From: a virus
Lineage: Duplodnaviria; Heunggongvirae; Uroviricota; Caudoviricetes
Direction: 5' to 3' (one strand)
Length of the DNA stretch: 64,000 nucleotides
IMG/VR virus record: IMGVR_UViG_3300032116_012976
The notes below the pieces were generated by a model. That model worked only from the letters and a program-made list of their open reading frames with translations. It did no database searches and had not been told where the DNA came from. The translations under genes were made by a program, and so were the position numbers. Below, in pieces: positions 1-64,000 of this stretch; positions within the stretch are counted from its first letter, which is position 1, and every line of letters starts with the position of its first letter.

Positions 1-612
1 TATGTCAAGCAGTTGTGCGACGGGCGCATAGAACACTTCATGCAGTACGTGAGTTTAGACGGCTGGGGCTCACAAGCAGAATACATGCGTCACGGTATGG
101 ACTTCAATTTACTATGGGACAGGGTAAATCAATTTCTAACAGAAGTACCCAGCTACAACAGTCTAACGTTTATTGTGACCATGAACAATCTATCAGTAAC
201 CAGCTTGGAAAACCTGTTTGCTGGCATTCTAGGTCTGCGTAAAACCTATAGCAAAACCTATCAACGTGTGTGGTTTGATACACCTGTACTACGCGAACCG
301 GCTTGGCAGAGTTTGCAAATACTGCCAGAAAGCTATGCTGAACGACTGGAATATCTCTGGGCGTGGATGATACGTTGGACAGAAACTGCCGAAGATCCAT
401 TCCACGGATTCAAAGACTACGAACTTGCTAGACTGGACAGAGACATTGCATGGATGCGAGCAGGCCAAGGACAAGATCATTCCGCAGCAAAGGCAGACTT
501 TTATAGATTCTTTCGAGAACACGATCGCCGCAGAGGCACTGACTTTTTAAAGACCTTTCCAGAAATGAAAAGCTGGTGGGCAGAATGTGCATATCATGCT
601 AGGAACACATAA
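1..612 (+). CDS. C-terminal part of a radical-SAM-family paralog (5' end outside window)
   Basis: Frame is open from base 1. Tail FYRFFREHDRRRGTDFLKTFPEMKSWW aligns by eye with the tail of ORF 1686..3017 (FKQFHTQYDQRRNKDFGTAFPNLQAWY). Confidence 0.5.
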   Translation, partial: YVKQLCDGRIEHFMQYVSLDGWGSQAEYMRHGMDFNLLWDRVNQFLTEVPSYNSLTFIVTMNNLSVTSLENLFAGILGLRKTYSKTYQRVWFDTPVLREPAWQSLQILPESYAERLEYLWAWMIRWTETAEDPFHGFKDYELARLDRDIAWMRAGQGQDHSAAKADFYRFFREHDRRRGTDFLKTFPEMKSWWAECAYHARNT

Positions 613-1699
613 GCTCATAGTAGACGAATGGGCCGAAGTCTGGGACTTGCTCAAGCCATATGCTGACAGCAGTTTTTGGCAGTTGCCCAGCTTGGATCCT
701 GCCAATGTGTATGTTGTTGGCCGTGTGATATTGAAAGACAACTGGCAGACAATAACTGACTGGGCCACTCAGCACCCTGGACGCATTGTGTTCTCCAACC
801 CTGCAGAAGGATCAGAAACCATACTGCTACAGCTCAAGCGACTGCGCATTGCTGACTTGGTCCAAGACGGGCGCATAGGACTGTTGACGTCTGGGGATTT
901 AGAACCAGGGTGGAGCTATTGTAAAACAGACTGTTACTTTTCAAACATAGTGGAATACACAGAAAACAAATCGGCGCAACTACAAGCTGACATGGATTCA
1001 AAAGCGCATCGCCCATATGATTTTCTTTTTTTAAATGGCCGCCTGCGCCCACATCGCAAAGCACTGATAGACGGCCTGCGTGAAAATCAGCTGTTGGATC
1101 ATGCATTATGGACCAACCTGGGCAGTTCTGTTGAAATGGCATTTACTTCTGCACTGCAAACCAATCAGCTTGAGCCTATTAGACTGTTGCCCCCAGAATA
1201 TGAAATTGAACGTGCTGTACCCAACATGGAATCAGCGTATGCACACAGTTTTTGCAAGCATCATTTGTTTGGCAATACCTGGGGCGATGCCATTGTTAAT
1301 CCTGCTTGCTACACAAGCACATGGTTCTCAGTGGTAACAGAAACCATATTTGATTACCCGCACACATTTAGAACAGAAAAGATATGGAAGCCCATATTAA
1401 TGGCACACCCATTTGTGGCAGCTGCCAACAGGGGTTACTTGCGAGACTTGCGCAACGCAGGATTCCGCACGTTCCACAACTACATCGACGAATCCTACGA
1501 CCAAATTGATTGTCCAAGCAAGCGAATAGATAGTATAATAGCAACAATTGGCGAGATCTGTCAGAACGGTGCTGCTGAATTCTGGACAGCCGCCCAGGAT
1601 ATCTGTAAATATAATCAACAGCACCTAGTGGAGCACAATCAATTGGAACGTGCCCAACTCCCCATCAATTTAGAAAAGTATTTAGATGAACGATCTTGA
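587..1699 (+). CDS. putative glycosyltransferase, fucosyltransferase (GT10)-like 'TEK-motif' family, paralog 1 of 6
   Basis: C-terminal block VVTETIFDYPHTFRTEKIWKPILMAHPFV...GFRTFHNYIDESYD recurs in ORFs 5478, 13420, 14594, 55318 and 58621. It resembles the E-x(n)-[ST]EK motif of alpha-1,3-fucosyltransferases. Start 587 or 596 is ambiguous. Confidence 0.5.
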   Translation: MHIMLGTHKLIVDEWAEVWDLLKPYADSSFWQLPSLDPANVYVVGRVILKDNWQTITDWATQHPGRIVFSNPAEGSETILLQLKRLRIADLVQDGRIGLLTSGDLEPGWSYCKTDCYFSNIVEYTENKSAQLQADMDSKAHRPYDFLFLNGRLRPHRKALIDGLRENQLLDHALWTNLGSSVEMAFTSALQTNQLEPIRLLPPEYEIERAVPNMESAYAHSFCKHHLFGNTWGDAIVNPACYTSTWFSVVTETIFDYPHTFRTEKIWKPILMAHPFVAAANRGYLRDLRNAGFRTFHNYIDESYDQIDCPSKRIDSIIATIGEICQNGAAEFWTAAQDICKYNQQHLVEHNQLERAQLPINLEKYLDERS

Positions 1700-3017
1700 G
1701 TTCCGTCAGCAAGTATTAGACCCTCTCTCAGCCAGCTTTTGTGCGGCAAAATGGTATAACGCAACCATTTGGTTAGGAAGTGGACAGACCACAAGTTGTC
1801 ATCACCCGCCAGCTCATTTGATCGACAAAGATAAAGTCAGCATCAACCCTAGGCTACTGCACAATACTGATCAAAAGAAGGCAGATCGCCAACAAATGAT
1901 CAACGGGGAGCGTCCCCCTGGCTGTGAGTACTGTTGGAAAATAGAAGACATGGGTCGCAATGCCATTTCAGACCGTGTGTATAAGAGTAAGATATATCCC
2001 ATAGAGGCATTACATGAAGCTAGAAATACACCATACACTGAAGACGTCAACCTCCGTACACTTGAGATCGCTTTTGATCGCACTTGTCAGTTTGCTTGTA
2101 GCTATTGTAATCCAGCTTTCAGTTCAACATGGGTTAAAGACATCCGACGCAACGGAGCTTACCAGAACTTGGTCAGTGATGGTCGCAACCATTTTACCCA
2201 TGATCATGCTAACGCACAACTTTGGGATTATGGAGAACACAATCCTTACATTGATGCATTTTTTAAGTGGTGGGAGTCGGATCTGCATCGCACACTGCAA
2301 GAGCTCCGTATCACAGGAGGAGAGCCCCTCATGTCTGGTCACACATGGAAGCTCATTGACTGGTTTCGAACAAATTCAGGCAAGAGTTCAACACGCCTGG
2401 CTATCAACAGTAACCTAGGCACAGACGTAGACATTGACCGCTTGCTAGATGCAACGCAAAACATGGCAATTGACATATACACTTCAAACGAAGCTGTGGG
2501 TGTGCAAGCAGAGTACATACGCGACGGGTTGGTCTGGGCGGACTGGATGAACAATGTCAACCGCTTGTTAAGTTCCAAGCAGTTCCGTAGCATACATGTG
2601 ATGTGTACCATCAATGCCCTGTGCCTAGACAGCTTGGATCAATTGCTAGAGTGCATAGTGAAATGGAAGCTGGAGTATGGGCGTGATGCTATATCATTCA
2701 CACTAAACATCTTGCGTTTTCCCAGCTTTCAAAGTCCGTTGATACTGCCTGCGGAGTTGAAAACACACTACAAAACAGTGTTGGAAACTTGGCTCACAAA
2801 TCACAGCCACAGTGAATACCTGCACGAACACGAAATCAATCATTTACAAAGATTGATTGATTACCTGGATGTGGTGAAAACACCGCATTCAGACACATTT
2901 GAAATGCCCAAGCTATTGAATGATTTCAAACAATTCCACACACAGTATGACCAGCGTCGCAACAAAGACTTTGGCACAGCGTTCCCAAATCTGCAGGCCT
3001 GGTATAATTCACTATAA
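1686..3017 (+). CDS. radical SAM enzyme (type A)
   Basis: CxxxCxxC motif CQFACSYC, GGEPLM motif, N-terminal Cys-rich FCAAKW...SCHHPP. Overlaps the upstream ORF. Confidence 0.85.
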   Translation: MNDLEFRQQVLDPLSASFCAAKWYNATIWLGSGQTTSCHHPPAHLIDKDKVSINPRLLHNTDQKKADRQQMINGERPPGCEYCWKIEDMGRNAISDRVYKSKIYPIEALHEARNTPYTEDVNLRTLEIAFDRTCQFACSYCNPAFSSTWVKDIRRNGAYQNLVSDGRNHFTHDHANAQLWDYGEHNPYIDAFFKWWESDLHRTLQELRITGGEPLMSGHTWKLIDWFRTNSGKSSTRLAINSNLGTDVDIDRLLDATQNMAIDIYTSNEAVGVQAEYIRDGLVWADWMNNVNRLLSSKQFRSIHVMCTINALCLDSLDQLLECIVKWKLEYGRDAISFTLNILRFPSFQSPLILPAELKTHYKTVLETWLTNHSHSEYLHEHEINHLQRLIDYLDVVKTPHSDTFEMPKLLNDFKQFHTQYDQRRNKDFGTAFPNLQAWYNSL

Positions 3018-3038
3018 TTCACTATAATGTCATATAAT
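3003..3038 (+). repeat. 10-nt tandem duplication TATAATTCAC x2 plus two further TATAAT hexamers across a stop/start junction
   Basis: Direct reading: tataattcac tataattcac tataatg tca tataat. Contains the stop of ORF 1686 and the ATG of ORF 3027. Confidence 0.8.
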
Positions 3039-4286
3039 TACAACTCTACAGATCTAGTAAGACCCACAGAATTAACTGAGCGTGAGGAATTCTTACTAAA
3101 AGATTCAAAGACATTTTGCATTTATCCCTGGATCCATTTGCACGCCTATCCCACAGGCGAGGCATATCCCTGCTGTCATGCTGAAATGAAGCCAGGCATA
3201 GTAGGCAACTGTAGAACAAATACCTTAGAAGAAATATGGCAGGATGCACCCATGCAGAAGCTACGTGCAGACATGCTGAGCGAAACGCCACACGCTGCCT
3301 GCACACGTTGTTATGAGCAGGAAGAATCAGGATTCTTTTCAGGCCGTAAGAGTGCCAACAAACATCACGGACATCACATAAAGAAGCTGGATCAAAATCC
3401 TTTTGAAATGACCTACTGGGACATTCGTTTCTCAAACTTGTGCAATCTAAAATGCCGTAGCTGCGGATACATATTCAGCTCACAATGGTATCAGGATCAA
3501 GCCAAACTTGCTGGCGGCGACTGGAAAGCCCGCAACACAGTGCTAAACTATGCAGGGCGTACTGAAACTGACATGTGGGAACAATTAAAGCCTCATTTGG
3601 ACTATGTGGAACAGATCTACTTTGCTGGCGGTGAACCCTTGCTTATGGCGGAACACTACAATATTCTAGACGAGCTGGTGCGAAGAAAACGCTTTGACGT
3701 TAGACTCATATACAACACCAACTTCACACACACGGATCTCAAGGGTCGTTCAGTATTTGAATACTGGCGCCAGTTCGATTCAGTTGCTGTGGGTGCCAGC
3801 CTGGATGCGTCGGGCGCACGTGGGGAATACATTAGAAAAGGCACAGACTGGGCCGTAGTAGAACAGAACAGACGTGATATGTTGCGTGTGTGCCCTGAAG
3901 TGGATTTTTACATTTCACCTACCTTGAGCATAATGAATGCCTGGCACCTGCCTGATTTCCACCGTGACTGGGTGGAAAAAGGCCTGATCCGCGCACAGGA
4001 TTTAAATATAAATATCCTACAAGATCCTGCGCACTATAGAATAGACATTGCCACAGCCGAATACAAACACTCACTCACAGCACTGTATCAAAATCATATC
4101 CATTGGCTTAAAGGTCAGGACCCGCTAAATCGTGCCACACAAGGCTTTGAATCAGCCATTACCTTTATGATGGCCACAGACAACACACACTTGATAGATA
4201 CATTCTGGCGCAAAACAAATGAACTAGATTCAATAAGAAATGAATCAATATTGGATATAATTCCAGAATTGGCGGCACTAAAATGA
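3027..4286 (+). CDS. radical SAM enzyme (type B, SPASM/twitch-like)
   Basis: N-terminal FCIYPWIHL...PCC motif, CNLKCRSCG cluster motif, AGGEPLL. Confidence 0.85.
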   Translation: MSYNYNSTDLVRPTELTEREEFLLKDSKTFCIYPWIHLHAYPTGEAYPCCHAEMKPGIVGNCRTNTLEEIWQDAPMQKLRADMLSETPHAACTRCYEQEESGFFSGRKSANKHHGHHIKKLDQNPFEMTYWDIRFSNLCNLKCRSCGYIFSSQWYQDQAKLAGGDWKARNTVLNYAGRTETDMWEQLKPHLDYVEQIYFAGGEPLLMAEHYNILDELVRRKRFDVRLIYNTNFTHTDLKGRSVFEYWRQFDSVAVGASLDASGARGEYIRKGTDWAVVEQNRRDMLRVCPEVDFYISPTLSIMNAWHLPDFHRDWVEKGLIRAQDLNINILQDPAHYRIDIATAEYKHSLTALYQNHIHWLKGQDPLNRATQGFESAITFMMATDNTHLIDTFWRKTNELDSIRNESILDIIPELAALK

Positions 4287-5500
4287 ATATTCCACACGAT
4301 CAATTTTGCGTATTGCCCTGGGTGAGTTTAGAAGCCTCTCCCATTGGCACTGTACGCCCATGTTGTCTGGCAGATGATGAACTGACGGATGACTCTGGCA
4401 CAAAGTTCTCGCTATTGAATGCTAACTTTGCTGACATACAAAACTCACGTGCAATGACACGCCTGCGTGAACAGTTTCTTGCAGGCGAAAAGCCACAGAC
4501 CTGCCGCAAGTGCTGGATGGAAGAACGTGCTGGCCGCACATCAAAACGCATGCACACCTTGGACAGAATGAAACACATGGGCATATCAGGAGAATGGACC
4601 ACTGACGCCAAGCCGCTGATGTTCCTGGATTTGAAGCTGGGCAACATCTGCAATTTAAAATGTCGTATATGCGGATCATGGTCATCAAGCCAATTTGCCA
4701 CAGAAGAATTAAATGACATGCATCCAGATGACGATAAGAAAAAGACATTTCCCTATCAGATGCTGCGAGCAGGTGCGTGGCCCAGGGAAAATCAATCATT
4801 TTGGACAGAAATTGATGCCTGTTTAAATGACATACGCTACATTGAATTTACAGGTGGCGAGCCATTCATGATTGATCAGCACTTTGACATGTTGCAGGGC
4901 ATTGTGGATCGCGGAATTGCACATCAAGTGGAAATACACTACAACACAAATGGCACACAATGGCCTGCTCGCGGCCCGGACATCTGGCGCCATTTTAAAA
5001 CAGTAGAAGTGGCGTTCTCAATAGATGATGTGGGTGAACGCTTTGAATATCAACGCACCAATGCAGACTGGGCATTGGTGCTGGACACAATCACAAGTTT
5101 TCAATATCTTAGAGATCAACTGCCCAACCTGCGTTTACAATGCTGTAGTACCGTGAATGTGTTTAATGTGCGGTACATTGATCAACTAGCACACTGGATA
5201 GCACTGCAACGCTTTGACTTTGTGTACTGGAACATGATGCATGATGCCTGGTACTTTTCAATTGCCACACTGCCTGACACAGCCAAAGCTGCTGTCACAG
5301 AACACCTACGTTCAGCAGATGTGCCCGCACAATATCGTGAGGAGTTTGATAGAATCACAGACTTTATGAATGGGGGTGCGTCAACGGACGGCTTTATGTT
5401 GCGAATGAAAGTACGTGATTTAGATCGCAAAAGAAAACAAAATTTACGTGATGTAGCGCCAGAATTTGCTGAAATAATTGGGTATGACTATGACCAGTAA
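4283..5500 (+). CDS. radical SAM enzyme (type B paralog)
   Basis: FCVLPWVSL...RPCC, CNLKCRICG, TGGEPFM. ATGA overlap with the upstream ORF. Confidence 0.85.
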   Translation: MNIPHDQFCVLPWVSLEASPIGTVRPCCLADDELTDDSGTKFSLLNANFADIQNSRAMTRLREQFLAGEKPQTCRKCWMEERAGRTSKRMHTLDRMKHMGISGEWTTDAKPLMFLDLKLGNICNLKCRICGSWSSSQFATEELNDMHPDDDKKKTFPYQMLRAGAWPRENQSFWTEIDACLNDIRYIEFTGGEPFMIDQHFDMLQGIVDRGIAHQVEIHYNTNGTQWPARGPDIWRHFKTVEVAFSIDDVGERFEYQRTNADWALVLDTITSFQYLRDQLPNLRLQCCSTVNVFNVRYIDQLAHWIALQRFDFVYWNMMHDAWYFSIATLPDTAKAAVTEHLRSADVPAQYREEFDRITDFMNGGASTDGFMLRMKVRDLDRKRKQNLRDVAPEFAEIIGYDYDQ

Positions 5501-6497
5501 TCTGGTATTGATGCACGACACCAGACTGGTTCCTGCCAATTTGTCAAGGCATTTTCCTGTGGACTATGAGTTTTTTGATCCTGGCAAAACATATCCCAGC
5601 AACACAGTTTTTGTTTATGATCATTATCTCAGTGAAATTGCAGTCAAACAGCATCTTGACAGTCATCTGCAAGCTGGCTACAGAGTAATATACGACAACA
5701 AAAATGAACATTGGTTTACCACTGACCAATGGTGGATTGTTGAGCTGCTACAAAAATATCCACAACAACACCTTTTGTTTAGTTTGGGATCACAGCCTGG
5801 CGCATTGCCTGGACTCAGAGTGCAGGCTGTGCCTGCTTGGATATGGCTGCGTTGCCGAGACTATTGGGAAAAATTGAACTATCACAATATTGCATATACT
5901 CCAACTGCACGGTATAAAACATTGTGTATGATCAACTACACACGACCCTGGCGAGACCTGGTGTGGCAAGCATTGAATCCCATGGAGGCAGATGTGATGC
6001 GTAGTTATTTGTCCCAGGGGATCAGCATGCCCGACGATGTTACAGGTGATGGACACTTGTGGCAGGTAAATCCACGTTGGTTTCATATTTCTGCAATGAG
6101 CTTGGTGTGCGAAAGTTCAATTGGTGCTGTTTCTGGAGAAATTTCAGTCACTGCACCGTCAGGTGTGTTTGTGAGCGAAAAAAGTCTAAAGCCCATGGCC
6201 ATGCAACATCCATTTATTGTGGTAGCAACCCCGGGTACCCTAGCAGAGATACAGAGTTTTGGATTTGAAACATTCCCAGAGTTATGGGACGAAAGCTACG
6301 ATTCAATTGTGGACTTTGGTCAGCGATTAAACGTCATTATGCAACAAGTGCAACAGTTTGATACAGCACAATTAAACCAGCTGGTAGTGCAACAAAAACT
6401 CCAACACAATCAGCACAGGATTTTTGATCCTGCGGTAACACAGCAATTGCTACAGCAACAGGTGTTGGATCCCATATTAGAATTTTTAAATGAATAA
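5478..6497 (+). CDS. putative glycosyltransferase, GT10-like TEK-motif family, paralog 2
   Basis: LVCESS...VFVSEKSLKPMAMQHPFIVVATPGTLAEIQSFGFETFPELWDESYD. Confidence 0.5.
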   Translation: MGMTMTSNLVLMHDTRLVPANLSRHFPVDYEFFDPGKTYPSNTVFVYDHYLSEIAVKQHLDSHLQAGYRVIYDNKNEHWFTTDQWWIVELLQKYPQQHLLFSLGSQPGALPGLRVQAVPAWIWLRCRDYWEKLNYHNIAYTPTARYKTLCMINYTRPWRDLVWQALNPMEADVMRSYLSQGISMPDDVTGDGHLWQVNPRWFHISAMSLVCESSIGAVSGEISVTAPSGVFVSEKSLKPMAMQHPFIVVATPGTLAEIQSFGFETFPELWDESYDSIVDFGQRLNVIMQQVQQFDTAQLNQLVVQQKLQHNQHRIFDPAVTQQLLQQQVLDPILEFLNE

Positions 6498-7779
6498 ACC
6501 TGATACCATGTGCCTGGCACCTTGGGTGCATACCTATCTAAGCCCGCAAACTGAACGGCGCATGTGCTGTGCGTCACGCGAGCCTGCACAGAATTTTCGG
6601 CAGTACATAGACACTGAGTCAGGTACTGGTCAGTATATTCCTGTCACACTTGAAGAACATTGGAATTCAAATCACATGCGATCAGTGCGTCGCAGAATGA
6701 TGGCCGGAGAAACTTTACCTGAATGCGAAGTATGCAATGACCGACTCCTTAACACTAGCGTTTACCGCACCTACTTCGATCATTTATTTCAGCACAAACT
6801 GCCAGAAGTATACGCTAACACACAGCCCGATGGCACTACGACTATGGAACCTGTTTCATGGGATTATAGGTTCTCAAACTTATGTAACTTCAAATGCAGA
6901 ACCTGCGGAGATATGCTTTCAAGTGCCTGGGAGAGTGAACAAAAACAGAACAACATGGTCAACTGGGCTGATCCTAAAAACAATTGGATGCGAGACAGTA
7001 TACGTGACAGCATCTCCCAATTTCAGGATAGTCAAATTGAAGCCGAATTTGCTGCCGCCGTTGAACAACATCGTGTAGAAGAAATCTACTGGGTGGGCGG
7101 AGAGCCGCTAATGTACGAACAGCATTGGCGCCACATGAAAAGAATTGTTGAACTAGGAGATGGACCACGTGTTTATGCTAGATATAATACTAATCTCAGC
7201 CGTGTGCGTTACGGCGGTGTGGATCTATTTGATGATATCCTGGCGCACATTCGCGATTGGCAAATATGTGCTTCCCTGGATGGAACTGAGCAGATCGGGG
7301 AATATATTCGTACAGGATTGGATTATGCACAGTTCTGTCGTAATTTTGAACACGGACTCAAATACGCTACCAACCCTAGACAGATGCGTCTTGACTTTAC
7401 CCTCACACTGCCCGGCATGTTCGAGACTGGCGCAATGGAAAAGTTATCACAGACGTATGGGGTACAATTGTTAGCCAAAGTGATATTCAGCTTTAGTCCA
7501 GACATTGTTATGAGTCCACTTGCGCTGCCCAGACACTTGTTGGATCCATGGGTTGACGAACTAGCAGGCCGCTCCGCAGGTGACATGCGTGATGTACTGC
7601 TACAATTAAAGAACCGTCCATGCTTTGAGGAACAATGGCCGGATACATATCGCGCAGGACTTGCAAAAGGCAAAGCTCGTGTGTTACAATTAGAAAGCAT
7701 ACGCACACAGAAGATTACTATGGCAGAAATACTTGCTCAAAGACCAGCAGTGCTAGAATGGTGGAATAAAATTGCTTGA
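6490..7779 (+). CDS. radical SAM enzyme (type B paralog)
   Basis: MCLAPWVHT...RMCC, CNFKCRTCG, VGGEPLM. Confidence 0.85.
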   Translation: MNKPDTMCLAPWVHTYLSPQTERRMCCASREPAQNFRQYIDTESGTGQYIPVTLEEHWNSNHMRSVRRRMMAGETLPECEVCNDRLLNTSVYRTYFDHLFQHKLPEVYANTQPDGTTTMEPVSWDYRFSNLCNFKCRTCGDMLSSAWESEQKQNNMVNWADPKNNWMRDSIRDSISQFQDSQIEAEFAAAVEQHRVEEIYWVGGEPLMYEQHWRHMKRIVELGDGPRVYARYNTNLSRVRYGGVDLFDDILAHIRDWQICASLDGTEQIGEYIRTGLDYAQFCRNFEHGLKYATNPRQMRLDFTLTLPGMFETGAMEKLSQTYGVQLLAKVIFSFSPDIVMSPLALPRHLLDPWVDELAGRSAGDMRDVLLQLKNRPCFEEQWPDTYRAGLAKGKARVLQLESIRTQKITMAEILAQRPAVLEWWNKIA

Positions 7780-8833
7780 TCACATTGAAATAGACCTACG
7801 CGGACAAAACAGCCTACTAACTGTGCATATAGATGTGGCGGACAACACACTAAGTCGCAAATGGCTAACCGCGCTAAATGACATCATTAGAACTGATCTT
7901 CATTTGGAAAAGAATTACTGTTGGATGGGATGGACTGAAAGTGAACGAAATGCACAATACCTTTGTGAGCAAATTAATGCTAGTATTGATCACATCAATC
8001 GAAGTGGTATTGGCTATTGTATTGATTGTGATGCTTATACTGTAGAGAATACCATTGAGCCAGGAATCATTGGCACCAATCTAATCATCGGTGGCGTGGT
8101 GCATGAAAAAATGAACAATCTACACAGGTATTTTGAAGACCTACAAGGGTGGTCAGGTGGCATTTCAAATTATTATACTCGTGCAGATCCTGCTACACGC
8201 TGGCACATACGTCAACTAAATCTCCTGTGTCATGAATATGAAAGTCTTGTATTGAGCATGCGCAAGGCTGTGCATGCCCCTGAATGGCGCAGACCCTCAC
8301 AGTTGATGTGTTGGCTTAATGCACCGCGTTTTGCACTAGAACCCGCGGACTATGAATTGTTTGGCGTAGAAACCATCAACAGAACTCTAGGCGGTGTTTA
8401 TTTGGGTGTAAATAAAGCAGTTGGCAAACATCACTGGGAGGTGTTCAATGATGAAGGTAGGGATTCGCGTGTTGGCGAGCTTGTTACTACAGGACTGCGT
8501 GCTCAAACTGAAGCCGCTGGCGACTTTGATATCGAATGGGCCCGTGACCCAGGAGCATATCACTGGCAAATCAAAAAGTTACAAGAATTCCGCGCCTGGC
8601 TATTGGACAATGGGTTTGATCCAGAGGACAAAAGTCTCACCATTGGTCACCCAAAGGTGGCACAAGTTGACGTGATGCGAACATTTGGAACAACGGATTA
8701 TGAAAAGATTTGGGCGCAGTTGGCTCAACATCTTGATGTGTTGAGCATACGTACCGGGTGGGGCGAAGCTACATACAACTATCGCTGGAGCGATCCAGAC
8801 TATCATGAACAGCAAATAAGGAGATTGAAATGA
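7772..8833 (+). CDS. hypothetical protein
   Basis: 353-aa ORF in operon context, overlapping its neighbours. No motif recognised. Confidence 0.6.
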   Translation: MLDHIEIDLRGQNSLLTVHIDVADNTLSRKWLTALNDIIRTDLHLEKNYCWMGWTESERNAQYLCEQINASIDHINRSGIGYCIDCDAYTVENTIEPGIIGTNLIIGGVVHEKMNNLHRYFEDLQGWSGGISNYYTRADPATRWHIRQLNLLCHEYESLVLSMRKAVHAPEWRRPSQLMCWLNAPRFALEPADYELFGVETINRTLGGVYLGVNKAVGKHHWEVFNDEGRDSRVGELVTTGLRAQTEAAGDFDIEWARDPGAYHWQIKKLQEFRAWLLDNGFDPEDKSLTIGHPKVAQVDVMRTFGTTDYEKIWAQLAQHLDVLSIRTGWGEATYNYRWSDPDYHEQQIRRLK

Positions 8834-8931
8834 ATTGGATTAGACAAATTTGGGATAGAATTACACTAGAGTATCGTTATCGTAAAAAACTAAAAGAGCT
8901 ACGCAAAAGAGATCCTTTTATCTACAAATGA
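8830..8931 (+). CDS. small basic protein (33 aa), below the ORF-track cutoff
   Basis: MNWIRQIWDRITLEYRYRKKLKELRKRDPFIYK. ATGA overlaps at both ends (8830-8833 and 8928-8931) fill an otherwise empty gap. Confidence 0.5.
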   Translation: MNWIRQIWDRITLEYRYRKKLKELRKRDPFIYK

Positions 8932-9575
8932 AAAATCAGTTACTCACAATAGGTGATAGCTTTACACATGGTGACGAATTGTCAGATGTGTATCAAGCCT
9001 GGCCCTATCGTCTGTCAGACAAACTAGGATACGAAGTCCACAATCTTGGACAGTCAGGGTGCAGTAACGCTAGTATTTTGCGTAGAACATTAGAAGAACT
9101 TGCGACCAATCATTATGATTTAGTTATTATAGGGTGGACTTATCCGGGTAGAATTGAATGGAAAGATGACATTGGCATAGCGTATGATTTATGGCCAGGT
9201 GTGCCCAACGATACTAAATTTTTTAAAGATCATCCTTGGAGAGTTGATTTTTTAAACTTTATAAGTCAACATCACAATTCTGCTTATCTATACCAACAGT
9301 ATCTGATACAAACAATTTTGTTGCAATCGTTTTGCCAAGTCAACAGCATTGATTATAGAATGTTAGATGTACAATGGCACAATTACTACAGAAAAGTTGG
9401 ATCAGAAATGCATGATAAGTTAGAAGCAAAAATAGATACAACAAAATTTATAGGTTGGCAAAAGTTTGGTATGAGAGAACTAGTGGCTGATTTACCAAAA
9501 GGTCCTCAAAATCATCCGCTAGAACAAGGACATGAGAGAATAGCAAATGAAATCGCAAAACATATTGGGAATTAG
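8928..9575 (+). CDS. SGNH/GDSL-family hydrolase
   Basis: N-terminal LLTIGDSFTHGDE (GDS block). C-terminal H in ...LEQGHERIANE. Confidence 0.6.
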   Translation: MKNQLLTIGDSFTHGDELSDVYQAWPYRLSDKLGYEVHNLGQSGCSNASILRRTLEELATNHYDLVIIGWTYPGRIEWKDDIGIAYDLWPGVPNDTKFFKDHPWRVDFLNFISQHHNSAYLYQQYLIQTILLQSFCQVNSIDYRMLDVQWHNYYRKVGSEMHDKLEAKIDTTKFIGWQKFGMRELVADLPKGPQNHPLEQGHERIANEIAKHIGN

Positions 9576-11037
9576 TGCAGGCTTTCATGACGCTGCCTTG
9601 ACCTTGTTAGACCAGCACGGCAAGATTGTGTTTGCCGGCCATTCAGAACGTTACAGCAAGCAAAAAAATGATGCTGATATTTCATCAGCCATGCTTGACG
9701 AAATTGACATGAGTCAGGTAGGTACCATTGCGTACTACGAACGTCCGTGGATGAAACAACTGCGTCAATGGTATGCAGGACAGGGTATTGAGTGGAACAA
9801 AGTAACCACAAGACAAATACTAGAGCAACAGCTTGGCGCTGACCAAGTCAATGGCAAACGCATTAAAAACTACAATCATCATTTGTGTCATGCTGCTGCT
9901 GGTTTTCAAACAAGCCCTTATCCCATAGCCACAGTGGTTGTGATAGATGCTGTGGGCGAATGGGACACAGTGTCAATCTGGGGAGCAATGTATGATAAAA
10001 ATCTTAAAGCAACGTATACTCGACTTTGGTCGCAGAGTTATCCACATTCAATTGGATTATTCTACAGTGCTATTACTAAGCGCATTGGCCTACACCCACT
10101 AGACGAAGAATACATCACCATGGGCATGGCCGGATGGGGAACACCTCGATGGACCGAAGTCATGCGTGATGTACTCGTGGACAATCCAGAACAACTGCGG
10201 TTTAGATCAAACTTACACACAGGACTTGATTCAAGTTTTTTAGATTGTGCAACCAATGAAGATATTGCTGCTTCGGCACAACAACTCACAGAGTATCTAA
10301 TACACCAAGTTATGACCAAGGCCAAAAACTTTGGGTGGAGTGACAACTTGGTTTACATGGGCGGAGTGGCGCTAAACTGTTTGGCCAATAGGAGGTTAGG
10401 TGAATACTTTGATAACATATGGATTATGCCTTGTCCTGGTGATGCTGGCAGTAGCCTGGGCGCCGCCGCTCTTGCACACGGCGGTTGTGTTCAGTGGACT
10501 AGTGCTAGTCTTGGCCATAATATACCTGGTGATTACCCTGTTTACAATGCCATGGCTGCTCTTCTCACTGATCGTATTGTGGGTGTGGCATCGGGCCGAG
10601 CAGAATTCGGACCCAGAGCCCTAGGCAATAGATCATTGCTAGCAGACCCCCGTGGCGCTGACATAAAAGACCAAGTGAATTCGATCAAACGCAGACAAAA
10701 ATTTAGACCTTTTGCCCCAGTTATTCTGGAGGAGTTGGCTGACGATTACTTTGATATGCCTCGTTGCTGGAGTGACAGTAGGTATATGCAAATTGTCGCT
10801 CGTTGCCGGCATCCTGACTTATTTCCCGCTGTTATTCATGTTGACGGCACTAGTCGTGTACAGACTGTGCCCCGCGACGGATCAGGCATAAGAAAGCTGT
10901 TGGAAGCATGGTACGCCGAGACAGGTTGCCCTATGTTGCTTAATACAAGTTTAAACATACGTGGGGAGCCAATGGTAAACGACAGAGCAGACGCAGACCG
11001 ATTTGAAACACTGTATGGTGTAAAGGTATGTTCATGA
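9547..11037 (+). CDS. carbamoyltransferase (NodU/CmcH family)
   Basis: ILGISAGFHDAALTLL, NHHLCHAAAGF, LNTSLNIRGEPMV are typical of O-carbamoyltransferases. Confidence 0.8.
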   Translation: MKSQNILGISAGFHDAALTLLDQHGKIVFAGHSERYSKQKNDADISSAMLDEIDMSQVGTIAYYERPWMKQLRQWYAGQGIEWNKVTTRQILEQQLGADQVNGKRIKNYNHHLCHAAAGFQTSPYPIATVVVIDAVGEWDTVSIWGAMYDKNLKATYTRLWSQSYPHSIGLFYSAITKRIGLHPLDEEYITMGMAGWGTPRWTEVMRDVLVDNPEQLRFRSNLHTGLDSSFLDCATNEDIAASAQQLTEYLIHQVMTKAKNFGWSDNLVYMGGVALNCLANRRLGEYFDNIWIMPCPGDAGSSLGAAALAHGGCVQWTSASLGHNIPGDYPVYNAMAALLTDRIVGVASGRAEFGPRALGNRSLLADPRGADIKDQVNSIKRRQKFRPFAPVILEELADDYFDMPRCWSDSRYMQIVARCRHPDLFPAVIHVDGTSRVQTVPRDGSGIRKLLEAWYAETGCPMLLNTSLNIRGEPMVNDRADADRFETLYGVKVCS

Positions 11038-11720
11038 TTATAATTATGGGCGATAGTTGGGGCGTGGGAGAATGGGGATCGGATAAAGATCGCAGTTGTT
11101 GTTTAACGGGTCCGGGAATAGGTCAATTGTTTTCTTTGCATGGCAAAGTAATAAATTTTAGTCAGGGCGGTGCTAATAATTTTGAACAACAACAGGAGTT
11201 TGAACGGTTGTTGGCAAAATTCAAACCAGATGACAATGATCAATTTTATTGGATAGTTACAGATCCTTTAAGAAATGTTGTACCTAGCACGTTACTAGAA
11301 ACTGCTTCAAGTATTGAATCTGCCGCACAAGAACTGTTAAATTTGTTTTTTAAAAATATTAATTTCATTGCAACTAGTCGCAATATAACCATTAGGTTAA
11401 TTGGAGGGCTCTGTGATCTTGAACCTATATCTTACAGCCATTTAAAAGTGGTTGTTCCAAGTTGGTGCAAAATGCTTAATGCAACTCATACATCATCAAT
11501 TTTTGTAGATGACACAATTAAAGAGCTTGCACCATATATTGCAGCGCATAGGCCTGATTTAAAACATGAATGGACAGAAATAGCCAAAACTGCATTGGAC
11601 AAAAGAAAAAGTGTTAAGTACTTAGAATCTTGTGGGCTAATAGTGGCAGACCATCCTTCAAGACAAGCGCACAGATTACTAAGAGATTATTTGTCACCGG
11701 GCAACGAAAATGTTTTTTAA
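11028..11720 (+). CDS. SGNH-like hydrolase (divergent)
   Basis: N-terminal IIIMGDSWGVGEWG. Confidence 0.45.
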   Translation: MFMIIIMGDSWGVGEWGSDKDRSCCLTGPGIGQLFSLHGKVINFSQGGANNFEQQQEFERLLAKFKPDDNDQFYWIVTDPLRNVVPSTLLETASSIESAAQELLNLFFKNINFIATSRNITIRLIGGLCDLEPISYSHLKVVVPSWCKMLNATHTSSIFVDDTIKELAPYIAAHRPDLKHEWTEIAKTALDKRKSVKYLESCGLIVADHPSRQAHRLLRDYLSPGNENVF

Positions 11721-11768
11721 AAACATTGGTGTTAATATAATGCTAATTCAATCAGTTGATTCTTGTGG

Positions 11769-11865
11769 GAGTTTGACCTTGCACATACGTGGTGAGCCCA
11801 TGGTCAACGATAGAGCAGATGCAGATAGATTTGAACGTGAGTATGGTGTCAAGGTCTGTTCATGA
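11769..11865 (+). pseudogene. duplicated 3'-end remnant of the carbamoyltransferase gene
   Basis: Translates ...LHIRGEPMVNDRADADRFEREYGVKVCS*, versus the true gene end LNIRGEPMVNDRADADRFETLYGVKVCS* at 10951..11037. It keeps the same gttcATGA junction to the next ORF and has no start codon. Confidence 0.75.
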
Positions 11866-12407
11866 ATGTGCATGCAATTCATTTGCCCAATCAGGCTCGA
11901 TGTTTTTTAATTGACAGCTTTTTCCCACAAAGTCATCTAGCCAGCATACATGAAATATGTGAGGCTTTCAGCAAAGAGTCTGTGGCCTGGCAGCATCCTG
12001 AGTGGACCACGTATCGTTACATATATCAAAACTGCTCACCTGAATGGCAGTCAGTTGTGGACTATCTAAAAGTTCCCAACCCAGAACTCACTCAAGCACT
12101 GGGCTATGCTGTGACATGTGATGAAGTGTTGTTATGGGCAGAGTTTCAAGGCATTGGAATATTGCAACCGCATGTTGAAATACCCGGCGGTAAAAATCTC
12201 AGTCAGTTGTATATTACCAAACAGCCAGTGCCCAATAACGGCACTACCATCTATACCGATCAAAAAGAAATATTATGCTTGTTGCCGTATCGTGACAACT
12301 TTGGATGGTTCTTTGATGACAGTGGTCGAGTCATGCATGGGCGTGACAATGACGTACCACCAGACATCATACGTTTTACCATGATGATGCACTGGTCTAA
12401 AGTGTAA
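11862..12407 (+). CDS. hypothetical protein
   Basis: 181-aa ORF starting at the ATGA junction of the remnant. Confidence 0.55.
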   Translation: MNVHAIHLPNQARCFLIDSFFPQSHLASIHEICEAFSKESVAWQHPEWTTYRYIYQNCSPEWQSVVDYLKVPNPELTQALGYAVTCDEVLLWAEFQGIGILQPHVEIPGGKNLSQLYITKQPVPNNGTTIYTDQKEILCLLPYRDNFGWFFDDSGRVMHGRDNDVPPDIIRFTMMMHWSKV

Positions 12408-13448
12408 TTACAGATAAGTTTCTAAACCGCCACGACGGCGGATATCCTGTGTGCAACAAGATATACCGCCGTCCCAGAAGTAGCTGTGACGCAACTCACA
12501 TATAATGGGTTCAATCCCATGCTTCCTACAGTAATCAAAAACTTCTTTGTTGTACGCACTAAAGATCACGTGCGATTCATCTAACACAAGACAGTTGACA
12601 TCAAACACAGTTTCGGCCACAAAGCCAGTCCATTTGGTCAGATAAGTGTTCACAAAGTCTGTGAACTCAGGTGTGGGTGTTTGGCCTTGCACATACCATG
12701 CGCCAGGTGATTGTTCGTACTTGAACTTGCCCACTTCCATAGCGGCCCAGATTGAACTGTCCCAGATCTTACATACGTCCCAGCCAGGAAAGTCTTTGGC
12801 TAGATCCAAGTTAACATCGTGCTTGCTGGACAGTAACACACCGGGTTTGAGAATAGCAAACACAGCATCACCGTGTCCATCTGTAACAGCTTCGTGTATG
12901 CGATACTCTGGACCTAGGCAATTGTCCACAATCCAACGAGTTTGATCAGGACGCAAAAAGTCTGAGTTGTCAAAGAACACATCACGCCCCACACGCACAA
13001 TACAACTTGCACTTGCACCATTTAGTATGCAATCTGGATCCCAGGCGCTTTTGTGTGGGTTAATGACTGCATCTCCGTAGCCTCGGCAAACGTTATCCAG
13101 TTCAGGCATGGCCAACACACGCAACAATTTGCCGCCCAAGGTGATTTGCCAGTCGCGTGGTGTGAGTGGCGGCAGCGGAGCACCTCCTCCTTCAGTTTGG
13201 AACCATACAAATTGATCTTTTGCAGGTAGATCTGGACGACGAACTTGAGCTCCAAACTGCTCAATGGTCTTGGACAAGTTAGCAAGATCTTCTTCAGTTT
13301 CATGGAGAATCTGTTGCAGTTGATTGCGCACTTGTGGATTGTCTATGAAATCAAAGTAGTCAGGCGAGTAAGCACGACCCACAATTACTTCTTCAAGTGG
13401 TTGCCAGCTGGTGTAGGAGTTAACGATATTGCTCATGTATTTTCTCAA
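12408..13448 (-). CDS. amidinotransferase (glycine / inosamine-phosphate amidinotransferase family)
   Basis: N-terminal WQPLEEVIVG. C-terminal active-site block FWDGGISCCTQDIRRRG matches the GG-x-HC-x-T-x-D-x-RRRG signature of AGAT/StrB1-type enzymes. Confidence 0.75.
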   Translation of the reverse strand: MRKYMSNIVNSYTSWQPLEEVIVGRAYSPDYFDFIDNPQVRNQLQQILHETEEDLANLSKTIEQFGAQVRRPDLPAKDQFVWFQTEGGGAPLPPLTPRDWQITLGGKLLRVLAMPELDNVCRGYGDAVINPHKSAWDPDCILNGASASCIVRVGRDVFFDNSDFLRPDQTRWIVDNCLGPEYRIHEAVTDGHGDAVFAILKPGVLLSSKHDVNLDLAKDFPGWDVCKIWDSSIWAAMEVGKFKYEQSPGAWYVQGQTPTPEFTDFVNTYLTKWTGFVAETVFDVNCLVLDESHVIFSAYNKEVFDYCRKHGIEPIICELRHSYFWDGGISCCTQDIRRRGGLETYL

Positions 13449-14610
13449 TCAAGCTATTTAAACGCTTGCTCTTGTTGGCAACAAATAATTGCTGGTTGTG
13501 TTCTATGTCTGCTCTGGCAGCTTCGAACAACTGCGGTAACCTGGGTTGAGCGGCTGCTATGCTGTCACGCAAGCTCTCCCAACGCTGTGTGTGGTTTGCA
13601 ATTTTATCGTAACTGTTATCCAGTATGCCATCAAACACACGATAGCCCAGATCACGCAACACTTGCAAACTACCAGCACCACCGCCCACAAAAAACAACT
13701 GCCCGTGTTTGATAGGTTTGAATGTTTTTTCTGTAACAAATGCACCATTTGACTGATCCACATCAAATTGACTTTCCAACACTATGTTACAGTATGCGTT
13801 TGCAAAATATTTTGGTTCCATTACAGAATGATTGTTGCGATCGCTATCACTTAGTTCATCGCTGATGTAAGGTGCCTGATCCAGGAACCGTTTGCGATCA
13901 TAACGCAGCTGACTGATCATATCTACTTCTATTGGGCAGTCGGTATCTTCACCGTAAGGTTCTTCACAATAACTCCAATAACTGTTGCTCAGTATACCAG
14001 AGCGATGCAGGTCTGCCATGGCAGTGGCCCGCCACCATTTGTGCAGTCTGCTCAAACAAGTAAAATCTCGTTCTCGTGGCAAGTTGTGAATTTCTAAAGG
14101 CGCACTGTTGATGTTGCGCTGATAATACCACAGTTCAAAGTCGTGAAATGTAACAAAGCCGGGCAACTGGTCTGCGGATGTATTACTGCTGACAAATATA
14201 TAACAGTCTGGTGGCAACAGGTGTTGTTCGGCTAATGCGTCCAGTCTGTTTTTGATTCGTCTAGGACTGTCACCTTCGTGGTACATGAACAACACACGTA
14301 ACTCACTGCGGTGCAGTTTTTTTCTTACAGCAACTGTCATTAATTCAAAGTAGTCAATGTCAAAGTCAAAGAATCCCAAGCAAACAGGATAGTATGTGTT
14401 GGCTGGCAAGCTGTGGTCGATGTTGTGAACTGTTAAATCAATACCATGTTGACCACAGTATTCTTGTATTCGCACAGGAGTAGTGTATGGCCAGTGCTCG
14501 CCAAACTGTCTCCAGCCGGGAGTGTAAGGTCTAGCTTCGTGCCGTGCCAGGGCAGGATATATTTTACCTTTGATGGTTTGATCAGCAACAAGATTAAGTT
14601 TGTAATTCAT
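13420..14610 (-). CDS. putative glycosyltransferase, GT10-like TEK-motif family, paralog 3
   Basis: NIVLESQFDVDQSNGAFVTEKTFKPIKHGQLFFVGG...LGYRVFDGILDNSYD. Confidence 0.5.
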   Translation of the reverse strand: MNYKLNLVADQTIKGKIYPALARHEARPYTPGWRQFGEHWPYTTPVRIQEYCGQHGIDLTVHNIDHSLPANTYYPVCLGFFDFDIDYFELMTVAVRKKLHRSELRVLFMYHEGDSPRRIKNRLDALAEQHLLPPDCYIFVSSNTSADQLPGFVTFHDFELWYYQRNINSAPLEIHNLPRERDFTCLSRLHKWWRATAMADLHRSGILSNSYWSYCEEPYGEDTDCPIEVDMISQLRYDRKRFLDQAPYISDELSDSDRNNHSVMEPKYFANAYCNIVLESQFDVDQSNGAFVTEKTFKPIKHGQLFFVGGGAGSLQVLRDLGYRVFDGILDNSYDKIANHTQRWESLRDSIAAAQPRLPQLFEAARADIEHNQQLFVANKSKRLNSLIEKIHEQYR

Positions 14611-15790
14611 ACAACATGTTTTGTAGTTCAGGCCAAAGTATGCTAGTCAATCCGCCTTGGTAAAAATGATGAAAGTTGTGTTCTACTAAGGGCACACATG
14701 CACGATGAATTTGCTCACGTTCTTTCAACGACAAACTGTCAAGGTCCTTGAGTAATTTTACTACCTTTTCCACACGCAGTTGATCATCGGTTTCTTGGTC
14801 GTAACTTTCGTCAAACACAGAATCAAATGTTTTGAAACCATAACTGCGCATGTATTCCAAACTGCCAGCAGGCGCCATCAACACAAACGGCATTTCTAAT
14901 GCAATGGCCTTGAATGTTTTTTCAGTAATGTGCAATCGACGTCCAAAATAAACTGTTTCAGTTGGCACATACACAAGAGAATCCTGCGCTTCTGTAAAAT
15001 TGGTAAGCCAACAGCTGGCCATCTGTTGAGTTTCTTCGCCAGCAAACAGTCTAGGCAATTCAGCAGTTCGAAACACTTGCTCAATGTCTGGATATATGTT
15101 ATTATACTTCTTAGCAATGTCAACAATGTCAACATTTTCATACACACAGACTCGTGGAGCTGAAATGTGATTGTGTTCCAATTGCTGTTTGAACACATGA
15201 TACAAAAACAACACTCGATGATCACGTTTGCCAGCAACAATCCGATTGGGACTCATGAACGTTTTGGTAGGAGCACGATCACGTGCTCTAGGAATCAAAA
15301 AAGACTTATCGTATCCACGAAACCAATCTTGACAGGCCCATCCATGATAAAAATAGTAATGACTTTTCCAGCCATATATATCACACAACTGTTCAACTTG
15401 TTCTCCATGCTCGCTAACAATAACATGTCCTTGTGATGTTTTTATTTGTTTGTTTTTAATAATGTTTGCTAAATTTAGATCAGTATAATTTGCAATTAAA
15501 AAATCAGCCATGTTAATGTAGTTGCTGTCAGGATCGTTAAGTCTGTACACAACATCAGCCATGCGATCTAACACTTCGTTAAACAATCCTCCATGTGCAT
15601 CTAAATGAACTGGTTCTTGATCATGAAAAAATATATAATCTTCTTCCTCGATGCCATCATACCCAAAATTCAACAATGCGTTGGGGCTGGTATCACCAGG
15701 TGGATCACAAAAGAACATGCGTGTGCCAGGAACATTTTGCTTGATCCAAGGCCAAAATGTATTGTTGTAAATTTCGTCTATTCTAATCAT
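14594..15790 (-). CDS. putative glycosyltransferase, GT10-like TEK-motif family, paralog 4
   Basis: VYVPTETVYFGRRLHITEKTFKAIALEMPFVLMAPAGSLEYMRSYGFKTFDSVFDESYD. Its start codon shares the CATG at 15788-15791 with the divergent ORF. Confidence 0.5.
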   Translation of the reverse strand: MIRIDEIYNNTFWPWIKQNVPGTRMFFCDPPGDTSPNALLNFGYDGIEEEDYIFFHDQEPVHLDAHGGLFNEVLDRMADVVYRLNDPDSNYINMADFLIANYTDLNLANIIKNKQIKTSQGHVIVSEHGEQVEQLCDIYGWKSHYYFYHGWACQDWFRGYDKSFLIPRARDRAPTKTFMSPNRIVAGKRDHRVLFLYHVFKQQLEHNHISAPRVCVYENVDIVDIAKKYNNIYPDIEQVFRTAELPRLFAGEETQQMASCWLTNFTEAQDSLVYVPTETVYFGRRLHITEKTFKAIALEMPFVLMAPAGSLEYMRSYGFKTFDSVFDESYDQETDDQLRVEKVVKLLKDLDSLSLKEREQIHRACVPLVEHNFHHFYQGGLTSILWPELQNMLYELQT

Positions 15791-18700
15791 GTTTGATGTT
15801 TTTTATTCGGGGAAAAAACCCAATGTTGTGGTGGGAGTACAAGAAGCTGAATCGATTGATCATGCACGTCAGTTGAGTCGCACACGATATTTTTGGTGGA
15901 TACACTACTTAGCAGATCTCGAGCACTGGGATTTTTCTTGGGAGCCTGTACCGTGGCAAAGTCACCAACGCCACGCCTGGGCCAACCAACATCAACCTGA
16001 CGCTGGCATATATCTTGTGCCTGCAAACTGGGATGGGCAAGAAACCAATTATCACTCTGCTCCTGCAATACATCACGGGGTTGATGCAAACTACTGGCAC
16101 ATTCCCGGCTGGATTGATGCTACCAGCATAGATCCACAATGGAGTCCAGACCCAATGGATCCACCTTATATCTACGAGTTTCCTGTGGAGTGGGGATGGG
16201 ATAGAATTGGTGGGCCACAGTATCGAGTTCCTGGTGCTAGTGAAATCAAATACGTCAACGCTTTTGTAACAAAAACTCAGCACAATCCATTGCCTTGGTT
16301 TCAGCATTGTGAGTTTAACTGGACTGACGAAGCCTATCGTTGGCGCCCATGTCCCGAAGATCCTCCTTACATCTATGTGTTTGGTAATCAATGGTATCCA
16401 GCTGAAGTCATGCCTACTGTGGAATATCGAGTTCCTGGCGCCACAGAACGCAAATACATGGATCTGCGTGTGCAGTTACCAGAACGTCACACTAACCACT
16501 GGCACACTTTGCATGATTGCGAATGGGATTATTCATGGGTGCCAGACCCAGGAGATCCACCTTATATCTATGTTTTTGGCAATCAACATTGGCCTGCTGA
16601 AAAAATGCCCACAGTGGAATATCATGTGCCAGGCGCTACCGAGCGCAAGTACATGCACATGACTGCAAGATTACTCAGTGACAAAACCAATTGGACCATA
16701 CACGAATACATCAAACGATGGGACTATTCATGGGTGCCGGATCCAGGAGACCCACCATACATCTACATATGGGGCAATCAACATTGGCCCGGCGAGATCA
16801 TGCCCACCTTAACATATACAATGCCTGGTGCAACAGATATCAAATACGTAGATGGACCACAACCTGAGTTGGGCAGTTGCATGGGCAATTGGGAATGGTG
16901 CGAAGATATCAACGACAGTGAGTGGGATTGGACGTGGGTACCCAACCCCAAGGACCCTCCCTATATCTATGTGTTTGGCAATCAATGGAATCCGCCAGAA
17001 TTAAAAGCCAGTATCAAGTATCATGTAGATGGTGCTACAGAAGTCAAGTATATGGATCGACGCACCACAAGATTGCCGCAGCCTGATCTTTTTACTAATG
17101 TTCTTCCAGTGACGCAGTTTGATTACTCTTGGGAACCTGATCCCACAGATCCGCCAATGACCTATGTGTTTGGTAGTCAGTGGAATCCTGGTGTGCTAGA
17201 ACCCGCTGTAACATACAGCACTGGAGGCACAGAAATCAAGTATGTAGACAACATAATTGCTCAAGTGGCACCAAACCCTGAGTCCTGGACACTGCTGGAC
17301 GATGTGATAGAGTTTGACTACAGTTGGAGACCAAATCCCACAGATCCCCCTTACATTTATGTGTTTGGTAATCAATGGCTAAGTGCAGAAGTCCGACCTG
17401 CACTAGAGTATCATGTGCCAGGTGCTACAGAACGCAAGTACATGGATCATCCACGGGCTCAACGTCGTGGCAACCCAGAGTTATTTGTGAAGTTACATCC
17501 TTGTGCGTTTGATTGGTCGTGGGAACCAGAACCAGGATCGCCTCCTTACAAGTATGTGTTTGGTAATCAATGGCACGCCGCAGAAATCATGCCCACAGTT
17601 GAATACAACATGCCAGGTGCTACTGAACTCAAGTATATGGACGAGCCAAAAGCTAAACTACCCGAAAACCCCAATCGACCTTGGTACAATGTAGTTGAGA
17701 GCGACATGGATTATTCATGGGTACCGGATCCCGGAGATCCTCCATATATCTATGTGTTTGGCAATCAATGGCACTCAGCTGAAATCATGCCCACAGTAGA
17801 ATATCGCATGCCCGGCGCTACAGAACGCAAGTACGTGGATATATCCGCACAATTGCTACCTGACTTGACACACTGGCACATACCTGATCATGTTGATGTC
17901 ACGGACATGGACTTCTCTTGGGTACCTGATCCAGGTGAGCCGCCCTACATCTATCAGTTTGCCACACAGCACCAAAAAACAGGCGGCCCGCAATATCGGG
18001 TGCCATGTGCTAGTGAAGTCAAGTATGTGGATATGATGCGAGCCGAAGTCAAACGTGAGGCTGTGCCTATTTTTGAAATTGATCACATGGACGGCAATGC
18101 TGGTCAGATCCCTAACGTGGTCAAAAAGATTCGATATTTTGACAACTATAGAGACACTCTAATACGTCTGGCCAAGAGTCTAGTGGGCGAATACGAGCAT
18201 GTGTGGGTGTGTAGCAGTATATGCGATTACACTGACTTTGATTTTTCATGGCATCCAGAAACATGGCAAAGCACCATGCTCCATGTGTTCCCTAGCAACA
18301 AACAAAAGTTTGGGGACACATTCTACATGCATGTGCCTACCTTTGCTGAACGAGCAGAAAAGAAACAGTTGTTAGAATGGTATTCGGTAAACTATGTGTC
18401 ACGACGGGCAGTGCCACGCAGACCTATGCCTGTGATTGTGCATGATGGCGACAGTCAAGTTGATGCTGTAAAGTCACAAGACTTTGTGGGTCCATTGGCC
18501 ATGTTTACCAATCATGACTATGTGCCTAGCGACCTTGTTACAGTGCCCTTGTGGCGGCAAGAAACCAAGACTATTGTGCCTGTAAGTTCAGGCGCTGGCA
18601 GTGTAGTTGTGCCTAAAGTGGCTGTGCCCTTTATCAAGACACAGTTGTATGACTATCCGCACATAGACAAAACACAACGAATGTTGAAAGACAAGCCATT

Positions 18701-19388
18701 AGACATTGTGTTTATCAGCAATGGTGAAATCAACGCTAATCGACACTTTGAACATCTAGCCAGTGCGACTTGTAATTTAAAAAATAAACTGCATCGTGTG
18801 GATGGTGTGAATGGACGTGTGGCTGCTTATCATGCTGCCGCACAGGTCAGCGGTACACCTTGGTTCTTTGCAGTATTTGCTAAGTTGCAGGTCAATAAAG
18901 AATTTGACTGGAACTGGCAACCTGACCGCATGCAACAGGCCAAACACTATATCTTTCATGCCAAGAATCCTCTCAATGGACTGGTATACGGACACCAGGC
19001 CATGATTGCATACAACAAGAAGTTAGTGCTAGAGAACAAAGGTCTGGGCCTAGACTTCACACTAGACCAGCCACACGAAGTAGTACCCATCTTGTCAGGC
19101 ACAGCATGGTACACTGACTCACCGTGGATGGCCTGGCGTACTGCTTTCCGTGAAGTAATTAAACTGATGACCACTTTGCCTGATGTGGAAAGTGAATACC
19201 GCTTGAACAAATGGCTTGATATCAACAGCGACGAAGCGGACCCGCAGTGGAGTCGACTTGGTGCAGAAGATGCTGAGGAATATTACAACTCAGTCAACGG
19301 AGACTTTGCAGAACTGCGAAAGAGTTATGATTGGGCTTGGCTGGCTAGCTATGCGTTTATTAAACGATCTCTAACAACTGATCAATAA
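15789..19388 (+). CDS. 1199-aa tandem-repeat protein (W-x-W-x-P-x-P-x-DPPYIYVFGNQW...PGATERKYMD repeats) with a distinct C-terminal domain
   Basis: About 10 well-conserved repeats of roughly 65 aa plus degenerate copies at both ends. C-terminal ~450 aa are non-repetitive (IVFISNGEINANRHFEHL..., FDWNWQPDR...). Confidence 0.8.
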   Translation: MFDVFYSGKKPNVVVGVQEAESIDHARQLSRTRYFWWIHYLADLEHWDFSWEPVPWQSHQRHAWANQHQPDAGIYLVPANWDGQETNYHSAPAIHHGVDANYWHIPGWIDATSIDPQWSPDPMDPPYIYEFPVEWGWDRIGGPQYRVPGASEIKYVNAFVTKTQHNPLPWFQHCEFNWTDEAYRWRPCPEDPPYIYVFGNQWYPAEVMPTVEYRVPGATERKYMDLRVQLPERHTNHWHTLHDCEWDYSWVPDPGDPPYIYVFGNQHWPAEKMPTVEYHVPGATERKYMHMTARLLSDKTNWTIHEYIKRWDYSWVPDPGDPPYIYIWGNQHWPGEIMPTLTYTMPGATDIKYVDGPQPELGSCMGNWEWCEDINDSEWDWTWVPNPKDPPYIYVFGNQWNPPELKASIKYHVDGATEVKYMDRRTTRLPQPDLFTNVLPVTQFDYSWEPDPTDPPMTYVFGSQWNPGVLEPAVTYSTGGTEIKYVDNIIAQVAPNPESWTLLDDVIEFDYSWRPNPTDPPYIYVFGNQWLSAEVRPALEYHVPGATERKYMDHPRAQRRGNPELFVKLHPCAFDWSWEPEPGSPPYKYVFGNQWHAAEIMPTVEYNMPGATELKYMDEPKAKLPENPNRPWYNVVESDMDYSWVPDPGDPPYIYVFGNQWHSAEIMPTVEYRMPGATERKYVDISAQLLPDLTHWHIPDHVDVTDMDFSWVPDPGEPPYIYQFATQHQKTGGPQYRVPCASEVKYVDMMRAEVKREAVPIFEIDHMDGNAGQIPNVVKKIRYFDNYRDTLIRLAKSLVGEYEHVWVCSSICDYTDFDFSWHPETWQSTMLHVFPSNKQKFGDTFYMHVPTFAERAEKKQLLEWYSVNYVSRRAVPRRPMPVIVHDGDSQVDAVKSQDFVGPLAMFTNHDYVPSDLVTVPLWRQETKTIVPVSSGAGSVVVPKVAVPFIKTQLYDYPHIDKTQRMLKDKPLDIVFISNGEINANRHFEHLASATCNLKNKLHRVDGVNGRVAAYHAAAQVSGTPWFFAVFAKLQVNKEFDWNWQPDRMQQAKHYIFHAKNPLNGLVYGHQAMIAYNKKLVLENKGLGLDFTLDQPHEVVPILSGTAWYTDSPWMAWRTAFREVIKLMTTLPDVESEYRLNKWLDINSDEADPQWSRLGAEDAEEYYNSVNGDFAELRKSYDWAWLASYAFIKRSLTTDQ
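16131..18032 (+). repeat. in-frame coding tandem repeats (period roughly 190-210 nt)
   Basis: Repeated DNA such as ccagg(a/t)gatccaccttatatctatgt(g/t)tttggcaatcaa, read directly. Confidence 0.85.
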
Positions 19389-20460
19389 TGTATTCTACCT
19401 CTAAGTCTGTAAGCTCAGGGTAGATAGGCAAACTCAAACATCTGCGGCTAAGTGCATAACTGGCACTCAACATGTCTGGCCCTTGGTACTGTTGGAATAC
19501 AGGCAGTTCCTGTAGTGGTTCGGCATAGTGGATCTTGGTTTCAATCTTGCGCAAAGAGAGATTGCGTTGCACAATGTCACGTTGATCCACTTCAATCACA
19601 AACTTGTGATAGCAATGTTTGTCAAAATTGCTTTTGTCAATCAATGATCGTATGGGTGACTTTTCCAAGCGGTTCATCCAATAGGCAGCAATAGTACTTC
19701 TACGACTTTGCCATGCAGCCAAGTGCCGGGTCTTGATCATCATTTGCGCACAGTCCACCTCACTCATGCGTGAGTTGGTGCCTATTTCGCTGTGCTTGAG
19801 ATACTTGCCGTTGTTTACATAGTCTCTAGCAAACTCTTGCAGTTCATACCTGTTGGTCACTACAGCACCACCGTTGCCGTAGTTGGCAAAGTTTTTTGTA
19901 GGGTCAAAACTTATAGCGGCTGATTCGCTATGTCTATGGCATTTGTCGGCCAACCAGTGCTGTGCGGCATCTTCCACAATGATGTCGCCGTGATTGCGCC
20001 AGTGCTGATGAACACTCTGTCCATACAGGCCAACAAGGCACACTGCTTGATAACTTAGGTCTCGAGGCAACTTTCTATAGTCCATTTGCCCATAGTTGTC
20101 TGTGTCCAAGATGTAGATATTCCAGCCGGCTCGAATCCAAGCATTGGCAGTGGCTGGATAGGTCAGCGCAGGTATGACCACTGTGGGTGGTGTGATGCCG
20201 ATCTTGCTTCTAAAGTATTCAGCAATGATCTCTAGGGCATGTGTGCCTGAGTGACACAAGGTAGCATACTTGACACCGTTCTTTCTGCTGATCCAATGCG
20301 CAAACTCAGCAGTATAGTTGCCATCCATCAGTTGTCCCGAACGCAACACTTCATCAGTCACGTCCAGGATTTCCTGTCGGAGATTGTTATACTGCTTGCG
20401 GAGACCAGTAAACGGAATTGTTAAGCCAGTGGTAGTAATTTTCAAATCCTTCTTGAACAT
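19360..20460 (-). CDS. DegT/DnrJ/EryC1/StrS-family PLP sugar aminotransferase
   Basis: IPFTGLRKQY...VLRSGQLMDG, ...AISFDPTKNF... The start must lie upstream of the IPF motif, so it overlaps the epimerase 3' end by about 50-90 nt. Converges on, and overlaps, the end of ORF 15789. Confidence 0.8.
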   Translation of the reverse strand: MFKKDLKITTTGLTIPFTGLRKQYNNLRQEILDVTDEVLRSGQLMDGNYTAEFAHWISRKNGVKYATLCHSGTHALEIIAEYFRSKIGITPPTVVIPALTYPATANAWIRAGWNIYILDTDNYGQMDYRKLPRDLSYQAVCLVGLYGQSVHQHWRNHGDIIVEDAAQHWLADKCHRHSESAAISFDPTKNFANYGNGGAVVTNRYELQEFARDYVNNGKYLKHSEIGTNSRMSEVDCAQMMIKTRHLAAWQSRRSTIAAYWMNRLEKSPIRSLIDKSNFDKHCYHKFVIEVDQRDIVQRNLSLRKIETKIHYAEPLQELPVFQQYQGPDMLSASYALSRRCLSLPIYPELTDLEVEYIIDQLLEIV

Positions 20461-21355
20461 CAACCCGGGGATCAAAGCCTAATACTTGTCTGGCCTTGTC
20501 GATATTTAGTGCGCCACGGCTGGGAAAGTCTGCGTCTTTGTCTTTTACTTCTATTGAGCCCGAGCCCACAATGTCAACCACCATTTGGGCGGCCTGGAGG
20601 AGTGAGACTGAATGAGATTTAGTGATATTGTAAGTGTCGTTCGCAGCACCCACTTCCAATGCAGCCGCCACAATGCCATCCGCAGCGTCATCAACATAGG
20701 TAAAGTCAAGAGTCTCTCCCGCTCCGTTGACATTGAGAACTTGACCACGCATGGCTCGGAGCATAAATTTTGCCACAACACGATCTTCAACATCCAACGG
20801 ACCGTATACCGCTGAGGGGCGTATAATAACATATTCCATTCCTGTTCGACGAGCATAATCTTTTACCAGCCATTCTCCTGCAAGTTTCATGATGCCGTAT
20901 TGTCCAATTGGATTGCACGGAGCATCCTCAGTTACCTGATCGTCGAAGTCTCCGTACACCATTGAGCTTGAGATGTACACAAAGCGTCTAACACCGTATC
21001 TTTTGGCACTCTCAAGAACGTTGATCAGGCCACGCATCATTACATCAGCGCCGTGTGCAGGATTGGCGTTGACAACTTTCTGACGTGGAAATGAGGCCAT
21101 ATGGACAATCACTTCAGGCTGTTGAACTCTGATCACATAGTCAATGGTGTCCGCAGTTTCAATTGAGGCTGCATACAAAGGATGCCGATCAATCTTGACG
21201 GCTCGTTCTTCCATCAAGTAGTCTAATTCGGCCTGTGGAATAATGCCATAGTTGGTTTTGTTGTCAATGATGCTGACTGTGTGACCCTGGCGTTTGAGCC
21301 TTTGCACCACATTGTGTCCAATTAGGCCGTAGCCACCAGTTGTTAGTATTTTCAT
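20387..21355 (-). CDS. NAD-dependent epimerase/dehydratase (SDR)
   Basis: MKILTTGGYGLIGHNVV Rossmann motif; YxxxK region ...QYGIMKLAGE. Start moved to the ATGA junction at 21355. Confidence 0.85.
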   Translation of the reverse strand: MKILTTGGYGLIGHNVVQRLKRQGHTVSIIDNKTNYGIIPQAELDYLMEERAVKIDRHPLYAASIETADTIDYVIRVQQPEVIVHMASFPRQKVVNANPAHGADVMMRGLINVLESAKRYGVRRFVYISSSMVYGDFDDQVTEDAPCNPIGQYGIMKLAGEWLVKDYARRTGMEYVIIRPSAVYGPLDVEDRVVAKFMLRAMRGQVLNVNGAGETLDFTYVDDAADGIVAAALEVGAANDTYNITKSHSVSLLQAAQMVVDIVGSGSIEVKDKDADFPSRGALNIDKARQVLGFDPRVDVQEGFENYYHWLNNSVYWSPQAV

Positions 21356-21651
21356 TTGTTTCTCCACTTCATTTGATACCACATATAGACTCGTTCGTCC
21401 ATTATGGTAAAGTTGCCTGCTCTACTGTAGTCCCAAAAACGCCCATTGATATATTGTCCTGGATAGCCATAAGTTTCGATCAACCAACGCTCTTGCTCTA
21501 TAGTATGCACACCTTTGTGTTTGTACAGTGTCATTGGCACAAACTTTTCACCATCCCATACCTGCTTGCGCACCGGAGGTGGGAGAACTATATCTGACTC
21601 GTCGGCATATTCTATTACTGGTTGCCACCCCATTTGAGCCTCCAGAAACAT
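21352..21651 (-). CDS. hypothetical protein
   Basis: 99-aa ORF, coupled to the downstream gene. Confidence 0.5.
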   Translation of the reverse strand: MFLEAQMGWQPVIEYADESDIVLPPPVRKQVWDGEKFVPMTLYKHKGVHTIEQERWLIETYGYPGQYINGRFWDYSRAGNFTIMDERVYMWYQMKWRNK

Positions 21652-21944
21652 TCATTCTGTTCGCTGAGTCTGGCCACAATATCATAACGATGCCCGTAAC
21701 TGGCATAGTCAGTAGTTCTGTGCCAGTAAGGTTTTTCCACAGCATGTTCCATGACGAATTTACCAGCATCACTTTCTTGCCATTCGTAAATGGGCTGTGC
21801 CACAAACAGGTCTGGATCTTCAACATCGCCCATGCGGATGGTGTGTACTATAACATCACGGAAACTGATCCATTTACCATCAACCCATTTGGTTTGAGAT
21901 GGTTGCCAGTGAGTGGGTTTGGTATGATCTTGTGTGATGCCCAT
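21615..21944 (-). CDS. hypothetical protein
   Basis: 109-aa ORF. Confidence 0.5.
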   Translation of the reverse strand: MGITQDHTKPTHWQPSQTKWVDGKWISFRDVIVHTIRMGDVEDPDLFVAQPIYEWQESDAGKFVMEHAVEKPYWHRTTDYASYGHRYDIVARLSEQNECFWRLKWGGNQ

Positions 21945-21950
21945 GTGCTA

Positions 21951-21978
21951 GTATAGCACACCGACTATGATTGTGCAA
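21951..21978 (-). promoter_or_regulatory. possible sigma70-type promoter (TTGCAC-N16-TATACT)
   Basis: Minus-strand reading of gtgcaa...agtata. Weaker match than the main promoter family. Confidence 0.3.
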
Positions 21979-22657
21979 CCAAGTCTGCAGCCATTGGAAA
22001 GATTGCAGTAATGGCCTGGGCACAAGCACGGGCAATATCCATGTGTTCTTTTTGGGTGCCATTGCTGGCACGAAGTTCGATGTAATGTATCCACGAGCGC
22101 AATGTACCGTTCATGTACATGCGGCTAACAGTGAGACCTTCGGGCAACACTGCACGAGCTTGTTCTTTGGCAATACCGTTGTCAATAGCCCACTTGTACT
22201 CTTTCTTCACAGCATACAACACACGCTTTTGAGCACGTTCCCACTCGTAAGCAAGAAGCTTCTGCTCCTCATCCTCCATGTCCAAGTCTACGCTGTTCTG
22301 TCTATTCCGGGTGTCTTGGAATCGTGCCTCACGTAACACAAACGCCTCATCGAGTTCAGCTGTAGGATCAGCATATCGCTGGGAGAACTCTTGAAAGCTG
22401 AAACTTCTGTGACGTAGAATCTGTCGCGCAATGTCACGGGTGGTGACAATTTCCATGCAGGCAGAGACCATTTCGAGTGGGCTCCAGTGCTGGTGCTTGA
22501 TAAGGTATCTGATGAGTCGTTCGCTTGTGTCTGTGTTGAATTGATTGGCTGGGTTGGACACACGGGCGCAATACGCAATGAGTTCCTGAGCGTCATCAAC
22601 ACCTTGGGATCTAAATGATTCAGTTGGTTGACTGTAGGAAAGTAGCTTAACATTCAT
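21965..22657 (-). CDS. thyX: flavin-dependent thymidylate synthase
   Basis: ThyX signature RHRSFSFQEFSQRY plus ...ELRASNGTQKEH... Confidence 0.9.
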   Translation of the reverse strand: MNVKLLSYSQPTESFRSQGVDDAQELIAYCARVSNPANQFNTDTSERLIRYLIKHQHWSPLEMVSACMEIVTTRDIARQILRHRSFSFQEFSQRYADPTAELDEAFVLREARFQDTRNRQNSVDLDMEDEEQKLLAYEWERAQKRVLYAVKKEYKWAIDNGIAKEQARAVLPEGLTVSRMYMNGTLRSWIHYIELRASNGTQKEHMDIARACAQAITAIFPMAADLVAQS

Positions 22658-22959
22658 TTTAATTTGATAAGAATTTTATCAGTTTCGGGTTGTACAATTT
22701 CGGCAACAGCCGCGGCATCAACAATAAAGTTAACGGTATGAAGATCAGCTTCAATTTCACTAAGTGTGCGGCCCACAACAATCTCTAGTTCTTCACTGTC
22801 GAGACCCTGGCGCCGCAGTGTCTGCAGATTGATGGTTTTCTGTTTGCCACCTTTCTGCCGAATCACCACTTTTTTAATACATTCAAGTGGAATTTGTGTT
22901 TTGGTAACCTCATCAATGAGGTGCTCCCACTTGGCTAGAAATTCGTCACTGAACGGCAT
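22654..22959 (-). CDS. hypothetical protein
   Basis: 101-aa ORF, ATGA-coupled. Confidence 0.5.
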   Translation of the reverse strand: MPFSDEFLAKWEHLIDEVTKTQIPLECIKKVVIRQKGGKQKTINLQTLRRQGLDSEELEIVVGRTLSEIEADLHTVNFIVDAAAVAEIVQPETDKILIKLK

Positions 22960-23674
22960 GTGCGGTTACCTTGGCAGGTCGACCACGTTTCTTTGCTGGT
23001 GCAGCCACAGGTGCTTGCACGGTGTTGTTTACAACCACTCCAGGAAACATACGTTCAGCTTCTTTTTTCATTCTAGCAGCTTCGTTGATCAAGCCCTGTG
23101 CGTCAGCTTCCATGCGCTTGGCTTGCGTTAACATATTTGATGCAAGTGTTTTGTCATCCAGTGCATTGGAGGCATCGGCTTGCATGACTGGCATGCCGGC
23201 ACGTTGTTGAGCAGCTTCTTGTTCTAAACGTTGACGTTTGAACTCTTGCTCGGCCTGGCGCTTTTGCGCAGGATCAACCAAGCCAGAATTTGAATCTAGA
23301 TCAGCCATGCGTTTGGCAGCATCTTGACCTGATTCCATTTCTTTGACCAGTCGATTGAGTTCGTCTAGCTTGACTGAACTGGTTGTGGTAGGAGTAACAA
23401 TAACTTGATTGGTAGGAATCTTTTTAAGCATGCCTTCTTTGTGCAATGCTTCAAGGATTGCACGACCATCAGGCAGCAAGCTACGATGTAATGCATTGGC
23501 TAATGAAGTTTCTTGTTGTCCTGTTGGACTTTCTAACACTCTCATTACGGTATCATGAATGTGTGTGGGCAACACATCTGGATAAATTACAAGGCACATG
23601 TGATCTTCGCCAGGTATCTCTCTGAATATAATTGCGACCTTTCGATCGCCGTGACGTCCTACGTGTTTAAGCAT
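22946..23674 (-). CDS. hypothetical protein with C-terminal AT-hook-like KKRGRPAK
   Basis: Start moved to MLKHVGRHG (RBS aaggagatcaaaATG). The longer ORF-track version overlaps the upstream ORF. Confidence 0.55.
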   Translation of the reverse strand: MLKHVGRHGDRKVAIIFREIPGEDHMCLVIYPDVLPTHIHDTVMRVLESPTGQQETSLANALHRSLLPDGRAILEALHKEGMLKKIPTNQVIVTPTTTSSVKLDELNRLVKEMESGQDAAKRMADLDSNSGLVDPAQKRQAEQEFKRQRLEQEAAQQRAGMPVMQADASNALDDKTLASNMLTQAKRMEADAQGLINEAARMKKEAERMFPGVVVNNTVQAPVAAPAKKRGRPAKVTAHAVQ

Positions 23675-23861
23675 TTTGATCTCCTTGTGCTTGTTGTGCT
23701 TGTAGTTGAGCTTGACTATGGTCGAGAAACTTAGACAGTTTGTCATAGAGTCCACCAACAGTGCTCATTTCGGCTGCTTTGAATGCACCCCGATTGCAAG
23801 CCGCTTCGAGAAGCGACTTCATTGAAGCCATATCGGCTAGGGTAAGTTGTACATTTTCCAT
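23667..23861 (-). CDS. hypothetical protein
   Basis: 64-aa ORF. Confidence 0.45.
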   Translation of the reverse strand: MENVQLTLADMASMKSLLEAACNRGAFKAAEMSTVGGLYDKLSKFLDHSQAQLQAQQAQGDQNA

Positions 23862-23899
23862 ACAGATATTTAATATATAAACATCTGACGGAAATGTTT

Positions 23900-24106
23900 T
23901 TATGGGGTATTTTGGAAGAATTTGTTGGCCTTTTGGACAGCCTCTTCAATGGTCAGCGCAGGCACTATCACAAATGCCTGGTTGCTCACTATCTCCATGT
24001 CGTAAGGTATGCTACCAGTAAAACAAAAATCTTCTGGCACTTCCACCTGCACTTCAAAGTCCTGCATGCGGCGTGCTCGATCAATTACGTCAAGATGATC
24101 GCTCAC
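23900..24106 (-). CDS. hypothetical protein
   Basis: 68-aa ORF in a coupled chain. Confidence 0.45.
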   Translation of the reverse strand: MSDHLDVIDRARRMQDFEVQVEVPEDFCFTGSIPYDMEIVSNQAFVIVPALTIEEAVQKANKFFQNTP

Positions 24107-24291
24107 AGGATCTTACGCTCGTGGATCAGTGTTTCAAAGGTATCCCAGACTTTTTGGAACTTGCGTTCGTAGTAGTCAATCAGGACCTTGGTGTCTTCAA
24201 TGCTGGCACCTTGATCAATGTACATTTGCAAATCATTCGTGATCTTCCAGCACTCCATAATTTCTTGCTCAAAATCAAAACGGTCACTCAT
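24103..24291 (-). CDS. hypothetical protein
   Basis: 62-aa ORF, ATGA-coupled. Confidence 0.45.
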   Translation of the reverse strand: MSDRFDFEQEIMECWKITNDLQMYIDQGASIEDTKVLIDYYERKFQKVWDTFETLIHERKIL

Positions 24292-24569
24292 TTGAACTCC
24301 TTTAGTTCTTTGGGTTTCACAAAAATAAAATTATGCACTCGGCCATCCAGCTTGATAGGCAAATCCAAATGCACACTCACACGCGGACCTTCTACTAAGT
24401 TTATCTGCGTGTCATTGCCTACAGTGCCTCGGAATGGAATTTTGTTCCAAGTGCCTTGCACACGGTCTCCTATAAACCAAGTTGGCTTATATCCCACACG
24501 ATTAAAATAATCAGTTTGATTACCCACGGGGCTGACTCCATTCATCACGTGCCAGTTTGAACTCTGCAT
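24288..24569 (-). CDS. hypothetical protein
   Basis: 93-aa ORF, ATGA-coupled. Confidence 0.5.
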   Translation of the reverse strand: MQSSNWHVMNGVSPVGNQTDYFNRVGYKPTWFIGDRVQGTWNKIPFRGTVGNDTQINLVEGPRVSVHLDLPIKLDGRVHNFIFVKPKELKEFK

Positions 24570-24663
24570 ACACTCGGCGGAGCATGGTCACCACAGGAAT
24601 AAAGAAAAAGCCCGCAATAAATCCATACAGCAACCACTTTACGGCTTCCCATAAATCCATCAT
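24520..24663 (-). CDS. possible 47-aa membrane peptide (below ORF-track cutoff)
   Basis: MMDLWEAVKWLLYGFIAGLFFIPVVTMLRRVYAEF... has one hydrophobic helix. ATGA overlap with ORF 24660, but about 50 nt overlap with the next ORF. Confidence 0.35.
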   Translation of the reverse strand: MMDLWEAVKWLLYGFIAGFFFIPVVTMLRRVYAEFKLARDEWSQPRG

Positions 24664-24893
24664 ACAATTTGTCCTAGTCCTGCATAGATAAGTTGATCCA
24701 GCTCTGTTTGATAATCTGTACGACCCATTCTGCGTTTAAGCCAAATAGCGTTCAACAAATCTTTGGCACCATGCGAACTGTCAACAGGCAACTCGGCTCT
24801 AGACTCTAGTTCTTCTAAGAGATCTTCAGTATCAAAGTCACCAAGATCAACATCTACTTCTACTTCTGTGGTAATAGTTCTATACATCTTCAA
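24660..24893 (-). CDS. hypothetical protein
   Basis: 77-aa acidic ORF. Confidence 0.45.
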   Translation of the reverse strand: MKMYRTITTEVEVDVDLGDFDTEDLLEELESRAELPVDSSHGAKDLLNAIWLKRRMGRTDYQTELDQLIYAGLGQIV

Positions 24894-25104
24894 TTCCTAA
24901 TGTTGCAGGAGCATGATCCAACACATCTTGATCATCGCGGCGATAAAAATGCGCATCTGGATCTGTTATGGTCACACACAAATCACTGTGAGCGATGTCG
25001 TAGTCAACAAAGTCTCCACTGCTATTGTATACTCTAAACAAATAGGTGTCAAGTAATGCACTGTAGATCAAATGCCCTTCCACGCCGTTTGCAGATTGTG
25101 TCAT
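24880..25104 (-). CDS. hypothetical protein
   Basis: Shortened from ORF 24880..25395 to the Met at 25104, immediately after the stop of the vWA gene. Confidence 0.45.
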   Translation of the reverse strand: MTQSANGVEGHLIYSALLDTYLFRVYNSSGDFVDYDIAHSDLCVTITDPDAHFYRRDDQDVLDHAPATLGIEDV

Positions 25105-25105
25105 C

Positions 25106-26416
25106 TTACTTTTCCTCGTAGTAGGCGTATTGACCCCAGGGCGGAACAATGCTGTCGGTGCCATGCAGTATCCATACAGTGTCTGCATAATTCTCATCAC
25201 CCCACGAACCAAACGGGTAGCCGTCTGTAAACACAACCAGACGCTTGGGCTCAATTTCATTTTCTTTGAGATAGCGGAAGATAGCATCAAAGTCTGTTCC
25301 GCCGCCACCTGCGACTTCGTAATCACAAATACCGTCCAAATTGTCCGAGTCGTATTGTGCAGGGTTATAACACTCGGTATCAAAGGTAACCACATGGATT
25401 CGGTATGCAGGGAACGATTCCATGATGCCTTGGATTTCGCTTAAGAAGTCCTTGAGCATGCTCTCGCTAATGGATCCACTTGCATCCAACGCCACTGCAA
25501 TATCAATCATAGGATCCAGCTTCATGCCTGGCATCACAGCATCCATGTGCCAACCTTTGCGGCTGGCTCGCATCCATGTGTAGTCTGACTTGATGGTTGA
25601 CTCCAATTGCATACGGAGCAATTCGCGCCAGTTCATCTTGGGCTCGGTCAAGTCCTGAATCAGACGTTTGACACCTGCGGGCAAGTTACCTGCTCCATCC
25701 ACTGTAGCGGCAGCCGCTAACATGGCTTCCTTGATCTCGTCCTTAATTGCTTGACGCTCTTCGGGTGTGAGTTTGGGGCGACCCTTGCCTTTGCCTTCCT
25801 CGTCTCCGTCTCCGTCACCATCTGCGGGATCGCCATCACCGTCCAGATGGTCGTCCAACAACTTGTCAACAAGGTCGCTCAAGTTAATTTTCTTGGCGTT
25901 CTTCATCAAGTCATCATACACTTCCTCCGAACTCATACCCTCATACTTCTTGTCATACAGGCAAGGCACGGAAGTAATGAACTCACCCACATTGTGCTTT
26001 TTCAAGTCTGCGTTAACACAGAAGTCATTGGCAACGTTCCAAATCTGCGGGTCCCGCTCGCCACGGCGTCCAAAGTGGTCATACACACAATGCAACACCT
26101 CATGTCCAAACAAGAATTCAACTTCTTTGGGCTTGAGCAATTTAATGAACTTGCAGTTATAGTAGAAATTGCGTCCATCCGTTGCGGCAGTAGGACACCA
26201 TTCGTCAGCGTTCACCAACTTCAAACGAGTAGCAAGATTGCCAAAGAAACTGGCCTTAAGCAACAAACCCACACGGGCAGTAATCAATTGTTCACGCACC
26301 TCGCGATCCAGTTTGGGATCCATCTTGCCCAATAGATTTTTAAACTTGTCTGCTTCTTTGGAGTCAGCAGTGGTGCCTGCTTTGGCATATAACATGTCTG
26401 GATTGAAATATTGCAT
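25106..26416 (-). CDS. vWA-domain protein with HExxH metallopeptidase-like N-domain (CobT-like partner of the AAA+ ATPase)
   Basis: FGHEVLHCVYDHF (HExxH), and a vWA MIDAS-like block IDIAVALDASGSIS. Start moved to MQYFNPDM (RBS aaggaa) because the longer ORF runs into the promoter at 26442..26470. Confidence 0.7.
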   Translation of the reverse strand: MQYFNPDMLYAKAGTTADSKEADKFKNLLGKMDPKLDREVREQLITARVGLLLKASFFGNLATRLKLVNADEWCPTAATDGRNFYYNCKFIKLLKPKEVEFLFGHEVLHCVYDHFGRRGERDPQIWNVANDFCVNADLKKHNVGEFITSVPCLYDKKYEGMSSEEVYDDLMKNAKKINLSDLVDKLLDDHLDGDGDPADGDGDGDEEGKGKGRPKLTPEERQAIKDEIKEAMLAAAATVDGAGNLPAGVKRLIQDLTEPKMNWRELLRMQLESTIKSDYTWMRASRKGWHMDAVMPGMKLDPMIDIAVALDASGSISESMLKDFLSEIQGIMESFPAYRIHVVTFDTECYNPAQYDSDNLDGICDYEVAGGGGTDFDAIFRYLKENEIEPKRLVVFTDGYPFGSWGDENYADTVWILHGTDSIVPPWGQYAYYEEK

Positions 26417-26441
26417 GGGCTGTTCCTTAGTTGATGTGTAT

Positions 26442-26470
26442 ATTATAGCAAAAGATGATTTATTCGTCAA
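26442..26470 (-). promoter_or_regulatory. sigma70-type promoter TTGACG-N17-TATAAT with TGn extended -10
   Basis: Minus strand: ttgacgaataaatcatcttttgcTATAAT. Confidence 0.65.
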
Positions 26471-26775
26471 CTTACGACTTCAGTATTAGTTGTGGGTCTG
26501 TTCAGGTATTTGAGCTGGAACCAACTTTGTGCGGCTTCGCTAAAGAAGTCAACATGCACTTGCTGTTCGTAGTGCATGCTGGGACCGTCTTTGTATGGAT
26601 GCTCGTTTGCAACCAAGCCACGATGGTGCCGATACGTGAAACCCATCTCTTTTCGAAGCTGAGTCCGCAGTGCCATTTTCATGCCAAAGTCTCGAAGAAT
26701 CATGGCATAGATGTCCGACCACTCTCCGGGGTTGTGAAAGATGATCAAGTTCTTTTTGACAGTTACTTTGGACAT
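26467..26775 (-). CDS. hypothetical protein
   Basis: 102-aa ORF. Confidence 0.5.
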   Translation of the reverse strand: MSKVTVKKNLIIFHNPGEWSDIYAMILRDFGMKMALRTQLRKEMGFTYRHHRGLVANEHPYKDGPSMHYEQQVHVDFFSEAAQSWFQLKYLNRPTTNTEVVS

Positions 26776-26778
26776 ACT

Positions 26779-26838
26779 CTAAAAAGAGAGAGCCGTGTAG
26801 TCCACAGCCCGTGTATTTAATCTACACAGCCCTCTCTT
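26779..26838 (-). terminator. 17-bp hairpin plus T-run between the AAA+ gene and the next ORF
   Basis: Arms 26784..26800 / 26822..26838. The two imperfect positions are G:U on the minus-strand RNA but C:A on the plus strand. Followed by ttttt on the minus strand only 6 nt before the next ATG. Confidence 0.6.
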
Positions 26839-26841
26839 ATA

Positions 26842-27927
26842 TTAGGCTGATGCCTGCAAGATGTACTTGCCGTATTTGCTGTGGAACTCGTCAAAGTTCT
26901 TGAGCTTGGTGGGCAAGAACGGCAAGTCGTATGTGGTAAGTGCAATACGAGCACCCATCACAGTGAGCTCAGTCTCAAAGTTCTTCATCATGAAACCCAG
27001 GAAGTTATCCGCCATCTCATGGAACTTCTTGTCCTCAACCTTCTTCTCCACTGCATCCTTGAGCTCATAGCACATGGAGATAACCAGTGAGTACATGGCA
27101 CTGACCTCTTTCACGTTCAAGTCCTTGACCTTGCCTGCCAACACATCTGCAGGGTTGGGCATCTTGCTGGACACCTTGCGGTGGGCCATGAACTTAACTG
27201 CAAGACCTTCGCCCACAGTACCAGCAATCAAGTTGGTAAGGGTATCATTGTCTCCATCCTCGTCCTCCAACAGCTGGCTCACAAAGGTCCAGGTACGTGG
27301 AGTAGCAAAGGCACGGCTAGAACTCTTGGCATCAAAGTCGTACAAGTCCTGCTTGGCAAAACTCAAGTAACCCACCACGTCCTTGTGGATTTTGTTTTTA
27401 ACAGCCCAGTCTTGGTAGCTGGCAAAGTCCACTTTCATTTCCTGGTGCAGGAAACGGTTTGCAAGCGGAGTAGGCATGCGGTAGGTAACACCCTTGTCCG
27501 ACTCACGGTTACCTGCGGCAACCATCACAACGTTCTTGGGCAAGTGGTACTTGCCAATGCGTCGATTCAGAATCAACTGGTATGCGGCACTCTGCACTGA
27601 CGGAGCCGCAGAGTTGAGCTCGTCCAAGAACAGTACCACAATGGGATACTGGCTGGCAGTAGCCTCATCAGGCAATTCCACAGGAGGTGCCCAATCCATG
27701 ACACCTTTGTCTTTGTTGTAATAGGGAATGCCACGGATGTCTGTGGGCTCCATCTGACCCAAGCGGAGGTCAATCATGAGTCCGTCAAGTTCTTTAGTAA
27801 TGCCCTCAACCAGCTCTGACTTGCCGATGCCGGGAGGACCCCACAGGAACAACGGACGCTGAACTTTAAATGCTTTGAGCAGGCTTTTACGTGCCTGGAC
27901 GGAATTGACGGTGCGGGTATCTGACAT
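26842..27927 (-). CDS. AAA+ ATPase, MoxR/CobS-like
   Basis: Walker A LWGPPGIGKSEL, Walker B VLFLDELN. Size and pairing with the vWA protein are typical of phage cobS/cobT-like pairs. Confidence 0.85.
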   Translation of the reverse strand: MSDTRTVNSVQARKSLLKAFKVQRPLFLWGPPGIGKSELVEGITKELDGLMIDLRLGQMEPTDIRGIPYYNKDKGVMDWAPPVELPDEATASQYPIVVLFLDELNSAAPSVQSAAYQLILNRRIGKYHLPKNVVMVAAGNRESDKGVTYRMPTPLANRFLHQEMKVDFASYQDWAVKNKIHKDVVGYLSFAKQDLYDFDAKSSSRAFATPRTWTFVSQLLEDEDGDNDTLTNLIAGTVGEGLAVKFMAHRKVSSKMPNPADVLAGKVKDLNVKEVSAMYSLVISMCYELKDAVEKKVEDKKFHEMADNFLGFMMKNFETELTVMGARIALTTYDLPFLPTKLKNFDEFHSKYGKYILQASA

Positions 27928-27961
27928 GGGCTGTGTCCTTAAAATGTGTTAGTAAGCCGTT

Positions 27962-27990
27962 AGTATAACTGAAGTTGATTTATTGGTCAA
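27962..27990 (-). promoter_or_regulatory. sigma70-type promoter TTGACC-N17-TATACT
   Basis: Minus strand: ttgaccaataaatcaacttcagtTATACT. Confidence 0.6.
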
Positions 27991-28163
27991 CTATTGCAAG
28001 TCTCAAAAGGACTAAACAATTCTTCGTGATTGTCGCTTTCTTGCGACAGTTGTTCGTAGACCCACTCCACAGGGATCTCAAGATATCGTGCAATGGCACG
28101 AGGTTCGTGGCCTTCTTCCAGCATGGATTGGATGTCAATGCTAAGTTCGCTCATTCTACTCAT
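27987..28163 (-). CDS. 58-aa protein (below ORF-track cutoff)
   Basis: MSRMSELSIDIQSMLEEGHEPRAIARYLEIPVEWVYEQLSQESDNHEELFSPFETCNS. TAATG overlap with ORF 28163. Confidence 0.5.
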   Translation of the reverse strand: MSRMSELSIDIQSMLEEGHEPRAIARYLEIPVEWVYEQLSQESDNHEELFSPFETCNS

Positions 28164-28465
28164 TATACAGTTCCTTCAAGGTAAGGTTGAATTCGTTTGG
28201 CTTGACGGAAATCTTTTTCGGTCCACAACAGCCAGCTGTCAATGTCTTTTCTAGAGTCAGACAGTGTCATGTAATAACAAATATGGTGTCCACTGGGTGA
28301 TTTGGCAAGCAGAGTATTTTTATAATCTTCGTATGTGACAGCGGCTGGATTAAACACCTTGACAAGGCGAGTGTAAGGATCGTAAAAATGCGTCTGTGTG
28401 ACCAGCTCCACGTAGAAATCTCTTAGTTCAGAAAAATTACTCATTATGCAGTCTCCTTCATGCAA
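28163..28465 (-). CDS. hypothetical protein
   Basis: 100-aa ORF. Confidence 0.5.
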   Translation of the reverse strand: MHEGDCIMSNFSELRDFYVELVTQTHFYDPYTRLVKVFNPAAVTYEDYKNTLLAKSPSGHHICYYMTLSDSRKDIDSWLLWTEKDFRQAKRIQPYLEGTV

Positions 28466-28707
28466 TATTCAAACAAAACCCACTTGGCGCGGTTCAAAAA
28501 TTGACGAGCATAGTCGGCACGCTTGGCGTTAACCTTACCATATTCCGAGTCGATCATTTCCTGGGCATCACTCATCAAACTGGCTACCAACGTAGCAGGA
28601 CTAGAATAACGATAGATCAGGTCTTGCTCAACTTCTTCGCGCAATTCTGCTTCGGTCATGCCATACATGTGGATATCGCGTTTTTGACTTTCATTTAGTT
28701 GCTTCAT
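28444..28707 (-). CDS. hypothetical protein
   Basis: 87-aa ORF downstream of the promoter at 28738. Confidence 0.5.
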   Translation of the reverse strand: MKQLNESQKRDIHMYGMTEAELREEVEQDLIYRYSSPATLVASLMSDAQEMIDSEYGKVNAKRADYARQFLNRAKWVLFEYCMKETA

Positions 28708-28737
28708 TCCAGGCTCCTTTTTGCTTTGTATGCCACT

Positions 28738-28766
28738 ATTGTAGCAGATAGGGATTTATTGGTCAA
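28738..28766 (-). promoter_or_regulatory. sigma70-type promoter TTGACC-N17-TACAAT (TGn)
   Basis: Minus strand: ttgaccaataaatccctatctgcTACAAT. Confidence 0.6.
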
Positions 28767-28768
28767 AC

Positions 28769-28797
28769 CAAAAAAAAAGCCCTACATGTTGTAGGGC
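28769..28797 (-). terminator. rho-independent terminator
   Basis: gccctaca-tgt-tgtagggc hairpin followed, on the minus strand, by a T9 run. Confidence 0.8.
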
Positions 28798-28843
28798 TAT
28801 TGTAACACTTGAGTATTACCTTTTGAAATGTAGTACTCTAGTA

Positions 28844-29575
28844 TTACATTGGGATCAAATGCTCCAGCTCGCTTTGCCCATGCACATCAATGATAAAGTG
28901 CAGTCTTGGATGTGGGCTGTTATTTTTTACCCAGTGCTTTAGACCTGCGTTGAAAAAATAAACACGACCGTCTGCTGGTAGGTGCTGTTCTTGTATGCCT
29001 TGTTTGGTTAGCATAAACATACTGACGTCAGGGTGAGTCAGCACAGGAATGTGAAACCTTGTGACATAACTGGGGTCATAATCAAAGTGCGGTTTGATTT
29101 CGTGACCTGCTCCTAGGTATGCCAGTCTTGCTCTAGTAATTCGACTGGTAAACATGTCAAAAATCCGTTCAATCTCACCAGTCACCATGTTGGTGCGTAC
29201 TCCGTAGTTGAGATCGTCAGCTTCGGGCACATACCGAGGATCATTGGGATCCTGACGCTTGACTCGTTCTATCATGGTTGTGGCTTTAACTTCCACAGGC
29301 CCACGGCTTTTTGATTTGTCAAACTCAGTAAGTTGTATCTGTCTAAATTTTTCACTTTCCAAACTGGGTGCATCTGCTTCTTTAAACAAATTATCCAAGG
29401 TCCATTGGTTGGCTTTGATGAATGGAGTGAATGCACCATCAGTACTGGCCTTGACATCAACATAGTGATCCCAGTCTAGGAGACTGTTGTCTTTCAAGTG
29501 TTTGATCAATTGTGGTGTGTCTATGTGAAAATTGTTCAGATAGCCAAACGCTGGAAGTTGTTTTCGTGTTTTCAT
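28844..29575 (-). CDS. aspartyl/asparaginyl beta-hydroxylase-family (LpxO-like) 2OG-Fe(II) oxygenase
   Basis: HFDYDPSYVTRFHIPVLT...FFNAGLKHWVKNNSPHPRLHFIID matches the H-x-D...R-x-H-x-P...H-x-V-x-N-x-S...R-x-H pattern of that family. Confidence 0.55.
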   Translation of the reverse strand: MKTRKQLPAFGYLNNFHIDTPQLIKHLKDNSLLDWDHYVDVKASTDGAFTPFIKANQWTLDNLFKEADAPSLESEKFRQIQLTEFDKSKSRGPVEVKATTMIERVKRQDPNDPRYVPEADDLNYGVRTNMVTGEIERIFDMFTSRITRARLAYLGAGHEIKPHFDYDPSYVTRFHIPVLTHPDVSMFMLTKQGIQEQHLPADGRVYFFNAGLKHWVKNNSPHPRLHFIIDVHGQSELEHLIPM

Positions 29576-30303
29576 TGTTTGACCAGTCTAATTAAATATC
29601 CAGCAACATCAATTTGCCACCACTTTAGTCCAAAGCGCCAGTCACTGGGATTGGCATGATGATTGTTGTGCCATCCTTCGCCCCACACAAGTACACCTAA
29701 AATAGGATTGTTAACACTGGTATCTTTGCCAGGATAATCTTGCCAGCCTATGGTGTGACCAATGTTGTTGATCAAACCGCCTGCATGGAATAAAAACAAA
29801 GCAGGCACCAAGTGAGCATAGACCACAGCCATTGGATCTATAGCATACAGTATCACAGCATACGCACCGTGTATGGCCCAATAGTAATTGTGCATGAATG
29901 CATGAAATCTACTGCGCATGAGATCAGTAACCATTCTAAGACTGGGCTGATTGAACATGATTAAAAATTGCACACGGAAGAATCCTTTGTGCAAGGGACT
30001 GTGGGGATCGCGTTCGGTATCCACAAATTTATGATGTTCACGATGTATGGCAACCCAAGCAATACTAGAGCCCACTCCACCGAGAGTGCCAATTATGGTG
30101 CCAAGGTATTCCCACCAAGCAGGTGCTTTATAACTTCTATGACTCAATAGTCTGTGAAAAGTTGCACTGGCACCAATACTGCCAGTTACAACGTATACGC
30201 CAAACGCTACGGCCCATTGCCACCATTCACCATTCACCATTAGGCACACCAAGGCAGCTATGCACATGGTTTGAAAAACAAACAACCAGTTTATGCGTTT
30301 CAT
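29572..30303 (-). CDS. membrane fatty-acid desaturase (acyl-CoA/lipid delta-9-like)
   Basis: Three His boxes: HRLLSHRSY, HREHHKFVDTERDPHSP, GEGWHNNHHANP. Confidence 0.85.
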   Translation of the reverse strand: MKRINWLFVFQTMCIAALVCLMVNGEWWQWAVAFGVYVVTGSIGASATFHRLLSHRSYKAPAWWEYLGTIIGTLGGVGSSIAWVAIHREHHKFVDTERDPHSPLHKGFFRVQFLIMFNQPSLRMVTDLMRSRFHAFMHNYYWAIHGAYAVILYAIDPMAVVYAHLVPALFLFHAGGLINNIGHTIGWQDYPGKDTSVNNPILGVLVWGEGWHNNHHANPSDWRFGLKWWQIDVAGYLIRLVKQ

Positions 30304-31001
30304 GATCTTACTACCTCGCCATAGATTCTTCTAGTGTTGTTGCCACCAGCCAAAGAAACAATCTCTCCCGGTTCTACATCTCTAGTAACAGTGATTCGAG
30401 GATGTAGTTCAGCATTACTACCAATATTTGGTCCGCGCTCATTGTTAAATTTGCCGTACCCTACAATTGCAGTGTCAGGGTGAATTAACACATTGTCACC
30501 TAATGTTACTCTACTACAAATTTTTACAAATTCATGTAGGATGCAATTTTTTCCAATAGTGGTATGATGCGCAACAGTAGTAGAATTATGTATTCGGCTG
30601 TGAGCACCAATCTTTGTATAATGTGCTACTCCGGCGTTGAATCCAATATAGCACCCTGGGCCAATTTCTGCTTCGTCATACACCTCACTGGCTGGATGTA
30701 TCAGCGTTGCACAGTTGAGTTTATGTTGATCAATCAGATCAATATACGCAAGTCTTTTGGATTTCGATCTTAGATCAAGACTTGACCAAGACATTCCAAC
30801 AAAAAAATCATACTGGTCTCGAGCAGCCTCAAAATCAAACGAGTCTTCGCTTCCAATCACAGGCAATCCATTTTTAGTATCAGTGTTCCTGTAATAATCA
30901 CTGTCAACAATACCTGCAACGGGTATGTTACGAAGAGTACACACTCTTATAAAAATTTCTAAGTTTGTACTGGTGCCTAAAAAAACAATTGGTTTGTGCA
31001 T
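30300..31001 (-). CDS. hexapeptide-repeat sugar acetyltransferase (NeuD/PglD-like)
   Basis: N-terminal KPIVFLGTSTNLEI...VAGIVDSD, plus a left-handed beta-helix repeat region. Start moved to MHKPIVF. Confidence 0.65.
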   Translation of the reverse strand: MHKPIVFLGTSTNLEIFIRVCTLRNIPVAGIVDSDYYRNTDTKNGLPVIGSEDSFDFEAARDQYDFFVGMSWSSLDLRSKSKRLAYIDLIDQHKLNCATLIHPASEVYDEAEIGPGCYIGFNAGVAHYTKIGAHSRIHNSTTVAHHTTIGKNCILHEFVKICSRVTLGDNVLIHPDTAIVGYGKFNNERGPNIGSNAELHPRITVTRDVEPGEIVSLAGGNNTRRIYGEVVRS

Positions 31002-31042
31002 GCGATTATTTAAGTTAGTGTGCGAGCAAATAAATATTTCAT

Positions 31043-31825
31043 ATGAAAATCTCTCGCTCCTTGATCGACCCAGTGGCACTCAGTTCCGTTGGCATGTTAT
31101 TTCCAATTTGGACAGTGATCTGGTTGACAATAAACTGGTCATGGACTACATTTTTTGTTGTGCTATTGACCAGTTGGTTTATGGGAATTCACATCACTAT
31201 GTTTGCGCATCGCGCCTGGTGTCATCGCGCCTGGAAACCTAGTTCAGTAGTTGATTTGTATGGACTTGTTGTATTTACCTTGTGCCTAGTAGGCAACAGC
31301 ATTGGATGGGTGGGAATTCATCGCGAACATCATGCACATTGTGACACTGACCGTGATCCACATTCTCCATATCATAAGAGTCGGTGGGCTATTCAATTTT
31401 TGAGCTATTTCAATCAAGTCAAAACCAAATACATTGTGGACCTTGGTAGAGATTCTCGCCATCTTTGGTTTTATCATTGGTACTGGGCCCTCAACATAGT
31501 TTGGTTTGCATTGTTATTTGCAATTGATCCTGCCCTGGTAGGATTATGGATAGCAGTAATTGGACTCACAGTGTTCAAACTTCACACAATCAATTCATTG
31601 TGTCATCGCACACCTTGGTTCTTGCTACCTATACACAATGATGACACCAGCAGTAACAGTGTGCTGATGGTGTTATTAAACATCAACAATGGCGAAGCTT
31701 GGCACAAGAACCATCATCAAAATGCAGCCAACTATAGATTCAGTCAACGCTGGTATGAAATTGACCCACCTGCCAGAATAATTGAACTACTGGCGCAATT
31801 CAAGCTGGCCAGTATCAATCGCTGA
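31043..31825 (+). CDS. membrane fatty-acid desaturase (second copy, plus strand)
   Basis: HRAWCHRAW, HREHHAHCDTDRDPHSP, GEAWHKNHHQN. Confidence 0.85.
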   Translation: MKISRSLIDPVALSSVGMLFPIWTVIWLTINWSWTTFFVVLLTSWFMGIHITMFAHRAWCHRAWKPSSVVDLYGLVVFTLCLVGNSIGWVGIHREHHAHCDTDRDPHSPYHKSRWAIQFLSYFNQVKTKYIVDLGRDSRHLWFYHWYWALNIVWFALLFAIDPALVGLWIAVIGLTVFKLHTINSLCHRTPWFLLPIHNDDTSSNSVLMVLLNINNGEAWHKNHHQNAANYRFSQRWYEIDPPARIIELLAQFKLASINR

Positions 31826-32698
31826 CCCATCAAATGGGCTAACATAGCCCATGGCTCTCCACAACAGACGGTTTTCAATATTTTCAAATGCAGGACGAGC
31901 ATGCATGCTCAACCACTGGCAATTGATAATTATTTCATAGTCTTGCCAATGATGAGCGTACTGGTACTTGGGCTGAGTTAGAAATTTGTACAGATAACTG
32001 AACCATGCTTGTTGTCCAGCGTTTGGAACTGGTGTTTTGCCAATATAGAATATTGGATTTTGCATGGGTGACCAATGGATGCCCGTGGCCCCTGATTTGT
32101 TTTGAGTAACAAATTTGTTAAATCCTGTTCTGCCTTGATAGTTAACGTCTGCAGCCATAGGCCCGTTATCTGTACTGCCTGAGTAATTGTAATAACACAT
32201 GAGCTGATCCAGACTTCTTAATAGTCCAACTGGTGTATCGGTTGCTTGCCTAAGATCGTTTAATGCTTGTATGCTGTTGGTAAATCCTGTGATGCTGCCT
32301 TCAGTATGTTCTACCCCGTACAAACACAAAGCATCGGGACGTTCTGCGGCAGTTCTTCCTGGTTCGTTGCAGTGCCAAGGCAAATCATCTGGCATGCCAA
32401 ATAATCCAGTGATTTCACCGTGGACATCTTTCTTACCAGTGACTCTGATAATTTCTTTGTTGGTTTGTTCGACAAATATTTTTTCTTTGGCTGGAAGATC
32501 GTTATTGAGATCATCAAACACACCAGAAGTAAATTGATGATATTGATCAATGGTTAACGGTTGCGTGTTATGGATTACAACCAGCAAGTTGGTATAAGGT
32601 AGCGTTCTTAATTGATCGCGTTCGGTGCTGTTTACATCTAGCACGTTTAGTTGATCTACATGCACTACCCAGCCGTTTGGATCTAAAGTTAATTTCAT
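31787..32698 (-). CDS. TauD/TfdA-like 2OG-Fe(II) dioxygenase (paralog A)
   Basis: DLPWHCNEPG... resembles the HxD region of TauD-like enzymes. Paralogous to ORF 33739. Confidence 0.4.
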   Translation of the reverse strand: MKLTLDPNGWVVHVDQLNVLDVNSTERDQLRTLPYTNLLVVIHNTQPLTIDQYHQFTSGVFDDLNNDLPAKEKIFVEQTNKEIIRVTGKKDVHGEITGLFGMPDDLPWHCNEPGRTAAERPDALCLYGVEHTEGSITGFTNSIQALNDLRQATDTPVGLLRSLDQLMCYYNYSGSTDNGPMAADVNYQGRTGFNKFVTQNKSGATGIHWSPMQNPIFYIGKTPVPNAGQQAWFSYLYKFLTQPKYQYAHHWQDYEIIINCQWLSMHARPAFENIENRLLWRAMGYVSPFDGSAIDTGQLELRQ

Positions 32699-32817
32699 AA
32701 TTGTAATAAAATTACCGGTTACGACTCCGGTGCTGAACTATGGTGTCAGCCGTTCTGATCTGTACCCTATCACTTCACCATACTTTCACAAGCAGAGGGC
32801 TAGGCAGAAAGCCGCCT

Positions 32818-33438
32818 TTAATCTACATGATGCTCAGTTTTGAAATTGCCGTTTTGCAAGCCAATCCGTCCACCTTCTGCTTCAATGCGTTTGTACACAT
32901 CTTCCAACAAGATAGGCGCAAAATCAGTCTGCTCCACACATACGCAATGATACCGCACATCCAGTTCTGTGCCATACAAGATCTCTCCTGTACGGGCATC
33001 AACACCACGAGCTTTCTTAACTCGAGTGGCGTGCAAGTGTCCGTGGATGTTTACACCAAAGCGACCCAAGCTAGATTCATGCACAGGAATGTGACTCAAG
33101 ATCATTCCGTTCAACACATGATATGCTCGCAATTCACGAAAGTACCTGCGGTACTCATCATCACGGAAGATATCATGGTTGCCGCGGATCAATACCTTGT
33201 CGCCGTTCAAGCGATGTAACGTAGGCAATGCCTTGCGGTTAATAACCACGTCACCCAAATGGTAGACCTTGTCTGATGGACGAACACGGTCGTTCCAACG
33301 GCGGATCATTTCCTCATCCATCTCTGCAGGATCATCCCACGGACGCAATTTCACAGTGTCATCATCTGGGTGTGTAAACTTGCACACGCCAACATGACCA
33401 AAATGCGTGTCGCTTACCAAAAATGTTGCTGGCATCAT
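32818..33438 (-). CDS. metallophosphoesterase (calcineurin-like)
   Basis: VSDTHFGH, LGDVV, RGNHD, GHLH motifs. Confidence 0.8.
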   Translation of the reverse strand: MMPATFLVSDTHFGHVGVCKFTHPDDDTVKLRPWDDPAEMDEEMIRRWNDRVRPSDKVYHLGDVVINRKALPTLHRLNGDKVLIRGNHDIFRDDEYRRYFRELRAYHVLNGMILSHIPVHESSLGRFGVNIHGHLHATRVKKARGVDARTGEILYGTELDVRYHCVCVEQTDFAPILLEDVYKRIEAEGGRIGLQNGNFKTEHHVD

Positions 33439-33449
33439 GTGCCTCCTTT

Positions 33450-33683
33450 TTATTCTACTACTTTACAATAACGGCACTGAAATGCAAATGCTAATTTTTG
33501 ATGAGTTTTTCTCTCACCATTGTCTTGCCATTCGTATTCAATCCAGTCACCGTCTACTGTGACAATTTTGACTTCGCGGTTACTGCCGTCGGCAGGTGCC
33601 CAGCGTTGACCGCTTGCAAGCTCGTCGGCCGGGAAGAAGTGGCCACAAACAAGGTTGCGACCGTTTACAGTTTCAATTCTCAT
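33450..33683 (-). CDS. hypothetical protein
   Basis: 77-aa ORF downstream of the promoter at 33710. Confidence 0.5.
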   Translation of the reverse strand: MRIETVNGRNLVCGHFFPADELASGQRWAPADGSNREVKIVTVDGDWIEYEWQDNGERKTHQKLAFAFQCRYCKVVE

Positions 33684-33709
33684 TTTGCACTCCTTTCTGT
33701 TAATGTGTA

Positions 33710-33738
33710 ATTATAGCAGATCAGGAATTTTTGGTCAA
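33710..33738 (-). promoter_or_regulatory. sigma70-type promoter TTGACC-N17-TATAAT (TGn)
   Basis: Minus strand: ttgaccaaaaattcctgatctgcTATAAT. Confidence 0.65.
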
Positions 33739-34608
33739 TCACACTAAAGTATTAGAAATGTTGCAGTGATCAAAGTTAAGAGCAATGCGATGCACCACTC
33801 GATTCTGAATGTTTTCACAGCGCCATCTTTTGTGAATACTTAACCATTGTTCACTTAACACAATGTCACCGTCTTGCCAATCGTGGTGATATGTGTATTT
33901 TTCTTGCTCCACATGTTGTCGTAATTTTTGAATTAGGGCATCGCTTTTGTCTTTGTCAAAACCCAGTATCTGATGAATTTGTAAAAACGAAAAAAACATG
34001 CCTGTGACACCAGCCTGGTTGGTGTGTAACAAACTTGGATACCAATTGTGGTTGATGGCATTTGAATCTCGACTGGTGATTGTGTAAGTGTCTTCAGAGA
34101 TCACCCTAGCATCAAACCCCATGACCAGTTTTAAATCTTTGATTTGTTCTTTGAGTTCTTGGTCAAGATCTTGATAACTCAAAATGTTGTTGATCCAACT
34201 GGTTCGGCTGCCAACAGAATCTTTTACTGAATACAACCAAATCAACGGATCTCGGTCTTCACTACCGGTTCTATTGCAGTGCCAATCTAGATCACTCACA
34301 TGTTCAAACACACCTGGTTGTCCATGATGGTGACCACCGCCACCTACTCTGACAATTTTACCACGCCCGCCTTGTACTAATTTTGTGCCCGGTGTTGGCG
34401 TATTAGCCGGCGCCACTTGCTCACATGCACCAATTTTTTCACAGATGTCAACTTCGTCTCCGGGCAAAAGGTGTTGATCGCGTATCACAACCACGGTGTC
34501 TTTGGCAGCAAGCCAAGCAATGGTATTCATCTCTTGCTGTGAAGCAGAACGTAAATCAATATCAGTAATGATTGAAGTCCAACCATTTTCGTGTAGTTGT
34601 ATTTTCAT
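33739..34608 (-). CDS. TauD/TfdA-like 2OG-Fe(II) dioxygenase (paralog B)
   Basis: LDWHCNRTGSEDRDP... Same N-terminal MK(L/I)xLxxNGW as ORF 31787. Confidence 0.4.
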   Translation of the reverse strand: MKIQLHENGWTSIITDIDLRSASQQEMNTIAWLAAKDTVVVIRDQHLLPGDEVDICEKIGACEQVAPANTPTPGTKLVQGGRGKIVRVGGGGHHHGQPGVFEHVSDLDWHCNRTGSEDRDPLIWLYSVKDSVGSRTSWINNILSYQDLDQELKEQIKDLKLVMGFDARVISEDTYTITSRDSNAINHNWYPSLLHTNQAGVTGMFFSFLQIHQILGFDKDKSDALIQKLRQHVEQEKYTYHHDWQDGDIVLSEQWLSIHKRWRCENIQNRVVHRIALNFDHCNISNTLV

Positions 34609-35030
34609 GTGTCTAATTGCACTTCTTGCCAGGTCGAGTCGCCGAGCATTTTAACTGCCATCACGTAGGTGTGCTGTTCTCCAGGGCCAGCGCACCAGTG
34701 ATGCGGATGATTCATACTCAACCAATGCTCGTTTTTTATTGAGTTAAAATACACATAGTAAGTTTTACCATGTCGAGGTTGTAAGCCGTACTTGACGCCG
34801 TGCATGATCTCACTAACATGCAGGCGTTGTTGAAGTGCGTCGGCCTGTTGTTTTAACACTTCAACTTGTTGCATGATCCTGTCATATTCTTGTTGAGCAT
34901 GCATTCGCCCTACATTGAGTATGACATCTTTTTCTCGTTCAACAGGAACAGGGGCAAACGCAGGACTGCCCAACTCCATTGGGTAAGGCAGACTGTTTCT
35001 TCTATCTCCGTCTTCTTTAGATAGATCCAT
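34605..35030 (-). CDS. hypothetical protein
   Basis: 141-aa ORF, ATGA-coupled. Confidence 0.5.
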   Translation of the reverse strand: MDLSKEDGDRRNSLPYPMELGSPAFAPVPVEREKDVILNVGRMHAQQEYDRIMQQVEVLKQQADALQQRLHVSEIMHGVKYGLQPRHGKTYYVYFNSIKNEHWLSMNHPHHWCAGPGEQHTYVMAVKMLGDSTWQEVQLDT

Positions 35031-35286
35031 TGGTTCTACGTCTACGTCGGGGTTCTAAATCTTGTTCGCGATAGAGATAGTCTCTTGTGATTTTGCCTTG
35101 TTCAATTTCTTCAAGTACTGCCACTGAGTTGCTGTTTTTACTTGCAACTTTTCGCATGTCGCCGCGATTGAGTTCGCGCAATCGTCGAGAAGCCACTAGC
35201 ACCAAGTCATAGCGATTGCCAATTGCGGCTACTGCGGCTTCGCTGGTCAACCCGGCTGTTCTGTCGTTACTGTGAATAATTTTCAT
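35017..35286 (-). CDS. rpoZ: RNA polymerase omega-subunit-like protein
   Basis: AAIGNRYDLVLVASRRLRELN...AVLEEIEQGKI closely mirrors the bacterial omega core (IGNRFDLVLVAARRARQ...AL(R/E)EIEEG). Confidence 0.6.
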   Translation of the reverse strand: MKIIHSNDRTAGLTSEAAVAAIGNRYDLVLVASRRLRELNRGDMRKVASKNSNSVAVLEEIEQGKITRDYLYREQDLEPRRRRRTNGSI

Positions 35287-35572
35287 TGTTGTTTCCGTTT
35301 GAGTGATGGTGGTTGAGGGAATCTAAATCTTGAAATAGTTTTTTCTCTTGGGCTGTAAGTTTGTCTTTATGTGTCTTACGTGGATTGCCACACAAGTAAC
35401 ATGCAGGATTGCCGCAGTCCATGGCATGATGTTTGGCCAGGCGATGTGTTTGCCTAATGCTTCGTAAGTTGTAGGTGCTATGACTTTTGGCAATTTTGAC
35501 TTGTCTAGCAATTGCAACATCTGTTTTATGACGGCGAGCTGAGTTTTTGAATTTAGCAAAGTCGTTAGCCAT
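35267..35572 (-). CDS. hypothetical protein (Cys/His-containing, basic)
   Basis: 101-aa ORF. Confidence 0.5.
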   Translation of the reverse strand: MANDFAKFKNSARRHKTDVAIARQVKIAKSHSTYNLRSIRQTHRLAKHHAMDCGNPACYLCGNPRKTHKDKLTAQEKKLFQDLDSLNHHHSNGNNNENYSQ

Positions 35573-35760
35573 CAGCCACCTCTTCCGCTGGCTTTTCTAA
35601 CAGGTGCTCCTTTGATCATTGGTGCGCCGTAGTTTTGTTTGGTCTTGGTAGTTTTGGTTTTTACTGTGGGTCGAGCAGCCTCATGCTTTTTGGCAAGAGC
35701 CTCTCGCACAGCGTCAGTGAGTTTGGAAGATTTTGGATCGTTCATATAACTATTTAACAA
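35572..35760 (-). CDS. hypothetical basic protein
   Basis: 62-aa ORF downstream of the promoter at 35770. Confidence 0.45.
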   Translation of the reverse strand: MLNSYMNDPKSSKLTDAVREALAKKHEAARPTVKTKTTKTKQNYGAPMIKGAPVRKASGRGG

Positions 35761-35769
35761 TGTAGAACC

Positions 35770-35798
35770 AGTATAACACAGTTCTACATTGTTGTCAA
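35770..35798 (-). promoter_or_regulatory. sigma70-type promoter TTGACA-N17-TATACT overlapped by an 8-bp inverted repeat
   Basis: Minus strand: ttgacaacaatgtagaactgtgtTATACT. The inverted repeat tgtagaac/gttctaca (35761..35788) spans the spacer and -10. Confidence 0.55.
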
Positions 35799-35799
35799 G

Positions 35800-35928
35800 T
35801 TACATTGCCTGGAATTCTTCCTTACCGCAACCACACTCTGGACAGTTATAGTATTTTGGCAAATCGTCAAATTTACCATCTGTCTCTTCATTGTGGACAT
35901 GGCCACATACAGTGCATACGTATTCCAT
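35800..35928 (-). CDS. rubredoxin-like domain protein (42 aa)
   Basis: MEYVCTVCGH...YNCPECGCGKEEF has two CxxC pairs. RBS aaggagacggaaATG. The longer ORF-track version overlaps the rubrerythrin ORF. Confidence 0.65.
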   Translation of the reverse strand: MEYVCTVCGHVHNEETDGKFDDLPKYYNCPECGCGKEEFQAM

Positions 35929-35938
35929 TTCCGTCTCC

Positions 35939-36376
35939 TTATTGTGCTTCTTTGTGAGCAGCCAGGGCTTTGGTGAAACGATTGGCATGTGAGCGTTCGG
36001 CTTTGGCCAGTGTTTCAAACCAGTCAGCAATCTCGTCTAAGCCTTCGTCTCTGGCAGTTTTGGCCATGCCAGGATACATGTCAGTGTATTCATGTGTTTC
36101 GCCATGAATAGCACTTTCCAGAGCCTGCTCAACAGATTTGGCACTCATGCCAGTGGCGGGATCTCCAGCACCACCTTCGATCAAGTATTCCATATGACCG
36201 TGTGCATGTCCAGTTTCGCCTTCGGCAGTTGAACGGAACAAGGCAGCAACGTCATTGTCGCCTGCTACGTCGGCCATGTTTGCGAAATACAAGTATCGAC
36301 GATTGGCTTGCGATTCTCCGGCAAATGCCGCCTTCAAGTTTTCTTCGGTACGGGTACCTTTTACAGATTGTGTCAT
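35939..36376 (-). CDS. rubrerythrin diiron (ferritin-like) domain protein
   Basis: [27 protein letters not shown]...[10 protein letters not shown]...HGETHEY...AERSHANRF. Confidence 0.85.
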
Positions 36377-36400
36377 GTTTCCTCCTATAGTGACATCACT

Positions 36401-36430
36401 AGTATATAGTATAGAACATACCTAAGTCAA
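36401..36430 (-). promoter_or_regulatory. sigma70-type promoter TTGACT-N18-TATACT
   Basis: Minus strand: ttgacttaggtatgttctatactaTATACT. Confidence 0.45.
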
Positions 36431-36478
36431 GGCATTTTGCTATTGTATTTTTCTATGACGGAGTTTGAGGTTTTTTAT

Positions 36479-36553
36479 TGGCCGGCCCTGAGAGGATCGA
36501 ACTCCCACCGCTTGTTTCGAAGACAAGCATGATATCCATTTCACCAAGGGCCG
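36479..36553 (-). tRNA. tRNA-Arg(TCG)
   Basis: Hand-folded cloverleaf: 7-bp acceptor (cggccct/agggccg on plus), T-arm, anticodon loop CTTCGAA, CCA encoded. Confidence 0.8.
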
Positions 36554-36558
36554 AGAAT

Positions 36559-36632
36559 TGGTGCTCCCAACTGGTAACGATCCAGTGTTTCTACATTACC
36601 AATGTAGTGTAATGCCTTTATACTATGAGAGC
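36559..36632 (-). tRNA. tRNA-Thr(GGT)
   Basis: Acceptor with one G:U, anticodon loop TTGGTAA, atypical T-loop ATCGTTA, CCA encoded. Confidence 0.7.
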
Positions 36633-36636
36633 TAAG

Positions 36637-36710
36637 TGGAGCAGGATACCAGAATCGAACTGGTGACTGGACCTTGGCAAGGTTCTATTTTACCCCTAAA
36701 CTAATCCTGC
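36637..36710 (-). tRNA. tRNA-Gly(GCC)
   Basis: Acceptor gcaggat/atcctgc, anticodon loop TTGCCAA, CCA encoded. Confidence 0.8.
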
Positions 36711-36723
36711 ATTCCGTTACTTA

Positions 36724-37200
36724 TTAGGCAGCTCGTAAACTCTTAAATCTATCTGCCGCGTATGATGCTGCAAATGCTTCTGGCTTCACAAACGGAATCA
36801 CATTGCATGTTCCTTTGATGTAGCCCACAGCTTGCGAGATCACACAACTTGAACCGTATTGTTCGTCTGGGTTGATGTCCAAGTGAACTTCAACTTGACG
36901 GCCTTCTAGTACGTCAGCCAGTTTCAAATACAGTTCTGAAACCTTGTACACTTCGGTCATCAAACGCATGGCAGGTTTGCCTGGTTTCACGTCCCACACA
37001 CGCTCGCGTTGAACTTCGCCAAACAGTTTGCAGCCGTTGTTGCCGTTGATGTGTACCACAATGGCCAACACATAGTCGGCATACCAGGTACCGTCAATTT
37101 TGATTCGTTCAGAGTCGCAGCCAAGGTAGATGCGAGTTTCGGGCGTTTGTTTCTGGATAAATTCTGCTACTGATGCTATATCGAGCTTTTTCATTTTCAA
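36724..37200 (-). CDS. YkuK/DUF458-like predicted RNase H-fold protein
   Basis: IYLGCDSERIKIDGTWYADYVLAIVVHINGNNGCKLF...EVHLDINPDEQYGS recalled as the ykuK-family pattern. From memory only. Confidence 0.45.
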   Translation of the reverse strand: MKMKKLDIASVAEFIQKQTPETRIYLGCDSERIKIDGTWYADYVLAIVVHINGNNGCKLFGEVQRERVWDVKPGKPAMRLMTEVYKVSELYLKLADVLEGRQVEVHLDINPDEQYGSSCVISQAVGYIKGTCNVIPFVKPEAFAASYAADRFKSLRAA

Positions 37201-37223
37201 CTTTCAAAAATATTTATTGATAG

Positions 37224-37300
37224 TGGTACCCCAGGAGGGATTCGAACCCTCAGAATTCTCCTTTTGAGAGAGACACGTATTCCAGTTCCGTCACCGGGGC
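37224..37300 (-). tRNA. tRNA with Leu anticodon CAA but class-I (short variable loop) architecture, 77 nt
   Basis: GCCCCGG TG ACGG AACTGGAAT ACGT G TCTCT CTCAAAA GGAGA ATTCT GAGGG TTCGAAT CCCTC CTGGGGT A CCA. Confidence 0.7.
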
Positions 37301-37306
37301 ATTTGC

Positions 37307-37341
37307 AAAAAAAAAAACAGTAGGACTGGCCTACTGTTTTT
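37307..37341 (-). terminator. rho-independent terminator (bidirectional shape)
   Basis: acagtagg-actgg-cctactgt hairpin flanked by A11 and T5. On the minus strand it is followed by a long T-run. Confidence 0.8.
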
Positions 37342-37371
37342 ATAACTTGTGTCAGACAATCTGATCATGCG

Positions 37372-37671
37372 TTATTCTGTATAATCTTCTACAGTAAATG
37401 ACACAGGAACAACACTAAAAGTTGAAAGTTGTGCAGTCATCCATTCAACAAAGTCTTCTGCATTTTTTTTGTTTTCCCATTTTCGAGTTACAGTTAAATG
37501 GGTGGGACCTAGTTCTGACGGGTCGAGACCTGCGGTACCAACCACAGTAAAGTCATCATGCCCACCGTCTCCAACAATTTGTAAATAATTACTCCAAGGG
37601 ATAATAGTTCTTGCTGTTTCTCGATCTTCTACAGACGCATACACCAACACAGTTTTAGCAACTATAGCCAT
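37372..37671 (-). CDS. hypothetical protein
   Basis: Start moved to MAIVAKTV, preceded by ggagat. Confidence 0.5.
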   Translation of the reverse strand: MAIVAKTVLVYASVEDRETARTIIPWSNYLQIVGDGGHDDFTVVGTAGLDPSELGPTHLTVTRKWENKKNAEDFVEWMTAQLSTFSVVPVSFTVEDYTE

Positions 37672-37690
37672 AATAATCTCCTTTTTGTAT

Positions 37691-38464
37691 TTATTGCTTT
37701 GCGGCAATCACGCTTAAATGCCAACCTAGCTGTTGATTGACAGCCTGGCGTTGTGCATCGCTCATGGCAGCAAACCATGGTTCCAACACATAATTTCCTT
37801 GTTTGTACTGCTCTACATTGTACATAAAACAGTAATCTTGCTTGATGCTTTTGATATCAAAGTGTACGTCCAGCAGTTTTTGTATTTCTCCTTGACTGTA
37901 AACTCTGGCATATGGGCAGTTGTCTTGCGCTTCAAACTGGTCCAGCCCAGACTGAATCATTGCCCATTTCCAACTGTTGCGAGCATACACTAGGAAACGA
38001 AACTCCCCATCAGATGCTAGACTTGCGTAAGCATTGCTGACCACTTGTTCTACATTGGGATAGTGATGCAATACACCACAAGCATACACCATATCAAATT
38101 GTCCTAGCCCTGCAACACGCTGACTGTCGCCTGCGTCCATGTGATAGAATTCAGCATCTAATCCCATAACAGTAAATCTCTGCTCACAAAGTTCTATGCT
38201 ACGACTGCTAAGATCAATCCCAACGTATTCAGCACCATGCCGTACAAATTGTTCAGCATCAGATCCAATGCCGCATCCTAGTTCTAGCACCCGCCGTCCC
38301 TTGCAGTTTTCAAAGTCGGCCAACTGCCACAAATGCGGCCCAACAAACCATCTACGACGATTGATGTTGTTCCAAAATTCTTCTGTGCCTTCTGGTGCCA
38401 ACCCATGCTTTATATTACAAGGTTGTTGATCCCAGTACTGTTCTATTTGAGTAATTGTAGCCAT
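37691..38464 (-). CDS. class I SAM-dependent methyltransferase
   Basis: Motif I VLELGCGIGSD. Post-I VGIDLS. Confidence 0.75.
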   Translation of the reverse strand: MATITQIEQYWDQQPCNIKHGLAPEGTEEFWNNINRRRWFVGPHLWQLADFENCKGRRVLELGCGIGSDAEQFVRHGAEYVGIDLSSRSIELCEQRFTVMGLDAEFYHMDAGDSQRVAGLGQFDMVYACGVLHHYPNVEQVVSNAYASLASDGEFRFLVYARNSWKWAMIQSGLDQFEAQDNCPYARVYSQGEIQKLLDVHFDIKSIKQDYCFMYNVEQYKQGNYVLEPWFAAMSDAQRQAVNQQLGWHLSVIAAKQ

Positions 38465-38502
38465 ACAGTGTATTTAAAAGTCTGTGCAAGCTACATTAAA
38501 TT

Positions 38503-38579
38503 TGGTGCCCCAGAGGAGACTCGAACTCCTAAAATTTGGCTTCTAAGACCAACACGTATACCAATTCCGTCACCGGGGC
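38503..38579 (-). tRNA. tRNA with Leu anticodon TAG but class-I architecture, 77 nt
   Basis: GCCCCGG TG ACGG AATTGGTAT ACGT G TTGGT CTTAGAA GCCAA ATTTT AGGAG TTCGAGT CTCCT CTGGGGC A CCA. Confidence 0.7.
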
Positions 38580-38590
38580 TTAAATACATC

Positions 38591-38794
38591 ATGCAAACCA
38601 AACAAGACTCCATCAAAAAAATAGAGCGTTTGCTTGCAATGGAAACATTGGGCAAAACGTTTGTGACCAAACAACAACAGTTGGCCTACGAGCGCGGATA
38701 TCTAACAGGCTTGCTGGCTGCTATGGCCTACAACGACAATTCAGTCGAGCATGTGGTGAATCAACGCATCAAACATCTTACACCTAAAATCTAA
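38591..38794 (+). CDS. possible 67-aa ORF on the opposite strand within the tRNA array
   Basis: MQTKQDSIKKIERLLAMETLGK... Internal Met of ORF 38333..38794, whose upstream part overlaps a tRNA. No obvious RBS. Confidence 0.3.
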   Translation: MQTKQDSIKKIERLLAMETLGKTFVTKQQQLAYERGYLTGLLAAMAYNDNSVEHVVNQRIKHLTPKI

Positions 38795-38795
38795 C

Positions 38796-38871
<76 letters not shown>

Positions 38872-38876
38872 ATGAA

Positions 38877-38951
38877 TGGTGGGTGATGAGAGGATCGAAC
38901 TCCCGACAAACTGCGTGTAAGGCAGCGACTCTACCGCTGAGCTAATCACCC
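38877..38951 (-). tRNA. tRNA-Val(TAC)
   Basis: Acceptor gggtgat/atcaccc, anticodon loop CTTACAC, CCA encoded. Confidence 0.8.
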
Positions 38952-38956
38952 GTATA

Positions 38957-39047
38957 TGGTGGAAGTGGTGAGATTCGAACTCACGGACCCCTTTCGGAGC
39001 CGGCAGTTTTCAAGACTGCTGCAATCAACCAACTCTGCCACACTTCC
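38957..39047 (-). tRNA. tRNA-Ser(TGA), class II
   Basis: 91 nt, acceptor ggaagtg/cacttcc, anticodon loop CTTGAAA, long variable arm, CCA encoded. Confidence 0.8.
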
Positions 39048-39241
39048 TAAAAAATTAAAAAAGATACTGCTTTGCGTTTAAAGGTACTGAACATCCTTTC
39101 GGGTAGCTCACATCCTTCCTGGCACATGGTTCGACTGTGACTAGCAGTCTGGAACTTAATCCCAGCGGCACCTGGATAACGTTAAGGTCCCTAGCAGTTG
39201 GGCCCATAGTCAATGAGTTTTTCACACATCTTTTCTAAACT
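39048..39241 (-). other. unassigned 194-nt spacer in the tRNA array (possible small RNA)
   Basis: No ORF. Contains the direct repeat ggtactgaacatcc / ggtagctcacatcc and a duplicated ctagcagt. The minus strand ends in a T-rich run before tRNA-Ser. Confidence 0.25.
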
Positions 39242-39317
39242 TGGAGTAGGTGACAGGACTCGAACCTGCATTATACGGATTTGCAATCCGGCGCCTAGCC
39301 ATTCGGCACACACCTAC
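39242..39317 (-). tRNA. tRNA-Cys(GCA)
   Basis: Anticodon loop TTGCAAA, discriminator U73 as expected for Cys, CCA encoded. Confidence 0.8.
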
Positions 39318-39323
39318 ATCTAT

Positions 39324-39400
39324 TGGTCGGAGTACGAGGGTTCGAACCTCGGACCTCCTGGTCCCAAACCAGGCGCACTACCAGGCTGTGCTATACTCCG
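39324..39400 (-). tRNA. tRNA-Pro(TGG)
   Basis: Acceptor cggagta/tactccg, anticodon loop TTTGGGA, CCA encoded. Confidence 0.8.
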
Positions 39401-39406
39401 TGTATT

Positions 39407-39625
39407 TTATTTTACTTTGGGTTCTTGACTTTTGTCAAGTTCATGGGGTTCAGCAAATCTTGTGCCGTGGCCCAGATTCCAACTGTCTGCTGTGAAAATT
39501 TTTACAGGCTTCCAGTAACGACTTATGATGTTGTTGACAGCAACAGCCGCCGCCACAATCACTACAAATCCTATTGCTGTCAAAATACTACCAGCTAAGA
39601 ATACAGCCGCTTGATCCATGTCCAT
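39407..39625 (-). CDS. small membrane protein (72 aa) inside the tRNA array
   Basis: One clear hydrophobic helix AAVFLAGSILTAIGFVVIVAAAVAV. Confidence 0.5.
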   Translation of the reverse strand: MDMDQAAVFLAGSILTAIGFVVIVAAAVAVNNIISRYWKPVKIFTADSWNLGHGTRFAEPHELDKSQEPKVK

Positions 39626-39638
39626 TGTTTGTTCCTTG

Positions 39639-39712
39639 TGGAGCAGGGTAGGGGAATCGAACCCCTCGCTTTAGCTTGGAAGGCTAAGGTATTACCACTA
39701 TACGAACCCTGC
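39639..39712 (-). tRNA. tRNA-Gly(TCC)
   Basis: Acceptor gcagggt/accctgc, anticodon loop CTTCCAA, CCA encoded. Confidence 0.8.
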
Positions 39713-39760
39713 GTTAAAATACTTATTATACAACACTCAGACACTGTTGTAAAGATCATT

Positions 39761-39835
39761 TGGTTGCCATGGACAGTTTCGAAATGTCGACCTATCGCTT
39801 ATCAAGCGATTGCTCTTCCTCTGAGCTACACGGCA
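39761..39835 (-). tRNA. tRNA-Ile(GAT)
   Basis: Anticodon stem atcgc/gcgat, loop TTGATAA, CCA encoded. Confidence 0.75.
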
Positions 39836-39841
39836 AAAACT

Positions 39842-39915
39842 TGGCACGGGTACTAGGGCTCGAACCTAGAATGACAGAGTCAAAGTCTGTAGTGTTACCA
39901 TTACACTATACCCGA
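39842..39915 (-). tRNA. tRNA-Gln(TTG)
   Basis: Anticodon loop CTTTGAC, unpaired U1-U72 and G73 (Gln-like identity features), CCA encoded. Confidence 0.75.
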
Positions 39916-39927
39916 ACAAAAACTATT

Positions 39928-40002
39928 TGGTGGATGTAAGTAGAGTCGAACTACCACTTGACTCCGTATGAAGGAGGCGCACTACCATTATGCTATACAT
40001 CC
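39928..40002 (-). tRNA. tRNA-Met or Ile2 (CAT)
   Basis: GGATGTA...CCTCC TTCATAC GGAGT... Full cloverleaf. Met versus lysidine-Ile cannot be decided by eye. Confidence 0.7.
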
Positions 40003-40006
40003 ATGT

Positions 40007-40098
40007 TGGTACCCCCACCGGGAGTCGAACCCAGATGAACCAATTATCTGTTGCTTACGGGATATAAATCCGCCGTTTTACCATTAAACTATAGGGGC
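40007..40098 (-). tRNA. 92-nt tRNA with a 22-nt variable region; best-fit anticodon TAT (identity undetermined)
   Basis: GCCCCTA TA GTTT AATGGTA AAAC G GCGGA TTTATAT CCCGT AAGCAACAGATAATTGGTTCAT CTGGG TTCGACT CCCGG TGGGGGT A CCA. The A31-C39 pair is a mismatch. Confidence 0.55.
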
Positions 40099-40103
40099 AT
40101 GTC

Positions 40104-40178
40104 TGGGGTGTCGTATGAGAATCGAACTCATGACAGCGGAATCACAACCCGCGGTTTTGCCACTAAACTAACGTCACC
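40104..40178 (-). tRNA. tRNA-His(GTG)
   Basis: Anticodon loop TTGTGAT, C73 and an encoded G-1 (His hallmarks), CCA encoded. Confidence 0.8.
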
Positions 40179-40267
40179 ATATAGGAACACACTCAGGCGT
40201 AGTAGTTCGTTAGCCCACTAAGATACACGGCTACCACCCGTGTCATTAGTTGAATGTGTTTTTATAT
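40179..40267 (-). ncRNA. clamp-stem element filling the His-Lys tRNA spacer (89 nt)
   Basis: Arms atataggaacacactc (40179..40194) and gaatgtgtttttatat (40252..40267) pair around a ~57-nt insert with an internal hairpin acacgg/ccgtgt. Confidence 0.5.
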
Positions 40268-40341
40268 GGTAGGGGCGCCGGGATTCGAACCCGAAATTGG
40301 CAGATTAAAAGTCTGCTGTGATACCGTTTCACCACACCCCC
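40267..40341 (-). tRNA. tRNA-Lys(TTT)
   Basis: Anticodon stem gcaga/tctgc, loop CTTTTAA, CCA encoded. Confidence 0.8.
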
Positions 40342-40402
40342 GGTATCTTGTCACTCTTGTCACTATTCATGACAGACTCTCCTTTTTAAAATAAGTATTT
40401 GA

Positions 40403-41527
40403 ATGAACAAATATTGTCCAAAACCATTTGTTAGTATTCATATGTATACTGATAAAGATCTCAATCCAACTGTTAGGCCTTGTTGCAATTACAAACCTAT
40501 CAAGCAGTACGCAACGATTAATGATTATTTGCAATCATCTGAACTAGCGTCTCTTCAGCAACATTTGCTTACAAAAGAATCATTGCCAGATGGATGCAAG
40601 GCATGCAAAGTAGACGAAGATAATAACTTGCCTAGTATCCGAAACAAGTATATTAAAGTGTTTGAGCATGAAACCAAAACTAAAATTGTTGACTTGGAAA
40701 TTTTCCCTGGCAACGCATGTAATCTCAGTTGCTTGTCGTGCAATCCTTCTCATAGTACCAAATCAGGTCAGGAATATGCCAAACTTGGATGGATTAAACA
40801 ATCAATAGTGATCAATCACGAAGATCATGCACTTGAAGTTATTAAACAGTTGCCAGACCTTAAATCAATAGGTTTTATTGGCGGCGAATTTTTTGTAACC
40901 AAACACAATATTGAATTGCTCGATGCGGTTATTGAAAAAAATCTTAAAACACGAATTATTACCAATGCCACTCAACTAACCAAAAAACATCTTGAGCGGT
41001 TACAAAAAATATCTGACCTTGATGTGATGGTTAGTGTAGACGGTACTGGGCCAACATTTGAATTTTTACGCTATCCGGCACAATGGTCAGTTGTGCAATC
41101 AAACATTGTTGCACTACAACAGGCATTGCCCGGAGCAAAGATACATTTGTCGGCAGTGTTGCAATTTTTAAATTTGCAAAATATCATTGAACTGTTTGAA
41201 TACGCCAATGTCCGTCGACTGCCATTTAATGTGATCCCTTTATCTTATCCTGTTTGGCTACAGTCAGAAGTGCTTACCACTCTCGAACGTCAGCAGTTGA
41301 TTGCAGTTATACAAAAACAACTAACAGTTGCAAAACTTACCAAAACACAAAAACAGTTAATGACTGATACATGTAGTATGCTAGAAACAATACAGCACTC
41401 ACCTGCTCAACGAGAACAGTTTGTGTCTCGAACAAGCCAGCTGATTCGACTGCGCAACATCACACAACACACAATCAACTCAGTGTTTGGTGTGCTAGAA
41501 AATTTAGCGCAAGAAGTTATACAATAG
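40403..41527 (+). CDS. radical SAM enzyme (type B paralog) embedded in the tRNA array
   Basis: YCPKPFVSI...RPCC, CNLSCLSCN, IGGEFFV. Confidence 0.8.
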   Translation: MNKYCPKPFVSIHMYTDKDLNPTVRPCCNYKPIKQYATINDYLQSSELASLQQHLLTKESLPDGCKACKVDEDNNLPSIRNKYIKVFEHETKTKIVDLEIFPGNACNLSCLSCNPSHSTKSGQEYAKLGWIKQSIVINHEDHALEVIKQLPDLKSIGFIGGEFFVTKHNIELLDAVIEKNLKTRIITNATQLTKKHLERLQKISDLDVMVSVDGTGPTFEFLRYPAQWSVVQSNIVALQQALPGAKIHLSAVLQFLNLQNIIELFEYANVRRLPFNVIPLSYPVWLQSEVLTTLERQQLIAVIQKQLTVAKLTKTQKQLMTDTCSMLETIQHSPAQREQFVSRTSQLIRLRNITQHTINSVFGVLENLAQEVIQ

Positions 41528-41567
41528 CCAGGGACCTAACTCGTCAAGGGAGAGTATGGCTATGTGT

Positions 41568-41645
41568 TGGTACCACCTGAGAGATTCGAACTCCCCGCCC
41601 CTGCGTTCGTAGCACAGTGCTCTAATCCAAATGAGCTAAGGTGGT
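41568..41645 (-). tRNA. tRNA-Arg(ACG)
   Basis: Acceptor accacct/aggtggt, anticodon loop CTACGAA, CCA encoded. Confidence 0.75.
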
Positions 41646-41653
41646 GTATTGAA

Positions 41654-41853
41654 TTTGAGAGTAGTAGCATCACTGTTATTGCTACCATTGACCCGTGTAA
41701 TAAAGCCGGCCGGGAGGGTGATACGTCACTTGGAATACTTAACACACAGATTGATTACTTAGTTGTGTACGGAATCACGCCGCCCGTGCTTTACACTAGG
41801 TTGACCTTCGAAGAATCTTCCTAGCGTGTCTTTCTCTTGCTGACACTCTCAAA
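41654..41853 (-). ncRNA. 200-nt clamped spacer element between tRNA-Arg(ACG) and tRNA-Thr(TGT)
   Basis: Arms tttgagagt (41654..41662) and actctcaaa (41845..41853) pair. No ORF. Internal hairpins include gtagca/tgctac and ctagg/cctag. Confidence 0.4.
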
Positions 41854-41856
41854 ACT

Positions 41857-41930
41857 TGGTGCCCCACGACAGAATCGAACTGCCATCACAGGATTACAAA
41901 ACCAGTGTACTACCATTGTACTAGTAGGGC
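41857..41930 (-). tRNA. tRNA-Thr(TGT)
   Basis: GCCCTAC TA GTAC AATGGTA GTAC A CTGGT TTTGTAA TCCTG... Two U-U mismatches in the anticodon stem. CCA encoded. Confidence 0.65.
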
Positions 41931-41936
41931 GAATTG

Positions 41937-42026
41937 TGGTGGAAGACTAGGGAGTCGAACCCTATGACCCTATTACTAGAATCTACAGATTAGCAATCTG
42001 CTGCATTACCGTCCTGCCCGTCTTCC
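41937..42026 (-). tRNA. tRNA-Ser(GCT), class II
   Basis: 90 nt, acceptor ggaagac/gtcttcc, anticodon loop TTGCTAA, CCA encoded. Confidence 0.8.
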
Positions 42027-42031
42027 TGACT

Positions 42032-42107
42032 TGGCTCCCCAGCGTGGGATCGAACCACGGACACCTTGATTAACAGTCAAGTGCAACTACCGCTGTGCTA
42101 CTAGGGA
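42032..42107 (-). tRNA. tRNA-Asn(GTT)
   Basis: Anticodon stem cttga/tcaag, loop CTGTTAA, G73, CCA encoded. Confidence 0.8.
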
Positions 42108-42147
42108 ATAATCTACTTAGTAGGCACTCGAGCCTACTACAAAAATA

Positions 42148-42240
42148 TGGTGGAGCAACTTGGAGTCGAACCAAGAATGTTTACCACGAGGGGACGGATT
42201 TACAGTCCGCCGATGCACACGCCATAGCATCAATTGCTCC
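42148..42240 (-). tRNA. tRNA-Tyr(GTA), class II
   Basis: 93 nt, acceptor ggagcaa/ttgctcc, D stem GATG/CATC, anticodon loop CTGTAAA, 18-nt variable region, CCA encoded. Confidence 0.75.
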
Positions 42241-42245
42241 ATATT

Positions 42246-42320
42246 TGGTGGACCGGCGGGGGATCGAACCCCGACTAAAGGCTTGCAAAGCCCCTGTGCT
42301 CCCATTATCACTACCAGCCC
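42246..42320 (-). tRNA. tRNA-Ala(TGC)
   Basis: Anticodon loop TTTGCAA. The acceptor stem carries the G3:U70 Ala identity pair. CCA encoded. Confidence 0.8.
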
Positions 42321-42326
42321 AAATTT

Positions 42327-42400
42327 TGGCATCCCGGGAGGGACTCGAACCCCCACGAACGGTTTTGGAGACCGTCATGCTGCCATTACACCACCGAGAC
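42327..42400 (-). tRNA. tRNA-Trp(CCA)
   Basis: Anticodon stem acggt/accgt, loop CTCCAAA, G73, CCA encoded. Confidence 0.8.
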
Positions 42401-42408
42401 ATAATTTT

Positions 42409-42431
42409 AACACACTCTTGCGAATGTGTGT
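42409..42431 (-). ncRNA. GCAA-capped hairpin, minimal member of the clamp-stem family, 8 nt 5' of tRNA-Trp
   Basis: Minus strand acacattc-GCAA-gagtgtgt: 8 bp with one G:U. The same position is a C:A mismatch on the plus strand. Confidence 0.6.
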
Positions 42432-42432
42432 A

Positions 42433-42482
42433 TTAAAACATTCTAAACTACTTAGGCTGCCTGTTTGTAAAGAATGTTTTAA
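42433..42482 (-). ncRNA. 12-bp perfect clamp hairpin with 26-nt loop
   Basis: ttaaaacattct (42433..42444) pairs with agaatgttttaa (42471..42482). Confidence 0.5.
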
Positions 42483-42582
42483 TACGCTCGGATTTTTTTA
42501 TGTACAAGAACATAAGCCATCCCCGAGGCCGCCCATTTGTAGTTTAGAGTGATACAGGCTCGCGTTGCCGTTGCACTAAATG

Positions 42583-42610
42583 AAAAAACCCAGGGTTTTT
42601 ACGCCTGGGT
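42583..42610 (-). terminator. rho-independent terminator inside the ORF-free block
   Basis: acccagg...cctgggt hairpin followed, on the minus strand, by TTTTTT. Confidence 0.65.
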
Positions 42611-42818
42611 CCTTGGGTAAGATACGGTTGTATACTACTTAGGACCCTCTGCCTCCTGGAATGCTATTCATGCGACCATAGGCGTGTGACCAAACTGGTG
42701 TCTGGGCAAACTTGGGTAGCAGTGAACAATATTGTGTTTTCATCATAAGTCCTATTGTACAGTATTTACCTTTTGAGGTCAACCACTGTGTTAAAGTTAT
42801 TTAGCCTTTCGGCTGAAT

Positions 42819-42893
42819 TGGTTGCGGGGGAAGGAATCGAACCTCCGTCTCCCAGGTTATGAGCCTGGTGGTCTACCGCTGACGTACCCCGCG
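42819..42893 (-). tRNA. initiator tRNA-fMet(CAT)
   Basis: C1-A72 mismatch at the acceptor end (bacterial initiator hallmark), anticodon loop CTCATAA with a G-C-rich stem base, CCA encoded. Confidence 0.75.
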
Positions 42894-42904
42894 ATTGAAT
42901 TATT

Positions 42905-42986
42905 TATATAGAAACACACTCTATGCTTGGGGAACAATTCATTGAATTGAGCAACCACCAACGGGTACGGAGTGCGTTTGTATATA
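42905..42986 (-). ncRNA. clamp-stem element 11 nt 5' of tRNA-fMet (82 nt)
   Basis: Arms tatatagaaacacactc (42905..42921) and gagtgcgtttgtatata (42970..42986), 15 of 17 positions paired. Confidence 0.5.
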
Positions 42987-42993
42987 AAGTGGC

Positions 42994-44010
42994 GGACTGA
43001 GAATACATCCTAACCCAGTAACACCTCGGACATTATTACAAACCTTGCGAGTCTGCTTTCTTCCGATTTCCACTGCAACCATATTGCTATGTATCACAGT
43101 CTGTTACCAGTATCGCCGTTTTTAAAGACAGGCAGTAGTCTTGTCATCACATGCTACTCTACACCATCTATCCCGTTGACCTTTAGAGCCATTCACTGTC
43201 GCTAAACAGTTACGAAACTTCCAGTATAAACAGATTTCACCTTGCGAGTTACGTCTGACTGTATTGCCTTGCGGCTACAGCATTAGATACTTTTCACACA
43301 TGACCGAGTCAGTCTTTGCTTTTATGTTAGATAGTGGTTTTGAAGCCACAGCCTATTCCTTAACAGGGAATTGCTCTACGATGAGCTATATCAACCTACT
43401 GCGATGTGCTGACTCAGTTGCTTCATACTCTTTTGGAATACAAAATACAACACACCACGTTCCTTTTGTCTTGCGAACTACTCAGACGTCTTTTGCGATC
43501 AGTGTCGGGTCTCGGCTTTCGCGTACCTCCACCAACCACTCAAACTGCATACGAGCCCTTGGGTGCAACCCCTCGGACCGATACGCTACCCTTTCTCATA
43601 CCAATTAACTGGGCTGGTTTTGTATAGAAGTCAGCACCACCTGTTACTTTTCTGCAACTCCGGTTACCCTTGCGGGCCGGTAAGTTACAGCTCTTTCCTA
43701 TACTCCCAGCGTCATTGTTACAACCACCGGTCTTATCAGTGATCGGATCCTCACGGACCTGAGCAGGCTTGTTTACATGAACCATTGCTGGCGGACTTAT
43801 GTAGGCATACATCCTTTGGCTGGGTCACCCCAGTTATTCTTCGTACAGCTGGGCGAACCATACTGCACAGGACAATAAACTGCCCTATGTATCTATTGTA
43901 AGACAAACGTCTTTTGTTGTCAAACAGTTTTGGATAAATTTGTTGTTTATCTATCCAAAATAGTCTGTAACAGTTTTCTGCAGTCGTGTTACAGTGGGCA
44001 AATAAGTACC
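42994..44010 (-). ncRNA. candidate large structured ncRNA (~1 kb), class unknown (GOLLD/ROOL-like context)
   Basis: No credible ORF in an otherwise gene-dense window. Five CGCAAG (GCAA tetraloop) and two GTGA-capped hairpins on the minus strand, plus many local stems. Flanked by tRNAs. Confidence 0.4.
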
Positions 44011-44014
44011 CCAC

Positions 44015-44986
44015 ATGATCACTGAAATCTTAACCTATCACCACAGTCTCGACTGGAACATTGAACAATTCGTTGATAGCACATGTCTAGCAAACATTGT
44101 TCAGCCACACTGGCCAATGGTAACTTCTTCCAAAGGAGGATTGATACCAACAAATAAACCCAGCCGAGACTTTTTTGAGCTCAATAAAAAACGAGGACGT
44201 CCTACTGAACTTAGGAACAGTACCATTGACGCCTTGGTCAGTCTTGTGGCAACAAAATTGCATCTCAACGGATTTGTTACGAATGTGGTAGCAGAATGCA
44301 GTGGAAGCATGCATGCCTTGTACACTGCATCCATGGTGAGCTTGCAACACCAATTACCAGTGATTGTTTTTTGTGCTGATAATTTAGTTGATGACGAACT
44401 TCACATGTGGCGATTTGCCAGTATGGGTGCATTGGATCAATCCTCAGGAAGAGCATTTGACTCAACCAGTACTGGATTTCGAATGGGTAGAGGCATGGCT
44501 GCAATGTTGATAAAACATCCAAGTGTAAAATTCAACATGAGTGCATTTGCCACAATCAGCAATTATATCTTTCGTACCAACCCCACACTCATAGCCAATC
44601 CAGGTGATGCGCACCAATTGGCCAGAGATATTTCTGGCATCAATTTTGACACCATTGATTTTTGGAATGCACATGCAACAGGCACTCCAGTGGGAGATCA
44701 ATTTGAGTACAATGTTTTTAATTCTTTAGTTCACAAAGACATACCTATTGTCAGCTACAAAAGCCGCATAGGGCACTGTATCTCAGCCAGCGGCGCCATT
44801 GAAATGTGCATGAGTTTTGACGATTACCGTGCAAAAACCCTAAGACCCAATGTGTTAGCTGGTGATCTCATAGTCAAAGATTCAAGGATCATCGTAGATG
44901 CTGTGCCGTTTCCGGGCAAACGCATACTCAAGGCCAATTTTGGATTTGGCGGCAAAAACAGTTTTTGCCAAATTGACATTGAATAG
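44015..44986 (+). CDS. beta-ketoacyl-ACP synthase I/II-like (short, 323 aa)
   Basis: Cys-His-His triad context: AECSGSMHALY, NAHATGTPVGD, KSRIGHCISASGAIE. C-terminal FGFGGKNS. N-terminal region is shorter than FabB/FabF. No obvious RBS. Confidence 0.75.
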   Translation: MITEILTYHHSLDWNIEQFVDSTCLANIVQPHWPMVTSSKGGLIPTNKPSRDFFELNKKRGRPTELRNSTIDALVSLVATKLHLNGFVTNVVAECSGSMHALYTASMVSLQHQLPVIVFCADNLVDDELHMWRFASMGALDQSSGRAFDSTSTGFRMGRGMAAMLIKHPSVKFNMSAFATISNYIFRTNPTLIANPGDAHQLARDISGINFDTIDFWNAHATGTPVGDQFEYNVFNSLVHKDIPIVSYKSRIGHCISASGAIEMCMSFDDYRAKTLRPNVLAGDLIVKDSRIIVDAVPFPGKRILKANFGFGGKNSFCQIDIE

Positions 44987-44990
44987 ATTC

Positions 44991-45140
44991 TATAGTCAAG
45001 CACCGAGAGATGCTCAATTTATGCGTCCTCCGCTAAGAGTGCAATAGCCGATAGCAGTTATATTAGGATCCGTTCCCGGCCGGTTGGACCCGAATAGCGT
45101 AAGCGTCCTTACACGATACCTTTATCGGTGCTTGACTATA
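44991..45140. ncRNA. 150-nt element closed by a perfect 16-bp clamp, directly after the KAS stop codon
   Basis: tatagtcaagcaccga (44991..45006) pairs with tcggtgcttgactata (45125..45140). The interior has gc-GTAA-gc, ccggccgg and gcg/cgc stems. Confidence 0.45.
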
Positions 45141-45173
45141 AAAACTAAAAGTTCGGATTTGAAAATCAAATCC
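45141..45173 (-). terminator. possible terminator of the upstream minus-strand RNA
   Basis: ggatttga-aaa-tcaaatcc hairpin (45155..45173) followed, on the minus strand, by T-rich gaacTTTTagTTTTTat. Confidence 0.45.
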
Positions 45174-45590
45174 TCCCACTGCTAACTACTGCTTCCCAAT
45201 TTATCGTCCATCGGCACCCGTGGTAGGGCTTGCGATGCTCATCGGCCCTGAGTTCTGGCTCAGGTGATCCTTGGGATAGGACTGCTGGGCCTTGTCCTGC
45301 CCAGCATCAGGAAAATTAGTTGCTCTGCATCCCCCGGCGGTAATTGTAGTGCATCATCTCTTGGGTTGCCCCGCAATTCTCACACACCTTCCACCCGCTT
45401 CCCGACAGGGACCGCTATCGTGTTGCTAACGGCCTTTCGGTAAGAAGACTACCACCCTTGAGAGTCACCTCACTTCTTATCCTGCGGGTCACAGTATCCG
45501 CTAACCAAGCGGAACGTCGGGGAGAAGCCACGGTTGCAGGACCTAGTGCTCTTGCGAGGAAGTGTCCAGGCGATGTGGCTTCAAACTTGA
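45174..45590 (-). ncRNA. candidate structured ncRNA (~420 nt), class unknown
   Basis: ORF-free. Hairpins cctgag/ctcagg, tgctggg/cccagca, agggc/gccct, tccgc/gcgga. Two more CGCAAG on the minus strand (plus CTTGCG at 45229 and 45551). Confidence 0.35.
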
Positions 45591-45679
45591 GGCATCATGT
45601 GGGATTCGAACCCACGCAAGAAAACCTTGATGATCATTCAAGGTTGAAGCAAACCACACTCCGTTACATCCTATGACGC
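45591..45679 (-). ncRNA. tRNA-like element A (89 nt; canonical acceptor and T arm, non-canonical core, no CCA)
   Basis: GCGTCAT...GTGGG TTCGAAT CCCAC ATGATGC C. The core is an 8-bp hairpin with loop ATGATCA. No D-arm could be folded. Confidence 0.4.
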
Positions 45680-45687
45680 CATAAACT

Positions 45688-45778
45688 TGGTGGACAACAA
45701 TGGGAATCTAACCCACTTCTTCCTCGTATGCTATTACGAAGTTTCATACCAGCCTCAGGTAATTGACACATCATGTCC
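45688..45778 (-). ncRNA. tRNA-like element B (91 nt; degenerate)
   Basis: T-arm GTGGG TTAGATT CCCAT, 5-bp acceptor, CCA encoded. No canonical anticodon arm (7-bp stem CTTCGTA/TACGAGG with a 6-nt loop). Confidence 0.35.
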
Positions 45779-45785
45779 ATAAACT

Positions 45786-45860
45786 TGGCGGTCCCAGGGG
45801 GTAACGATCCCCCTCCTCAGCAGTGACAGTGCTGTGTGCGTCCATGAACACCTTGAGACC
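45786..45860 (-). tRNA. tRNA-Asp(GTC)
   Basis: GGTCTCA AG GTGT TCATGGAC GCAC A CAGCA CTGTCAC TGCTG AGGA GGGGG ATCGTTA CCCCC TGGGACC G CCA. Confidence 0.75.
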
Positions 45861-46063
45861 AAATTAGGATAAGCTACTGGGTTCCACGCCAGCCCTTAAT
45901 TGAGCAGTTACTCTGTCCATCTCATTTATTCAAAGTCTGTGTGCAGTGAGATTCTGCCTATCAGAGTCTGTAAGGGTAGTCTCCATCCTTACGCTTACGG
46001 TCTTCTGCCACCGGATCTCTATCGCTAATCAAACGCTACTTTAACGAAAGTAGTAACGGGATT

Positions 46064-46138
46064 TGGTAGAGCGTAGGGGAATCGAACCCCTCTTACAGGC
46101 GTGAAAGGCTTGTGTCCTAACCGATAGACGAACGCTCC
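46064..46138 (-). tRNA. tRNA-Glu(TTC)
   Basis: G1:U72, T-arm agggg/cccct, anticodon loop CTTTCAC, CCA encoded. Confidence 0.8.
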
Positions 46139-46147
46139 ATAGTTCAC

Positions 46148-46376
46148 TATATGAAAACACATTAGGGAAGTTCTTGACACGCATCACCAACTTGCATCAA
46201 GACCTCATTACAGGCCCAGTAGTTCCGCCGCCTTCCTGGAGTTTGGTGTAGCCTTATCCCTCACGCTCGATGGTGTCTCGCGCTACTCTTAGGCCCTCCT
46301 GCTTCATGGGTATCCGGCTCGAATCAGCCTTTGTTCACCCCTAACGGACTAGGTAACCCTAATGTGTTTACATATA
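46148..46376 (-). ncRNA. clamp-stem element 9 nt 5' of tRNA-Glu (229 nt)
   Basis: Arms tatatgaaaacacattaggg (46148..46167) and ccctaatgtgtttacatata (46357..46376), 19 of 20 paired, enclosing ~190 nt without an ORF. Confidence 0.5.
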
Positions 46377-46473
46377 GTGCCCAGAACTTAATCTGGGGCA
46401 CTATACAAAATTAAATTTTTAACGAACTTCAAAGTAGTTTCGATCAACTGCCTTTGTTTTCTAACTAGTCTCT

Positions 46474-46502
46474 AGTATAGCATCTCCTGCTTTACTGGTC
46501 AA
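46474..46502 (-). promoter_or_regulatory. sigma70-type promoter TTGACC-N17-TATACT (TGn) reading into the tRNA/ncRNA array
   Basis: Minus strand: ttgaccagtaaagcaggagatgcTATACT. Confidence 0.6.
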
Positions 46503-46571
46503 CTTGTTTTGTAAATGCCCCGCCTTGTTGCAGGGTCTTTACAAACTTCGCTGTTTTTCTAACTTGTGTCT

Positions 46572-46600
46572 AGTATAGCACCAATCCAATTATTGGTCTA
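46572..46600 (-). promoter_or_regulatory. tandem second copy of the promoter (TAGACC-N17-TATACT)
   Basis: Minus strand: tagaccaataattggattggtgcTATACT. About 98 nt upstream of the first copy, with shared flank ttttctaact.gt.tctagtatagca. Confidence 0.45.
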
Positions 46601-46607
46601 CTGCCAT

Positions 46608-46637
46608 AAAAAAACCCGCCTACTTGGCGGGTTTTTT
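46608..46637 (-). terminator. rho-independent terminator after the porin gene (bidirectional shape)
   Basis: acccgcc-tactt-ggcgggt flanked by an A-run and a T-run. Confidence 0.85.
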
Positions 46638-46656
46638 GGTTTGTACTACTTCTGTT

Positions 46657-47547
46657 TTAGAACTGTACGACCAACCCGCCTGCTACTTGTTTGACATCAG
46701 TGGCTGCTGAGGTTCCCTCAACTGTACGATACAAAACTTGTGCATAGGTCTTTTTGCTGAAAGCATACTCAGCACCTACGTTGTAACTCTTGATGCCATT
46801 TTCAATGCGACCATAGCTGGCCTTCACTGTGACTGGTCCACCAAGTTTGTGTGCCACGCCGACCAACTGAGCACGGTTGGTGTTGGCAGCAACGCCTTTG
46901 TTGTCGCTTGCGCTGGCAAACACAGTGGTTGCACCAAATTTAGCACGAGCAGCCAACACGTCACTGGTTTCTGCGCCAGCTTCGTAACGAGCATAAGTCA
47001 ACACAGCAGGTCCAACTGCGGCAATCACGGATGCGGCATAAGGATCAGCGGCAGTGCCAACAGCACCAGTGCTACGATCAAAGTTAGCAGAGACATTGCC
47101 AAAGTTCACAGAAGTGAAAGCGGCATTGCTCAAACGCAAACCACGCAGGTTATGCACGTCGGCAGCTGAGCTACCAATCAATGTGCCAAATGGATCATTG
47201 TCGCTGATGGCCAAGAAGTGAGTGTGAACATTGCGACCAAGATCAACGCTACCCATTTTGTGAGCAATACCCACGGTGCTTTGGCGATCGCCAAGTCTAG
47301 TGTCAGTACCAGTGTCTGGGCTGTTGGCTTGGATGCCGGTCTCGTATGTGGCACGAGCTGTTAATCCGCCACCTAAGTTTTCAGTAGCACGAATGCCAAA
47401 GTGACTCAAGTCATTGGCCATGCCTTGCACGGTGGAAGCACCAGTTTTGGTGTTGTCAAGGTAAGTGCCAACACGACCATAGATACCAACTTGTGCGCTT
47501 GCAACACCAGCAACTGCCAGGGTCAACGCAATTAGAACTTTCTTCAT
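46657..47547 (-). CDS. outer-membrane porin (Gram-negative trimeric porin family)
   Basis: Signal peptide MKKVLIALTLAVAGVASAQV, alternating beta-strand pattern, C-terminal ...GGLVVQF with terminal Phe. RBS aaggaaa. Confidence 0.8.
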   Translation of the reverse strand: MKKVLIALTLAVAGVASAQVGIYGRVGTYLDNTKTGASTVQGMANDLSHFGIRATENLGGGLTARATYETGIQANSPDTGTDTRLGDRQSTVGIAHKMGSVDLGRNVHTHFLAISDNDPFGTLIGSSAADVHNLRGLRLSNAAFTSVNFGNVSANFDRSTGAVGTAADPYAASVIAAVGPAVLTYARYEAGAETSDVLAARAKFGATTVFASASDNKGVAANTNRAQLVGVAHKLGGPVTVKASYGRIENGIKSYNVGAEYAFSKKTYAQVLYRTVEGTSAATDVKQVAGGLVVQF

Positions 47548-47595
47548 AAGTAATTTTTCCTTGTTAATGAAATGATCAAATGTCGATCATAGAGT

Positions 47596-47625
47596 ATTAT
47601 ATAGCACAAACACTGAGAATGTCAA
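47596..47625 (-). promoter_or_regulatory. sigma70-type promoter TTGACA-N18-TATAAT for the porin gene
   Basis: Minus strand: ttgacattctcagtgtttgtgctaTATAAT. Confidence 0.55.
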
Positions 47626-47651
47626 AGAAAATGGCTACTTTCGCAGCCATT
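47622..47651 (-). terminator. terminator at the end of the tmRNA coding piece
   Basis: aatggct-gcgaaagt-agccatt hairpin followed, on the minus strand, by ttttcttt. Confidence 0.65.
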
Positions 47652-47813
47652 TTGGTGGTTTCTGTTACGAGGTATTTCCTACCCTAGACGACCTTAAGCG
47701 GCCATCAAGAATTTTTCATCATTTGCAGATAAAAGTTTTGCTTGATTTACGGTCATCGCCTACCGTGCTGTCCACTCTGTTACTCTTTGCCCTGTCGAAT
47801 CTAGGTCAGGCCC
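47630..47813 (-). ncRNA. ssrA: tmRNA coding piece (two-piece / permuted ssrA)
   Basis: Starts GGGCCTGACCTAGATTCGAC (compare the standard GGGGCUGAUUCUGGAUUCGAC). Contains the tag frame. The 3' boundary is approximate. Confidence 0.8.
47694..47726 (-). other. ssrA: tmRNA tag reading frame ANDEKFLMAA*
   Basis: GCA AAT GAT GAA AAA TTC TTG ATG GCC GCT TAA. The ANDE...AA pattern is typical of proteobacterial tags. Confidence 0.8.
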
Positions 47814-48028
47814 ATCATAAAGAAACTTAATCTACGCTTAATGTTGTTAACAACAAGCATAATATTGGAAAAACAATTAATAAAAATTTTGCTAAATTTT
47901 CCATATTACCATAACTCACAGTTTTTTATTTTCTCTTCGTCCAATGTGGTATCACGTGTAAAATAAAATACACCAAACACTAACCAAAATAACAAAAATA
48001 AAACATAACCTATCATTAAACTTCCTTA

Positions 48029-48093
48029 TGGTGGACCTGGGGGGATTCGCACCCCCGTCCAGAACACTTTTCTCTCGGCTTCATACAGCAATA
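48029..48093 (-). ncRNA. ssrA: tmRNA acceptor piece (T-arm + 3' acceptor strand + ACCA)
   Basis: ...GGAC GGGGG TGCGAAT CCCCC CAGGTCC A CCA. Pairs with GGGCCTG of the coding piece, giving G3:U70. The 5' boundary is inferred from the promoter. Confidence 0.75.
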
Positions 48094-48099
48094 ACTCGC

Positions 48100-48128
48100 A
48101 GTATATATTTATTCTTTGGGCTTGTCAA
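48100..48128 (-). promoter_or_regulatory. sigma70-type promoter TTGACA-N17-TATACT for the tmRNA precursor
   Basis: Minus strand: ttgacaagcccaaagaataaataTATACT. Confidence 0.6.
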
Positions 48129-48278
48129 CTGCTTTGGAGATGATGTCATACACTTGTGCGTATGCATCAGTAATTTTGTCTAGTTGTTGTTCCGACACCA
48201 AGTCTGTGTCCTCCAGACTGACCAAGTCTCGGGCTAGATTTTCTTGTAGTTTTTTTATGGGATTGAGCACATACCTAT

Positions 48279-48812
48279 TTATTCATCCCCGCTATCTACT
48301 GGGATCCAGCCCAACTTAAAAAAGTCTTCCTGGATTTCTTCTGTGACATGTCCTTCGGGTACATATCTTTTAACACCGTCAGCATCACCATTGCCCAGTC
48401 CATCGCCTATGCCCGAACAGTACCAATCAATATAGTCACCTTGTTCACGCATGTCGGCAACAATACCCCCGGCATAGCGCCACGAACAACTGTAGGTCTC
48501 TCCCTTTAGCAAAGGCCATACTTCGTTGCGTTGCCAGTCTTGATTGCACAAGGCTGCGTAGATGTTTTGAGCGTAGGTATCGCTGGCCTTGGCTTTGTCG
48601 CAAACCCACTTGGTGCTACGCAAATCATATTCAAGATTGTTTTCTCGCCACCGTTCGTCGGCTTCGCGTTGAGCCTGATGTTCGTTGATCATGCGTTCAA
48701 GATCTAAAGCTCGTTGAACATCTTCGTCAGTGGCAGGATCTCCTCCTTCCGCAATGACATCTTCAATTCTGCATTGACTGTGAAAGGTTCCGCGAGTAGG
48801 ACTTTTGTTCAT
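48279..48812 (-). CDS. hypothetical protein
   Basis: Start moved to MNKSPTRG, because the longer ORF-track version (to 48890) runs through tRNA-Leu(TAA). Confidence 0.55.
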   Translation of the reverse strand: MNKSPTRGTFHSQCRIEDVIAEGGDPATDEDVQRALDLERMINEHQAQREADERWRENNLEYDLRSTKWVCDKAKASDTYAQNIYAALCNQDWQRNEVWPLLKGETYSCSWRYAGGIVADMREQGDYIDWYCSGIGDGLGNGDADGVKRYVPEGHVTEEIQEDFFKLGWIPVDSGDE

Positions 48813-48818
48813 AATGTT

Positions 48819-48904
48819 TGGTACCAGAGACGGGACTCGAACCCGTATGCCCTTGCAAGCGGCAGATTTTAAGTCTGCTGTGTATACCATTCCACCACTC
48901 TGGC
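48819..48904 (-). tRNA. tRNA-Leu(TAA), canonical class II
   Basis: 86 nt: GCCAGAG TG GTGG AATGGTATA...GCAGA CTTAAAA TCTGC + 15-nt variable arm + ACGGG TTCGAGT CCCGT CTCTGGT A CCA. Confidence 0.8.
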
Positions 48905-48922
48905 TTTGCGTTATTTAATACA

Positions 48923-48997
48923 TGGTCCGGCGTAGAGGAATCGAACCTCTATAATGACTTTAGAAGAATCATGTCCTATCCGTTGAACGAACGCCAG
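48923..48997 (-). tRNA. tRNA-Arg(TCT)
   Basis: CTGGCGT TC GTTC AACGGATA GGAC A TGATT CTTCTAA AGTCA TTAT AGAGG TTCGATT CCTCT ACGCCGG A CCA. Confidence 0.8.
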
Positions 48998-49002
48998 ATG
49001 TT

Positions 49003-49077
49003 TGGTGGGCCAACTTGGAATTGAACCAAGACTCGACCGATTATGAGTCGGTTGCTTTACCATTAAGCTATTGGCCC
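49003..49077 (-). tRNA. tRNA-Met or Ile2 (CAT)
   Basis: GGGCCAA TA GCTT AATGGTA AAGC A ACCGA CTCATAA TCGGT CGAGT CTTGG TTCAATT CCAAG TTGGCCC A CCA. Confidence 0.75.
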
Positions 49078-49100
49078 TGTGCTACATTGTAGCAGGAAAA

Positions 49101-49481
49101 CTATTTAGTGTCAACTGTTCCGTCGGCCAGGTGGTCATGTTTGATTTCTTTTACAGGATGCCCTAAAATGCTGGCAACAGAATTTTTGTAAGCAATACGT
49201 TTGTTGTTATGATCTCTAATGGCAATGGCTCGGCGACCAATCTCCTGAAGGCTCAACATTTGCTCCACGCCTGATTTGAGCTGCCATTCTAGATCCCAGA
49301 TAGCATGATGGATGTCGGTCATTGCTTGAATGTCCTCATCTAGTTCTGCGCTTTGTGGTAGTTGTCGAAACTTGTCCTCGTACCAATCAAGTTCAACTTG
49401 GTTGGCGCCTTTGGTTCGTGCATGTTTTACTCTGGCAATGCAGAGTCGATCAATTAGTTCTAATACTGGAAGAAATTCCAT
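49101..49481 (-). CDS. hypothetical protein
   Basis: 126-aa ORF downstream of the promoter at 49511. Confidence 0.55.
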   Translation of the reverse strand: MEFLPVLELIDRLCIARVKHARTKGANQVELDWYEDKFRQLPQSAELDEDIQAMTDIHHAIWDLEWQLKSGVEQMLSLQEIGRRAIAIRDHNNKRIAYKNSVASILGHPVKEIKHDHLADGTVDTK

Positions 49482-49510
49482 AGCATACCCTTTCTATTTT
49501 GTATAGAATT

Positions 49511-49539
49511 ATTATACAAAAATGCTAAGTGTTTGTCAA
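49511..49539 (-). promoter_or_regulatory. sigma70-type promoter TTGACA-N17-TATAAT
   Basis: Minus strand: ttgacaaacacttagcatttttgTATAAT. Overlaps the 3' end of the desaturase ORF. Confidence 0.55.
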
Positions 49540-50300
49540 CGGTCTTTGTCAGTTCTTACCAATTGAATTAAGCGGTATCCAGGATCAAATTCCCACCATT
49601 TTTTGCCAAACTGTGGATCTGCGGCAGCGGCGTGATGATTGTTGTGCCAGCCCTCTCCACCAGTCAAATATCCTACCAGCAGGTTATTTGAACTTTGATC
49701 ACGTGTGTCAAAATTTCTATATCCTGATGGACTGTGAGTGAGAGAGTTGGTCAGTGAACTGGCATGTTGCAACAATAGTGACGGAACCAAATAAGCATAC
49801 ACTACTGCATAAGGATCTATCATGTAAACTGCCACCCCGACCAAGATAGTGTACAACCAATGATTGTAGTACATGTGCATGTGAAATTTGGATTTCACAA
49901 TCTCTGGAGCATAACTTAATTTTGGAGTAGCAGGTGTGAGTCTAAATTGCACGGCTAGATAACCGTATACCGCAGGTGAGTGCGGATCATCTTTTGTGTC
50001 AGAGTGTCTATGATGCGCTCGATGTATTGCTACCCAATACAACATTGGTAAAGTTGTGCCAGGAATAGCAATCAATGTTCCTAGATATTCAAACCATTTT
50101 GGTGCTTGAAAAGAACGATGGGTGATCAGCCGATGAACTGTTACAGTTCCGACTACCATCTTGATATAGTAGACCAACAGACATATTGCCCACTGCCATG
50201 CTTCACTGTTGAAGATAAAGTAGACCAGGATCACATGTAGACAGGCACTGTATGCAATCATTTCGTTGTGCGAAGGCACAAACCAGTTTTTCTTTTTCAT
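49536..50300 (-). CDS. membrane fatty-acid desaturase (third copy)
   Basis: HRLITHRSF, HRAHHRHSDTKDDPHSP, GEGWHNNHHAA. Confidence 0.85.
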   Translation of the reverse strand: MKKKNWFVPSHNEMIAYSACLHVILVYFIFNSEAWQWAICLLVYYIKMVVGTVTVHRLITHRSFQAPKWFEYLGTLIAIPGTTLPMLYWVAIHRAHHRHSDTKDDPHSPAVYGYLAVQFRLTPATPKLSYAPEIVKSKFHMHMYYNHWLYTILVGVAVYMIDPYAVVYAYLVPSLLLQHASSLTNSLTHSPSGYRNFDTRDQSSNNLLVGYLTGGEGWHNNHHAAAADPQFGKKWWEFDPGYRLIQLVRTDKDR

Positions 50301-50308
50301 GCAGATAC

Positions 50309-50467
50309 TTATGCATCTACTTGCAGTAGGTCAGCCTCTTGATCCATTTCCATTTCGGTAATCAGCAGGTCAGCAAATTGCTGACAGAAGATAGCAAACC
50401 AAAGTTGGTCCATCGCTTCTTCGGGTGCGCCAGCGGCCCGCACCAGGCGTTCAAGTTCAGTATTCAT
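50309..50467 (-). CDS. 52-aa acidic protein (below ORF-track cutoff)
   Basis: MNTELERLVRAAGAPEEAMDQLWFAIFCQQFADLLITEMEMDQEADLLQVDA. ATGA overlap with ORF 50464. Confidence 0.45.
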   Translation of the reverse strand: MNTELERLVRAAGAPEEAMDQLWFAIFCQQFADLLITEMEMDQEADLLQVDA

Positions 50468-50760
50468 AGCCTGGAATCATAAGTGAAGGCAGCAAGATAT
50501 CGCATGCTGGCACGGCTGGGAATGTGCTGATTACAGAACCGTTGGTATGCCGCACGCCAACGCTTTTGGACAGGTGCTGGCGCATGGCAAGCAAGATAAT
50601 GCAAGTGGCCAAATCTGCGCCCAATGCTGATGTGATTGGGCTTCCAGCCTGCAGGATACCATTTGTCGCGAGTTTGCCAATTGTAGTTTACCCAGACACC
50701 CATTCGGCGTTCTTGCATGATATACTTTTTAGATATATCTTGTGGTCTAAATCGGTTCAT
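50464..50760 (-). CDS. hypothetical protein
   Basis: 98-aa basic ORF, ATGA-coupled. Confidence 0.5.
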   Translation of the reverse strand: MNRFRPQDISKKYIMQERRMGVWVNYNWQTRDKWYPAGWKPNHISIGRRFGHLHYLACHAPAPVQKRWRAAYQRFCNQHIPSRASMRYLAAFTYDSRL

Positions 50761-51551
50761 TTTTGCATCATCAGCGCATTGAAGTTTGCAGGAACAACAA
50801 TTGTTTGCACACGACCGTTCTTGATACCTTCTGAGATATTCATCATAGCCTGCGCTTGCATGTAAGCAATTGACTGAGCACCTTGATTACTCAATGCTTG
50901 CATACGTTCTGCTTCCATCTTAGCAGTCTTAACTTCAACTTCTTTTTGTTTCAATTCATTCTTGGCACGAACCAACTCATTTGCACTCGCAACCACAGAA
51001 TCTGCAGGTACAATATTCCGAATCAACACTTGACCAACAACCAAACTACCATCAAGTTTTTCATCAGCCAAACTCTTTTGAATTTGTTCTTTAATTGCTT
51101 GTTCCATCACTTGGCGATTATCAGCCATGTCTAGTGCCTCGTACTTTCGGGCTTCTTTGTAGATGGCATTACGAGTGGTTTGAACCATATAGTTGTACAT
51201 CAAGTAGATGTCGCCGTTGTGCCGAGCATGGAATGCTTGACTCTTTTGGCTATACAACTCGGCTACCTGTGCTTGATTGATGTTATAGATAACCACTGCA
51301 TCAAAGTCTTTCATTGTTGAGTTATCTTTAGCAACAGGTGTCATGTCCTCCAGTTTGACATTAACGTCCTTGATTGGGAATGTAAGAACATCACCCCAAA
51401 AGGTTTGATTAAACGAGCCAGGCATTAATTCACCTTGCTGGACTTGTTTATCAAAGCCAACACGTACACCAACTTCACCTGTTTCGATACGAGTACAACC
51501 TGTTGCCAGCACAGCCGCGGCAAGAACGGAGAGAGTCAAAATACGTTTCAT
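50757..51551 (-). CDS. SPFH/band-7 (prohibitin-like) lipoprotein
   Basis: Lipobox LATGC after the signal peptide. SPFH-like GEVGVRVGFDKQV...DFDAVVIYNI... followed by a coiled-coil tail. Confidence 0.7.
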   Translation of the reverse strand: MKRILTLSVLAAAVLATGCTRIETGEVGVRVGFDKQVQQGELMPGSFNQTFWGDVLTFPIKDVNVKLEDMTPVAKDNSTMKDFDAVVIYNINQAQVAELYSQKSQAFHARHNGDIYLMYNYMVQTTRNAIYKEARKYEALDMADNRQVMEQAIKEQIQKSLADEKLDGSLVVGQVLIRNIVPADSVVASANELVRAKNELKQKEVEVKTAKMEAERMQALSNQGAQSIAYMQAQAMMNISEGIKNGRVQTIVVPANFNALMMQK

Positions 51552-51560
51552 TTTATTTCC

Positions 51561-51749
51561 TTAAAAAAGTACCACAAGGGCAAGTAGACTACCAAAAGTA
51601 AGTATAGCACAAAATGCACTGTAAGTCAAGAGTTTTACCAAACTCCACGATTCTTTTCCGGACATGTTCCGTAGGTACTGAATGCCGAAAAAGAACATGC
51701 CAAACACAACAACAAAAGCCAATAGGATTCTAATCATCACACTCTCCAA
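51561..51749 (-). CDS. small two-helix membrane protein
   Basis: MESVMIRILLAFVVVFGMFFFGIQY...AFCAILTFGSLLALVVLF. Confidence 0.5.
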   Translation of the reverse strand: MESVMIRILLAFVVVFGMFFFGIQYLRNMSGKESWSLVKLLTYSAFCAILTFGSLLALVVLF

Positions 51750-52210
51750 ATTTCTTCAAAACCTTCCGACAAGTCTGGCTCTTCCCAGTCCCGAATCATG
51801 CGAGCAATCACCTCAGATGGGATTGTTTTGCCCGGACGGCCGGCCAATCGTCTAGCCAATTCTTCAGGCTCGGGCGTTCGAAATACCACAGCAATGGCCG
51901 AGTATTCCGGCAACATGCGAAACTTTTTGGCCCGGCTTGCCCGTGTGGTGCTGGTCTGATCCCAGATGATGTCGTTGTTGTTAGCCTGTGCAGTCAACGC
52001 ATGGTTGGTCATCAGGCGAACAGCAATAGGCATGTATTCTTCAAACACTTCTGAATAGGTCTTGCCTTGGCTCCGGGCATAATCTTCCACCCAGGGGTCT
52101 GTGCTGACCACACTCAAGCCCAAGGCCCAGACCTGGTCTTTGATCCAGGTGCTTTTGCCTGATCCTGGCACTCCTACCAACATGTACAATTTAGGCACTT
52201 TCAACTCCAA
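51737..52210 (-). CDS. P-loop kinase/ATPase (AAA_33 / polynucleotide-kinase-like)
   Basis: Walker A LVGVPGSGKST at the N-terminus. Confidence 0.6.
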   Translation of the reverse strand: MELKVPKLYMLVGVPGSGKSTWIKDQVWALGLSVVSTDPWVEDYARSQGKTYSEVFEEYMPIAVRLMTNHALTAQANNNDIIWDQTSTTRASRAKKFRMLPEYSAIAVVFRTPEPEELARRLAGRPGKTIPSEVIARMIRDWEEPDLSEGFEEIWRV

Positions 52211-52418
52211 AATGTTCTTTGATATTCTTTGCAGAAAAGGTCAACGCTCTATCCCATTGATTATTACCGTGCCCGTTACCAATGCTTGCTTGTTCAATAC
52301 ATTCTCTCACAATCAACTCGGCGAATTTTTTACACTCTGGCATATCCCAGTGTCCAATGCCAAACATATCTTTTTCGTAGCCAGCCTGTTCAGCAAGTTG
52401 TCGAATTCGTTCGTTCAT
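52191..52418 (-). CDS. hypothetical protein (KFAELIVREC family, copy 1)
   Basis: Shares ...LAEQAG...KFAELIVRECIEQA with ORF 52785. Confidence 0.5.
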   Translation of the reverse strand: MNERIRQLAEQAGYEKDMFGIGHWDMPECKKFAELIVRECIEQASIGNGHGNNQWDRALTFSAKNIKEHFGVESA

Positions 52419-52624
52419 ATCATACCCTCAAACAATTTTTTAACCGATATCGCCTGACCTGTAGTATAAACAATATCAAAACTATCATTCTCAATGTGAT
52501 ACCGATTGCGGTTGCAATTTACATACTCACCCTTGTCATCAGTATACACTTGTCGCATCTGTGTATAGGTTTTATCCACAGCACCATCAAAGATAACCCG
52601 TGTAGTGATTTTACGCTTGTTCAT
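52415..52624 (-). CDS. hypothetical protein
   Basis: 69-aa ORF, ATGA-coupled. Confidence 0.45.
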   Translation of the reverse strand: MNKRKITTRVIFDGAVDKTYTQMRQVYTDDKGEYVNCNRNRYHIENDSFDIVYTTGQAISVKKLFEGMI

Positions 52625-52788
52625 TCTTCAACCTCTGTTTCAAAAGTAGAAATTTCTTGATCTTCTGTCAGATCCAGACTTTCTAGTGCGTATTCTAAAT
52701 TGTTCCTGGATGCAAACACACGGACACTCACATCGGGCACTTCACTGTCTTTGTCAAATGTTTGAACAGCATAGCCGTAGACTTTCAT
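52621..52788 (-). CDS. 55-aa acidic protein (below ORF-track cutoff)
   Basis: MKVYGYAVQTFDKDSEVPDVSVRVFASRNNLEYALESLDLTEDQEISTFETEVEE. ATGA overlaps at both ends. Confidence 0.5.
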   Translation of the reverse strand: MKVYGYAVQTFDKDSEVPDVSVRVFASRNNLEYALESLDLTEDQEISTFETEVEE

Positions 52789-53078
52789 TCTTCAACTCCA
52801 AATTTCTTTTTCGCTAATTCTTGTTCGCATTGAGCAATGGAGGCGTCAAGCATAGCAGTTGTGATTTCTTTGGGATTCATTCCAAAATGCAATTTAATCA
52901 AATCTACTCCCTGACCGCGACTGATCATGTCACGCAACATGGGATTCAATGCTATGCAACATTCCCGCACAATCAACTCGGCGAACTTTTCAATTTCGTC
53001 ATCTAACAATGAAACAGCATGGTCATTGCTGTATACTGCGCCAGCCTCAACCGCAAGTAGTTTAATTTGTTCGTTCAT
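52785..53078 (-). CDS. hypothetical protein (KFAELIVREC family, copy 2)
   Basis: LAVEAG...KFAELIVRECCIAL. Confidence 0.5.
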   Translation of the reverse strand: MNEQIKLLAVEAGAVYSNDHAVSLLDDEIEKFAELIVRECCIALNPMLRDMISRGQGVDLIKLHFGMNPKEITTAMLDASIAQCEQELAKKKFGVEE

Positions 53079-53182
53079 TTTACATCCTTATATAACCATC
53101 GGCGGAATCTTGTTGATACTGTTGTTAGCACATTTATGCCAATAATAACAACGACTGCAATAACAATAACAATTTCAATCAT
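53075..53182 (-). CDS. 35-aa membrane peptide (below ORF-track cutoff)
   Basis: MIEIVIVIAVVVIIGINVLTTVSTRFRRWLYKDVK. ATGA overlaps at both ends. Confidence 0.45.
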   Translation of the reverse strand: MIEIVIVIAVVVIIGINVLTTVSTRFRRWLYKDVK

Positions 53183-53289
53183 TCTTTAACTCCAAAATGT
53201 TTTTTACATTTGTGAAATGGCATAATACGACCAAGCCATCCAATCAGTTCACCGCAATTTTGGCAACAGTATGATGGGTATTTCTTCAT
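53179..53289 (-). CDS. 36-aa zinc-ribbon-like peptide
   Basis: MKKYPSYCCQNCGELIGWLGRIMPFHKCKKHFGVKE. Start moved to the ATGA junction with ORF 53286. Confidence 0.45.
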   Translation of the reverse strand: MKKYPSYCCQNCGELIGWLGRIMPFHKCKKHFGVKE

Positions 53290-53564
53290 TTCAAATCGCC
53301 ACGCAGGGTGTGCCACATTTTGGGATCGGTGCCCAAGTAGATGCGATACTTTTGATAATTGCGCCACTGGCTCAGTCGGTTCACACCACGCTCGACCCAG
53401 TCAAACATGGCACTGCGGAACCACAAGGGATTCACAATGGCCACAATCAGTGCTGCCGCCACAGGCACAATCAGCACAGCCACAACCACCCAATGAAATG
53501 TCATGGCACGGTAGTAACGGCCACCACCAGGCACCAGTTCAATTTCTTTACTCATATTTGCCAT
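53286..53564 (-). CDS. membrane protein
   Basis: Hydrophobic segment AMTFHWVVVAVLIVPVAAALIVAIV. Confidence 0.5.
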   Translation of the reverse strand: MANMSKEIELVPGGGRYYRAMTFHWVVVAVLIVPVAAALIVAIVNPLWFRSAMFDWVERGVNRLSQWRNYQKYRIYLGTDPKMWHTLRGDLK

Positions 53565-53965
53565 TCCTTTTTTGTTTTGCGTTTGAAAGTTGTTGGGTCA
53601 ATCACTGCCGACAGGGCTTGCGTGACATCTTCCGCAGTGTCTGGGTCAGTGCTCTTTTTGAGTCCTAGTGCAACCTTTTCTTCTGCTGTGAGTTTACGCA
53701 GGGCCGCACGCCGCAGGCGCAGACGCTCTTGTTTGCGTTCTTCCTTTTCGCGGGCCTTGCGGTCTGCTTCTTTGTGTTTAGCCCACCATTCACGCACCTC
53801 GTCATCACGGAGCAACAACAGATCTTCAATCTTGTTGTTTTCCAGTTCAGTCATGGCCTTGCAGGCAATGCGAGCCAGCATGTCAGCACGGTCTTTGAGA
53901 TCGCGATACTGCCAACTGTCAGTGGGGCTGGAATAACTGTCTGATGCATAATCTCTACAGGGCAT
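53552..53965 (-). CDS. hypothetical protein (charged coiled-coil-like)
   Basis: 137-aa ORF, KEADRKAREKEERKQERLRLRR. Confidence 0.5.
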   Translation of the reverse strand: MPCRDYASDSYSSPTDSWQYRDLKDRADMLARIACKAMTELENNKIEDLLLLRDDEVREWWAKHKEADRKAREKEERKQERLRLRRAALRKLTAEEKVALGLKKSTDPDTAEDVTQALSAVIDPTTFKRKTKKEWQI

Positions 53966-53966
53966 G

Positions 53967-54359
53967 TTACTCTCCTTGTGTCTGCAGGGCTTTCAAAAAC
54001 TCCACACATGCGGCCTCGGTGCGCTTGGTCACTACCACCCGGCCACCCCAGAAGCCCACATACAGACTGCGGTGCTCCACAAACTTCACTTCACCGTCAG
54101 CACCAGTATGCTTTTGACGAGCCGCTGGCTTTGCAGGCACTGCCTTTTTTGCAGGTGCTTTAGGCACTGCGGCCACCACAGGCTTTGCTGTCACTGCCTT
54201 TGCAGGTGCAGGCACTGCAAGCGGACGATGCTCAAAGCCATGTTTCTTATCATACTTGGCAATGGCTTTTTCATCCATGCCCCATGTGGCCAGTAGTCGG
54301 CGAACTTCAGTGCCGGGCAGTTGATTCCAGTGTATGATAGGGTCAGTCCAGTTGGTCAT
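53967..54359 (-). CDS. hypothetical protein
   Basis: 130-aa ORF with an Ala/Pro/Lys-rich linker. Confidence 0.5.
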   Translation of the reverse strand: MTNWTDPIIHWNQLPGTEVRRLLATWGMDEKAIAKYDKKHGFEHRPLAVPAPAKAVTAKPVVAAVPKAPAKKAVPAKPAARQKHTGADGEVKFVEHRSLYVGFWGGRVVVTKRTEAACVEFLKALQTQGE

Positions 54360-54369
54360 GTTGGGCTCC

Positions 54370-54570
54370 TTAATAAGATTGATGTGAATGTCCGATACGA
54401 TACACGGGTGCGCCTGGCGTCAAATCATTTTCCGGAGTATACACTTCCGGCAACATGATATCCGCAAACTCACCGTAGGAGTAATAACCAGACTCGGTCA
54501 CTACCAAGCGAGCATCAGCGGGCAGGGCACGGAGTGCCTCAATCATTTGTGCTACAGTTATAGTGGTCAT
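54370..54570 (-). CDS. hypothetical protein (66 aa)
   Basis: Start moved to MTTITVAQ (RBS taaggag), 21 nt downstream of the predicted start site of promoter 54598. Confidence 0.5.
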   Translation of the reverse strand: MTTITVAQMIEALRALPADARLVVTESGYYSYGEFADIMLPEVYTPENDLTPGAPVYRIGHSHQSY

Positions 54571-54597
54571 CTCAAGCTCCTTAGTGTCTATGTGTGT

Positions 54598-54626
54598 ATT
54601 ATAGCAAATTGGGAATTTTTGGTCAA
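54598..54626 (-). promoter_or_regulatory. sigma70-type promoter TTGACC-N17-TATAAT (TGn)
   Basis: Minus strand: ttgaccaaaaattcccaatttgcTATAATacacaca. Confidence 0.7.
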
Positions 54627-54823
54627 CCGTGCAGAGCAGTCCAGGTTTCCCAGGGCTGATCGCGAATGTATTGTATTGCCTTAACACCACCTTTAACCCT
54701 GCAGGCATACTGCATGGCTGTGGCAAATTTGCCACGCTGACGATGTGTTTTGCGAGCTAATCCTACCGGATTGAGCTTCCATTTCCACAGCGAGTCATAT
54801 TTGCCGCGAATCATCTTGTGCAT
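54623..54823 (-). CDS. hypothetical basic protein (66 aa)
   Basis: ORF with RBS gaggag downstream of promoter 54851. Confidence 0.5.
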   Translation of the reverse strand: MHKMIRGKYDSLWKWKLNPVGLARKTHRQRGKFATAMQYACRVKGGVKAIQYIRDQPWETWTALHG

Positions 54824-54850
54824 GGTGGCTCCTCTGTTGTCTATGTGTGT

Positions 54851-54879
54851 ATTATAGCAAAACGGTGATTTGGTGTCAA
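54851..54879 (-). promoter_or_regulatory. sigma70-type promoter TTGACA-N17-TATAAT (TGn)
   Basis: Minus strand: ttgacaccaaatcaccgttttgcTATAATacacaca. Confidence 0.7.
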
Positions 54880-55205
54880 CCGTTTTGCTTCACGCGAACG
54901 TCCGTGTTCAGCGCAGGTGCATACTTTTGTATTAACTCGCGCTCCAACTTATGTGCGGCATCTTTGCCACGCACAATGTCCACGATAGCCACGTTCATTG
55001 CTTCAGTACCGTTTGCGCGAATTGCTTCGTACAAGTTCCAGCCTTTGTCTTCTGTGCGGCTACGGTAGATGTGCTTGTTCACACGGCTACGGAGCGACAT
55101 GTTGATTGTGCGCTGGGTTTTTGCGGTAATACCAATGTAGTACTCAAATCCAATTTGGATCATGTACACTATGTGGCTGCGATCAGTACGTTTCTTTCTC
55201 ATCAT
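54876..55205 (-). CDS. GIY-YIG nuclease-domain protein (109 aa, free-standing)
   Basis: [17 protein letters not shown] (GIY...YIG), [16 protein letters not shown]. The ATG lies 6 nt after the -10 hexamer. Confidence 0.6.
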
Positions 55206-55211
55206 GTGTGT

Positions 55212-55240
55212 ATTATAGCATTTTGGGCATTTTTGGTCAA
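55212..55240 (-). promoter_or_regulatory. sigma70-type promoter TTGACC-N17-TATAAT (TGn), apparently leaderless
   Basis: Minus strand: ttgaccaaaaatgcccaaaatgcTATAATacacacATGATG. Confidence 0.7.
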
Positions 55241-55267
55241 CCGAAATGCCTGTTGCAAAAATACAAC

Positions 55268-55307
55268 AAAAGTACTACTTTTTTTAGCCCTAAAAGTAGT
55301 ACTTTTT
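55268..55307. terminator. 12-bp perfect hairpin flanked by A- and T-runs (bidirectional terminator shape) between divergent units
   Basis: agtactactttt (55271..55282) pairs with aaaagtagtact (55292..55303). Confidence 0.55.
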
Positions 55308-55317
55308 TCAGCAAAAA

Positions 55318-56433
55318 TTGAATATTTGGTCAACCAAAGTGTGGGCTATAAGTAACAGCATGGACACTGATCTTTACCACGACATTTACACTAGCGAAAT
55401 TTTTGACACCAGCCAATGCATATGGCACGAAAATAATACCATGAATTTCTTTCACAGTTTGTTGATCAAACTGGGATATGAGCCTGTGCAAGATGGACAC
55501 AAAACATGGCGCCGTGGAGACCGTACTGTGGTGCTGTGTCTGGTAGACGACTACATCTCTACCACATACGACTATGACACACCAGTGGCATATCGATTTG
55601 ATCGCAATACCACAGTGATCACAGACAACTATGTTACCAGTCCAACCTTGTACAAGGTGTTTCAACTGCCATCCAGTTTCTTTGGCATCTATCATTATGA
55701 ACCCAAGCTGACCAATTTCAATCCCACACGCAGATTTAATTTTTCAGTCAATCGCATTGATTCCAAACGCATGTTGACCATGCTGGAAATTGCGTTGCGT
55801 TGTGAAAAGTATCCAGATGCTGAAACGTTGGACTTTATCAATTTCAACTGCTGGAGTTGGGAAGGTGACAATTCCACAGCTGAAGGATGCAATCAAAATT
55901 TCAGAGATGCCTACGAAAAACTAGAGCCACAATACAAAGCAGTGTATGGTGACACTTTTGAACGCATTGCTCAAACCATGCCATTTAAAAATCATGACAT
56001 GTCAGTTGAGCAGGCACACCTCAGTGCTTATGTGAACATGGTAATTGAAACCTACTCCAGTGACAGTTCAATTGCTCTCAGCGAGAAGATATTCCGTGCA
56101 TTGGTCACTCCGGCACCCTGGCAAGTGTATGCTGGCCGCCATGCAGTGGCCTATCTGGAAAGTCTAGGATTTGACACACTCAAAGACATTGTCAATCACA
56201 GTTACGATGTCATGATGGAAAACAAAACTGCTGCCTATGGTGACAAACTGGTTGAATACATCTTTGCTGGCGCAGATACATTTACCAAACTCAGTGCTAT
56301 GGATCGCACAGAACTGCGACATCGTTGCCTTACTGCCAGCAGACAAAATCAAAAGGTGCTCAAAGACATGAGTGCTCGTTGGCCTGCAGAGTTTGCCGCT
56401 TGGTTGCCGGCTGTTATAGACCATATCAAATAA
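55318..56433 (+). CDS. putative glycosyltransferase, GT10-like TEK-motif family, paralog 5
   Basis: VNMVIETYSSDSSIALSEKIFRALVTPAPWQVYAGRHAVAYLESLGFDTLKDIVNHSYD. Start 55318 or 55360 is ambiguous. Confidence 0.45.
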   Translation: MNIWSTKVWAISNSMDTDLYHDIYTSEIFDTSQCIWHENNTMNFFHSLLIKLGYEPVQDGHKTWRRGDRTVVLCLVDDYISTTYDYDTPVAYRFDRNTTVITDNYVTSPTLYKVFQLPSSFFGIYHYEPKLTNFNPTRRFNFSVNRIDSKRMLTMLEIALRCEKYPDAETLDFINFNCWSWEGDNSTAEGCNQNFRDAYEKLEPQYKAVYGDTFERIAQTMPFKNHDMSVEQAHLSAYVNMVIETYSSDSSIALSEKIFRALVTPAPWQVYAGRHAVAYLESLGFDTLKDIVNHSYDVMMENKTAAYGDKLVEYIFAGADTFTKLSAMDRTELRHRCLTASRQNQKVLKDMSARWPAEFAAWLPAVIDHIK

Positions 56434-56434
56434 C

Positions 56435-57976
56435 ATGTGTGGTGTTCTATACGTAAAAAGCACCACTGATATACCGCTAGAAAAGCACAACCAAGCTCTA
56501 GAAATTTTAAAAGATCGCGGTCCAGATTTTACCTGTTACCAACATCATGGTCGTGTGTTCTGTGCGCAAACAGTTCTGCACATCACTGGCAACACACAAT
56601 TTTACAATCGACAGTCAGATGATTTTTTTGCATTCAATGGCGAAATCTACAACTATCGCTGGTTTGGTTCCTACAGCAACGACACTGAGCTGATGTATCG
56701 TGCTGTAAAAGACGCACCAGTAAAAAAACTCAAATACTTTGAAGGACCGTGGGCGTGGGTGTATGCTCAAGGCGACCAAGTGATATATGCCACTGATCCA
56801 CAAGGCGAAAGATGCCTGTACAGATATCAAGACAACAACATACTGATTGTGAGTTCTGAGGTGGCAGCTATTTTGGTATACATCCGACCAAAATTACAAG
56901 ACATTGATTACACAACCAAACACTATCCAATTTGGCAAAACACGCCTTGGCAAGGAATTGAACGATGTGTGCCAGGTGTGATGTATGATCAGTCGGGCAA
57001 CACCACAGTGATTGACAGTATCTTTTCATGGGCCAAACCCAGTAGTATTCAAACATTGGACCAGGCCTGGGAAGAATATCAACCCTTGTGGGAACGGGTA
57101 ATCACTGACATGCGGCCAGAAACATCTTATGCCTGCACATTCAGTGGTGGGCTTGATTCTGGCGTGGTTGCAAAAAGTCTTCCACAAAGTCAGCACTATT
57201 ATACCACCAACATGCTGGGCAAAGACCCAGTGAGTGAACAATCTCAACGTATGTTGGAAGGCAGTCAACGAGACAAAATCATCAACATTGGTGTTACAGA
57301 ACAGCAATGGGCCGATGCATTTGAGCAAGTGTGTCGTCGCACACTGATGCCAGTTCAAAGCTACAGTTTTGTTGGCCAGTGGATAATTGCTCAACACTGC
57401 AAAGAACGTGTGTTGTTTACTGGTGTAGGCGCTGATGAACTGTTTGGTGGCTATGGCGTTTACTCACAGCTTGAATACACCACACAAACAAGTGCAAGTC
57501 CTTACAGTTCATTTGGCAATGACACTCACGCTCAACAACTGTGGCAACAATGTTTGCATGCACATCAAGGTCAAGCAGAGCCAGCCACTCTGTTGATGGA
57601 TTATATCACTCAAATTTGTGCAATAGACATGCGTGGCATTGACGTTTGTACCATGGCACATGGCATTGAACCACGCTCGCCATTTGTGCATCCTAAGATC
57701 ATTCGGTTTGCACTTGGCCTTCCCATGCACCTGAGGCGCGGCAAACCTTTGATTCGTCGACAGTTTTTGGCCTCCTGGCCTGAAGAAATGATACTTCCCA
57801 AAAAAGGATTCACTGGACATTGCAATGATTCATTGCCTTGGATGAAATTCACTGTGCCAGATCAGGCTCGGGCACCACAGTGGAAGCAAATTGTCAAAAC
57901 TGGATTTAGATATTATGCCAATCAATATCTTGATCAAACCACTCAGGACTTATCCGCACATGCGGATGTTGCTTGA
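56435..57976 (+). CDS. asparagine synthase-like (class II glutamine amidotransferase + ATP-PPase domain)
   Basis: N-terminal MCG(V) nucleophile Cys. PP-loop-like FSGGLDSGVVA. Confidence 0.8.
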   Translation: MCGVLYVKSTTDIPLEKHNQALEILKDRGPDFTCYQHHGRVFCAQTVLHITGNTQFYNRQSDDFFAFNGEIYNYRWFGSYSNDTELMYRAVKDAPVKKLKYFEGPWAWVYAQGDQVIYATDPQGERCLYRYQDNNILIVSSEVAAILVYIRPKLQDIDYTTKHYPIWQNTPWQGIERCVPGVMYDQSGNTTVIDSIFSWAKPSSIQTLDQAWEEYQPLWERVITDMRPETSYACTFSGGLDSGVVAKSLPQSQHYYTTNMLGKDPVSEQSQRMLEGSQRDKIINIGVTEQQWADAFEQVCRRTLMPVQSYSFVGQWIIAQHCKERVLFTGVGADELFGGYGVYSQLEYTTQTSASPYSSFGNDTHAQQLWQQCLHAHQGQAEPATLLMDYITQICAIDMRGIDVCTMAHGIEPRSPFVHPKIIRFALGLPMHLRRGKPLIRRQFLASWPEEMILPKKGFTGHCNDSLPWMKFTVPDQARAPQWKQIVKTGFRYYANQYLDQTTQDLSAHADVA

Positions 57977-58622
57977 AATATTTTTCAACCCAATCCAAGC
58001 ATTGTGATTCGCTAGGAGTCACTGACCTAGTGCGAGAACTGTTGAATTCATACCAGTACAACCCGTATGGTGCCTGAGAATCTGTAAATCTAAAAGTAAA
58101 CAACTGTCCGGGATCTGCTCCGCACAGTTTGGCAAATCTATCAAAAGTTGTGATTGGTTCAAAGTCTGAATACAAGTGTGCTCGACTGTGATGTGTGGTA
58201 ATAAATCCTGGCACAGTTTGTATTTCGGGCAATCGTTCTAGACATCGCAATCGTGAATCTCCATTGCCAGCAAGATATGTGCCATCACCCTGATCTAACA
58301 CCAAAAATGGTTTTATAATGCCCTGTGCTCGTATGTCTCGTATCCACATGTTGAGCTTGACAAGATTGGCAATGTCATAGTGATTGCGCGGCTCAGCTAG
58401 AAACCCTGCTGGCCCATCATGATCTAGCCACTGATTGGCCCATTCGCAAAGATCATTCAGTCGTTGGTTGGTTGAAAAGTGTCGAAATTCGCAACTGGGA
58501 TTCCAGAACAAGCAATGCATGCCTTGATTTGAACTGATCTGAATGGGATCTTGTTTGCTGGGCCAGTGAAATTCCACAAGAGGATTATTCCAATACATAG
58601 ATCTACTTAGTAAATAGGTCAT
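57906..58622 (-). CDS. hypothetical protein
   Basis: 238-aa ORF. Converges on and overlaps the AsnB-like 3' end by 71 nt, and shares CATG (58620-58623) with the divergent ORF 58621. Confidence 0.5.
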   Translation of the reverse strand: MTYLLSRSMYWNNPLVEFHWPSKQDPIQISSNQGMHCLFWNPSCEFRHFSTNQRLNDLCEWANQWLDHDGPAGFLAEPRNHYDIANLVKLNMWIRDIRAQGIIKPFLVLDQGDGTYLAGNGDSRLRCLERLPEIQTVPGFITTHHSRAHLYSDFEPITTFDRFAKLCGADPGQLFTFRFTDSQAPYGLYWYEFNSSRTRSVTPSESQCLDWVEKYFKQHPHVRISPEWFDQDIDWHNI

Positions 58623-59580
58623 GGACTATACATCTTTGTTTGCCAACACACTCTCTGGCTTGGGGTTTGATCTGCATGCAGTTTACAACTGCTTTGATCC
58701 GCCATATCGTCCAGAAACTGGTTGGCCGTTAAAGTTGCCCAACATTGAATTCAAACACAACACACTGCTGTTGTTGCATTTTCAAGATTTCATAACACCA
58801 TGTCAGGGTCGCATACTTGAACTGGAACAAGTAGAACGCCACTATGGCGCCAATGCACATCGTGTGCTGGTAACTTATTGGAGTCATAATTTACAAAAAT
58901 ACTATCAAGGACCAGTGAACCTTATCGAATTCAGCAATCACAACATGGCCACTGTGACTGCTATCCAAGCTCGTGAGTCACAATGGACCAATTCAATAAA
59001 TGCAAAAACTTCAGCATGGCAATGCCTCAATGGTCGCATGTGCTTGCATCGTCGACGTGCTGTGGACATCTTGCAACATTGGCCTAATGGTGTGTTAAGT
59101 TACGGCAACGACATTCCACTTGATGCTTGGGCTTATGACACCTATCGCGGCACAGAAAACGAAGATAACTTCATGCGACTGTTGCCGGTATATGCAAAAT
59201 GTCAAGTGAACATTGTGACTGAAACACAGTATGATGAGCCGCCAGGCATTGTGAGCGAAAAAACATTGATGGCGATGATTGCACAGCAGGTACCCATTGT
59301 GATTGGTCACCAAGGTATTGTGCAAGACTGTAGAGAGCTTGGGTTTGACATGTTTGACGACCTGGTGGACACCAGCTATGATAGCATGTCCAATGACGTT
59401 CGAGTCGAACAAGCCATAATGAAAAATCAAGATCTCATACTGGGAAAAATTAACCTTGCGCCATACCAAGAGCGACTGCAAAAACAAAGAAGTTTTTTGC
59501 TTGATGAATTTATAACTGGCACACAACAACGGTACATTCAAGACGTTGAACAGTTGGCTAAAAAACTAAGTGCGATTTAA
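58621..59580 (+). CDS. putative glycosyltransferase, GT10-like TEK-motif family, paralog 6
   Basis: VNIVTETQYDEPPGIVSEKTLMAMIAQQVPIVIGHQGIVQDCRELGFDMFDDLVDTSYD. Confidence 0.5.
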   Translation: MDYTSLFANTLSGLGFDLHAVYNCFDPPYRPETGWPLKLPNIEFKHNTLLLLHFQDFITPCQGRILELEQVERHYGANAHRVLVTYWSHNLQKYYQGPVNLIEFSNHNMATVTAIQARESQWTNSINAKTSAWQCLNGRMCLHRRRAVDILQHWPNGVLSYGNDIPLDAWAYDTYRGTENEDNFMRLLPVYAKCQVNIVTETQYDEPPGIVSEKTLMAMIAQQVPIVIGHQGIVQDCRELGFDMFDDLVDTSYDSMSNDVRVEQAIMKNQDLILGKINLAPYQERLQKQRSFLLDEFITGTQQRYIQDVEQLAKKLSAI

Positions 59581-59931
59581 AAACTTCAACCACTTTTCTA
59601 GATCGCCGTACATGGCCAACATCACTGCCTGCTGACTGCCAAACAAAACAATTTGCGGATGCTTGCCAATTTTAATGTAGTAAGGGCAATCTAACTTTTT
59701 ATCCAAGGTCAGTAAATGTTTGGGTTTAGCAACCAAGTCAGAAGGAGCATCAAATGCGTATGTTTCTAAGTCACAAGTACCAATTGCTGTATATCCAGCA
59801 TTGGTCAGTCTGAATCCGCCGCCATCTCTAAAGTTCATCCACCATGACTTGCAGGCTTCGTCGTAGGTCAGTTGGTCTTCCGACGGAAGACCTGTCAGTA
59901 TGCGTTCGGTAATCTGTTGTTTAGTTAACAT
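59566..59931 (-). CDS. hypothetical protein
   Basis: 121-aa ORF. Confidence 0.5.
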   Translation of the reverse strand: MLTKQQITERILTGLPSEDQLTYDEACKSWWMNFRDGGGFRLTNAGYTAIGTCDLETYAFDAPSDLVAKPKHLLTLDKKLDCPYYIKIGKHPQIVLFGSQQAVMLAMYGDLEKWLKFLNRT

Positions 59932-60229
59932 TGGGGTACACTTGTTCCCCTTGTGTTAACAGCATGACTGTGAATTTGTCAGTCTTGAACTGTGCATTTA
60001 ATTTTTTTGCCAAATTTTTAGCATGCCCTGGATTTGAGAAACTGACTTTTTTGTACTTGGGTCCGGGGTATTGCGTAAGCATGTTACCAGTCTTGAGATT
60101 GATTGGCTTTTGATCGTAAAAGACCGCCCACACACCTTCAGAGGCCAATACTTGTTCGGTCTTATAGGTTTGTTTCTCAGTGTGCTCAATTAGAACTAGC
60201 GGTTTGGGTCTACTCATATTTTCTCCCAA
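59921..60229 (-). CDS. hypothetical protein
   Basis: 102-aa ORF. Confidence 0.5.
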   Translation of the reverse strand: MGENMSRPKPLVLIEHTEKQTYKTEQVLASEGVWAVFYDQKPINLKTGNMLTQYPGPKYKKVSFSNPGHAKNLAKKLNAQFKTDKFTVMLLTQGEQVYPNVN

Positions 60230-60247
60230 GTTTATTTATCTAATAAA

Positions 60248-60463
60248 CTAGGTGTTTTTGAAGCTTCCGCCTGCGAGTTCTACCGTAATCACTTCATTGG
60301 AATTTGTAGCAGTGTTTGACCGTAGTTCTTCCAAAGTTACCAATAGCTTGGTAATGTCTGCATGCAGATCCTTAGCGTCACGAAGTGTCATGATAAAATC
60401 ACGTTGGTTGCGTGACTCATGCGCCTTGATAGAATCAACAAATCGGTGTATGTGTAAACTCAT
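60248..60463 (-). CDS. hypothetical protein
   Basis: 71-aa ORF, ATGA-coupled. Confidence 0.45.
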   Translation of the reverse strand: MSLHIHRFVDSIKAHESRNQRDFIMTLRDAKDLHADITKLLVTLEELRSNTATNSNEVITVELAGGSFKNT

Positions 60464-60828
60464 TTTTTAAGATATGGGTTGAGATCAGGTGGCGTCCAGC
60501 CTACAGGTTTGAGTACCTTACCATCTTCGCGCTTGCGAACCTTGCCGGTGTCTCGATCAATCTTGGCAAAGTTAGTTTTCATGACTTCTTTCCAAGCACC
60601 TTCGGCATCTGCGCCCATACTGTGTAATGCACCAATAGTAACAACCAAAATGTCAATAAGTGCATCAACAGTTTCGACTTGGTCGTGTGCTGTGATTGCA
60701 TCAGCCAATTCGTTGGCTTCTTCTTCAATCAATGTAACATACAAGTTAAATTGATCTTTGTTAAACTCGTTGACACTTTGGTCGCAAGCCTTCATAAATT
60801 TTTCTTGATCTCTAAACGGATTGGTCAT
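60460..60828 (-). CDS. mazG: MazG-like nucleoside triphosphate pyrophosphohydrolase
   Basis: LIEEEANELADAI...VDALIDILVVTIGALHSMG (EExxE...D pattern). Start moved to the ATGA junction at 60828. Confidence 0.6.
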   Translation of the reverse strand: MTNPFRDQEKFMKACDQSVNEFNKDQFNLYVTLIEEEANELADAITAHDQVETVDALIDILVVTIGALHSMGADAEGAWKEVMKTNFAKIDRDTGKVRKREDGKVLKPVGWTPPDLNPYLKK

Positions 60829-61451
60829 AAGTTCTCCCGAAGTTCCCAAAGTGCTACCCAGCCATTAGATTTTGGAAAATAACTGGTTTGTAATTTATGT
60901 GATATTTTTAAATCATATCCCATATTTGACAGTGATTGATTAATAATAAAGAAGGGAGTTTTAAAATTGACCCCACAATGCTTCCAAGATTTTCGAAGTT
61001 GTCTCGACCCGCTGATATTAATATCTTCTGGTAGATAAGCTAACGGATGCTCGGCAGTTACACAATCAAGCATTATGTATTTTGGTGTATTATAATTTAC
61101 AAATAGTTCCAACAGATGCAATGAACTATGATGATGATACAACACACCAAAACAAATTACAACATCAAATGGTTTAGCATCTCTCATAAGCCAAACATCA
61201 TCAACCACAACTTTGTCTACTCCAGGAATATCTTCTAATGTAGATTGGTGAACTATATTCCCTTCAATGCATTCTAAGTAACATGGTGCATGTTTTGCAA
61301 TTAATTTAGTGTGTTTTCCAACATGCGGCCCTACTTCAAGTACTCGAGCATTAGCACATACCTTCAAATAGTTTTCATCTATAAAATTATAATATTCAGT
61401 CTCATTACCAGTAACAGTTTTTACATCTTCTTTAAAGTCATAAGGATGCAT
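60825..61451 (-). CDS. putative class I methyltransferase
   Basis: Motif-I-like VLEVGPHVGKHT, then DVVICFGVLYHH. Confidence 0.45.
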   Translation of the reverse strand: MHPYDFKEDVKTVTGNETEYYNFIDENYLKVCANARVLEVGPHVGKHTKLIAKHAPCYLECIEGNIVHQSTLEDIPGVDKVVVDDVWLMRDAKPFDVVICFGVLYHHHSSLHLLELFVNYNTPKYIMLDCVTAEHPLAYLPEDINISGSRQLRKSWKHCGVNFKTPFFIINQSLSNMGYDLKISHKLQTSYFPKSNGWVALWELRENL

Positions 61452-61881
61452 TTGCTTGCTCCTCGGTGTAAAATGGTCCTTGATAGGTATAACGTTCTAG
61501 CACAATTAGTTTGGGATTCTGTAGCACTTTCCAACTGCGATGTTGTTTGATCGAATACCATCCGGCAGCAAACCATGATTTGCTTTTGGTTGTTTTGGTA
61601 AACAACGGCAATTTTAACTGCACATTCCACATGCCATTGTGTGTTCGGCAACCTGTAGGATAACCATGCACACAATCTTTTGGAATAGGCGTGACATGTT
61701 CTGGTTCAGCAAATTCAATGTTGGCCTGTCGGCGCAACATTCGAATGGTTTTAAATTTAGCAACCTTGTTGCGGATGGTAAGAGCAAACCCACCATCTAC
61801 AGCTTGAACGTTGCCAATTTTTTCATCGTCTTGTTTGAGTATCCAGTATTGATTGTCAATTACCGGTTTTGCTACTATCAT
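61438..61881 (-). CDS. hypothetical protein
   Basis: 147-aa ORF. Confidence 0.5.
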   Translation of the reverse strand: MIVAKPVIDNQYWILKQDDEKIGNVQAVDGGFALTIRNKVAKFKTIRMLRRQANIEFAEPEHVTPIPKDCVHGYPTGCRTHNGMWNVQLKLPLFTKTTKSKSWFAAGWYSIKQHRSWKVLQNPKLIVLERYTYQGPFYTEEQANASL

Positions 61882-62912
61882 TTTAACACTCCTTGATATG
61901 TTTGATTCAGCCAGCGACCAATTGGTTCGGCTTGGTCACTCAGCTTGGTAAGCTCATACTTGCCACAGAACTTGAGAAAGTGTGCGCCCACCATCCCTAT
62001 GTCTTTGTTACTGACTTGTTCACCAATCACAGCATCCACAGTATCTTTTACTTCTTGTGGTTGTGCAGTAAGGTCAATTAGTGTGACATTGCGTTCGTAG
62101 TCTTCGAGCACCTTGTGTTCTTTTTCTTCGTGGTCGGTCCAACGTTGCAACATGAGATTGTTCCAATTGTAGCCTTTTTTGTTGCGATCTTCAAATGCTT
62201 CTGTAATGCCTACACGATTCTTTGTGCCTTTTACTGGTGCACCAGGGTATGCTGAGAACACATTGTCGCCGGGATCACCGCGCACACATTTCAAGAACAG
62301 CACCCATTTCTGATAGTCAGTTGGGGCCACAAAGCTCCGGTCGGCTTTGCCTACTTTGATCTTTGAATTGCTTTCGATTGTGAAACTCAATTTGTTGCCT
62401 TTGGCATCAGTTACGCCATCAATACTGAACAGGTGGTCGTTTATGCCATTGTACAATTGCACATTTGGTGCAACCAACTGAACGAAGTCTGAATCACTGC
62501 TGACAATAATATGTTCATCTTGGGGGTGTAGTGCAATCCAGCGGCCTATGATATCGTCCGCTTCTGCTGTTGCGCAACGAATCACGCTACAATTTGTTTT
62601 CTCAGACAAGTATTTAGTCAGCTCATCATAGGTTTCCCAAAACAACTTGTCCTCTTCTGCTTCAGTTTCACTCATGGCACCACGGGCCACAGCACGATTA
62701 GCTTTGTAGGGCTTGTAGTGATCTTTACGCCAGCTACGCCCTTCTAGTGCAAAAACCACATGGTCTACACCAAAACGCCTAGCTACTTTATTTGCACTCA
62801 TCATGGTCAAGTGCAGTGCAAAGCCTAATTTAGTCCATGTGTCGCTGGCCCTGTGTGCTGAATGGCGGGCACGGAAAAACATGTTAGCAGTATCAATCAG
62901 TAGATATTTCAT
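61878..62912 (-). CDS. 5'-3' exonuclease / flap endonuclease (T4 RNase H-like)
   Basis: N-terminal YLLIDTANMFFRARH PIN-like motif, EADDIIG, SSDSDFVQL acidic clusters. Confidence 0.8.
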   Translation of the reverse strand: MKYLLIDTANMFFRARHSAHRASDTWTKLGFALHLTMMSANKVARRFGVDHVVFALEGRSWRKDHYKPYKANRAVARGAMSETEAEEDKLFWETYDELTKYLSEKTNCSVIRCATAEADDIIGRWIALHPQDEHIIVSSDSDFVQLVAPNVQLYNGINDHLFSIDGVTDAKGNKLSFTIESNSKIKVGKADRSFVAPTDYQKWVLFLKCVRGDPGDNVFSAYPGAPVKGTKNRVGITEAFEDRNKKGYNWNNLMLQRWTDHEEKEHKVLEDYERNVTLIDLTAQPQEVKDTVDAVIGEQVSNKDIGMVGAHFLKFCGKYELTKLSDQAEPIGRWLNQTYQGVLK

Positions 62913-63621
62913 TAGGGCGGTCCAGAAGTTTGTGTTCCTTCAAGTATTGTAACACATATTCCGACCAAAATCTATGACCATCGGCTCCAAAGTGATAACT
63001 TTTGGGATTCACATGCTCAAATCCGTTGTTTTTTAGTATGGCATTCCAACTGTGGTCTCTTGAATATGGCTCAATGTAATGCCCTTGCCAATCTCTTAGA
63101 TTAAATAAATCACTAAATGTACTGTTGCCACTGTAGAATAAATGTCGTACATTTAGATCTTTCAACCGACAATGCAGGTGCCATATTTTGTTATGCCATT
63201 CATCTGTTTTTTGAGTCCAGTTGACATCCAAAATGTACTGACGATACCTATCTTCAAGCTCTGGTGGTACCATGTCCACACCACTGGCGTTTACTTGATA
63301 GCATCGGCCTTCATACTCCCATTCTTCTCGTTCCCAAGTGGTCCATTGGATTACCATCACAGTGTCATACAAACGGCTATAGTTCTCATGAATCCACTTG
63401 TTAGTGGTACGCAGTATGCGGTCATTGCTGGCTGCTGACTCAGCATCACAGTAAAATTCAGTGTTGAGCATTCGGCTCAATTGCTTGCCCCAGCTGGCTT
63501 CCAAGTTGATTGGATGAGGTCTACGGTCAATGCCATATCTACCATCATCCACAGCAAAGCAATCAGGCACCACTGCTTCGGCAGCCGCTGTATGGCTGCA
63601 TCCATTTACATACAAGATCAT
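62893..63621 (-). CDS. hypothetical protein, possible divergent SGNH-like hydrolase
   Basis: N-terminal MILYVNGCSHTAAAE resembles a GDS block with Cys in place of Asp. C-terminal ...FGADGH. Confidence 0.35.
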   Translation of the reverse strand: MILYVNGCSHTAAAEAVVPDCFAVDDGRYGIDRRPHPINLEASWGKQLSRMLNTEFYCDAESAASNDRILRTTNKWIHENYSRLYDTVMVIQWTTWEREEWEYEGRCYQVNASGVDMVPPELEDRYRQYILDVNWTQKTDEWHNKIWHLHCRLKDLNVRHLFYSGNSTFSDLFNLRDWQGHYIEPYSRDHSWNAILKNNGFEHVNPKSYHFGADGHRFWSEYVLQYLKEHKLLDRPNEISTD

Positions 63622-64000
63622 TTTTGTAGCAGTACTTTTTCGGTCTCTGCGGCAACCACACGCTTGCGCAGGCTACTGGATGAGAATGAGTGATCTCGGC
63701 CGTTGAATACTAGTTCAATCCCGCGGTCATAGCATTCGTCGCGACCGGTAAAGTCTTTGTGTTCGTATTCTACTCCCAGTACTCGAACATCTAATGGCAG
63801 AATTAGTAGAAGGTCACGTAGATCTTGTTCGGTTTGGTACACAACAACTTCATCAACGTAACGGCATGCAGCCAGCTGTATCTGTCTCTCCACAATACTT
63901 TGTATCGGACGATTCTTAGTCTCAGGCCTATCGATAGTTGGGTCCGTTTGGAGCCCACAGATGAGGTAGTCACAGTGATTTTTTGCTTCAGAAAGCATGG
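63618..64000 (-). CDS. cytidylyltransferase-family nucleotidyltransferase (RfaE-II/TagD-like), 5' end outside window
   Basis: ...YLICGLQTDPTIDRPETKNRPIQSIVERQIQLAACRYVDEVVVY. The upstream HxGH motif region is missing, so the gene probably continues past base 64000. Confidence 0.6.
   Translation of the reverse strand, partial: MLSEAKNHCDYLICGLQTDPTIDRPETKNRPIQSIVERQIQLAACRYVDEVVVYQTEQDLRDLLLILPLDVRVLGVEYEHKDFTGRDECYDRGIELVFNGRDHSFSSSSLRKRVVAAETEKVLLQK

What the first reader, a model, noticed from the sequence alone, without database searches (positions are those of the whole stretch)
44987..45780. Second ORF-free structured block plus two tRNA-like elements with canonical acceptor and T arms but aberrant cores
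A 150-nt element closed by a perfect 16-bp clamp starts 5 nt after the KAS stop codon. Next come a hairpin with a T-rich tail (minus strand) and about 420 nt containing several 6-7 bp hairpins and two more CGCAAG motifs. After that lie two ~90-nt units (45591..45679 and 45688..45778). Each follows the shared leader (C)ATAAACTTGG or CAAACTTGA and has a good acceptor stem and T-arm. Neither has a foldable D or anticodon arm: unit A has an 8-bp hairpin with loop AUGAUCA, lacks CCA and has C73. They sit in tandem with a normal tRNA-Asp. They could be decayed tRNAs, tRNA mimics, or the tRNA-like end of the adjacent ncRNA.
Basis: seen in the sequence. Interest (0 to 1): 0.6.

Follow-up and report, generated by a model that had tools for sequence, protein, structure and literature searches.

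The report
Non-tRNA RNA cassettes in phage tRNA array
The ORF-free stretch is a row of five separate, conserved structured RNA genes, two of them tRNA look-alikes that cannot read codons, strung like extra beads in a phage tRNA gene array; none is in the public RNA family library and none has a known function.

Summary
The 16-bp clamp, the hairpins, the shared leaders and the two ~90-nt tRNA-like units are all at the stated coordinates.

The interpretation needs revising. The block is not one ncRNA. It is the end of a minus-strand tRNA array: tRNA-Glu, F, tRNA-Asp, B, A, E, C, D. Each cassette belongs to its own family in other uncultivated phage tRNA arrays. Cassette C is also in Bordetella phage PHB04. 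Elsewhere the cassettes occur separately and in other orders, usually 1-20 nt from ordinary tRNAs.

None matches Rfam 15. All show compensatory base changes:
- C: 21 of 37 pairs
- D: 22 of 36 pairs
- E: 14 of 40 pairs
- B: 9 of 24 pairs
- A: 5 of 26 pairs

Units A and B are not decayed tRNAs:
- B is exactly 91 nt and ends in ACCA in 12 of 12 distinct copies.
- A encodes CCA in 16 of 17 copies; the window copy is the exception (UCA).
- A keeps a G3·U70 wobble in 16 of 17 copies, while the neighbouring 4:69 pair takes all four Watson-Crick forms.
- G3·U70 occurs in 22 of 22 phage tRNA-Ala and in 10 of 738 other tRNAs.
- Neither unit has a conserved anticodon loop.

The closest known analogues are the T4 species 1 and 2 RNAs. 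Function remains unknown.

The parts
44991..45140 (-). Cassette D ('clamp RNA'), about 150 nt. A 16-bp closing stem encloses a multi-branch core with conserved loops (AAGGUAUCG, CUAUUCGG, CCUGAUAUAACUGC).
   Evidence: Perfect 16-bp inverted repeat. z = -5.0. Homologues in L027, L030, L004, L019, L033 and L028. 22 of 36 predicted pairs have compensatory changes, including the closing stem. G-U pairs fit only the minus strand. Elsewhere D starts within 1 nt of a tRNA CCA end.
45141..45154 (-). U-rich spacer between C and D (CGAACUUUUAGUUUUU region). It looks like a weak terminator tail or a single-stranded A/U-rich processing site.
   Evidence: Sequence. A similar spacer lies between C and D in L027 and L030. 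Not called by the terminator scan.
45155..45311 (-). Cassette C, about 157 nt. 5' H-type pseudoknot (45309-45311 with 45296-45298; 45299-45305 with 45284-45290). A three-way junction is closed by the invariant UCCCAA/UUGGGA (45271-45276 with 45194-45199), carries two covarying arms, and has invariant joining strands GGAUCA, GCCGAUGAG and GACGAUAAA. Then a pentaloop hairpin and a terminal hairpin.
   Evidence: 33 loci including Bordetella phage PHB04. On 22 sequences, 99.1% of cells are paired, against 20-41% when partners are slid. 21 of 37 pairs have changes on both sides; 0 of 500 shuffles reach this. No Rfam match at E <= 10. Flanked directly by tRNAs in other arrays.
45321..45582 (-). Cassette E, about 260 nt. 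A 5' hairpin module (45524-45582, an 8-bp stem GAAGCCAC/GUGGCUUC capped by a GCAA loop) plus a core of about 200 nt (45321-45523) with the conserved strands ACUGUGACCCGCAGGAUGAGAAGU, GGGAAGCGGGUGGAAGGU and ACUAUAAUUACCGCC.
   Evidence: Homologues in L063, L004, L089, L036, L033 and L052. The 5' hairpin also occurs alone in L061 and L010. 14 of 40 predicted pairs are compensatory. Hairpin z = -3.3. No Rfam match.
45588..45679 (-). Unit A, a 92-nt tRNA-like RNA. 7-bp acceptor stem with G3·U70, invariant linker AGGAUGUAAC, a 6-bp hairpin, an 8-bp hairpin with a variable loop, linker UUUCUUGC, a canonical T arm, C73, and UCA in place of CCA.
   Evidence: 17 distinct homologues. G3·U70 in 16 of 17, and 4:69 seen as U-A, A-U, C-G and G-C. 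CCA in 16 of 17. 99.3% of cells paired against 40-57% when slid. Rfam tRNA 20 bits, below the 29-bit threshold.
45688..45778 (-). Unit B, a 91-nt class-II-like tRNA-like RNA. 4-bp acceptor GGAC/GUCC; a 3-bp D-like stem with a tetraloop; a 4-bp anticodon-like stem with 7-nt loop UGAGGCU (no U33); a 7-bp variable-arm-like hairpin with loop AUAGCA; a T arm with loop UUAGAUU; A73-CCA.
   Evidence: 12 distinct homologues, all 91 nt and all ending in ACCA. 99.3% of cells paired against 43-59% when slid; 9 of 24 pairs changed on both sides. The covariance model scores 116 bits for true members and no more than 19.5 bits for anything else.
45786..45860 (-). tRNA-Asp(GUC). The last canonical tRNA before the cassettes. 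Its T loop is unusual (AUCGUUA).
   Evidence: ARAGORN. Rfam 36.2 bits.
45861..46063 (-). Cassette F, about 200 nt, filling the whole tRNA-Glu to tRNA-Asp spacer. It lies outside the finding but belongs to the same series.
   Evidence: Homologues at 82-86% identity in L019, L036, L104, L067 and L089. It always lies 2-4 nt upstream of tRNA-Asp, or of tRNA-Tyr in L089.
46474..46502 (-). Sigma-70-like promoter candidate (TTGACC-17-TATACT with an extended TG) that could drive the Glu-F-Asp-B-A-E-C-D unit.
   Evidence: Consensus scan only, 10 of 12 matches. A bidirectional terminator at 46609-46637 separates it from the porin gene.

Best explanation
The stretch 44987-45780 is the downstream end of a minus-strand polycistronic tRNA-array transcript of a large phage. 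The host is probably a betaproteobacterium. Five non-tRNA RNA genes (B, A, E, C, D) follow tRNA-Asp head to tail, with spacers of 7-31 nt.

Each is an independent, mobile cassette from its own conserved family. In other phage arrays each one sits between ordinary tRNAs at tRNA-like spacing.

Inferred maturation: the cassettes are released by the host tRNA-processing machinery. All 30 tRNAs in this array encode CCA. Cleavage in the A/U-rich spacer after an upstream CCA, followed by trimming, would set one end. RNase P cleavage at the next tRNA or tRNA-like 5' end would set the other.

Units A and B are tRNA-derived RNAs that no longer decode. They keep the parts of a tRNA that proteins recognise at the 'top half': the acceptor/T-arm stack, the discriminator base and CCA. 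Their D and anticodon regions have been rebuilt into family-specific hairpins whose loops are not anticodon loops.

Unit A carries the G3·U70 alanine identity mark, which AlaRS reads without needing an anticodon. It is therefore predicted to be an alanine-accepting tRNA mimic, similar in principle to the tRNA-like domain of tmRNA. Unit B has the hallmarks of a class II tRNA (long variable arm, G1-G2-A3, A73). SerRS recognises that type without reading the anticodon.

The most likely role of A and B is to engage tRNA-binding proteins (synthetase, EF-Tu or SmpB-type factors, or host tRNA-targeting defence nucleases) without taking part in decoding. C, D and E are stable structured RNAs of unknown partners. 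C's invariant junction strands suggest a specific binding or catalytic pocket.

What is shown: family membership, structures, the modular cassette arrangement and the identity marks. What is inferred: transcription, processing, charging and function.
For: Cassette nature:
- nhmmer and ARAGORN maps show A-F in different orders with 1-20 nt spacers to neighbouring tRNAs. Examples: L067 Ala-7-[A]-11-Pro; L104 Ser-6-[B]-8-Ile; L103 Arg-8-[A]-11-[B]; L004 Val-5-[C]-17-Ile and Glu-1-[D]; [F]-2-Asp.

Structure:
- C. D. E. B. A.
- G-U pairs fit only the minus strand.

Not protein-coding:
- No Pfam or PHROG hit for any overlapping ORF.
- The ATG in front of B is not conserved.

Not in Rfam:
-, E <= 10 over 1.4 kb.

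tRNA-type ends:
- 30 of 30 window tRNAs and 726 of 760 unique tRNAs in all loci encode CCA.
- B has ACCA in 12 of 12 copies. A has CCA in 16 of 17.

Alanine mark:
- G3·U70 in 16 of 17 unit A copies, with all four Watson-Crick pairs seen at 4:69.
- G3·U70 in 22 of 22 tRNA-Ala against 10 of 738 other tRNAs.
- In the window, only tRNA-Ala among the 30 tRNAs has it, and the phage tmRNA has it.

No anticodon:
- The loop of A's first hairpin changes length and sequence (UGGUU, GGGUU, CGG-U), and the loop of its second hairpin is unrelated between members.
- B's loop lacks U33 and varies at the central positions (GAU, GAG, GCU).

Precedent:
- T4 rnaD and rnaC follow tRNA-Arg with spacers of 1 and 6 nt. 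rnaC has a canonical T arm. Their functions are still unknown (PMC9697503).
Against: - There are no expression, end-mapping or charging data for any of these RNAs.
- The window's own unit A has UCA instead of CCA, so this copy may be impaired.
- One lineage of unit A (L135/L145) has A3-U70. The discriminator base varies (A, C or G), and position 2:71 is C-G rather than the G-C of tRNA-Ala.
- B's acceptor stem is only 4-5 bp with a 3-nt bulge before it. That is shorter than the 12-bp acceptor/T stack which RNase P, the CCA-adding enzyme and EF-Tu normally measure.
- The family members are fairly close relatives (mean column identity 92% for B), so part of the conservation reflects shared ancestry.
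- Conservation of the internal hairpins argues for function but does not say which.
- The hairpin plus U-run after C could terminate transcription before D.
Confidence: 0.6

Rival explanations
1. Units A and B are decaying tRNA pseudogenes. The rest of the block is non-functional spacer that happens to fold.
For: Rfam tRNA scores A at 20 bits, below threshold, and does not find B. ARAGORN at default settings finds neither. A and B alone do not fold better than shuffled sequence (z = -1.9 and -1.2). The window copy of A has lost CCA.
Against: Both are families with fixed length and invariant linkers. The non-tRNA arms carry compensatory substitutions. CCA is kept in 16 of 17 and 12 of 12 copies. 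G3·U70 persists while 4:69 turns over through all four pairs. C, D and E also covary strongly.
Confidence: 0.05
2. A or B (or both) are genuine decoding tRNAs with unusual architecture, such as class II, Sec-like or allo-tRNA-like types that standard scanners miss. They would serve a special codon or suppress a stop codon.
For: ARAGORN at an 80% threshold calls A 'tRNA-Leu(CAA)'. The sequence CUUCAAC in A resembles a Sec/opal anticodon loop. Both have CCA ends and T arms, and B has five arms like a class II tRNA.
Against: The U/C inside CUUCAAC covaries with column 20 (7 A-U, 10 G-C, no mismatch), so it lies in a stem and not in a loop. The loop that remains changes length. B's 7-nt loop has G rather than U at position 33, and its central triplet differs between members. 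The array already supplies tRNAs for all 20 amino acids.
Confidence: 0.07
3. A and B are only processing punctuation. They would be minimal RNase P and 3'-end signals kept to cut the neighbouring passenger RNAs (E, C, D) out of the transcript, with no role of their own.
For: They retain the acceptor/T-arm part that processing enzymes recognise. In the window they lie between tRNA-Asp and E. tRNA-punctuated processing is well established (mitochondrial transcripts, MALAT1/mascRNA; from general knowledge).
Against: In other arrays A and B sit between two ordinary tRNAs, where no punctuation is needed (L067, L104). Punctuation would not require invariant linkers, a conserved variable-arm loop (AAUAGCAUA), maintenance of G3·U70 or an encoded CCA.
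Confidence: 0.2
4. The whole block (A or B plus E, C and D) is one large ornate RNA with a tRNA-like 5' end, like GOLLD with its embedded tRNA.
For: A GOLLD RNA with an internal tRNA lies 1.5 kb away. In PHB04 a tRNA-like element lies about 300 nt upstream of C in a 1.35-kb unannotated gap.
Against: Each module occurs alone between tRNAs in other phages and in different orders. No long-range pairing between modules is needed or seen. The Rfam GOLLD and ROOL models do not match.
Confidence: 0.05

Closest known systems
Bacteriophage T4 species 1 and species 2 stable RNAs (rnaC, rnaD)
   Same: They are non-tRNA stable RNAs of 119-139 nt. They lie directly after the last tRNA of the phage tRNA cluster with spacers of 1 and 6 nt, on the same strand. 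rnaC has a canonical T arm (CCGGG-UUCGAAU-CCCGG) next to its 3' end, and long hairpins in place of the tRNA core. Their function is still unknown (PMC9697503).
   Different: There is no detectable sequence homology. The unit B model scores rnaC at 17 bits, E = 0.15, and blastn of the region finds no T4-like match for A-E. The families here are different. A carries G3·U70 and an encoded CCA. Five or six cassettes are chained rather than two.
tRNA-like domain of tmRNA, and alanine minihelices
   Same: Unit A has an acceptor stem with G3·U70, a canonical T arm, no D stem, no anticodon, and a CCA end. The window's own tmRNA has the same acceptor mark. A's linker UAGGAUGUAACGG loosely resembles the tmRNA D-loop analogue UAGAUUCGACAGG. 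That AlaRS charges such helices without an anticodon is taken from general knowledge (Hou and Schimmel 1988; Francklyn and Schimmel 1989).
   Different: Unit A has no mRNA-like domain, no tag reading frame and no pseudoknots. Two short hairpins replace helix 2. The Rfam tmRNA models do not match it. The discriminator base is A, C or G rather than always A.
GOLLD and ROOL RNAs
   Same: They are structured RNAs of unknown function encoded by phages and prophages, often near tRNA islands (PMC12286853). A GOLLD lies in this same array at 42994-43458.
   Different: C, D and E are 150-260 nt, not 580-800 nt or more. They do not match the Rfam GOLLD or ROOL models and have different architectures.
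Class II tRNAs and non-canonical relatives (tRNA-Ser, Tyr, Leu; tRNA-Sec; allo-tRNAs)
   Same: Unit B has five arms including a long variable-arm-like hairpin, G1-G2-A3, A73-CCA, and the same 91-nt length as the phage tRNA-Ser(UGA). The unit B model weakly picks up tRNA-Ser and tRNA-Tyr (14-20 bits).
   Different: B's acceptor stem is 4 bp (not 7-9), its D stem 3 bp with a 4-nt loop, and its anticodon-like stem 4 bp. It lacks U33, its 'anticodon' varies, and its T loop has A rather than C at position 56. No Rfam tRNA or tRNA-Sec hit.
Candidate structured RNAs predicted from IMG/VR (Fremin et al. 2023, PMC10690425)
   Same: [quoted passage not shown]
   Different: Whether any of A-F is among them could not be checked, because no supplementary file is held. 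That paper describes no functions or identity features of the kind found here.

Membership tests
tRNA (Rfam RF00005), unit A | Score at or above the family gathering threshold (29 bits) | tested here: not met
   20.0 bits, E = 0.4. Only the acceptor stem and T arm align.
tRNA (Rfam RF00005), unit A | 7-bp acceptor stem, 5-bp T stem with a UUCGAAU-type loop, and a 3' CCA | tested here: met
   The acceptor stem is 99% paired across 17 sequences. The T arm GUGGG-UUCGAAU-CCCAC is invariant. CCA is present in 16 of 17 copies; the window copy has UCA.
tRNA (Rfam RF00005), unit A | D arm, and a 5-bp anticodon stem with a 7-nt loop carrying U33 and a conserved anticodon | tested here: not met
   There is no D stem. 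The first hairpin has a 4-5-nt loop of variable sequence. The loop of the second hairpin is unrelated between members. The CUUCAAC reading is contradicted by covariation.
tRNA (Rfam RF00005), unit B | Cloverleaf with a 7-bp acceptor stem and a canonical anticodon loop, or any Rfam/ARAGORN call | tested here: not met
   No Rfam hit at E <= 10. ARAGORN at default settings is silent. The acceptor stem is 4 bp, and the loop UGAUGCU lacks U33.
tmRNA (tRNA-like domain plus mRNA-like domain), unit A | G3·U70 acceptor stem and T arm | tested here: met
   G3·U70 in 16 of 17 copies.
tmRNA (tRNA-like domain plus mRNA-like domain), unit A | Tag-peptide reading frame with a resume codon, and pseudoknots | tested here: not met
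   The RNA is 92 nt with two plain hairpins. No tmRNA model matches it. ARAGORN's low-threshold 'tmRNAp' call merges tRNA-Asp with unit A and is spurious.
Alanine-accepting RNA (AlaRS substrate), unit A | G3·U70 in a 7-bp acceptor helix | tested here: met
   16 of 17 copies. The mark is otherwise specific to tRNA-Ala in these phages: 22 of 22 tRNA-Ala against 10 of 738 other tRNAs.
Alanine-accepting RNA (AlaRS substrate), unit A | Actual aminoacylation with alanine | not testable with these tools
   This needs an in vitro charging assay.
tRNA-Sec / allo-tRNA, units A and B | 13-bp acceptor plus T stack (8/5, 9/4, 8/4 or 9/3), a 6-bp D stem with a 4-nt loop, and a UCA or other defined anticodon | tested here: not met
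   A is 7/5 with no D stem. B is 4/6 with a 3-bp D-like stem. The only tRNA-Sec hit is a 21.7-bit match (threshold 47) to a different element in PHB04.
T4 rnaC / rnaD | Position directly downstream of tRNAs in a phage tRNA cluster, on the same strand, with spacers of a few nucleotides | tested here: met
T4 rnaC / rnaD | Sequence or structure homology to rnaC or rnaD | tested here: not met
   The unit B model scores rnaC at 17.2 bits, E = 0.15. blastn of the region against 50,697 phage records gives no T4-type match for A-E.
GOLLD (RF02032) / ROOL | Match to the family covariance model | tested here: not met
   No hit in 44800-46200 at E <= 10. The true GOLLD at 42994-43458 scores 204 bits.
Hammerhead ribozyme, cassette C | Three-way junction with the core strands CUGAUGA and GAAA, and a single unpaired nucleotide (H) at the cleavage site | tested here: not met
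   C has a three-way junction, but its strands are GCCGAUGAG, GACGAUAAA and a 6-nt GGAUCA. No Rfam ribozyme model matches.
Intrinsic terminator, hairpin at 45155-45174 | G+C-rich stem followed by a U-run | tested here: inconclusive
   A U-rich tail is present, but the stem is A/U-rich and the scan does not call it. In most homologues this hairpin is a short GNRA-capped stem followed by a tRNA.

The most novel reading that the evidence does not exclude
Unit A represents a new class of phage-encoded, anticodon-less tRNA mimics that are charged with alanine. In effect it would be a free-standing tmRNA-like tRNA domain. Unit B would be a second, class-II-type counterpart. Their proposed role is to deliver or sequester aminoacyl groups, or to decoy tRNA-directed host factors (SmpB, EF-Tu, or anticodon nucleases and other tRNA-targeting defences). 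The array would be a general 'RNA island' that uses tRNA processing to express many unknown structured RNAs, of which C may be a ligand-binding or catalytic fold.
Probability: 0.3. Interest if true: 0.85.

Novelty: new variant of a known kind. Interest (0 to 1): 0.62.

Why it matters
Phage tRNA arrays are usually read as codon-supply or anti-defence devices made only of tRNAs. Here at least six further conserved structured RNA families share one array with GOLLD and a tmRNA. They appear to use tRNA spacing, and probably tRNA processing, for expression.

Two of them are tRNA derivatives that kept the features recognised by anticodon-independent synthetases and lost the ability to decode. This gives a concrete, testable hypothesis: alanylation of an anticodon-less phage RNA. 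It bears on a 50-year-old puzzle, the function of the T4 species 1 and 2 RNAs.

Cassette C also occurs in a cultivated phage, Bordetella phage PHB04, so experiments are feasible. The families would also supply new entries for RNA family databases and improve annotation of 'empty' gaps in phage tRNA islands.

Tried and rejected
- Rfam at gathering threshold and at E <= 10: nothing for A-E beyond the sub-threshold tRNA match to A and chance hits such as sR34 and the plastid UTR families.
- Neighbours of the KAS gene as a route to syntenic relatives: no relative in the viral contigs.
- Pattern scan of 185,579 species-representative genomes for cassette C: all 7 hits were chance matches with no similarity outside the pattern. 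C therefore looks phage-restricted at this sensitivity.
- First pattern for unit A: mostly picked up tRNA-Pro 5' ends. Re-done with the 3' half.
- Is the PHB04 tRNA-like element (L001 3437-3521, same UUAGAUU T loop) a member of family B? The covariance model gives 14.4 bits, E = 0.9, so this is not shown.
- Sec/opal-type loop CUUCAAC in unit A, and ARAGORN's relaxed 'tRNA-Leu(CAA)' call: rejected by covariation.
- His-like G-1:C73 in the C73 subfamily of A: not consistent across the family, since L144 has G-1 with A73.
- A small ORF running from B into A (ATGGAC...TAA): the ATG is not conserved, and the substitutions are compensatory for RNA stems. No Pfam or PHROG hit for any ORF in the block.
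- Recalled resemblances of C to the hammerhead core, SRP domain IV (GGAAGCAG), RNase P P4 and the 16S 3' end (GGAUCACCU): none is supported by Rfam models or by matching both strands of the motif. Treated as coincidence.
- The shared 10-mer CCUGAUGCUGG in B's loop and at C's 5' end: in divergent C members it becomes CCUGAGUCCAUG, so it is not a shared motif.
- Literature searches found no description of these families.
Full report
**Context**

The window carries a long minus-strand tRNA array from about 36.4 to 49.1 kb. ARAGORN finds 30 tRNAs covering all 20 amino acids, plus a permuted two-piece tmRNA at 47603-48121. Rfam adds a GOLLD RNA at 42994-43458 (204 bits) and confirms the tmRNA. Auxiliary genes are interspersed: ketoacyl synthase, a porin, an RNase H-like protein, a methyltransferase, a radical-SAM protein, a fatty-acid desaturase, rubrerythrin, TauD dioxygenases and an SPFH protein. 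This is the accessory 'RNA island' of a large phage. The tmRNA type, and the one cultivated relative found (a Bordetella phage), suggest a betaproteobacterial host. That host assignment is an inference.

**Checking the observation**

The KAS ORF ends at 44986. A perfect 16-bp inverted repeat, 44991-45006 with 45125-45140, closes a 150-nt element. It folds far better than shuffled sequence (z = -5.0).

The two ~90-nt units are at the stated positions:
- Unit A has a 7-bp acceptor stem, a canonical T arm, an 8-bp hairpin with loop AUGAUCA, C73 and no CCA.
- Unit B ends in ACCA.
- Both follow the repeated leader AAGUUUAU(G).

Rfam gives unit A only 20 bits for tRNA, matching the acceptor and T arm alone. 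It gives unit B nothing. ARAGORN at default settings finds neither. Taken singly, A and B do not fold better than chance (z = -1.9 and -1.2), so comparative data were needed.

**Related sequences**

A blastn search of 44000-47000 against 50,697 phage records gave one non-tRNA hit: 95 nt at 81% identity in an unannotated gap of Bordetella phage PHB04, next to its tmRNA and tRNAs. Pattern scans built from this and from the two units gave the following:
- About 30 IMG/VR contigs carry the same ~157-nt element, cassette C.
- There are 12 distinct copies of unit B.
- There are 17 distinct copies of unit A, from viral and metagenome contigs.

Iterated nhmmer searches over all fetched loci showed that every piece of the block has homologues: A 5 (before the later scans), B 10, C 33, D 7 and E 9. 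The tRNA-Glu/tRNA-Asp spacer, F, has 7. A scan of 185,579 representative bacterial and archaeal genomes for C returned only chance matches.

**The block is a chain of independent cassettes**

Module hits were combined with ARAGORN calls. The window reads:

Glu -1- [F] -2- Asp -7- [B] -8- [A] -11- [E] -9- [C] -31- [D]

Elsewhere the same modules occur singly and in other orders, mostly directly between ordinary tRNAs:
- L067: Ala -7- [A] -11- Pro
- L104: Ser -6- [B] -8- Ile
- L103 and L140: [A] -11- [B]
- L004: Val -5- [C] -17- Ile, and Glu -1- [D]
- L063: Ser -8- [E] -10- Cys
- Five loci: [F] -2- Asp

In the first set of homologues, the tRNA upstream of C ended at the same offset and the next tRNA began about 160 nt later. 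This rules out one large ncRNA with a tRNA-like end.

**Structures**

- Cassette C (45155-45311) was aligned over 22 distinct sequences. The model has a 5' H-type pseudoknot, two covarying arms on a three-way junction closed by the invariant UCCCAA/UUGGGA, a pentaloop hairpin and a terminal hairpin. With this model 99.1% of cells are paired, against 20-41% when partners are slid by 1-3 columns. 21 of 37 pairs have changes on both sides, and 0 of 500 shuffles reach any of the five measures. The junction strands GGAUCA, GCCGAUGAG and GACGAUAAA are invariant. The junction-closing helix is invariant too, so it is untested.
- Cassette D (the clamp RNA): 22 of 36 predicted pairs are compensatory, including most of the long closing stem.
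- Cassette E: 14 of 40 pairs are compensatory. Its 5' hairpin (z = -3.3) also occurs as a separate module.
- G-U pairs in all of these fit only the minus strand.
- No overlapping ORF matches Pfam or PHROGs.

**Unit B**

All 12 distinct copies are exactly 91 nt and end in GUCC-A-CCA. The consensus has five arms:
- a 4-bp acceptor stem, GGAC/GUCC
- a 3-bp D-like stem with a tetraloop (UGA/UCA in some members, UAC/GUG in others)
- a 4-bp anticodon-like stem (UACC/GGUA, UGCC/GGCA, GACC/GGUC or GCAC/GUGC) with a 7-nt loop
- a 7-bp variable-arm-like hairpin with the near-invariant loop AAUAGCAU
- a T arm with loop UUAGAUU

99.3% of cells are paired, against 43-59% when slid, and 9 of 24 pairs changed on both sides.

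The 7-nt loop (UGAUGCU) has G where U33 should be, and its middle differs between members. It is therefore not an anticodon loop.

Unit B shares G1-G2-A3, A73-CCA, a long extra arm and the 91-nt length with the phage's own tRNA-Ser. A covariance model of B scores 116 bits on true members and at most 19.5 bits elsewhere. Most of the weak hits whose identity could be checked fall on ordinary tRNAs, several of them tRNA-Ser or tRNA-Tyr; T4 rnaC scores 17.2 bits. So B looks like a remodelled class II tRNA.

Its 'good acceptor stem' is in fact short.

**Unit A**

All 17 distinct copies (88-92 nt) share these features:
- a 7-bp acceptor stem
- the invariant linker AGGAUGUAA(C/U)
- a 6-bp hairpin whose loop changes length
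- an 8-bp hairpin whose loop is unrelated between members
- the invariant linker UUUCUUGC (UUUCAUGC in L134)
- an invariant T arm

CCA is encoded in 16 of 17 copies. The window copy, with UCA, is the exception.

Position 3:70 is G·U in 16 of 17 copies and A-U once. The adjacent 4:69 pair appears as U-A (10), A-U (5), C-G (1) and G-C (1).

Among 760 unique ARAGORN tRNAs from all fetched loci, G3·U70 occurs in 22 of 22 tRNA-Ala and 10 of 738 others. Some of those 10 are register artefacts. In the window it is confined to tRNA-Ala and the tmRNA.

G3·U70 is the main alanine identity element, and AlaRS reads it in minihelices without an anticodon. This is established knowledge and was not tested here. 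Unit A is therefore predicted to accept alanine.

ARAGORN at an 80% threshold forces A into 'tRNA-Leu(CAA)' using the loop CUUCAAC. The second U of that loop covaries perfectly with column 20 (7 A-U, 10 G-C). That places it in a stem and refutes the fold.

**How it most likely works**

All 30 window tRNAs, and 96% of all tRNAs in the related arrays, encode CCA. The spacers are short and A/U-rich (AAGUUU...). By analogy with bacterial tRNA operons, cleavage just downstream of each CCA followed by exonuclease trimming, together with RNase P cleavage at each tRNA-like 5' end, would release every cassette. This is an inference.

A promoter-like site at 46502-46474 and a bidirectional terminator at 46609-46637 would frame a Glu-F-Asp-B-A-E-C-D transcription unit. 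This rests on a consensus scan only.

A and B would then be stable, CCA-ended tRNA mimics. They would present the acceptor/T-arm face to tRNA-binding proteins but could not decode. I favour a role as a chargeable mimic or decoy, for the reasons given under best explanation. Pure 'punctuation' is the main rival and is not excluded.

**Comparison with what is known**

The closest precedent is T4. rnaD (119 nt) and rnaC (139 nt) follow tRNA-Arg with spacers of 1 and 6 nt. rnaC has a canonical T arm beside its 3' end and hairpins in place of the tRNA core. Their functions remain unknown (PMC9697503). GOLLD and ROOL are larger unknown RNAs near phage tRNA islands (PMC12286853).

There is no sequence or model-level homology between A-E and any of these. 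A large survey predicted thousands of unnamed structured RNAs in IMG/VR, including tRNA-like ones (PMC10690425). Overlap with that list could not be checked.

**Verdict**

- The features are real.
- The block consists of five new conserved RNA families, or six counting F, embedded in a phage tRNA array.
- The two tRNA-like units are functional-looking tRNA derivatives, not decayed tRNAs.
- One unit bears the alanine identity mark.
- The kind of element (non-tRNA stable RNAs in phage tRNA clusters) has been known since T4. These families, their modular spread and the identity features are new.
- Function is not established.

Noticed in passing
window 45861-46063 (-): The whole tRNA-Glu/tRNA-Asp spacer is a conserved ~200-nt element (F), 82-86% identical in L019, L036, L104, L067 and L089. 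It always lies 2-4 nt upstream of tRNA-Asp, or of tRNA-Tyr in L089. No Rfam match.
   Followed up: partly
window 39048-39241, 41646-41856, 42401-42818, 46139-46656, 48122-48818: Other non-tRNA gaps of the array also have homologues in the fetched phage contigs; 41646-41856 has them in 20 loci. The array probably holds more unrecognised RNA cassettes.
   Followed up: partly
window 43459-44014 (-): The 556 nt upstream of the Rfam GOLLD match are 82-86% conserved in L027, L134 and L129. This is probably the variable 5' half of GOLLD, so the minus-strand ORFs 43540-43812 and 43751-44014 (no Pfam hit) are likely spurious. Rfam also finds a tRNA inside GOLLD (43325-43395, 50.6 bits).
   Followed up: partly
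window 46657-47547 (-): A Gram-negative porin gene (Pfam Porin_4, E = 2.8e-25) sits inside the phage tRNA array, between the tmRNA and tRNA-Glu. A strong bidirectional terminator follows it at 46609-46637.
   Followed up: no
window 33739-50300: Lipid, redox and other auxiliary genes lie in and around the array. They include a KAS-like protein (44015-44986), a fatty-acid desaturase (49536-50300), a CMAS-like methyltransferase (37691-38464), a radical-SAM protein (40403-41527), rubrerythrin (35939-36376), two TauD dioxygenases and an RNase H-like protein (36724-37200).
   Followed up: partly
window 40007-40098 (-) and 42148-42240 (-): ARAGORN's 'tRNA-Ile(UAU)' is 92 nt, with a long extra region and a Leu-like acceptor stem (GCCCCUA, A73). 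It folds no better than shuffled sequence (z = +0.9). tRNA-Tyr is 93 nt. The identity and decoding of the 92-nt tRNA deserve a look.
   Followed up: partly
window 45786-45860 (-): The 'normal' tRNA-Asp has an atypical T loop (AUCGUUA) and scores only 36 bits. The whole-window Rfam gathering search missed it, although it passes the threshold in the local search.
   Followed up: no
L001 (Bordetella phage PHB04, MF663786) 2479-3830: A 1.35-kb unannotated gap between an AraC-like gene and the tmRNA holds cassette C (2966-3124) and, about 300 nt upstream, a tRNA-like element (3437-3521). That element has a 6-bp acceptor stem, a 7-bp hairpin and the same UUAGAUU T loop as unit B, but no CCA. It scores 21.7 bits for tRNA-Sec and 14.4 bits for the unit B model, neither of which is significant.
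   Followed up: partly
L103 2689-2874 and L140 2878-3063: Units A and B are adjacent here too, but in the opposite order (A then B, 11 nt apart). This hints that the two tRNA-like RNAs tend to travel together.
   Followed up: no
window 45662-45674 (-) versus 47790-47805 (-): Unit A's invariant linker UAGGAUGUAACGG resembles the D-loop analogue UAGAUUCGACAGG of the window's own tmRNA tRNA-like domain. This is a weak lead towards SmpB-type recognition.
   Followed up: no

Follow-up and report, generated by a model that had tools for sequence, protein, structure and literature searches.

Porins carried by phages have been known since Lc, the porin of the lambdoid phage PA-2, and NmpC, the porin of the defective E. 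coli prophage qsr'/DLP12. Both are enterobacterial general-diffusion porins of the OmpC/PhoE type (Pfam Porin_1); they are close to genes of the host, and their carriers are temperate lambdoid phages. Lambda encodes another outer-membrane protein, Lom, whose gene, like bor, counts among the morons, a class defined in temperate phages and expressed from the prophage. The trimeric general porins of betaproteobacteria, such as Omp32 of Delftia (Comamonas) acidovorans, BpsOmp38 of Burkholderia and PorB of Neisseria, belong to the Pfam family Porin_4. As to what a phage may gain, the passage of PMC5381585 that draws on Highton (1985) states that nmpC and Lc are thought to block superinfection via repression of receptor porins, e.g. 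OmpC. Large environmental phages later supplied two further outer-membrane channels, both interpreted as support for nutrient uptake: the phosphate-selective OprP, encoded by freshwater amoC-phages (10.64898/2026.06.18.733297), and OmpL, which adjoins glnK-amtB in marine oxygen-minimum-zone viruses (PMC8115048). OprP and OmpL were reported to be highly similar to host genes, and hence recent acquisitions (10.64898/2026.06.18.733297).

The porin gene described here lies in a stretch of 64 kb, which as a whole is called the window. It resembles Lc and NmpC, its classical precedent, in being a general-diffusion porin gene carried as an accessory of a phage genome. It differs from them in that the protein is not a full-length Porin_1 member, that its carriers are jumbo or T4-like phages of freshwater metagenomes and that its family lacks a close cellular counterpart. 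On balance, we take the product to be a functional general porin of the phage (Porin_4, Omp32-PorB type), with the role of an Omp32-like nutrient channel as the likeliest. The features of the locus are as follows.

46064..46138, minus strand: tRNA-Glu, downstream of the porin gene, where a tRNA-Asp also lies (ARAGORN)
46600-46572 and 46502-46474, minus strand: two tandem promoter-like sites facing tRNA-Glu and tRNA-Asp
46609..46637, minus strand: predicted intrinsic terminator of the porin gene, a palindromic hairpin AAAAAACCCGCC-loop-GGCGGGTTTTTT
46627..47496, minus strand: block shared with other phages, comprising the part coding for the mature protein and about 30 nt of 3' flank (blastn boundaries)
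46657..47547, minus strand: porin coding sequence with ATG start, for a precursor of 296 aa and a mature protein of 278 aa; stop codon at 46657-46659
47137..47226, minus strand: codons of loop L3, predicted to form the constriction and modelled with two short helices; residues 108-137 HTHFLAISDNDPFGTLIGSSAADVHNLRGL
47494..47547, minus strand: signal-peptide codons, residues 1-18 MKKVLIALTLAVAGVASA; predicted cleavage after A-S-A, then Q
47548..47589, minus strand: probable 5' untranslated leader of about 40 nt, the transcription start being deduced from the position of the -10 box
47562..47558, minus strand: ribosome-binding site AAGGA, 10 nt before the ATG, read from the sequence
47596..47625, minus strand: sigma-70-type promoter of the porin gene, TTGACA at 47625-47620, TATAAT at 47601-47596, 18-nt spacer
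47653-47628, minus strand: hairpin and T-run after the tmRNA, abutting the -35 box of the porin promoter
47694..48090, minus strand: permuted (two-piece) tmRNA with tag ANDEKFLMAA, upstream of the porin gene (Rfam RF04321, 115 bits; ARAGORN)
48128-48100, minus strand: promoter of the tmRNA
48819..49077: further tRNAs (ARAGORN)

The gene is intact. Its promoter matches the consensus at 12 of 12 positions and is one of three perfect matches in the 64-kb window. The window has 14 sites that match at 11 or more positions, every one of them on the minus strand, where resampled sequence gives 1.5 +/- 1.1; consensus sigma-70 promoters are found throughout this minus-strand region, and possession of its own promoter is nothing special to the porin. 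The terminator is a hairpin whose 12-bp stem includes 6 GC pairs and whose loop is 5 nt long; with an A-run on one side and a T-run on the other, it should act on both strands. This cassette architecture is conserved. A hairpin with a T-run occurs within 70 nt of the porin stop codon in 71 of 80 homologous loci, compared with 4.7% of random 70-nt windows, a promoter-like site accompanies the gene in 40 of 77 loci (TTGACA-18-TATACT in loci L003 and L005), and AAGGA- or AAAGGA-type sites precede it in all eight loci inspected. Gene calls of 306 aa for L003-L006 were rejected, as these begin at an upstream TTG; the conserved MKK start gives 295-296 aa.

The signal peptide MKKVLIALTLAVAGVASA, called from its sequence pattern, consists of an n-region MKK, a hydrophobic core and the A-S-A motif; residues 2-14 form a helix of lower confidence in the AlphaFold model. 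The protein ends in ...GGLVVQF, and the terminal Phe (F296) is invariant in 62 family representatives. A signal peptide and a C-terminal aromatic residue are likewise found in Omp32 and PorB, and the family consensus at the C terminus, GVGLxHxF, is similar to GVGLRHKF in PorB. The preliminary description of this locus had proposed a complete porin gene with signal peptide, terminal Phe, TTGACA-N18-TATAAT promoter, good ribosome-binding site and strong terminator, placed between the tmRNA and the tRNA genes, and every one of these elements was recovered by the present analysis; the protein itself both matches a porin family and is predicted to fold as a beta-barrel.

The protein belongs to Porin_4 (PF13609), which it matches with 90.2 bits against a cut-off of 27 (E 2.8e-25) over residues 7-278, i.e. 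profile positions 4-307 of 310. Porin_1 matches residues 38-108 only (29 bits), NCBIfam PhoE scores 15.6 bits, far under its cut-off of 599, and a PHROGs scan returned no family. The AlphaFold model, calculated for a single chain as a monomer, is a 16-stranded barrel with a pLDDT of 93.9 and a pTM of 0.87; DSSP gives 17 strand segments, which become 16 strands when the segments on either side of a bulge at D46-S48 in strand 2 are joined according to the PorB alignment. The nearest solved structures in Foldseek are Omp32 (also as the malate complex 2fgq), BpsOmp38 and PorB (E 3e-16 to 2e-14, TM about 0.75-0.79, 17-22% identity), with a probability of 1.00 between the model and 16-strand porins. 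A search with the family profile finds PorB at E 2.5e-28 and Omp32 at 1.2e-21.

The phage porin thus shares its Pfam family with Omp32, BpsOmp38 and PorB and, to judge from the model, would share their 16 strands, an L2 loop of the latching type and a helical L3 as well; presumably it is also trimeric. It departs from them in being phage-encoded rather than cell-encoded and in being smaller, the mature protein having 278 aa whereas the PDB chains have about 308-343 aa, and most of its surface loops are trimmed to 2-7 residues. In the model, strands 5 and 6 are joined by L3, a helix-containing loop of 30 aa, and L2 has 17 aa, while L1 and L5 have 2 aa, L7 has 4, L6 has 6 and L8 has 7. Compactness as a ‘stealth’ adaptation specific to phages was considered and rejected, as P0226, a Porin_4 protein of 292 aa, stands in a plainly cellular context.

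Loop L3 and the residues predicted to line the pore are strongly conserved. Among 120 close homologues L3 is the most conserved extracellular loop, with a mean entropy of 0.09 against 0.29 in the other loops, and D118, F120, T122, G125, D130, N133 and R135 within it are invariant in alignment A3. Omp32 has at its constriction an arginine cluster, R38/R75/R133, that E58 stabilises. In the profile alignment, E58, R75 and R133 of Omp32 correspond to E69, R88 and R138 of the family, all three invariant. The counterpart of R38 is family position 49; the consensus has Arg there, the porin of the window and its close relatives have His, and anion selectivity is therefore uncertain in this subgroup.

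Timing of expression, membrane insertion, trimer formation, solute selectivity and benefit to the phage are inferred, in the following scenario, which starts from the anatomy of the gene. Host sigma-70 RNA polymerase would make a monocistronic transcript running from the promoter through AAGGA and the coding sequence to the intrinsic terminator. The precursor would be exported by Sec and cleaved after A-S-A, and the host BAM machinery, reading the C-terminal ...VVQF, would place the protein in the outer membrane of the infected Gram-negative cell as a 16-stranded barrel with its pore narrowed by L3. Such a channel would add to the outer-membrane diffusion of small hydrophilic solutes during infection, probably anionic ones, e.g. 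organic acids, and these could then feed host transporters or, in some relatives, inner-membrane transporters encoded by the phage. As a counterpoint to such a role, host cells already have many porins, and the marginal gain from another is not obvious.

The neighbours of the porin gene bear on this choice of role. Genes of the Tct type lie within 10 kb of the porin in about 14 of 80 loci, a minority pattern and a raw count. The tightest arrangement is that of L054, where the order is TctC-ORF-TctA-porin and the stop codon of TctA overlaps the start codon of the porin (ATGA), making the pair operonic; this parallels the position of OmpL beside an inner-membrane transporter gene. TctA is 1 kb from the porin in L052, two TctC genes lie upstream of it in L003-L006, which are colinear with the window, and Tct genes are also near it in L062, L091 and L102. 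Parts of ABC importers are found near the porin in L009 and L013. No Tct homologue occurs within the 64-kb window itself.

The main rival to a nutrient channel is superinfection exclusion or receptor replacement, which we consider unlikely. The phage porin would here compete with or replace a host porin that serves as receptor, and its short surface loops would give other phages little to bind, leaving the infected cell refractory to adsorption. The prophage porins nmpC and Lc provide a precedent. Most extracellular loops are indeed very short (2-7 aa), and the surface loops other than L3 are somewhat more variable than the strands (entropy 0.29 against 0.16 in close homologues). The window also contains many envelope-related genes, encoding sugar-nucleotide enzymes, an HldE-like kinase, a hexapeptide acyltransferase, fatty-acid desaturases and a ketoacyl synthase, which would fit a phage that remodels the cell surface, and a consensus promoter of the host type would permit early expression of the porin. 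However, nothing points to a porin as the receptor of the carrier or of a competing phage, and adding a new porin within one infection cycle leaves the existing receptors in the outer membrane in place. Nor was any integrase, repressor or other lysogeny gene seen among the window ORFs scanned, which are part of the ORFs in 64 kb of the genome. Short loops are not specific to phages either, given the compact cellular P0226, and exclusion leaves the recurrent adjacency of the porin to Tct and ABC transport genes unexplained. Genomic context favours uptake over exclusion.

A second alternative sees in the porin not a nutrient channel but an agent that weakens or permeabilises the outer membrane late in infection, for lysis or release, or a decoy shed in vesicles. 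We regard it as very improbable. It draws on general plausibility, as an overproduced beta-barrel can stress the outer membrane. The strong conservation of the predicted constriction loop and pore-lining residues argues instead for selection on a defined channel rather than on membrane damage, and the consensus promoter for host sigma-70 is not obviously of a late phage type. No holin, endolysin or spanin gene was seen beside the porin in the contexts read; a cell-wall hydrolase gene 1.4 kb from it in L053 is a single case.

The nutrient channel that we prefer would be an old possession of phages. More than 800 homologues of the porin were found; its relatives form about 60 clusters at 50% identity, are 285-322 aa long and extend down to 30% identity, and 66 IMG/VR viral contigs carry the family. 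All 12 distinct neighbourhoods read are phage-like, with porins at 32-92% identity, and comprise RNR/PAAR/ligase/ClpX/S21, gp32/gp59, MoxR/DUF2201, NAMPT and homing endonuclease contexts. Viral contigs of IMG/VR that bear homologous loci reach 525 kb, and some contexts include the T4 genes gp32 and gp59. Among deposited phage genomes (50,697 searched by tblastn) no match to the porin was obtained, and a full-text literature search found no description of this porin family, its members being annotated only as ‘predicted porin’.

Cellular genomes yielded almost no members of the family. A scan of the GTDB genomes with the single porin protein gave no relative, and a scan of 185,579 GTDB species genomes with alignment A3 gave one mis-binned contig. 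The latter, from a MAG labelled Haliscomenobacter and the only full-length ‘cellular’ match, was rejected as such since its neighbourhood, RNR-PAAR-porin-ligase, is that of phage contig L001. The searches gave no cellular homologue with more than about 35% identity; the best-matching porins of cells, from Burkholderiales, score about 59 bits, all cellular matches in the genome scan are Burkholderiales, and the first named cellular relative is a ‘porin [Burkholderiales bacterium]’. The preliminary description had read the sequence as a phage-encoded porin in the style of Burkholderiales, which agrees both with these matches and contexts and with Omp32, BpsOmp38 and PorB as the closest structures. 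It had also proposed a test for recent acquisition from a host, and there the outcome is negative: the porin is a member of a deep, old family, here found almost only in phage genomes, and its GC3 is typical of the phage.

A recently captured host gene, carried along neutrally or transiently and without a conserved function for the phage, is accordingly an explanation that is already largely refuted and scarcely tenable. In its favour, the gene is self-contained and is placed in an island of RNA genes where further accessory genes have gathered, and its overall GC is 0.51 whereas the window averages 0.44. This high GC was rejected as a sign of foreign origin, as GC3, at 0.44, is close to the average for the window (0.42 +/- 0.07) and the excess falls at codon position 2, because the protein is rich in Ala, Gly and Thr. 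No close cellular relative was found by the scans just described, and divergence reaches about 30% identity inside phage genomes, with syntenic positions kept. The order PAAR-porin-ligase, for instance, is retained at both 86% and 40% porin identity. The gene is under purifying selection, with dN/dS at 0.11-0.18 in all pairs.

The porin gene has, moreover, been exchanged between phage backbones. The block at 46627..47496 has 87-90% nucleotide identity with the otherwise unrelated backbones L001, L002, L007 and L008, and blastn finds no homology to these backbones on either side of it. The signal-peptide codons fall outside the block, and phages of the L001 type have a different signal peptide. 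The dS of the porin fails to track the phage backbone, and at least three porin neighbourhoods are recurrent. With its own sigma-70 promoter and intrinsic terminator, its place amid genes of unrelated function and a mature-protein coding block that recurs in unrelated backbones, the gene resembles morons such as lambda lom and bor; its product would, like Lom, be an outer-membrane protein. Unlike morons, it is no sporadic insertion but a long-standing gene that these phage genomes widely conserve, and no lysogeny genes were seen among the ORFs scanned in the 64 kb of its carrier. It differs from OprP and OmpL, which are also outer-membrane channels of large environmental phages, in belonging to another porin family, Porin_4, and in having diverged deeply within phages with no close host homologue.

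The backbone that carries the porin is that of a jumbo phage distantly related to PA5oct. Phage-type genes in the window encode thymidylate synthase, MazG, polynucleotide kinase, a MoxR ATPase and a flap endonuclease. The genes for the ATPase and the endonuclease are 34 kb apart, and among cultured phages both match jumbo phages of the PA5oct type best, with 46-50% amino-acid identity. The 50,697 deposited phage genomes gave no match in a megablast search with a 20-kb part of the window. Within 13 kb the window holds 31 tRNA genes, the tmRNA and a GOLLD RNA. That the contig is cellular or chimeric, with an ordinary bacterial porin gene by a tRNA/tmRNA cluster, deserves next to no credence: cells, too, normally have genes for porins, tRNAs and tmRNA, and the 64-kb window has no capsid, portal or terminase gene, but the crowding of RNA genes, the phage-type genes with their two PA5oct-like matches, the homologous viral contigs of up to 525 kb with gp32 and gp59 in some, and the want of a true cellular copy in 185,579 species genomes all speak against it.

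Phage-borne porins are not new in themselves, Lc and NmpC having been followed by OprP and OmpL as host-like, recent pick-ups. What sets the present gene apart is that it belongs to a deep porin clade found here almost only in phages, is widespread in freshwater jumbo and T4-like phages, and is under purifying selection and conserved as a stand-alone expression unit. If the channel works, these viruses use a self-designed protein to alter how permeable the host's outer membrane is, in some genomes jointly with an inner-membrane transporter of the phage, and this would bear on how viruses shape the flow of carbon and nutrients in lakes. We put forward tentatively, as a possible but doubtful extension, that the porin represents a virus-restricted lineage long kept and exchanged among several large freshwater phage lineages, usually linked to tmRNA and sometimes in an operon with TctC/TctA. 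Were this true, these phages would encode a complete route for the import of organic acids across both membranes, and the porin would be a core part of a phage re-plumbing of nutrient uptake in nutrient-poor lakes. Its naturally trimmed loops also make the protein of use to structural and biophysical work.

The host is most likely betaproteobacterial. In 27 of 80 loci the porin has a tmRNA gene upstream of it on its own strand, and this linkage, with the betaproteobacterial character of both genes, provides leads to uncultured hosts. In L009 a homing endonuclease had seemed to split the tmRNA gene, but this was rejected, as Rfam shows an intact permuted tmRNA directly after the ORF.

The porin gene is a single ORF of 296 codons with an ATG start, on the minus strand at window positions 46657-47547. 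Its product begins with MKKVLIALTLAVAGVASA, followed by QVGIYG, and reads as a typical Sec-exported precursor with an A-S-A cleavage motif ahead of the Q; it ends with ...GGLVVQF. The signal peptide and the C-terminal Phe of the preliminary description are therefore both present, as are the promoter, the good ribosome-binding site, the strong terminator and the position between tmRNA and tRNA genes. That account of the gene was right in every particular, and did not give the strand.

Features of the porin gene and its surroundings (window coordinates)
48128-48100, minus: promoter of the tmRNA
48090-47694, minus: permuted (two-piece) tmRNA directly upstream of the porin (Rfam RF04321, 115 bits; ARAGORN tag ANDEKFLMAA)
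47653-47628, minus: hairpin and T-run adjoining the porin -35 box
47625-47596, minus: porin promoter, TTGACA-18 nt-TATAAT, 12/12 positions matching
47562-47558, minus: porin ribosome-binding site AAGGA, 10 nt 5' of the ATG
46637-46609, minus: porin terminator, a 12-bp GC-rich hairpin between an A-run and a T-run, 20 nt past the stop
42994-43458, minus: GOLLD RNA inside the tRNA array (Rfam RF02032, 204 bits, full-length model)
36479-49077, minus: tRNA array, 31 genes covering nearly all amino acids

Downstream of the porin, two promoter-like sites face tRNA-Glu and tRNA-Asp. The consensus promoter is not peculiar to the porin gene, as many more lie on the same strand: the window holds 14 sigma-70 sites that match at least 11/12 positions (1.5 +/- 1.1 expected by chance), none of them on the plus strand, and the near-consensus sites span 25024-55240. 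This part of the genome thus appears to be read by host RNA polymerase, and the sites suggest transcription of a large block by the unmodified host enzyme.

By every feature that could be tested the protein is a member of Porin_4. The Pfam model covers residues 7-278 with 90.2 bits (cut-off 27; E 2.8e-25), and Porin_1 matches only a short N-terminal stretch. An AlphaFold2 model built from an alignment of 62 diverse family members has a mean pLDDT of 93.9 and a pTM of 0.87. DSSP assigns 17 strand segments to it, but in the alignment with PorB segments 38-45 and 49-59 prove to be a single bulged strand, the bulge lying at the conserved D46/S48. This leaves 16 strands in the modelled barrel, and the gene is, as had been claimed, that of a complete porin. 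The extracellular loops of the model are mostly short (L1, 2 aa; L2, 17; L4, 10; L5, 2; L6, 6; L7, 4; L8, 7) apart from L3, of 30 aa, which contains two short helices. Among solved structures, Foldseek places the model closest to Omp32 of Delftia acidovorans (2fgq, 1e54; E 3e-16, TM 0.79), PorB of Neisseria and BpsOmp38 of Burkholderia pseudomallei, each a betaproteobacterial trimeric porin; the family profile matches PorB at E 2.5e-28 and Omp32 at E 1.2e-21. Constriction residues E58, R75 and R133 of Omp32 align to the family-invariant E69, R88 and R138, and R38 aligns to position 49, Arg in the family consensus and His in the subgroup of the window. Membership in the enterobacterial Lc/NmpC group was rejected by profile scores.

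Outside phages the family was hardly ever encountered. Among 5.8 billion proteins searched there are 820 homologues, of which the best 120 are 85-96% identical and all metagenomic. Among 1.84 billion representatives at 50% identity, 38 clusters fall below E 1e-30 and about 60 full-length clusters (285-322 aa) score above about 80 bits; ordinary porins of 330-380 aa surface only near E 1e-10. The neighbourhoods inspected, of porins from 92% down to 32% identical (contigs L001, L003-L006, L009, L012, L013 and L051-L054), are all phage-like, with genes for ribonucleotide reductase (RNR), PAAR, DNA ligase, ClpX, ribosomal protein S21, HSP20, ClpS, GIY-YIG and I-TevI-type endonucleases, T4 gp32, gp59 and NAMPT. 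L001 carries ClpX, S21, HSP20 and ClpS as a cluster (17893-20468), and L012 encodes a heme oxygenase and a ferredoxin-dependent bilin reductase (18625-19813).

Scans with A3, a tighter family alignment, relied on short peptide patterns and can miss relatives; they gave 66 viral contigs of up to 525 kb in IMG/VR, with members 42-88% identical, and a single full-length match in 185,579 species-representative genomes, in a MAG contig labelled Haliscomenobacter. The remaining genome matches are partial (24-39% identity) and, with few exceptions, fall on porins of named Burkholderiales. A cellular origin for the Haliscomenobacter copy was rejected, as its gene order (RNR large-RNR small-PAAR-porin-ligase) is that of phage contig L001. 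This 70-kb contig (L013; NZ_JBBAKG010000031.1, 'MAG: Haliscomenobacter sp.'), binned into a Bacteroidota MAG, is therefore most likely phage DNA mis-binned into a public genome. Going down the match list, clearly cellular relatives begin with P0204, which lies on a 2.25-Mb chromosome, and P0205, named 'porin [Burkholderiales bacterium]', both of 334-336 aa and about 59 bits. Small size alone is no viral trait, since P0226, a 292-aa Porin_4 protein 28% identical, has a cellular context.

The preliminary description had proposed a test for recent acquisition from a host, and the evidence goes against it: the porin is a maintained gene, with pairwise dN/dS of 0.11-0.18 against six homologous loci, a phage-like GC3 (0.44, against 0.42 +/- 0.07 in 45 window ORFs) and no close cellular relative in the searches made. 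Its higher overall GC stems from codon position 2 and a composition rich in Ala, Gly, Thr and Ser. Of the loops, L3 varies least across 120 close homologues (mean entropy 0.09), the remaining surface loops being mildly more variable than the strands (0.29 versus 0.16). L001 and L013 share the PAAR-porin-ligase slot with porins only 40% identical.

The gene has the character of a cassette. L003-L006 match the window colinearly through tRNAs, tmRNA and porin. L001, L002, L007 and L008 have a different backbone, and their nucleotide homology (87-90%) is limited to window 47496 to about 46627, starting just past the signal-peptide codons and stopping inside the terminator, with flanks devoid of homology. 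Porin dS does not track backbone relatedness. A hairpin and T-run lie within 70 nt of the porin stop in 71/80 loci (4.7% of random windows), and a sigma-70-like promoter (at least 9/12) within 150 nt upstream in 40/77 (19% of random windows). L003-L006 have about 2.9 kb of extra genes past the porin. In L003 (10921-13870) and L005 (6319-9245) this insert (genes for 310, 227, 251 and 127 aa) separates the porin from the tRNA promoters, and 25 nt spanning the stop codon and terminator of the porin (window 46633-46657) recur at each of its ends, which suggests insertion or deletion by recombination at the terminator.

Of 80 porin loci in a census, 27 have a permuted tmRNA upstream of the porin and on its strand, no more than about 700 nt away in at least 15, and the pairing spans porins 38-92% identical and more than one phage backbone. 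Most of the tags are ANDxxFALAA-like and resemble betaproteobacterial SsrA tags. In L009 (7206-8330) a GIY-YIG homing-endonuclease-like ORF ends at the start of an intact permuted tmRNA (8009-8330). Another 0.9 kb upstream is a segment that matches the beginning of the tmRNA region of the window, and at 9014-9088 ARAGORN finds a tRNA that, from its CTA anticodon, is a possible amber suppressor. A MoxR/DUF2201 pair follows the porin by 1-8 kb in 35/80 loci; in the window the tRNA array stands between porin and pair. About 13 loci have the RNR/PAAR/ligase context.

Genes of the tripartite tricarboxylate transporter (Tct) type, namely TctC, TctA and an unannotated partner of 362-394 aa, lie within 10 kb of the porin in about 14 of the 80 loci; the 64-kb window has no Tct homologue. 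L054 has the order TctC-ORF-TctA-porin (TctA, 360 bits), the TctA stop overlapping the porin start (ATGA) behind an AAGGAG site. TctA is 1 kb from the porin in L052, and ABC importer components are close to it in L009 and L013. The 362-394-aa proteins, which have no Pfam match and recur with phage TctC/TctA (L003 4311-6660, where they are duplicated; L054 5423-6511; also L009, L051, L062, L091 and L098), may be an undescribed component of a phage Tct-type transporter.

The genome itself is that of a phage. About 13 kb of the minus strand hold 31 tRNAs, the tmRNA and the GOLLD RNA. The GOLLD RNA has a tRNA-like match within it (43325-43395), and the 92-nt tRNA-Ile(TAT) at 40007-40098, longer than is usual for class I, may contain an insertion or intron. 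The ORFs include thymidylate synthase, MazG-type pyrophosphatase, polynucleotide kinase, flap endonuclease, radical-SAM enzymes, carbamoyltransferase and a MoxR-type ATPase with a DUF2201 partner. For two of these genes 34 kb apart, those of the MoxR-type ATPase and the flap endonuclease, the best matches among cultured phages belong to the PA5oct group of Pseudomonas jumbo phages (46-50% aa identity). No structural genes were found within the 64 kb, and a DNA-level search of deposited phage genomes gave no close relative. Envelope- and lipid-related genes are dense (9547-11037, 19360-21382, 28844-31079, 44015-44986, 49536-51551): a carbamoyltransferase, a DegT aminotransferase with a sugar epimerase/dehydratase, an Asp/Asn hydroxylase-like protein, two fatty-acid desaturases, a hexapeptide acyltransferase, a ketoacyl synthase and an SPFH/Band 7 protein. 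A further match, outside these segments, is to a heptose kinase/adenylyltransferase PHROG. From its gene content the phage seems to have the means of remodelling the surface of its host.

Sequence and model together give good support to a scheme in which the porin would be transcribed as a monocistronic unit from a host-type promoter, its precursor exported by Sec and the protein assembled by BAM, in a Gram-negative host, as a 16-strand outer-membrane channel resembling Omp32 and PorB. That host is probably betaproteobacterial, as had been suggested from the Burkholderiales-type look of the porin, given the structural and sequence neighbours and the restriction of cellular matches to Burkholderiales. 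Weaker leads are a beta_tmRNA match in L009 (41.6 bits, under the Rfam threshold) and the TctC-family genes, a family greatly expanded in Burkholderiales.

As to benefit, we favour added diffusion capacity for small, probably anionic, nutrients. The grounds are the conservation of the constriction, the resemblance to Omp32 (whose structure was solved with malate bound), the recurrent linkage to tricarboxylate-type transporters, once operonic, and the precedents of viral porins in environmental phages, OprP (10.64898/2026.06.18.733297) and OmpL (PMC8115048). The main rival is superinfection exclusion of the kind proposed for Lc (PMC5381585), which fits the trimmed loops and the many envelope-modifying genes of the window but leaves the transporter linkage without explanation. 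Nutrient diffusion and exclusion could both operate at once.

Full-text literature searches gave no description of this porin family, and database labels of its members read only 'predicted porin' or 'OmpC porin [uncultured Caudovirales phage]'. The unit is moron-like in architecture; morons proper belong to temperate phages, where the prophage expresses them. In its likely role the porin resembles viral OprP and OmpL genes, but these are described as host-like, whereas the family of the window forms a deeply diverged, almost wholly phage-borne clade.
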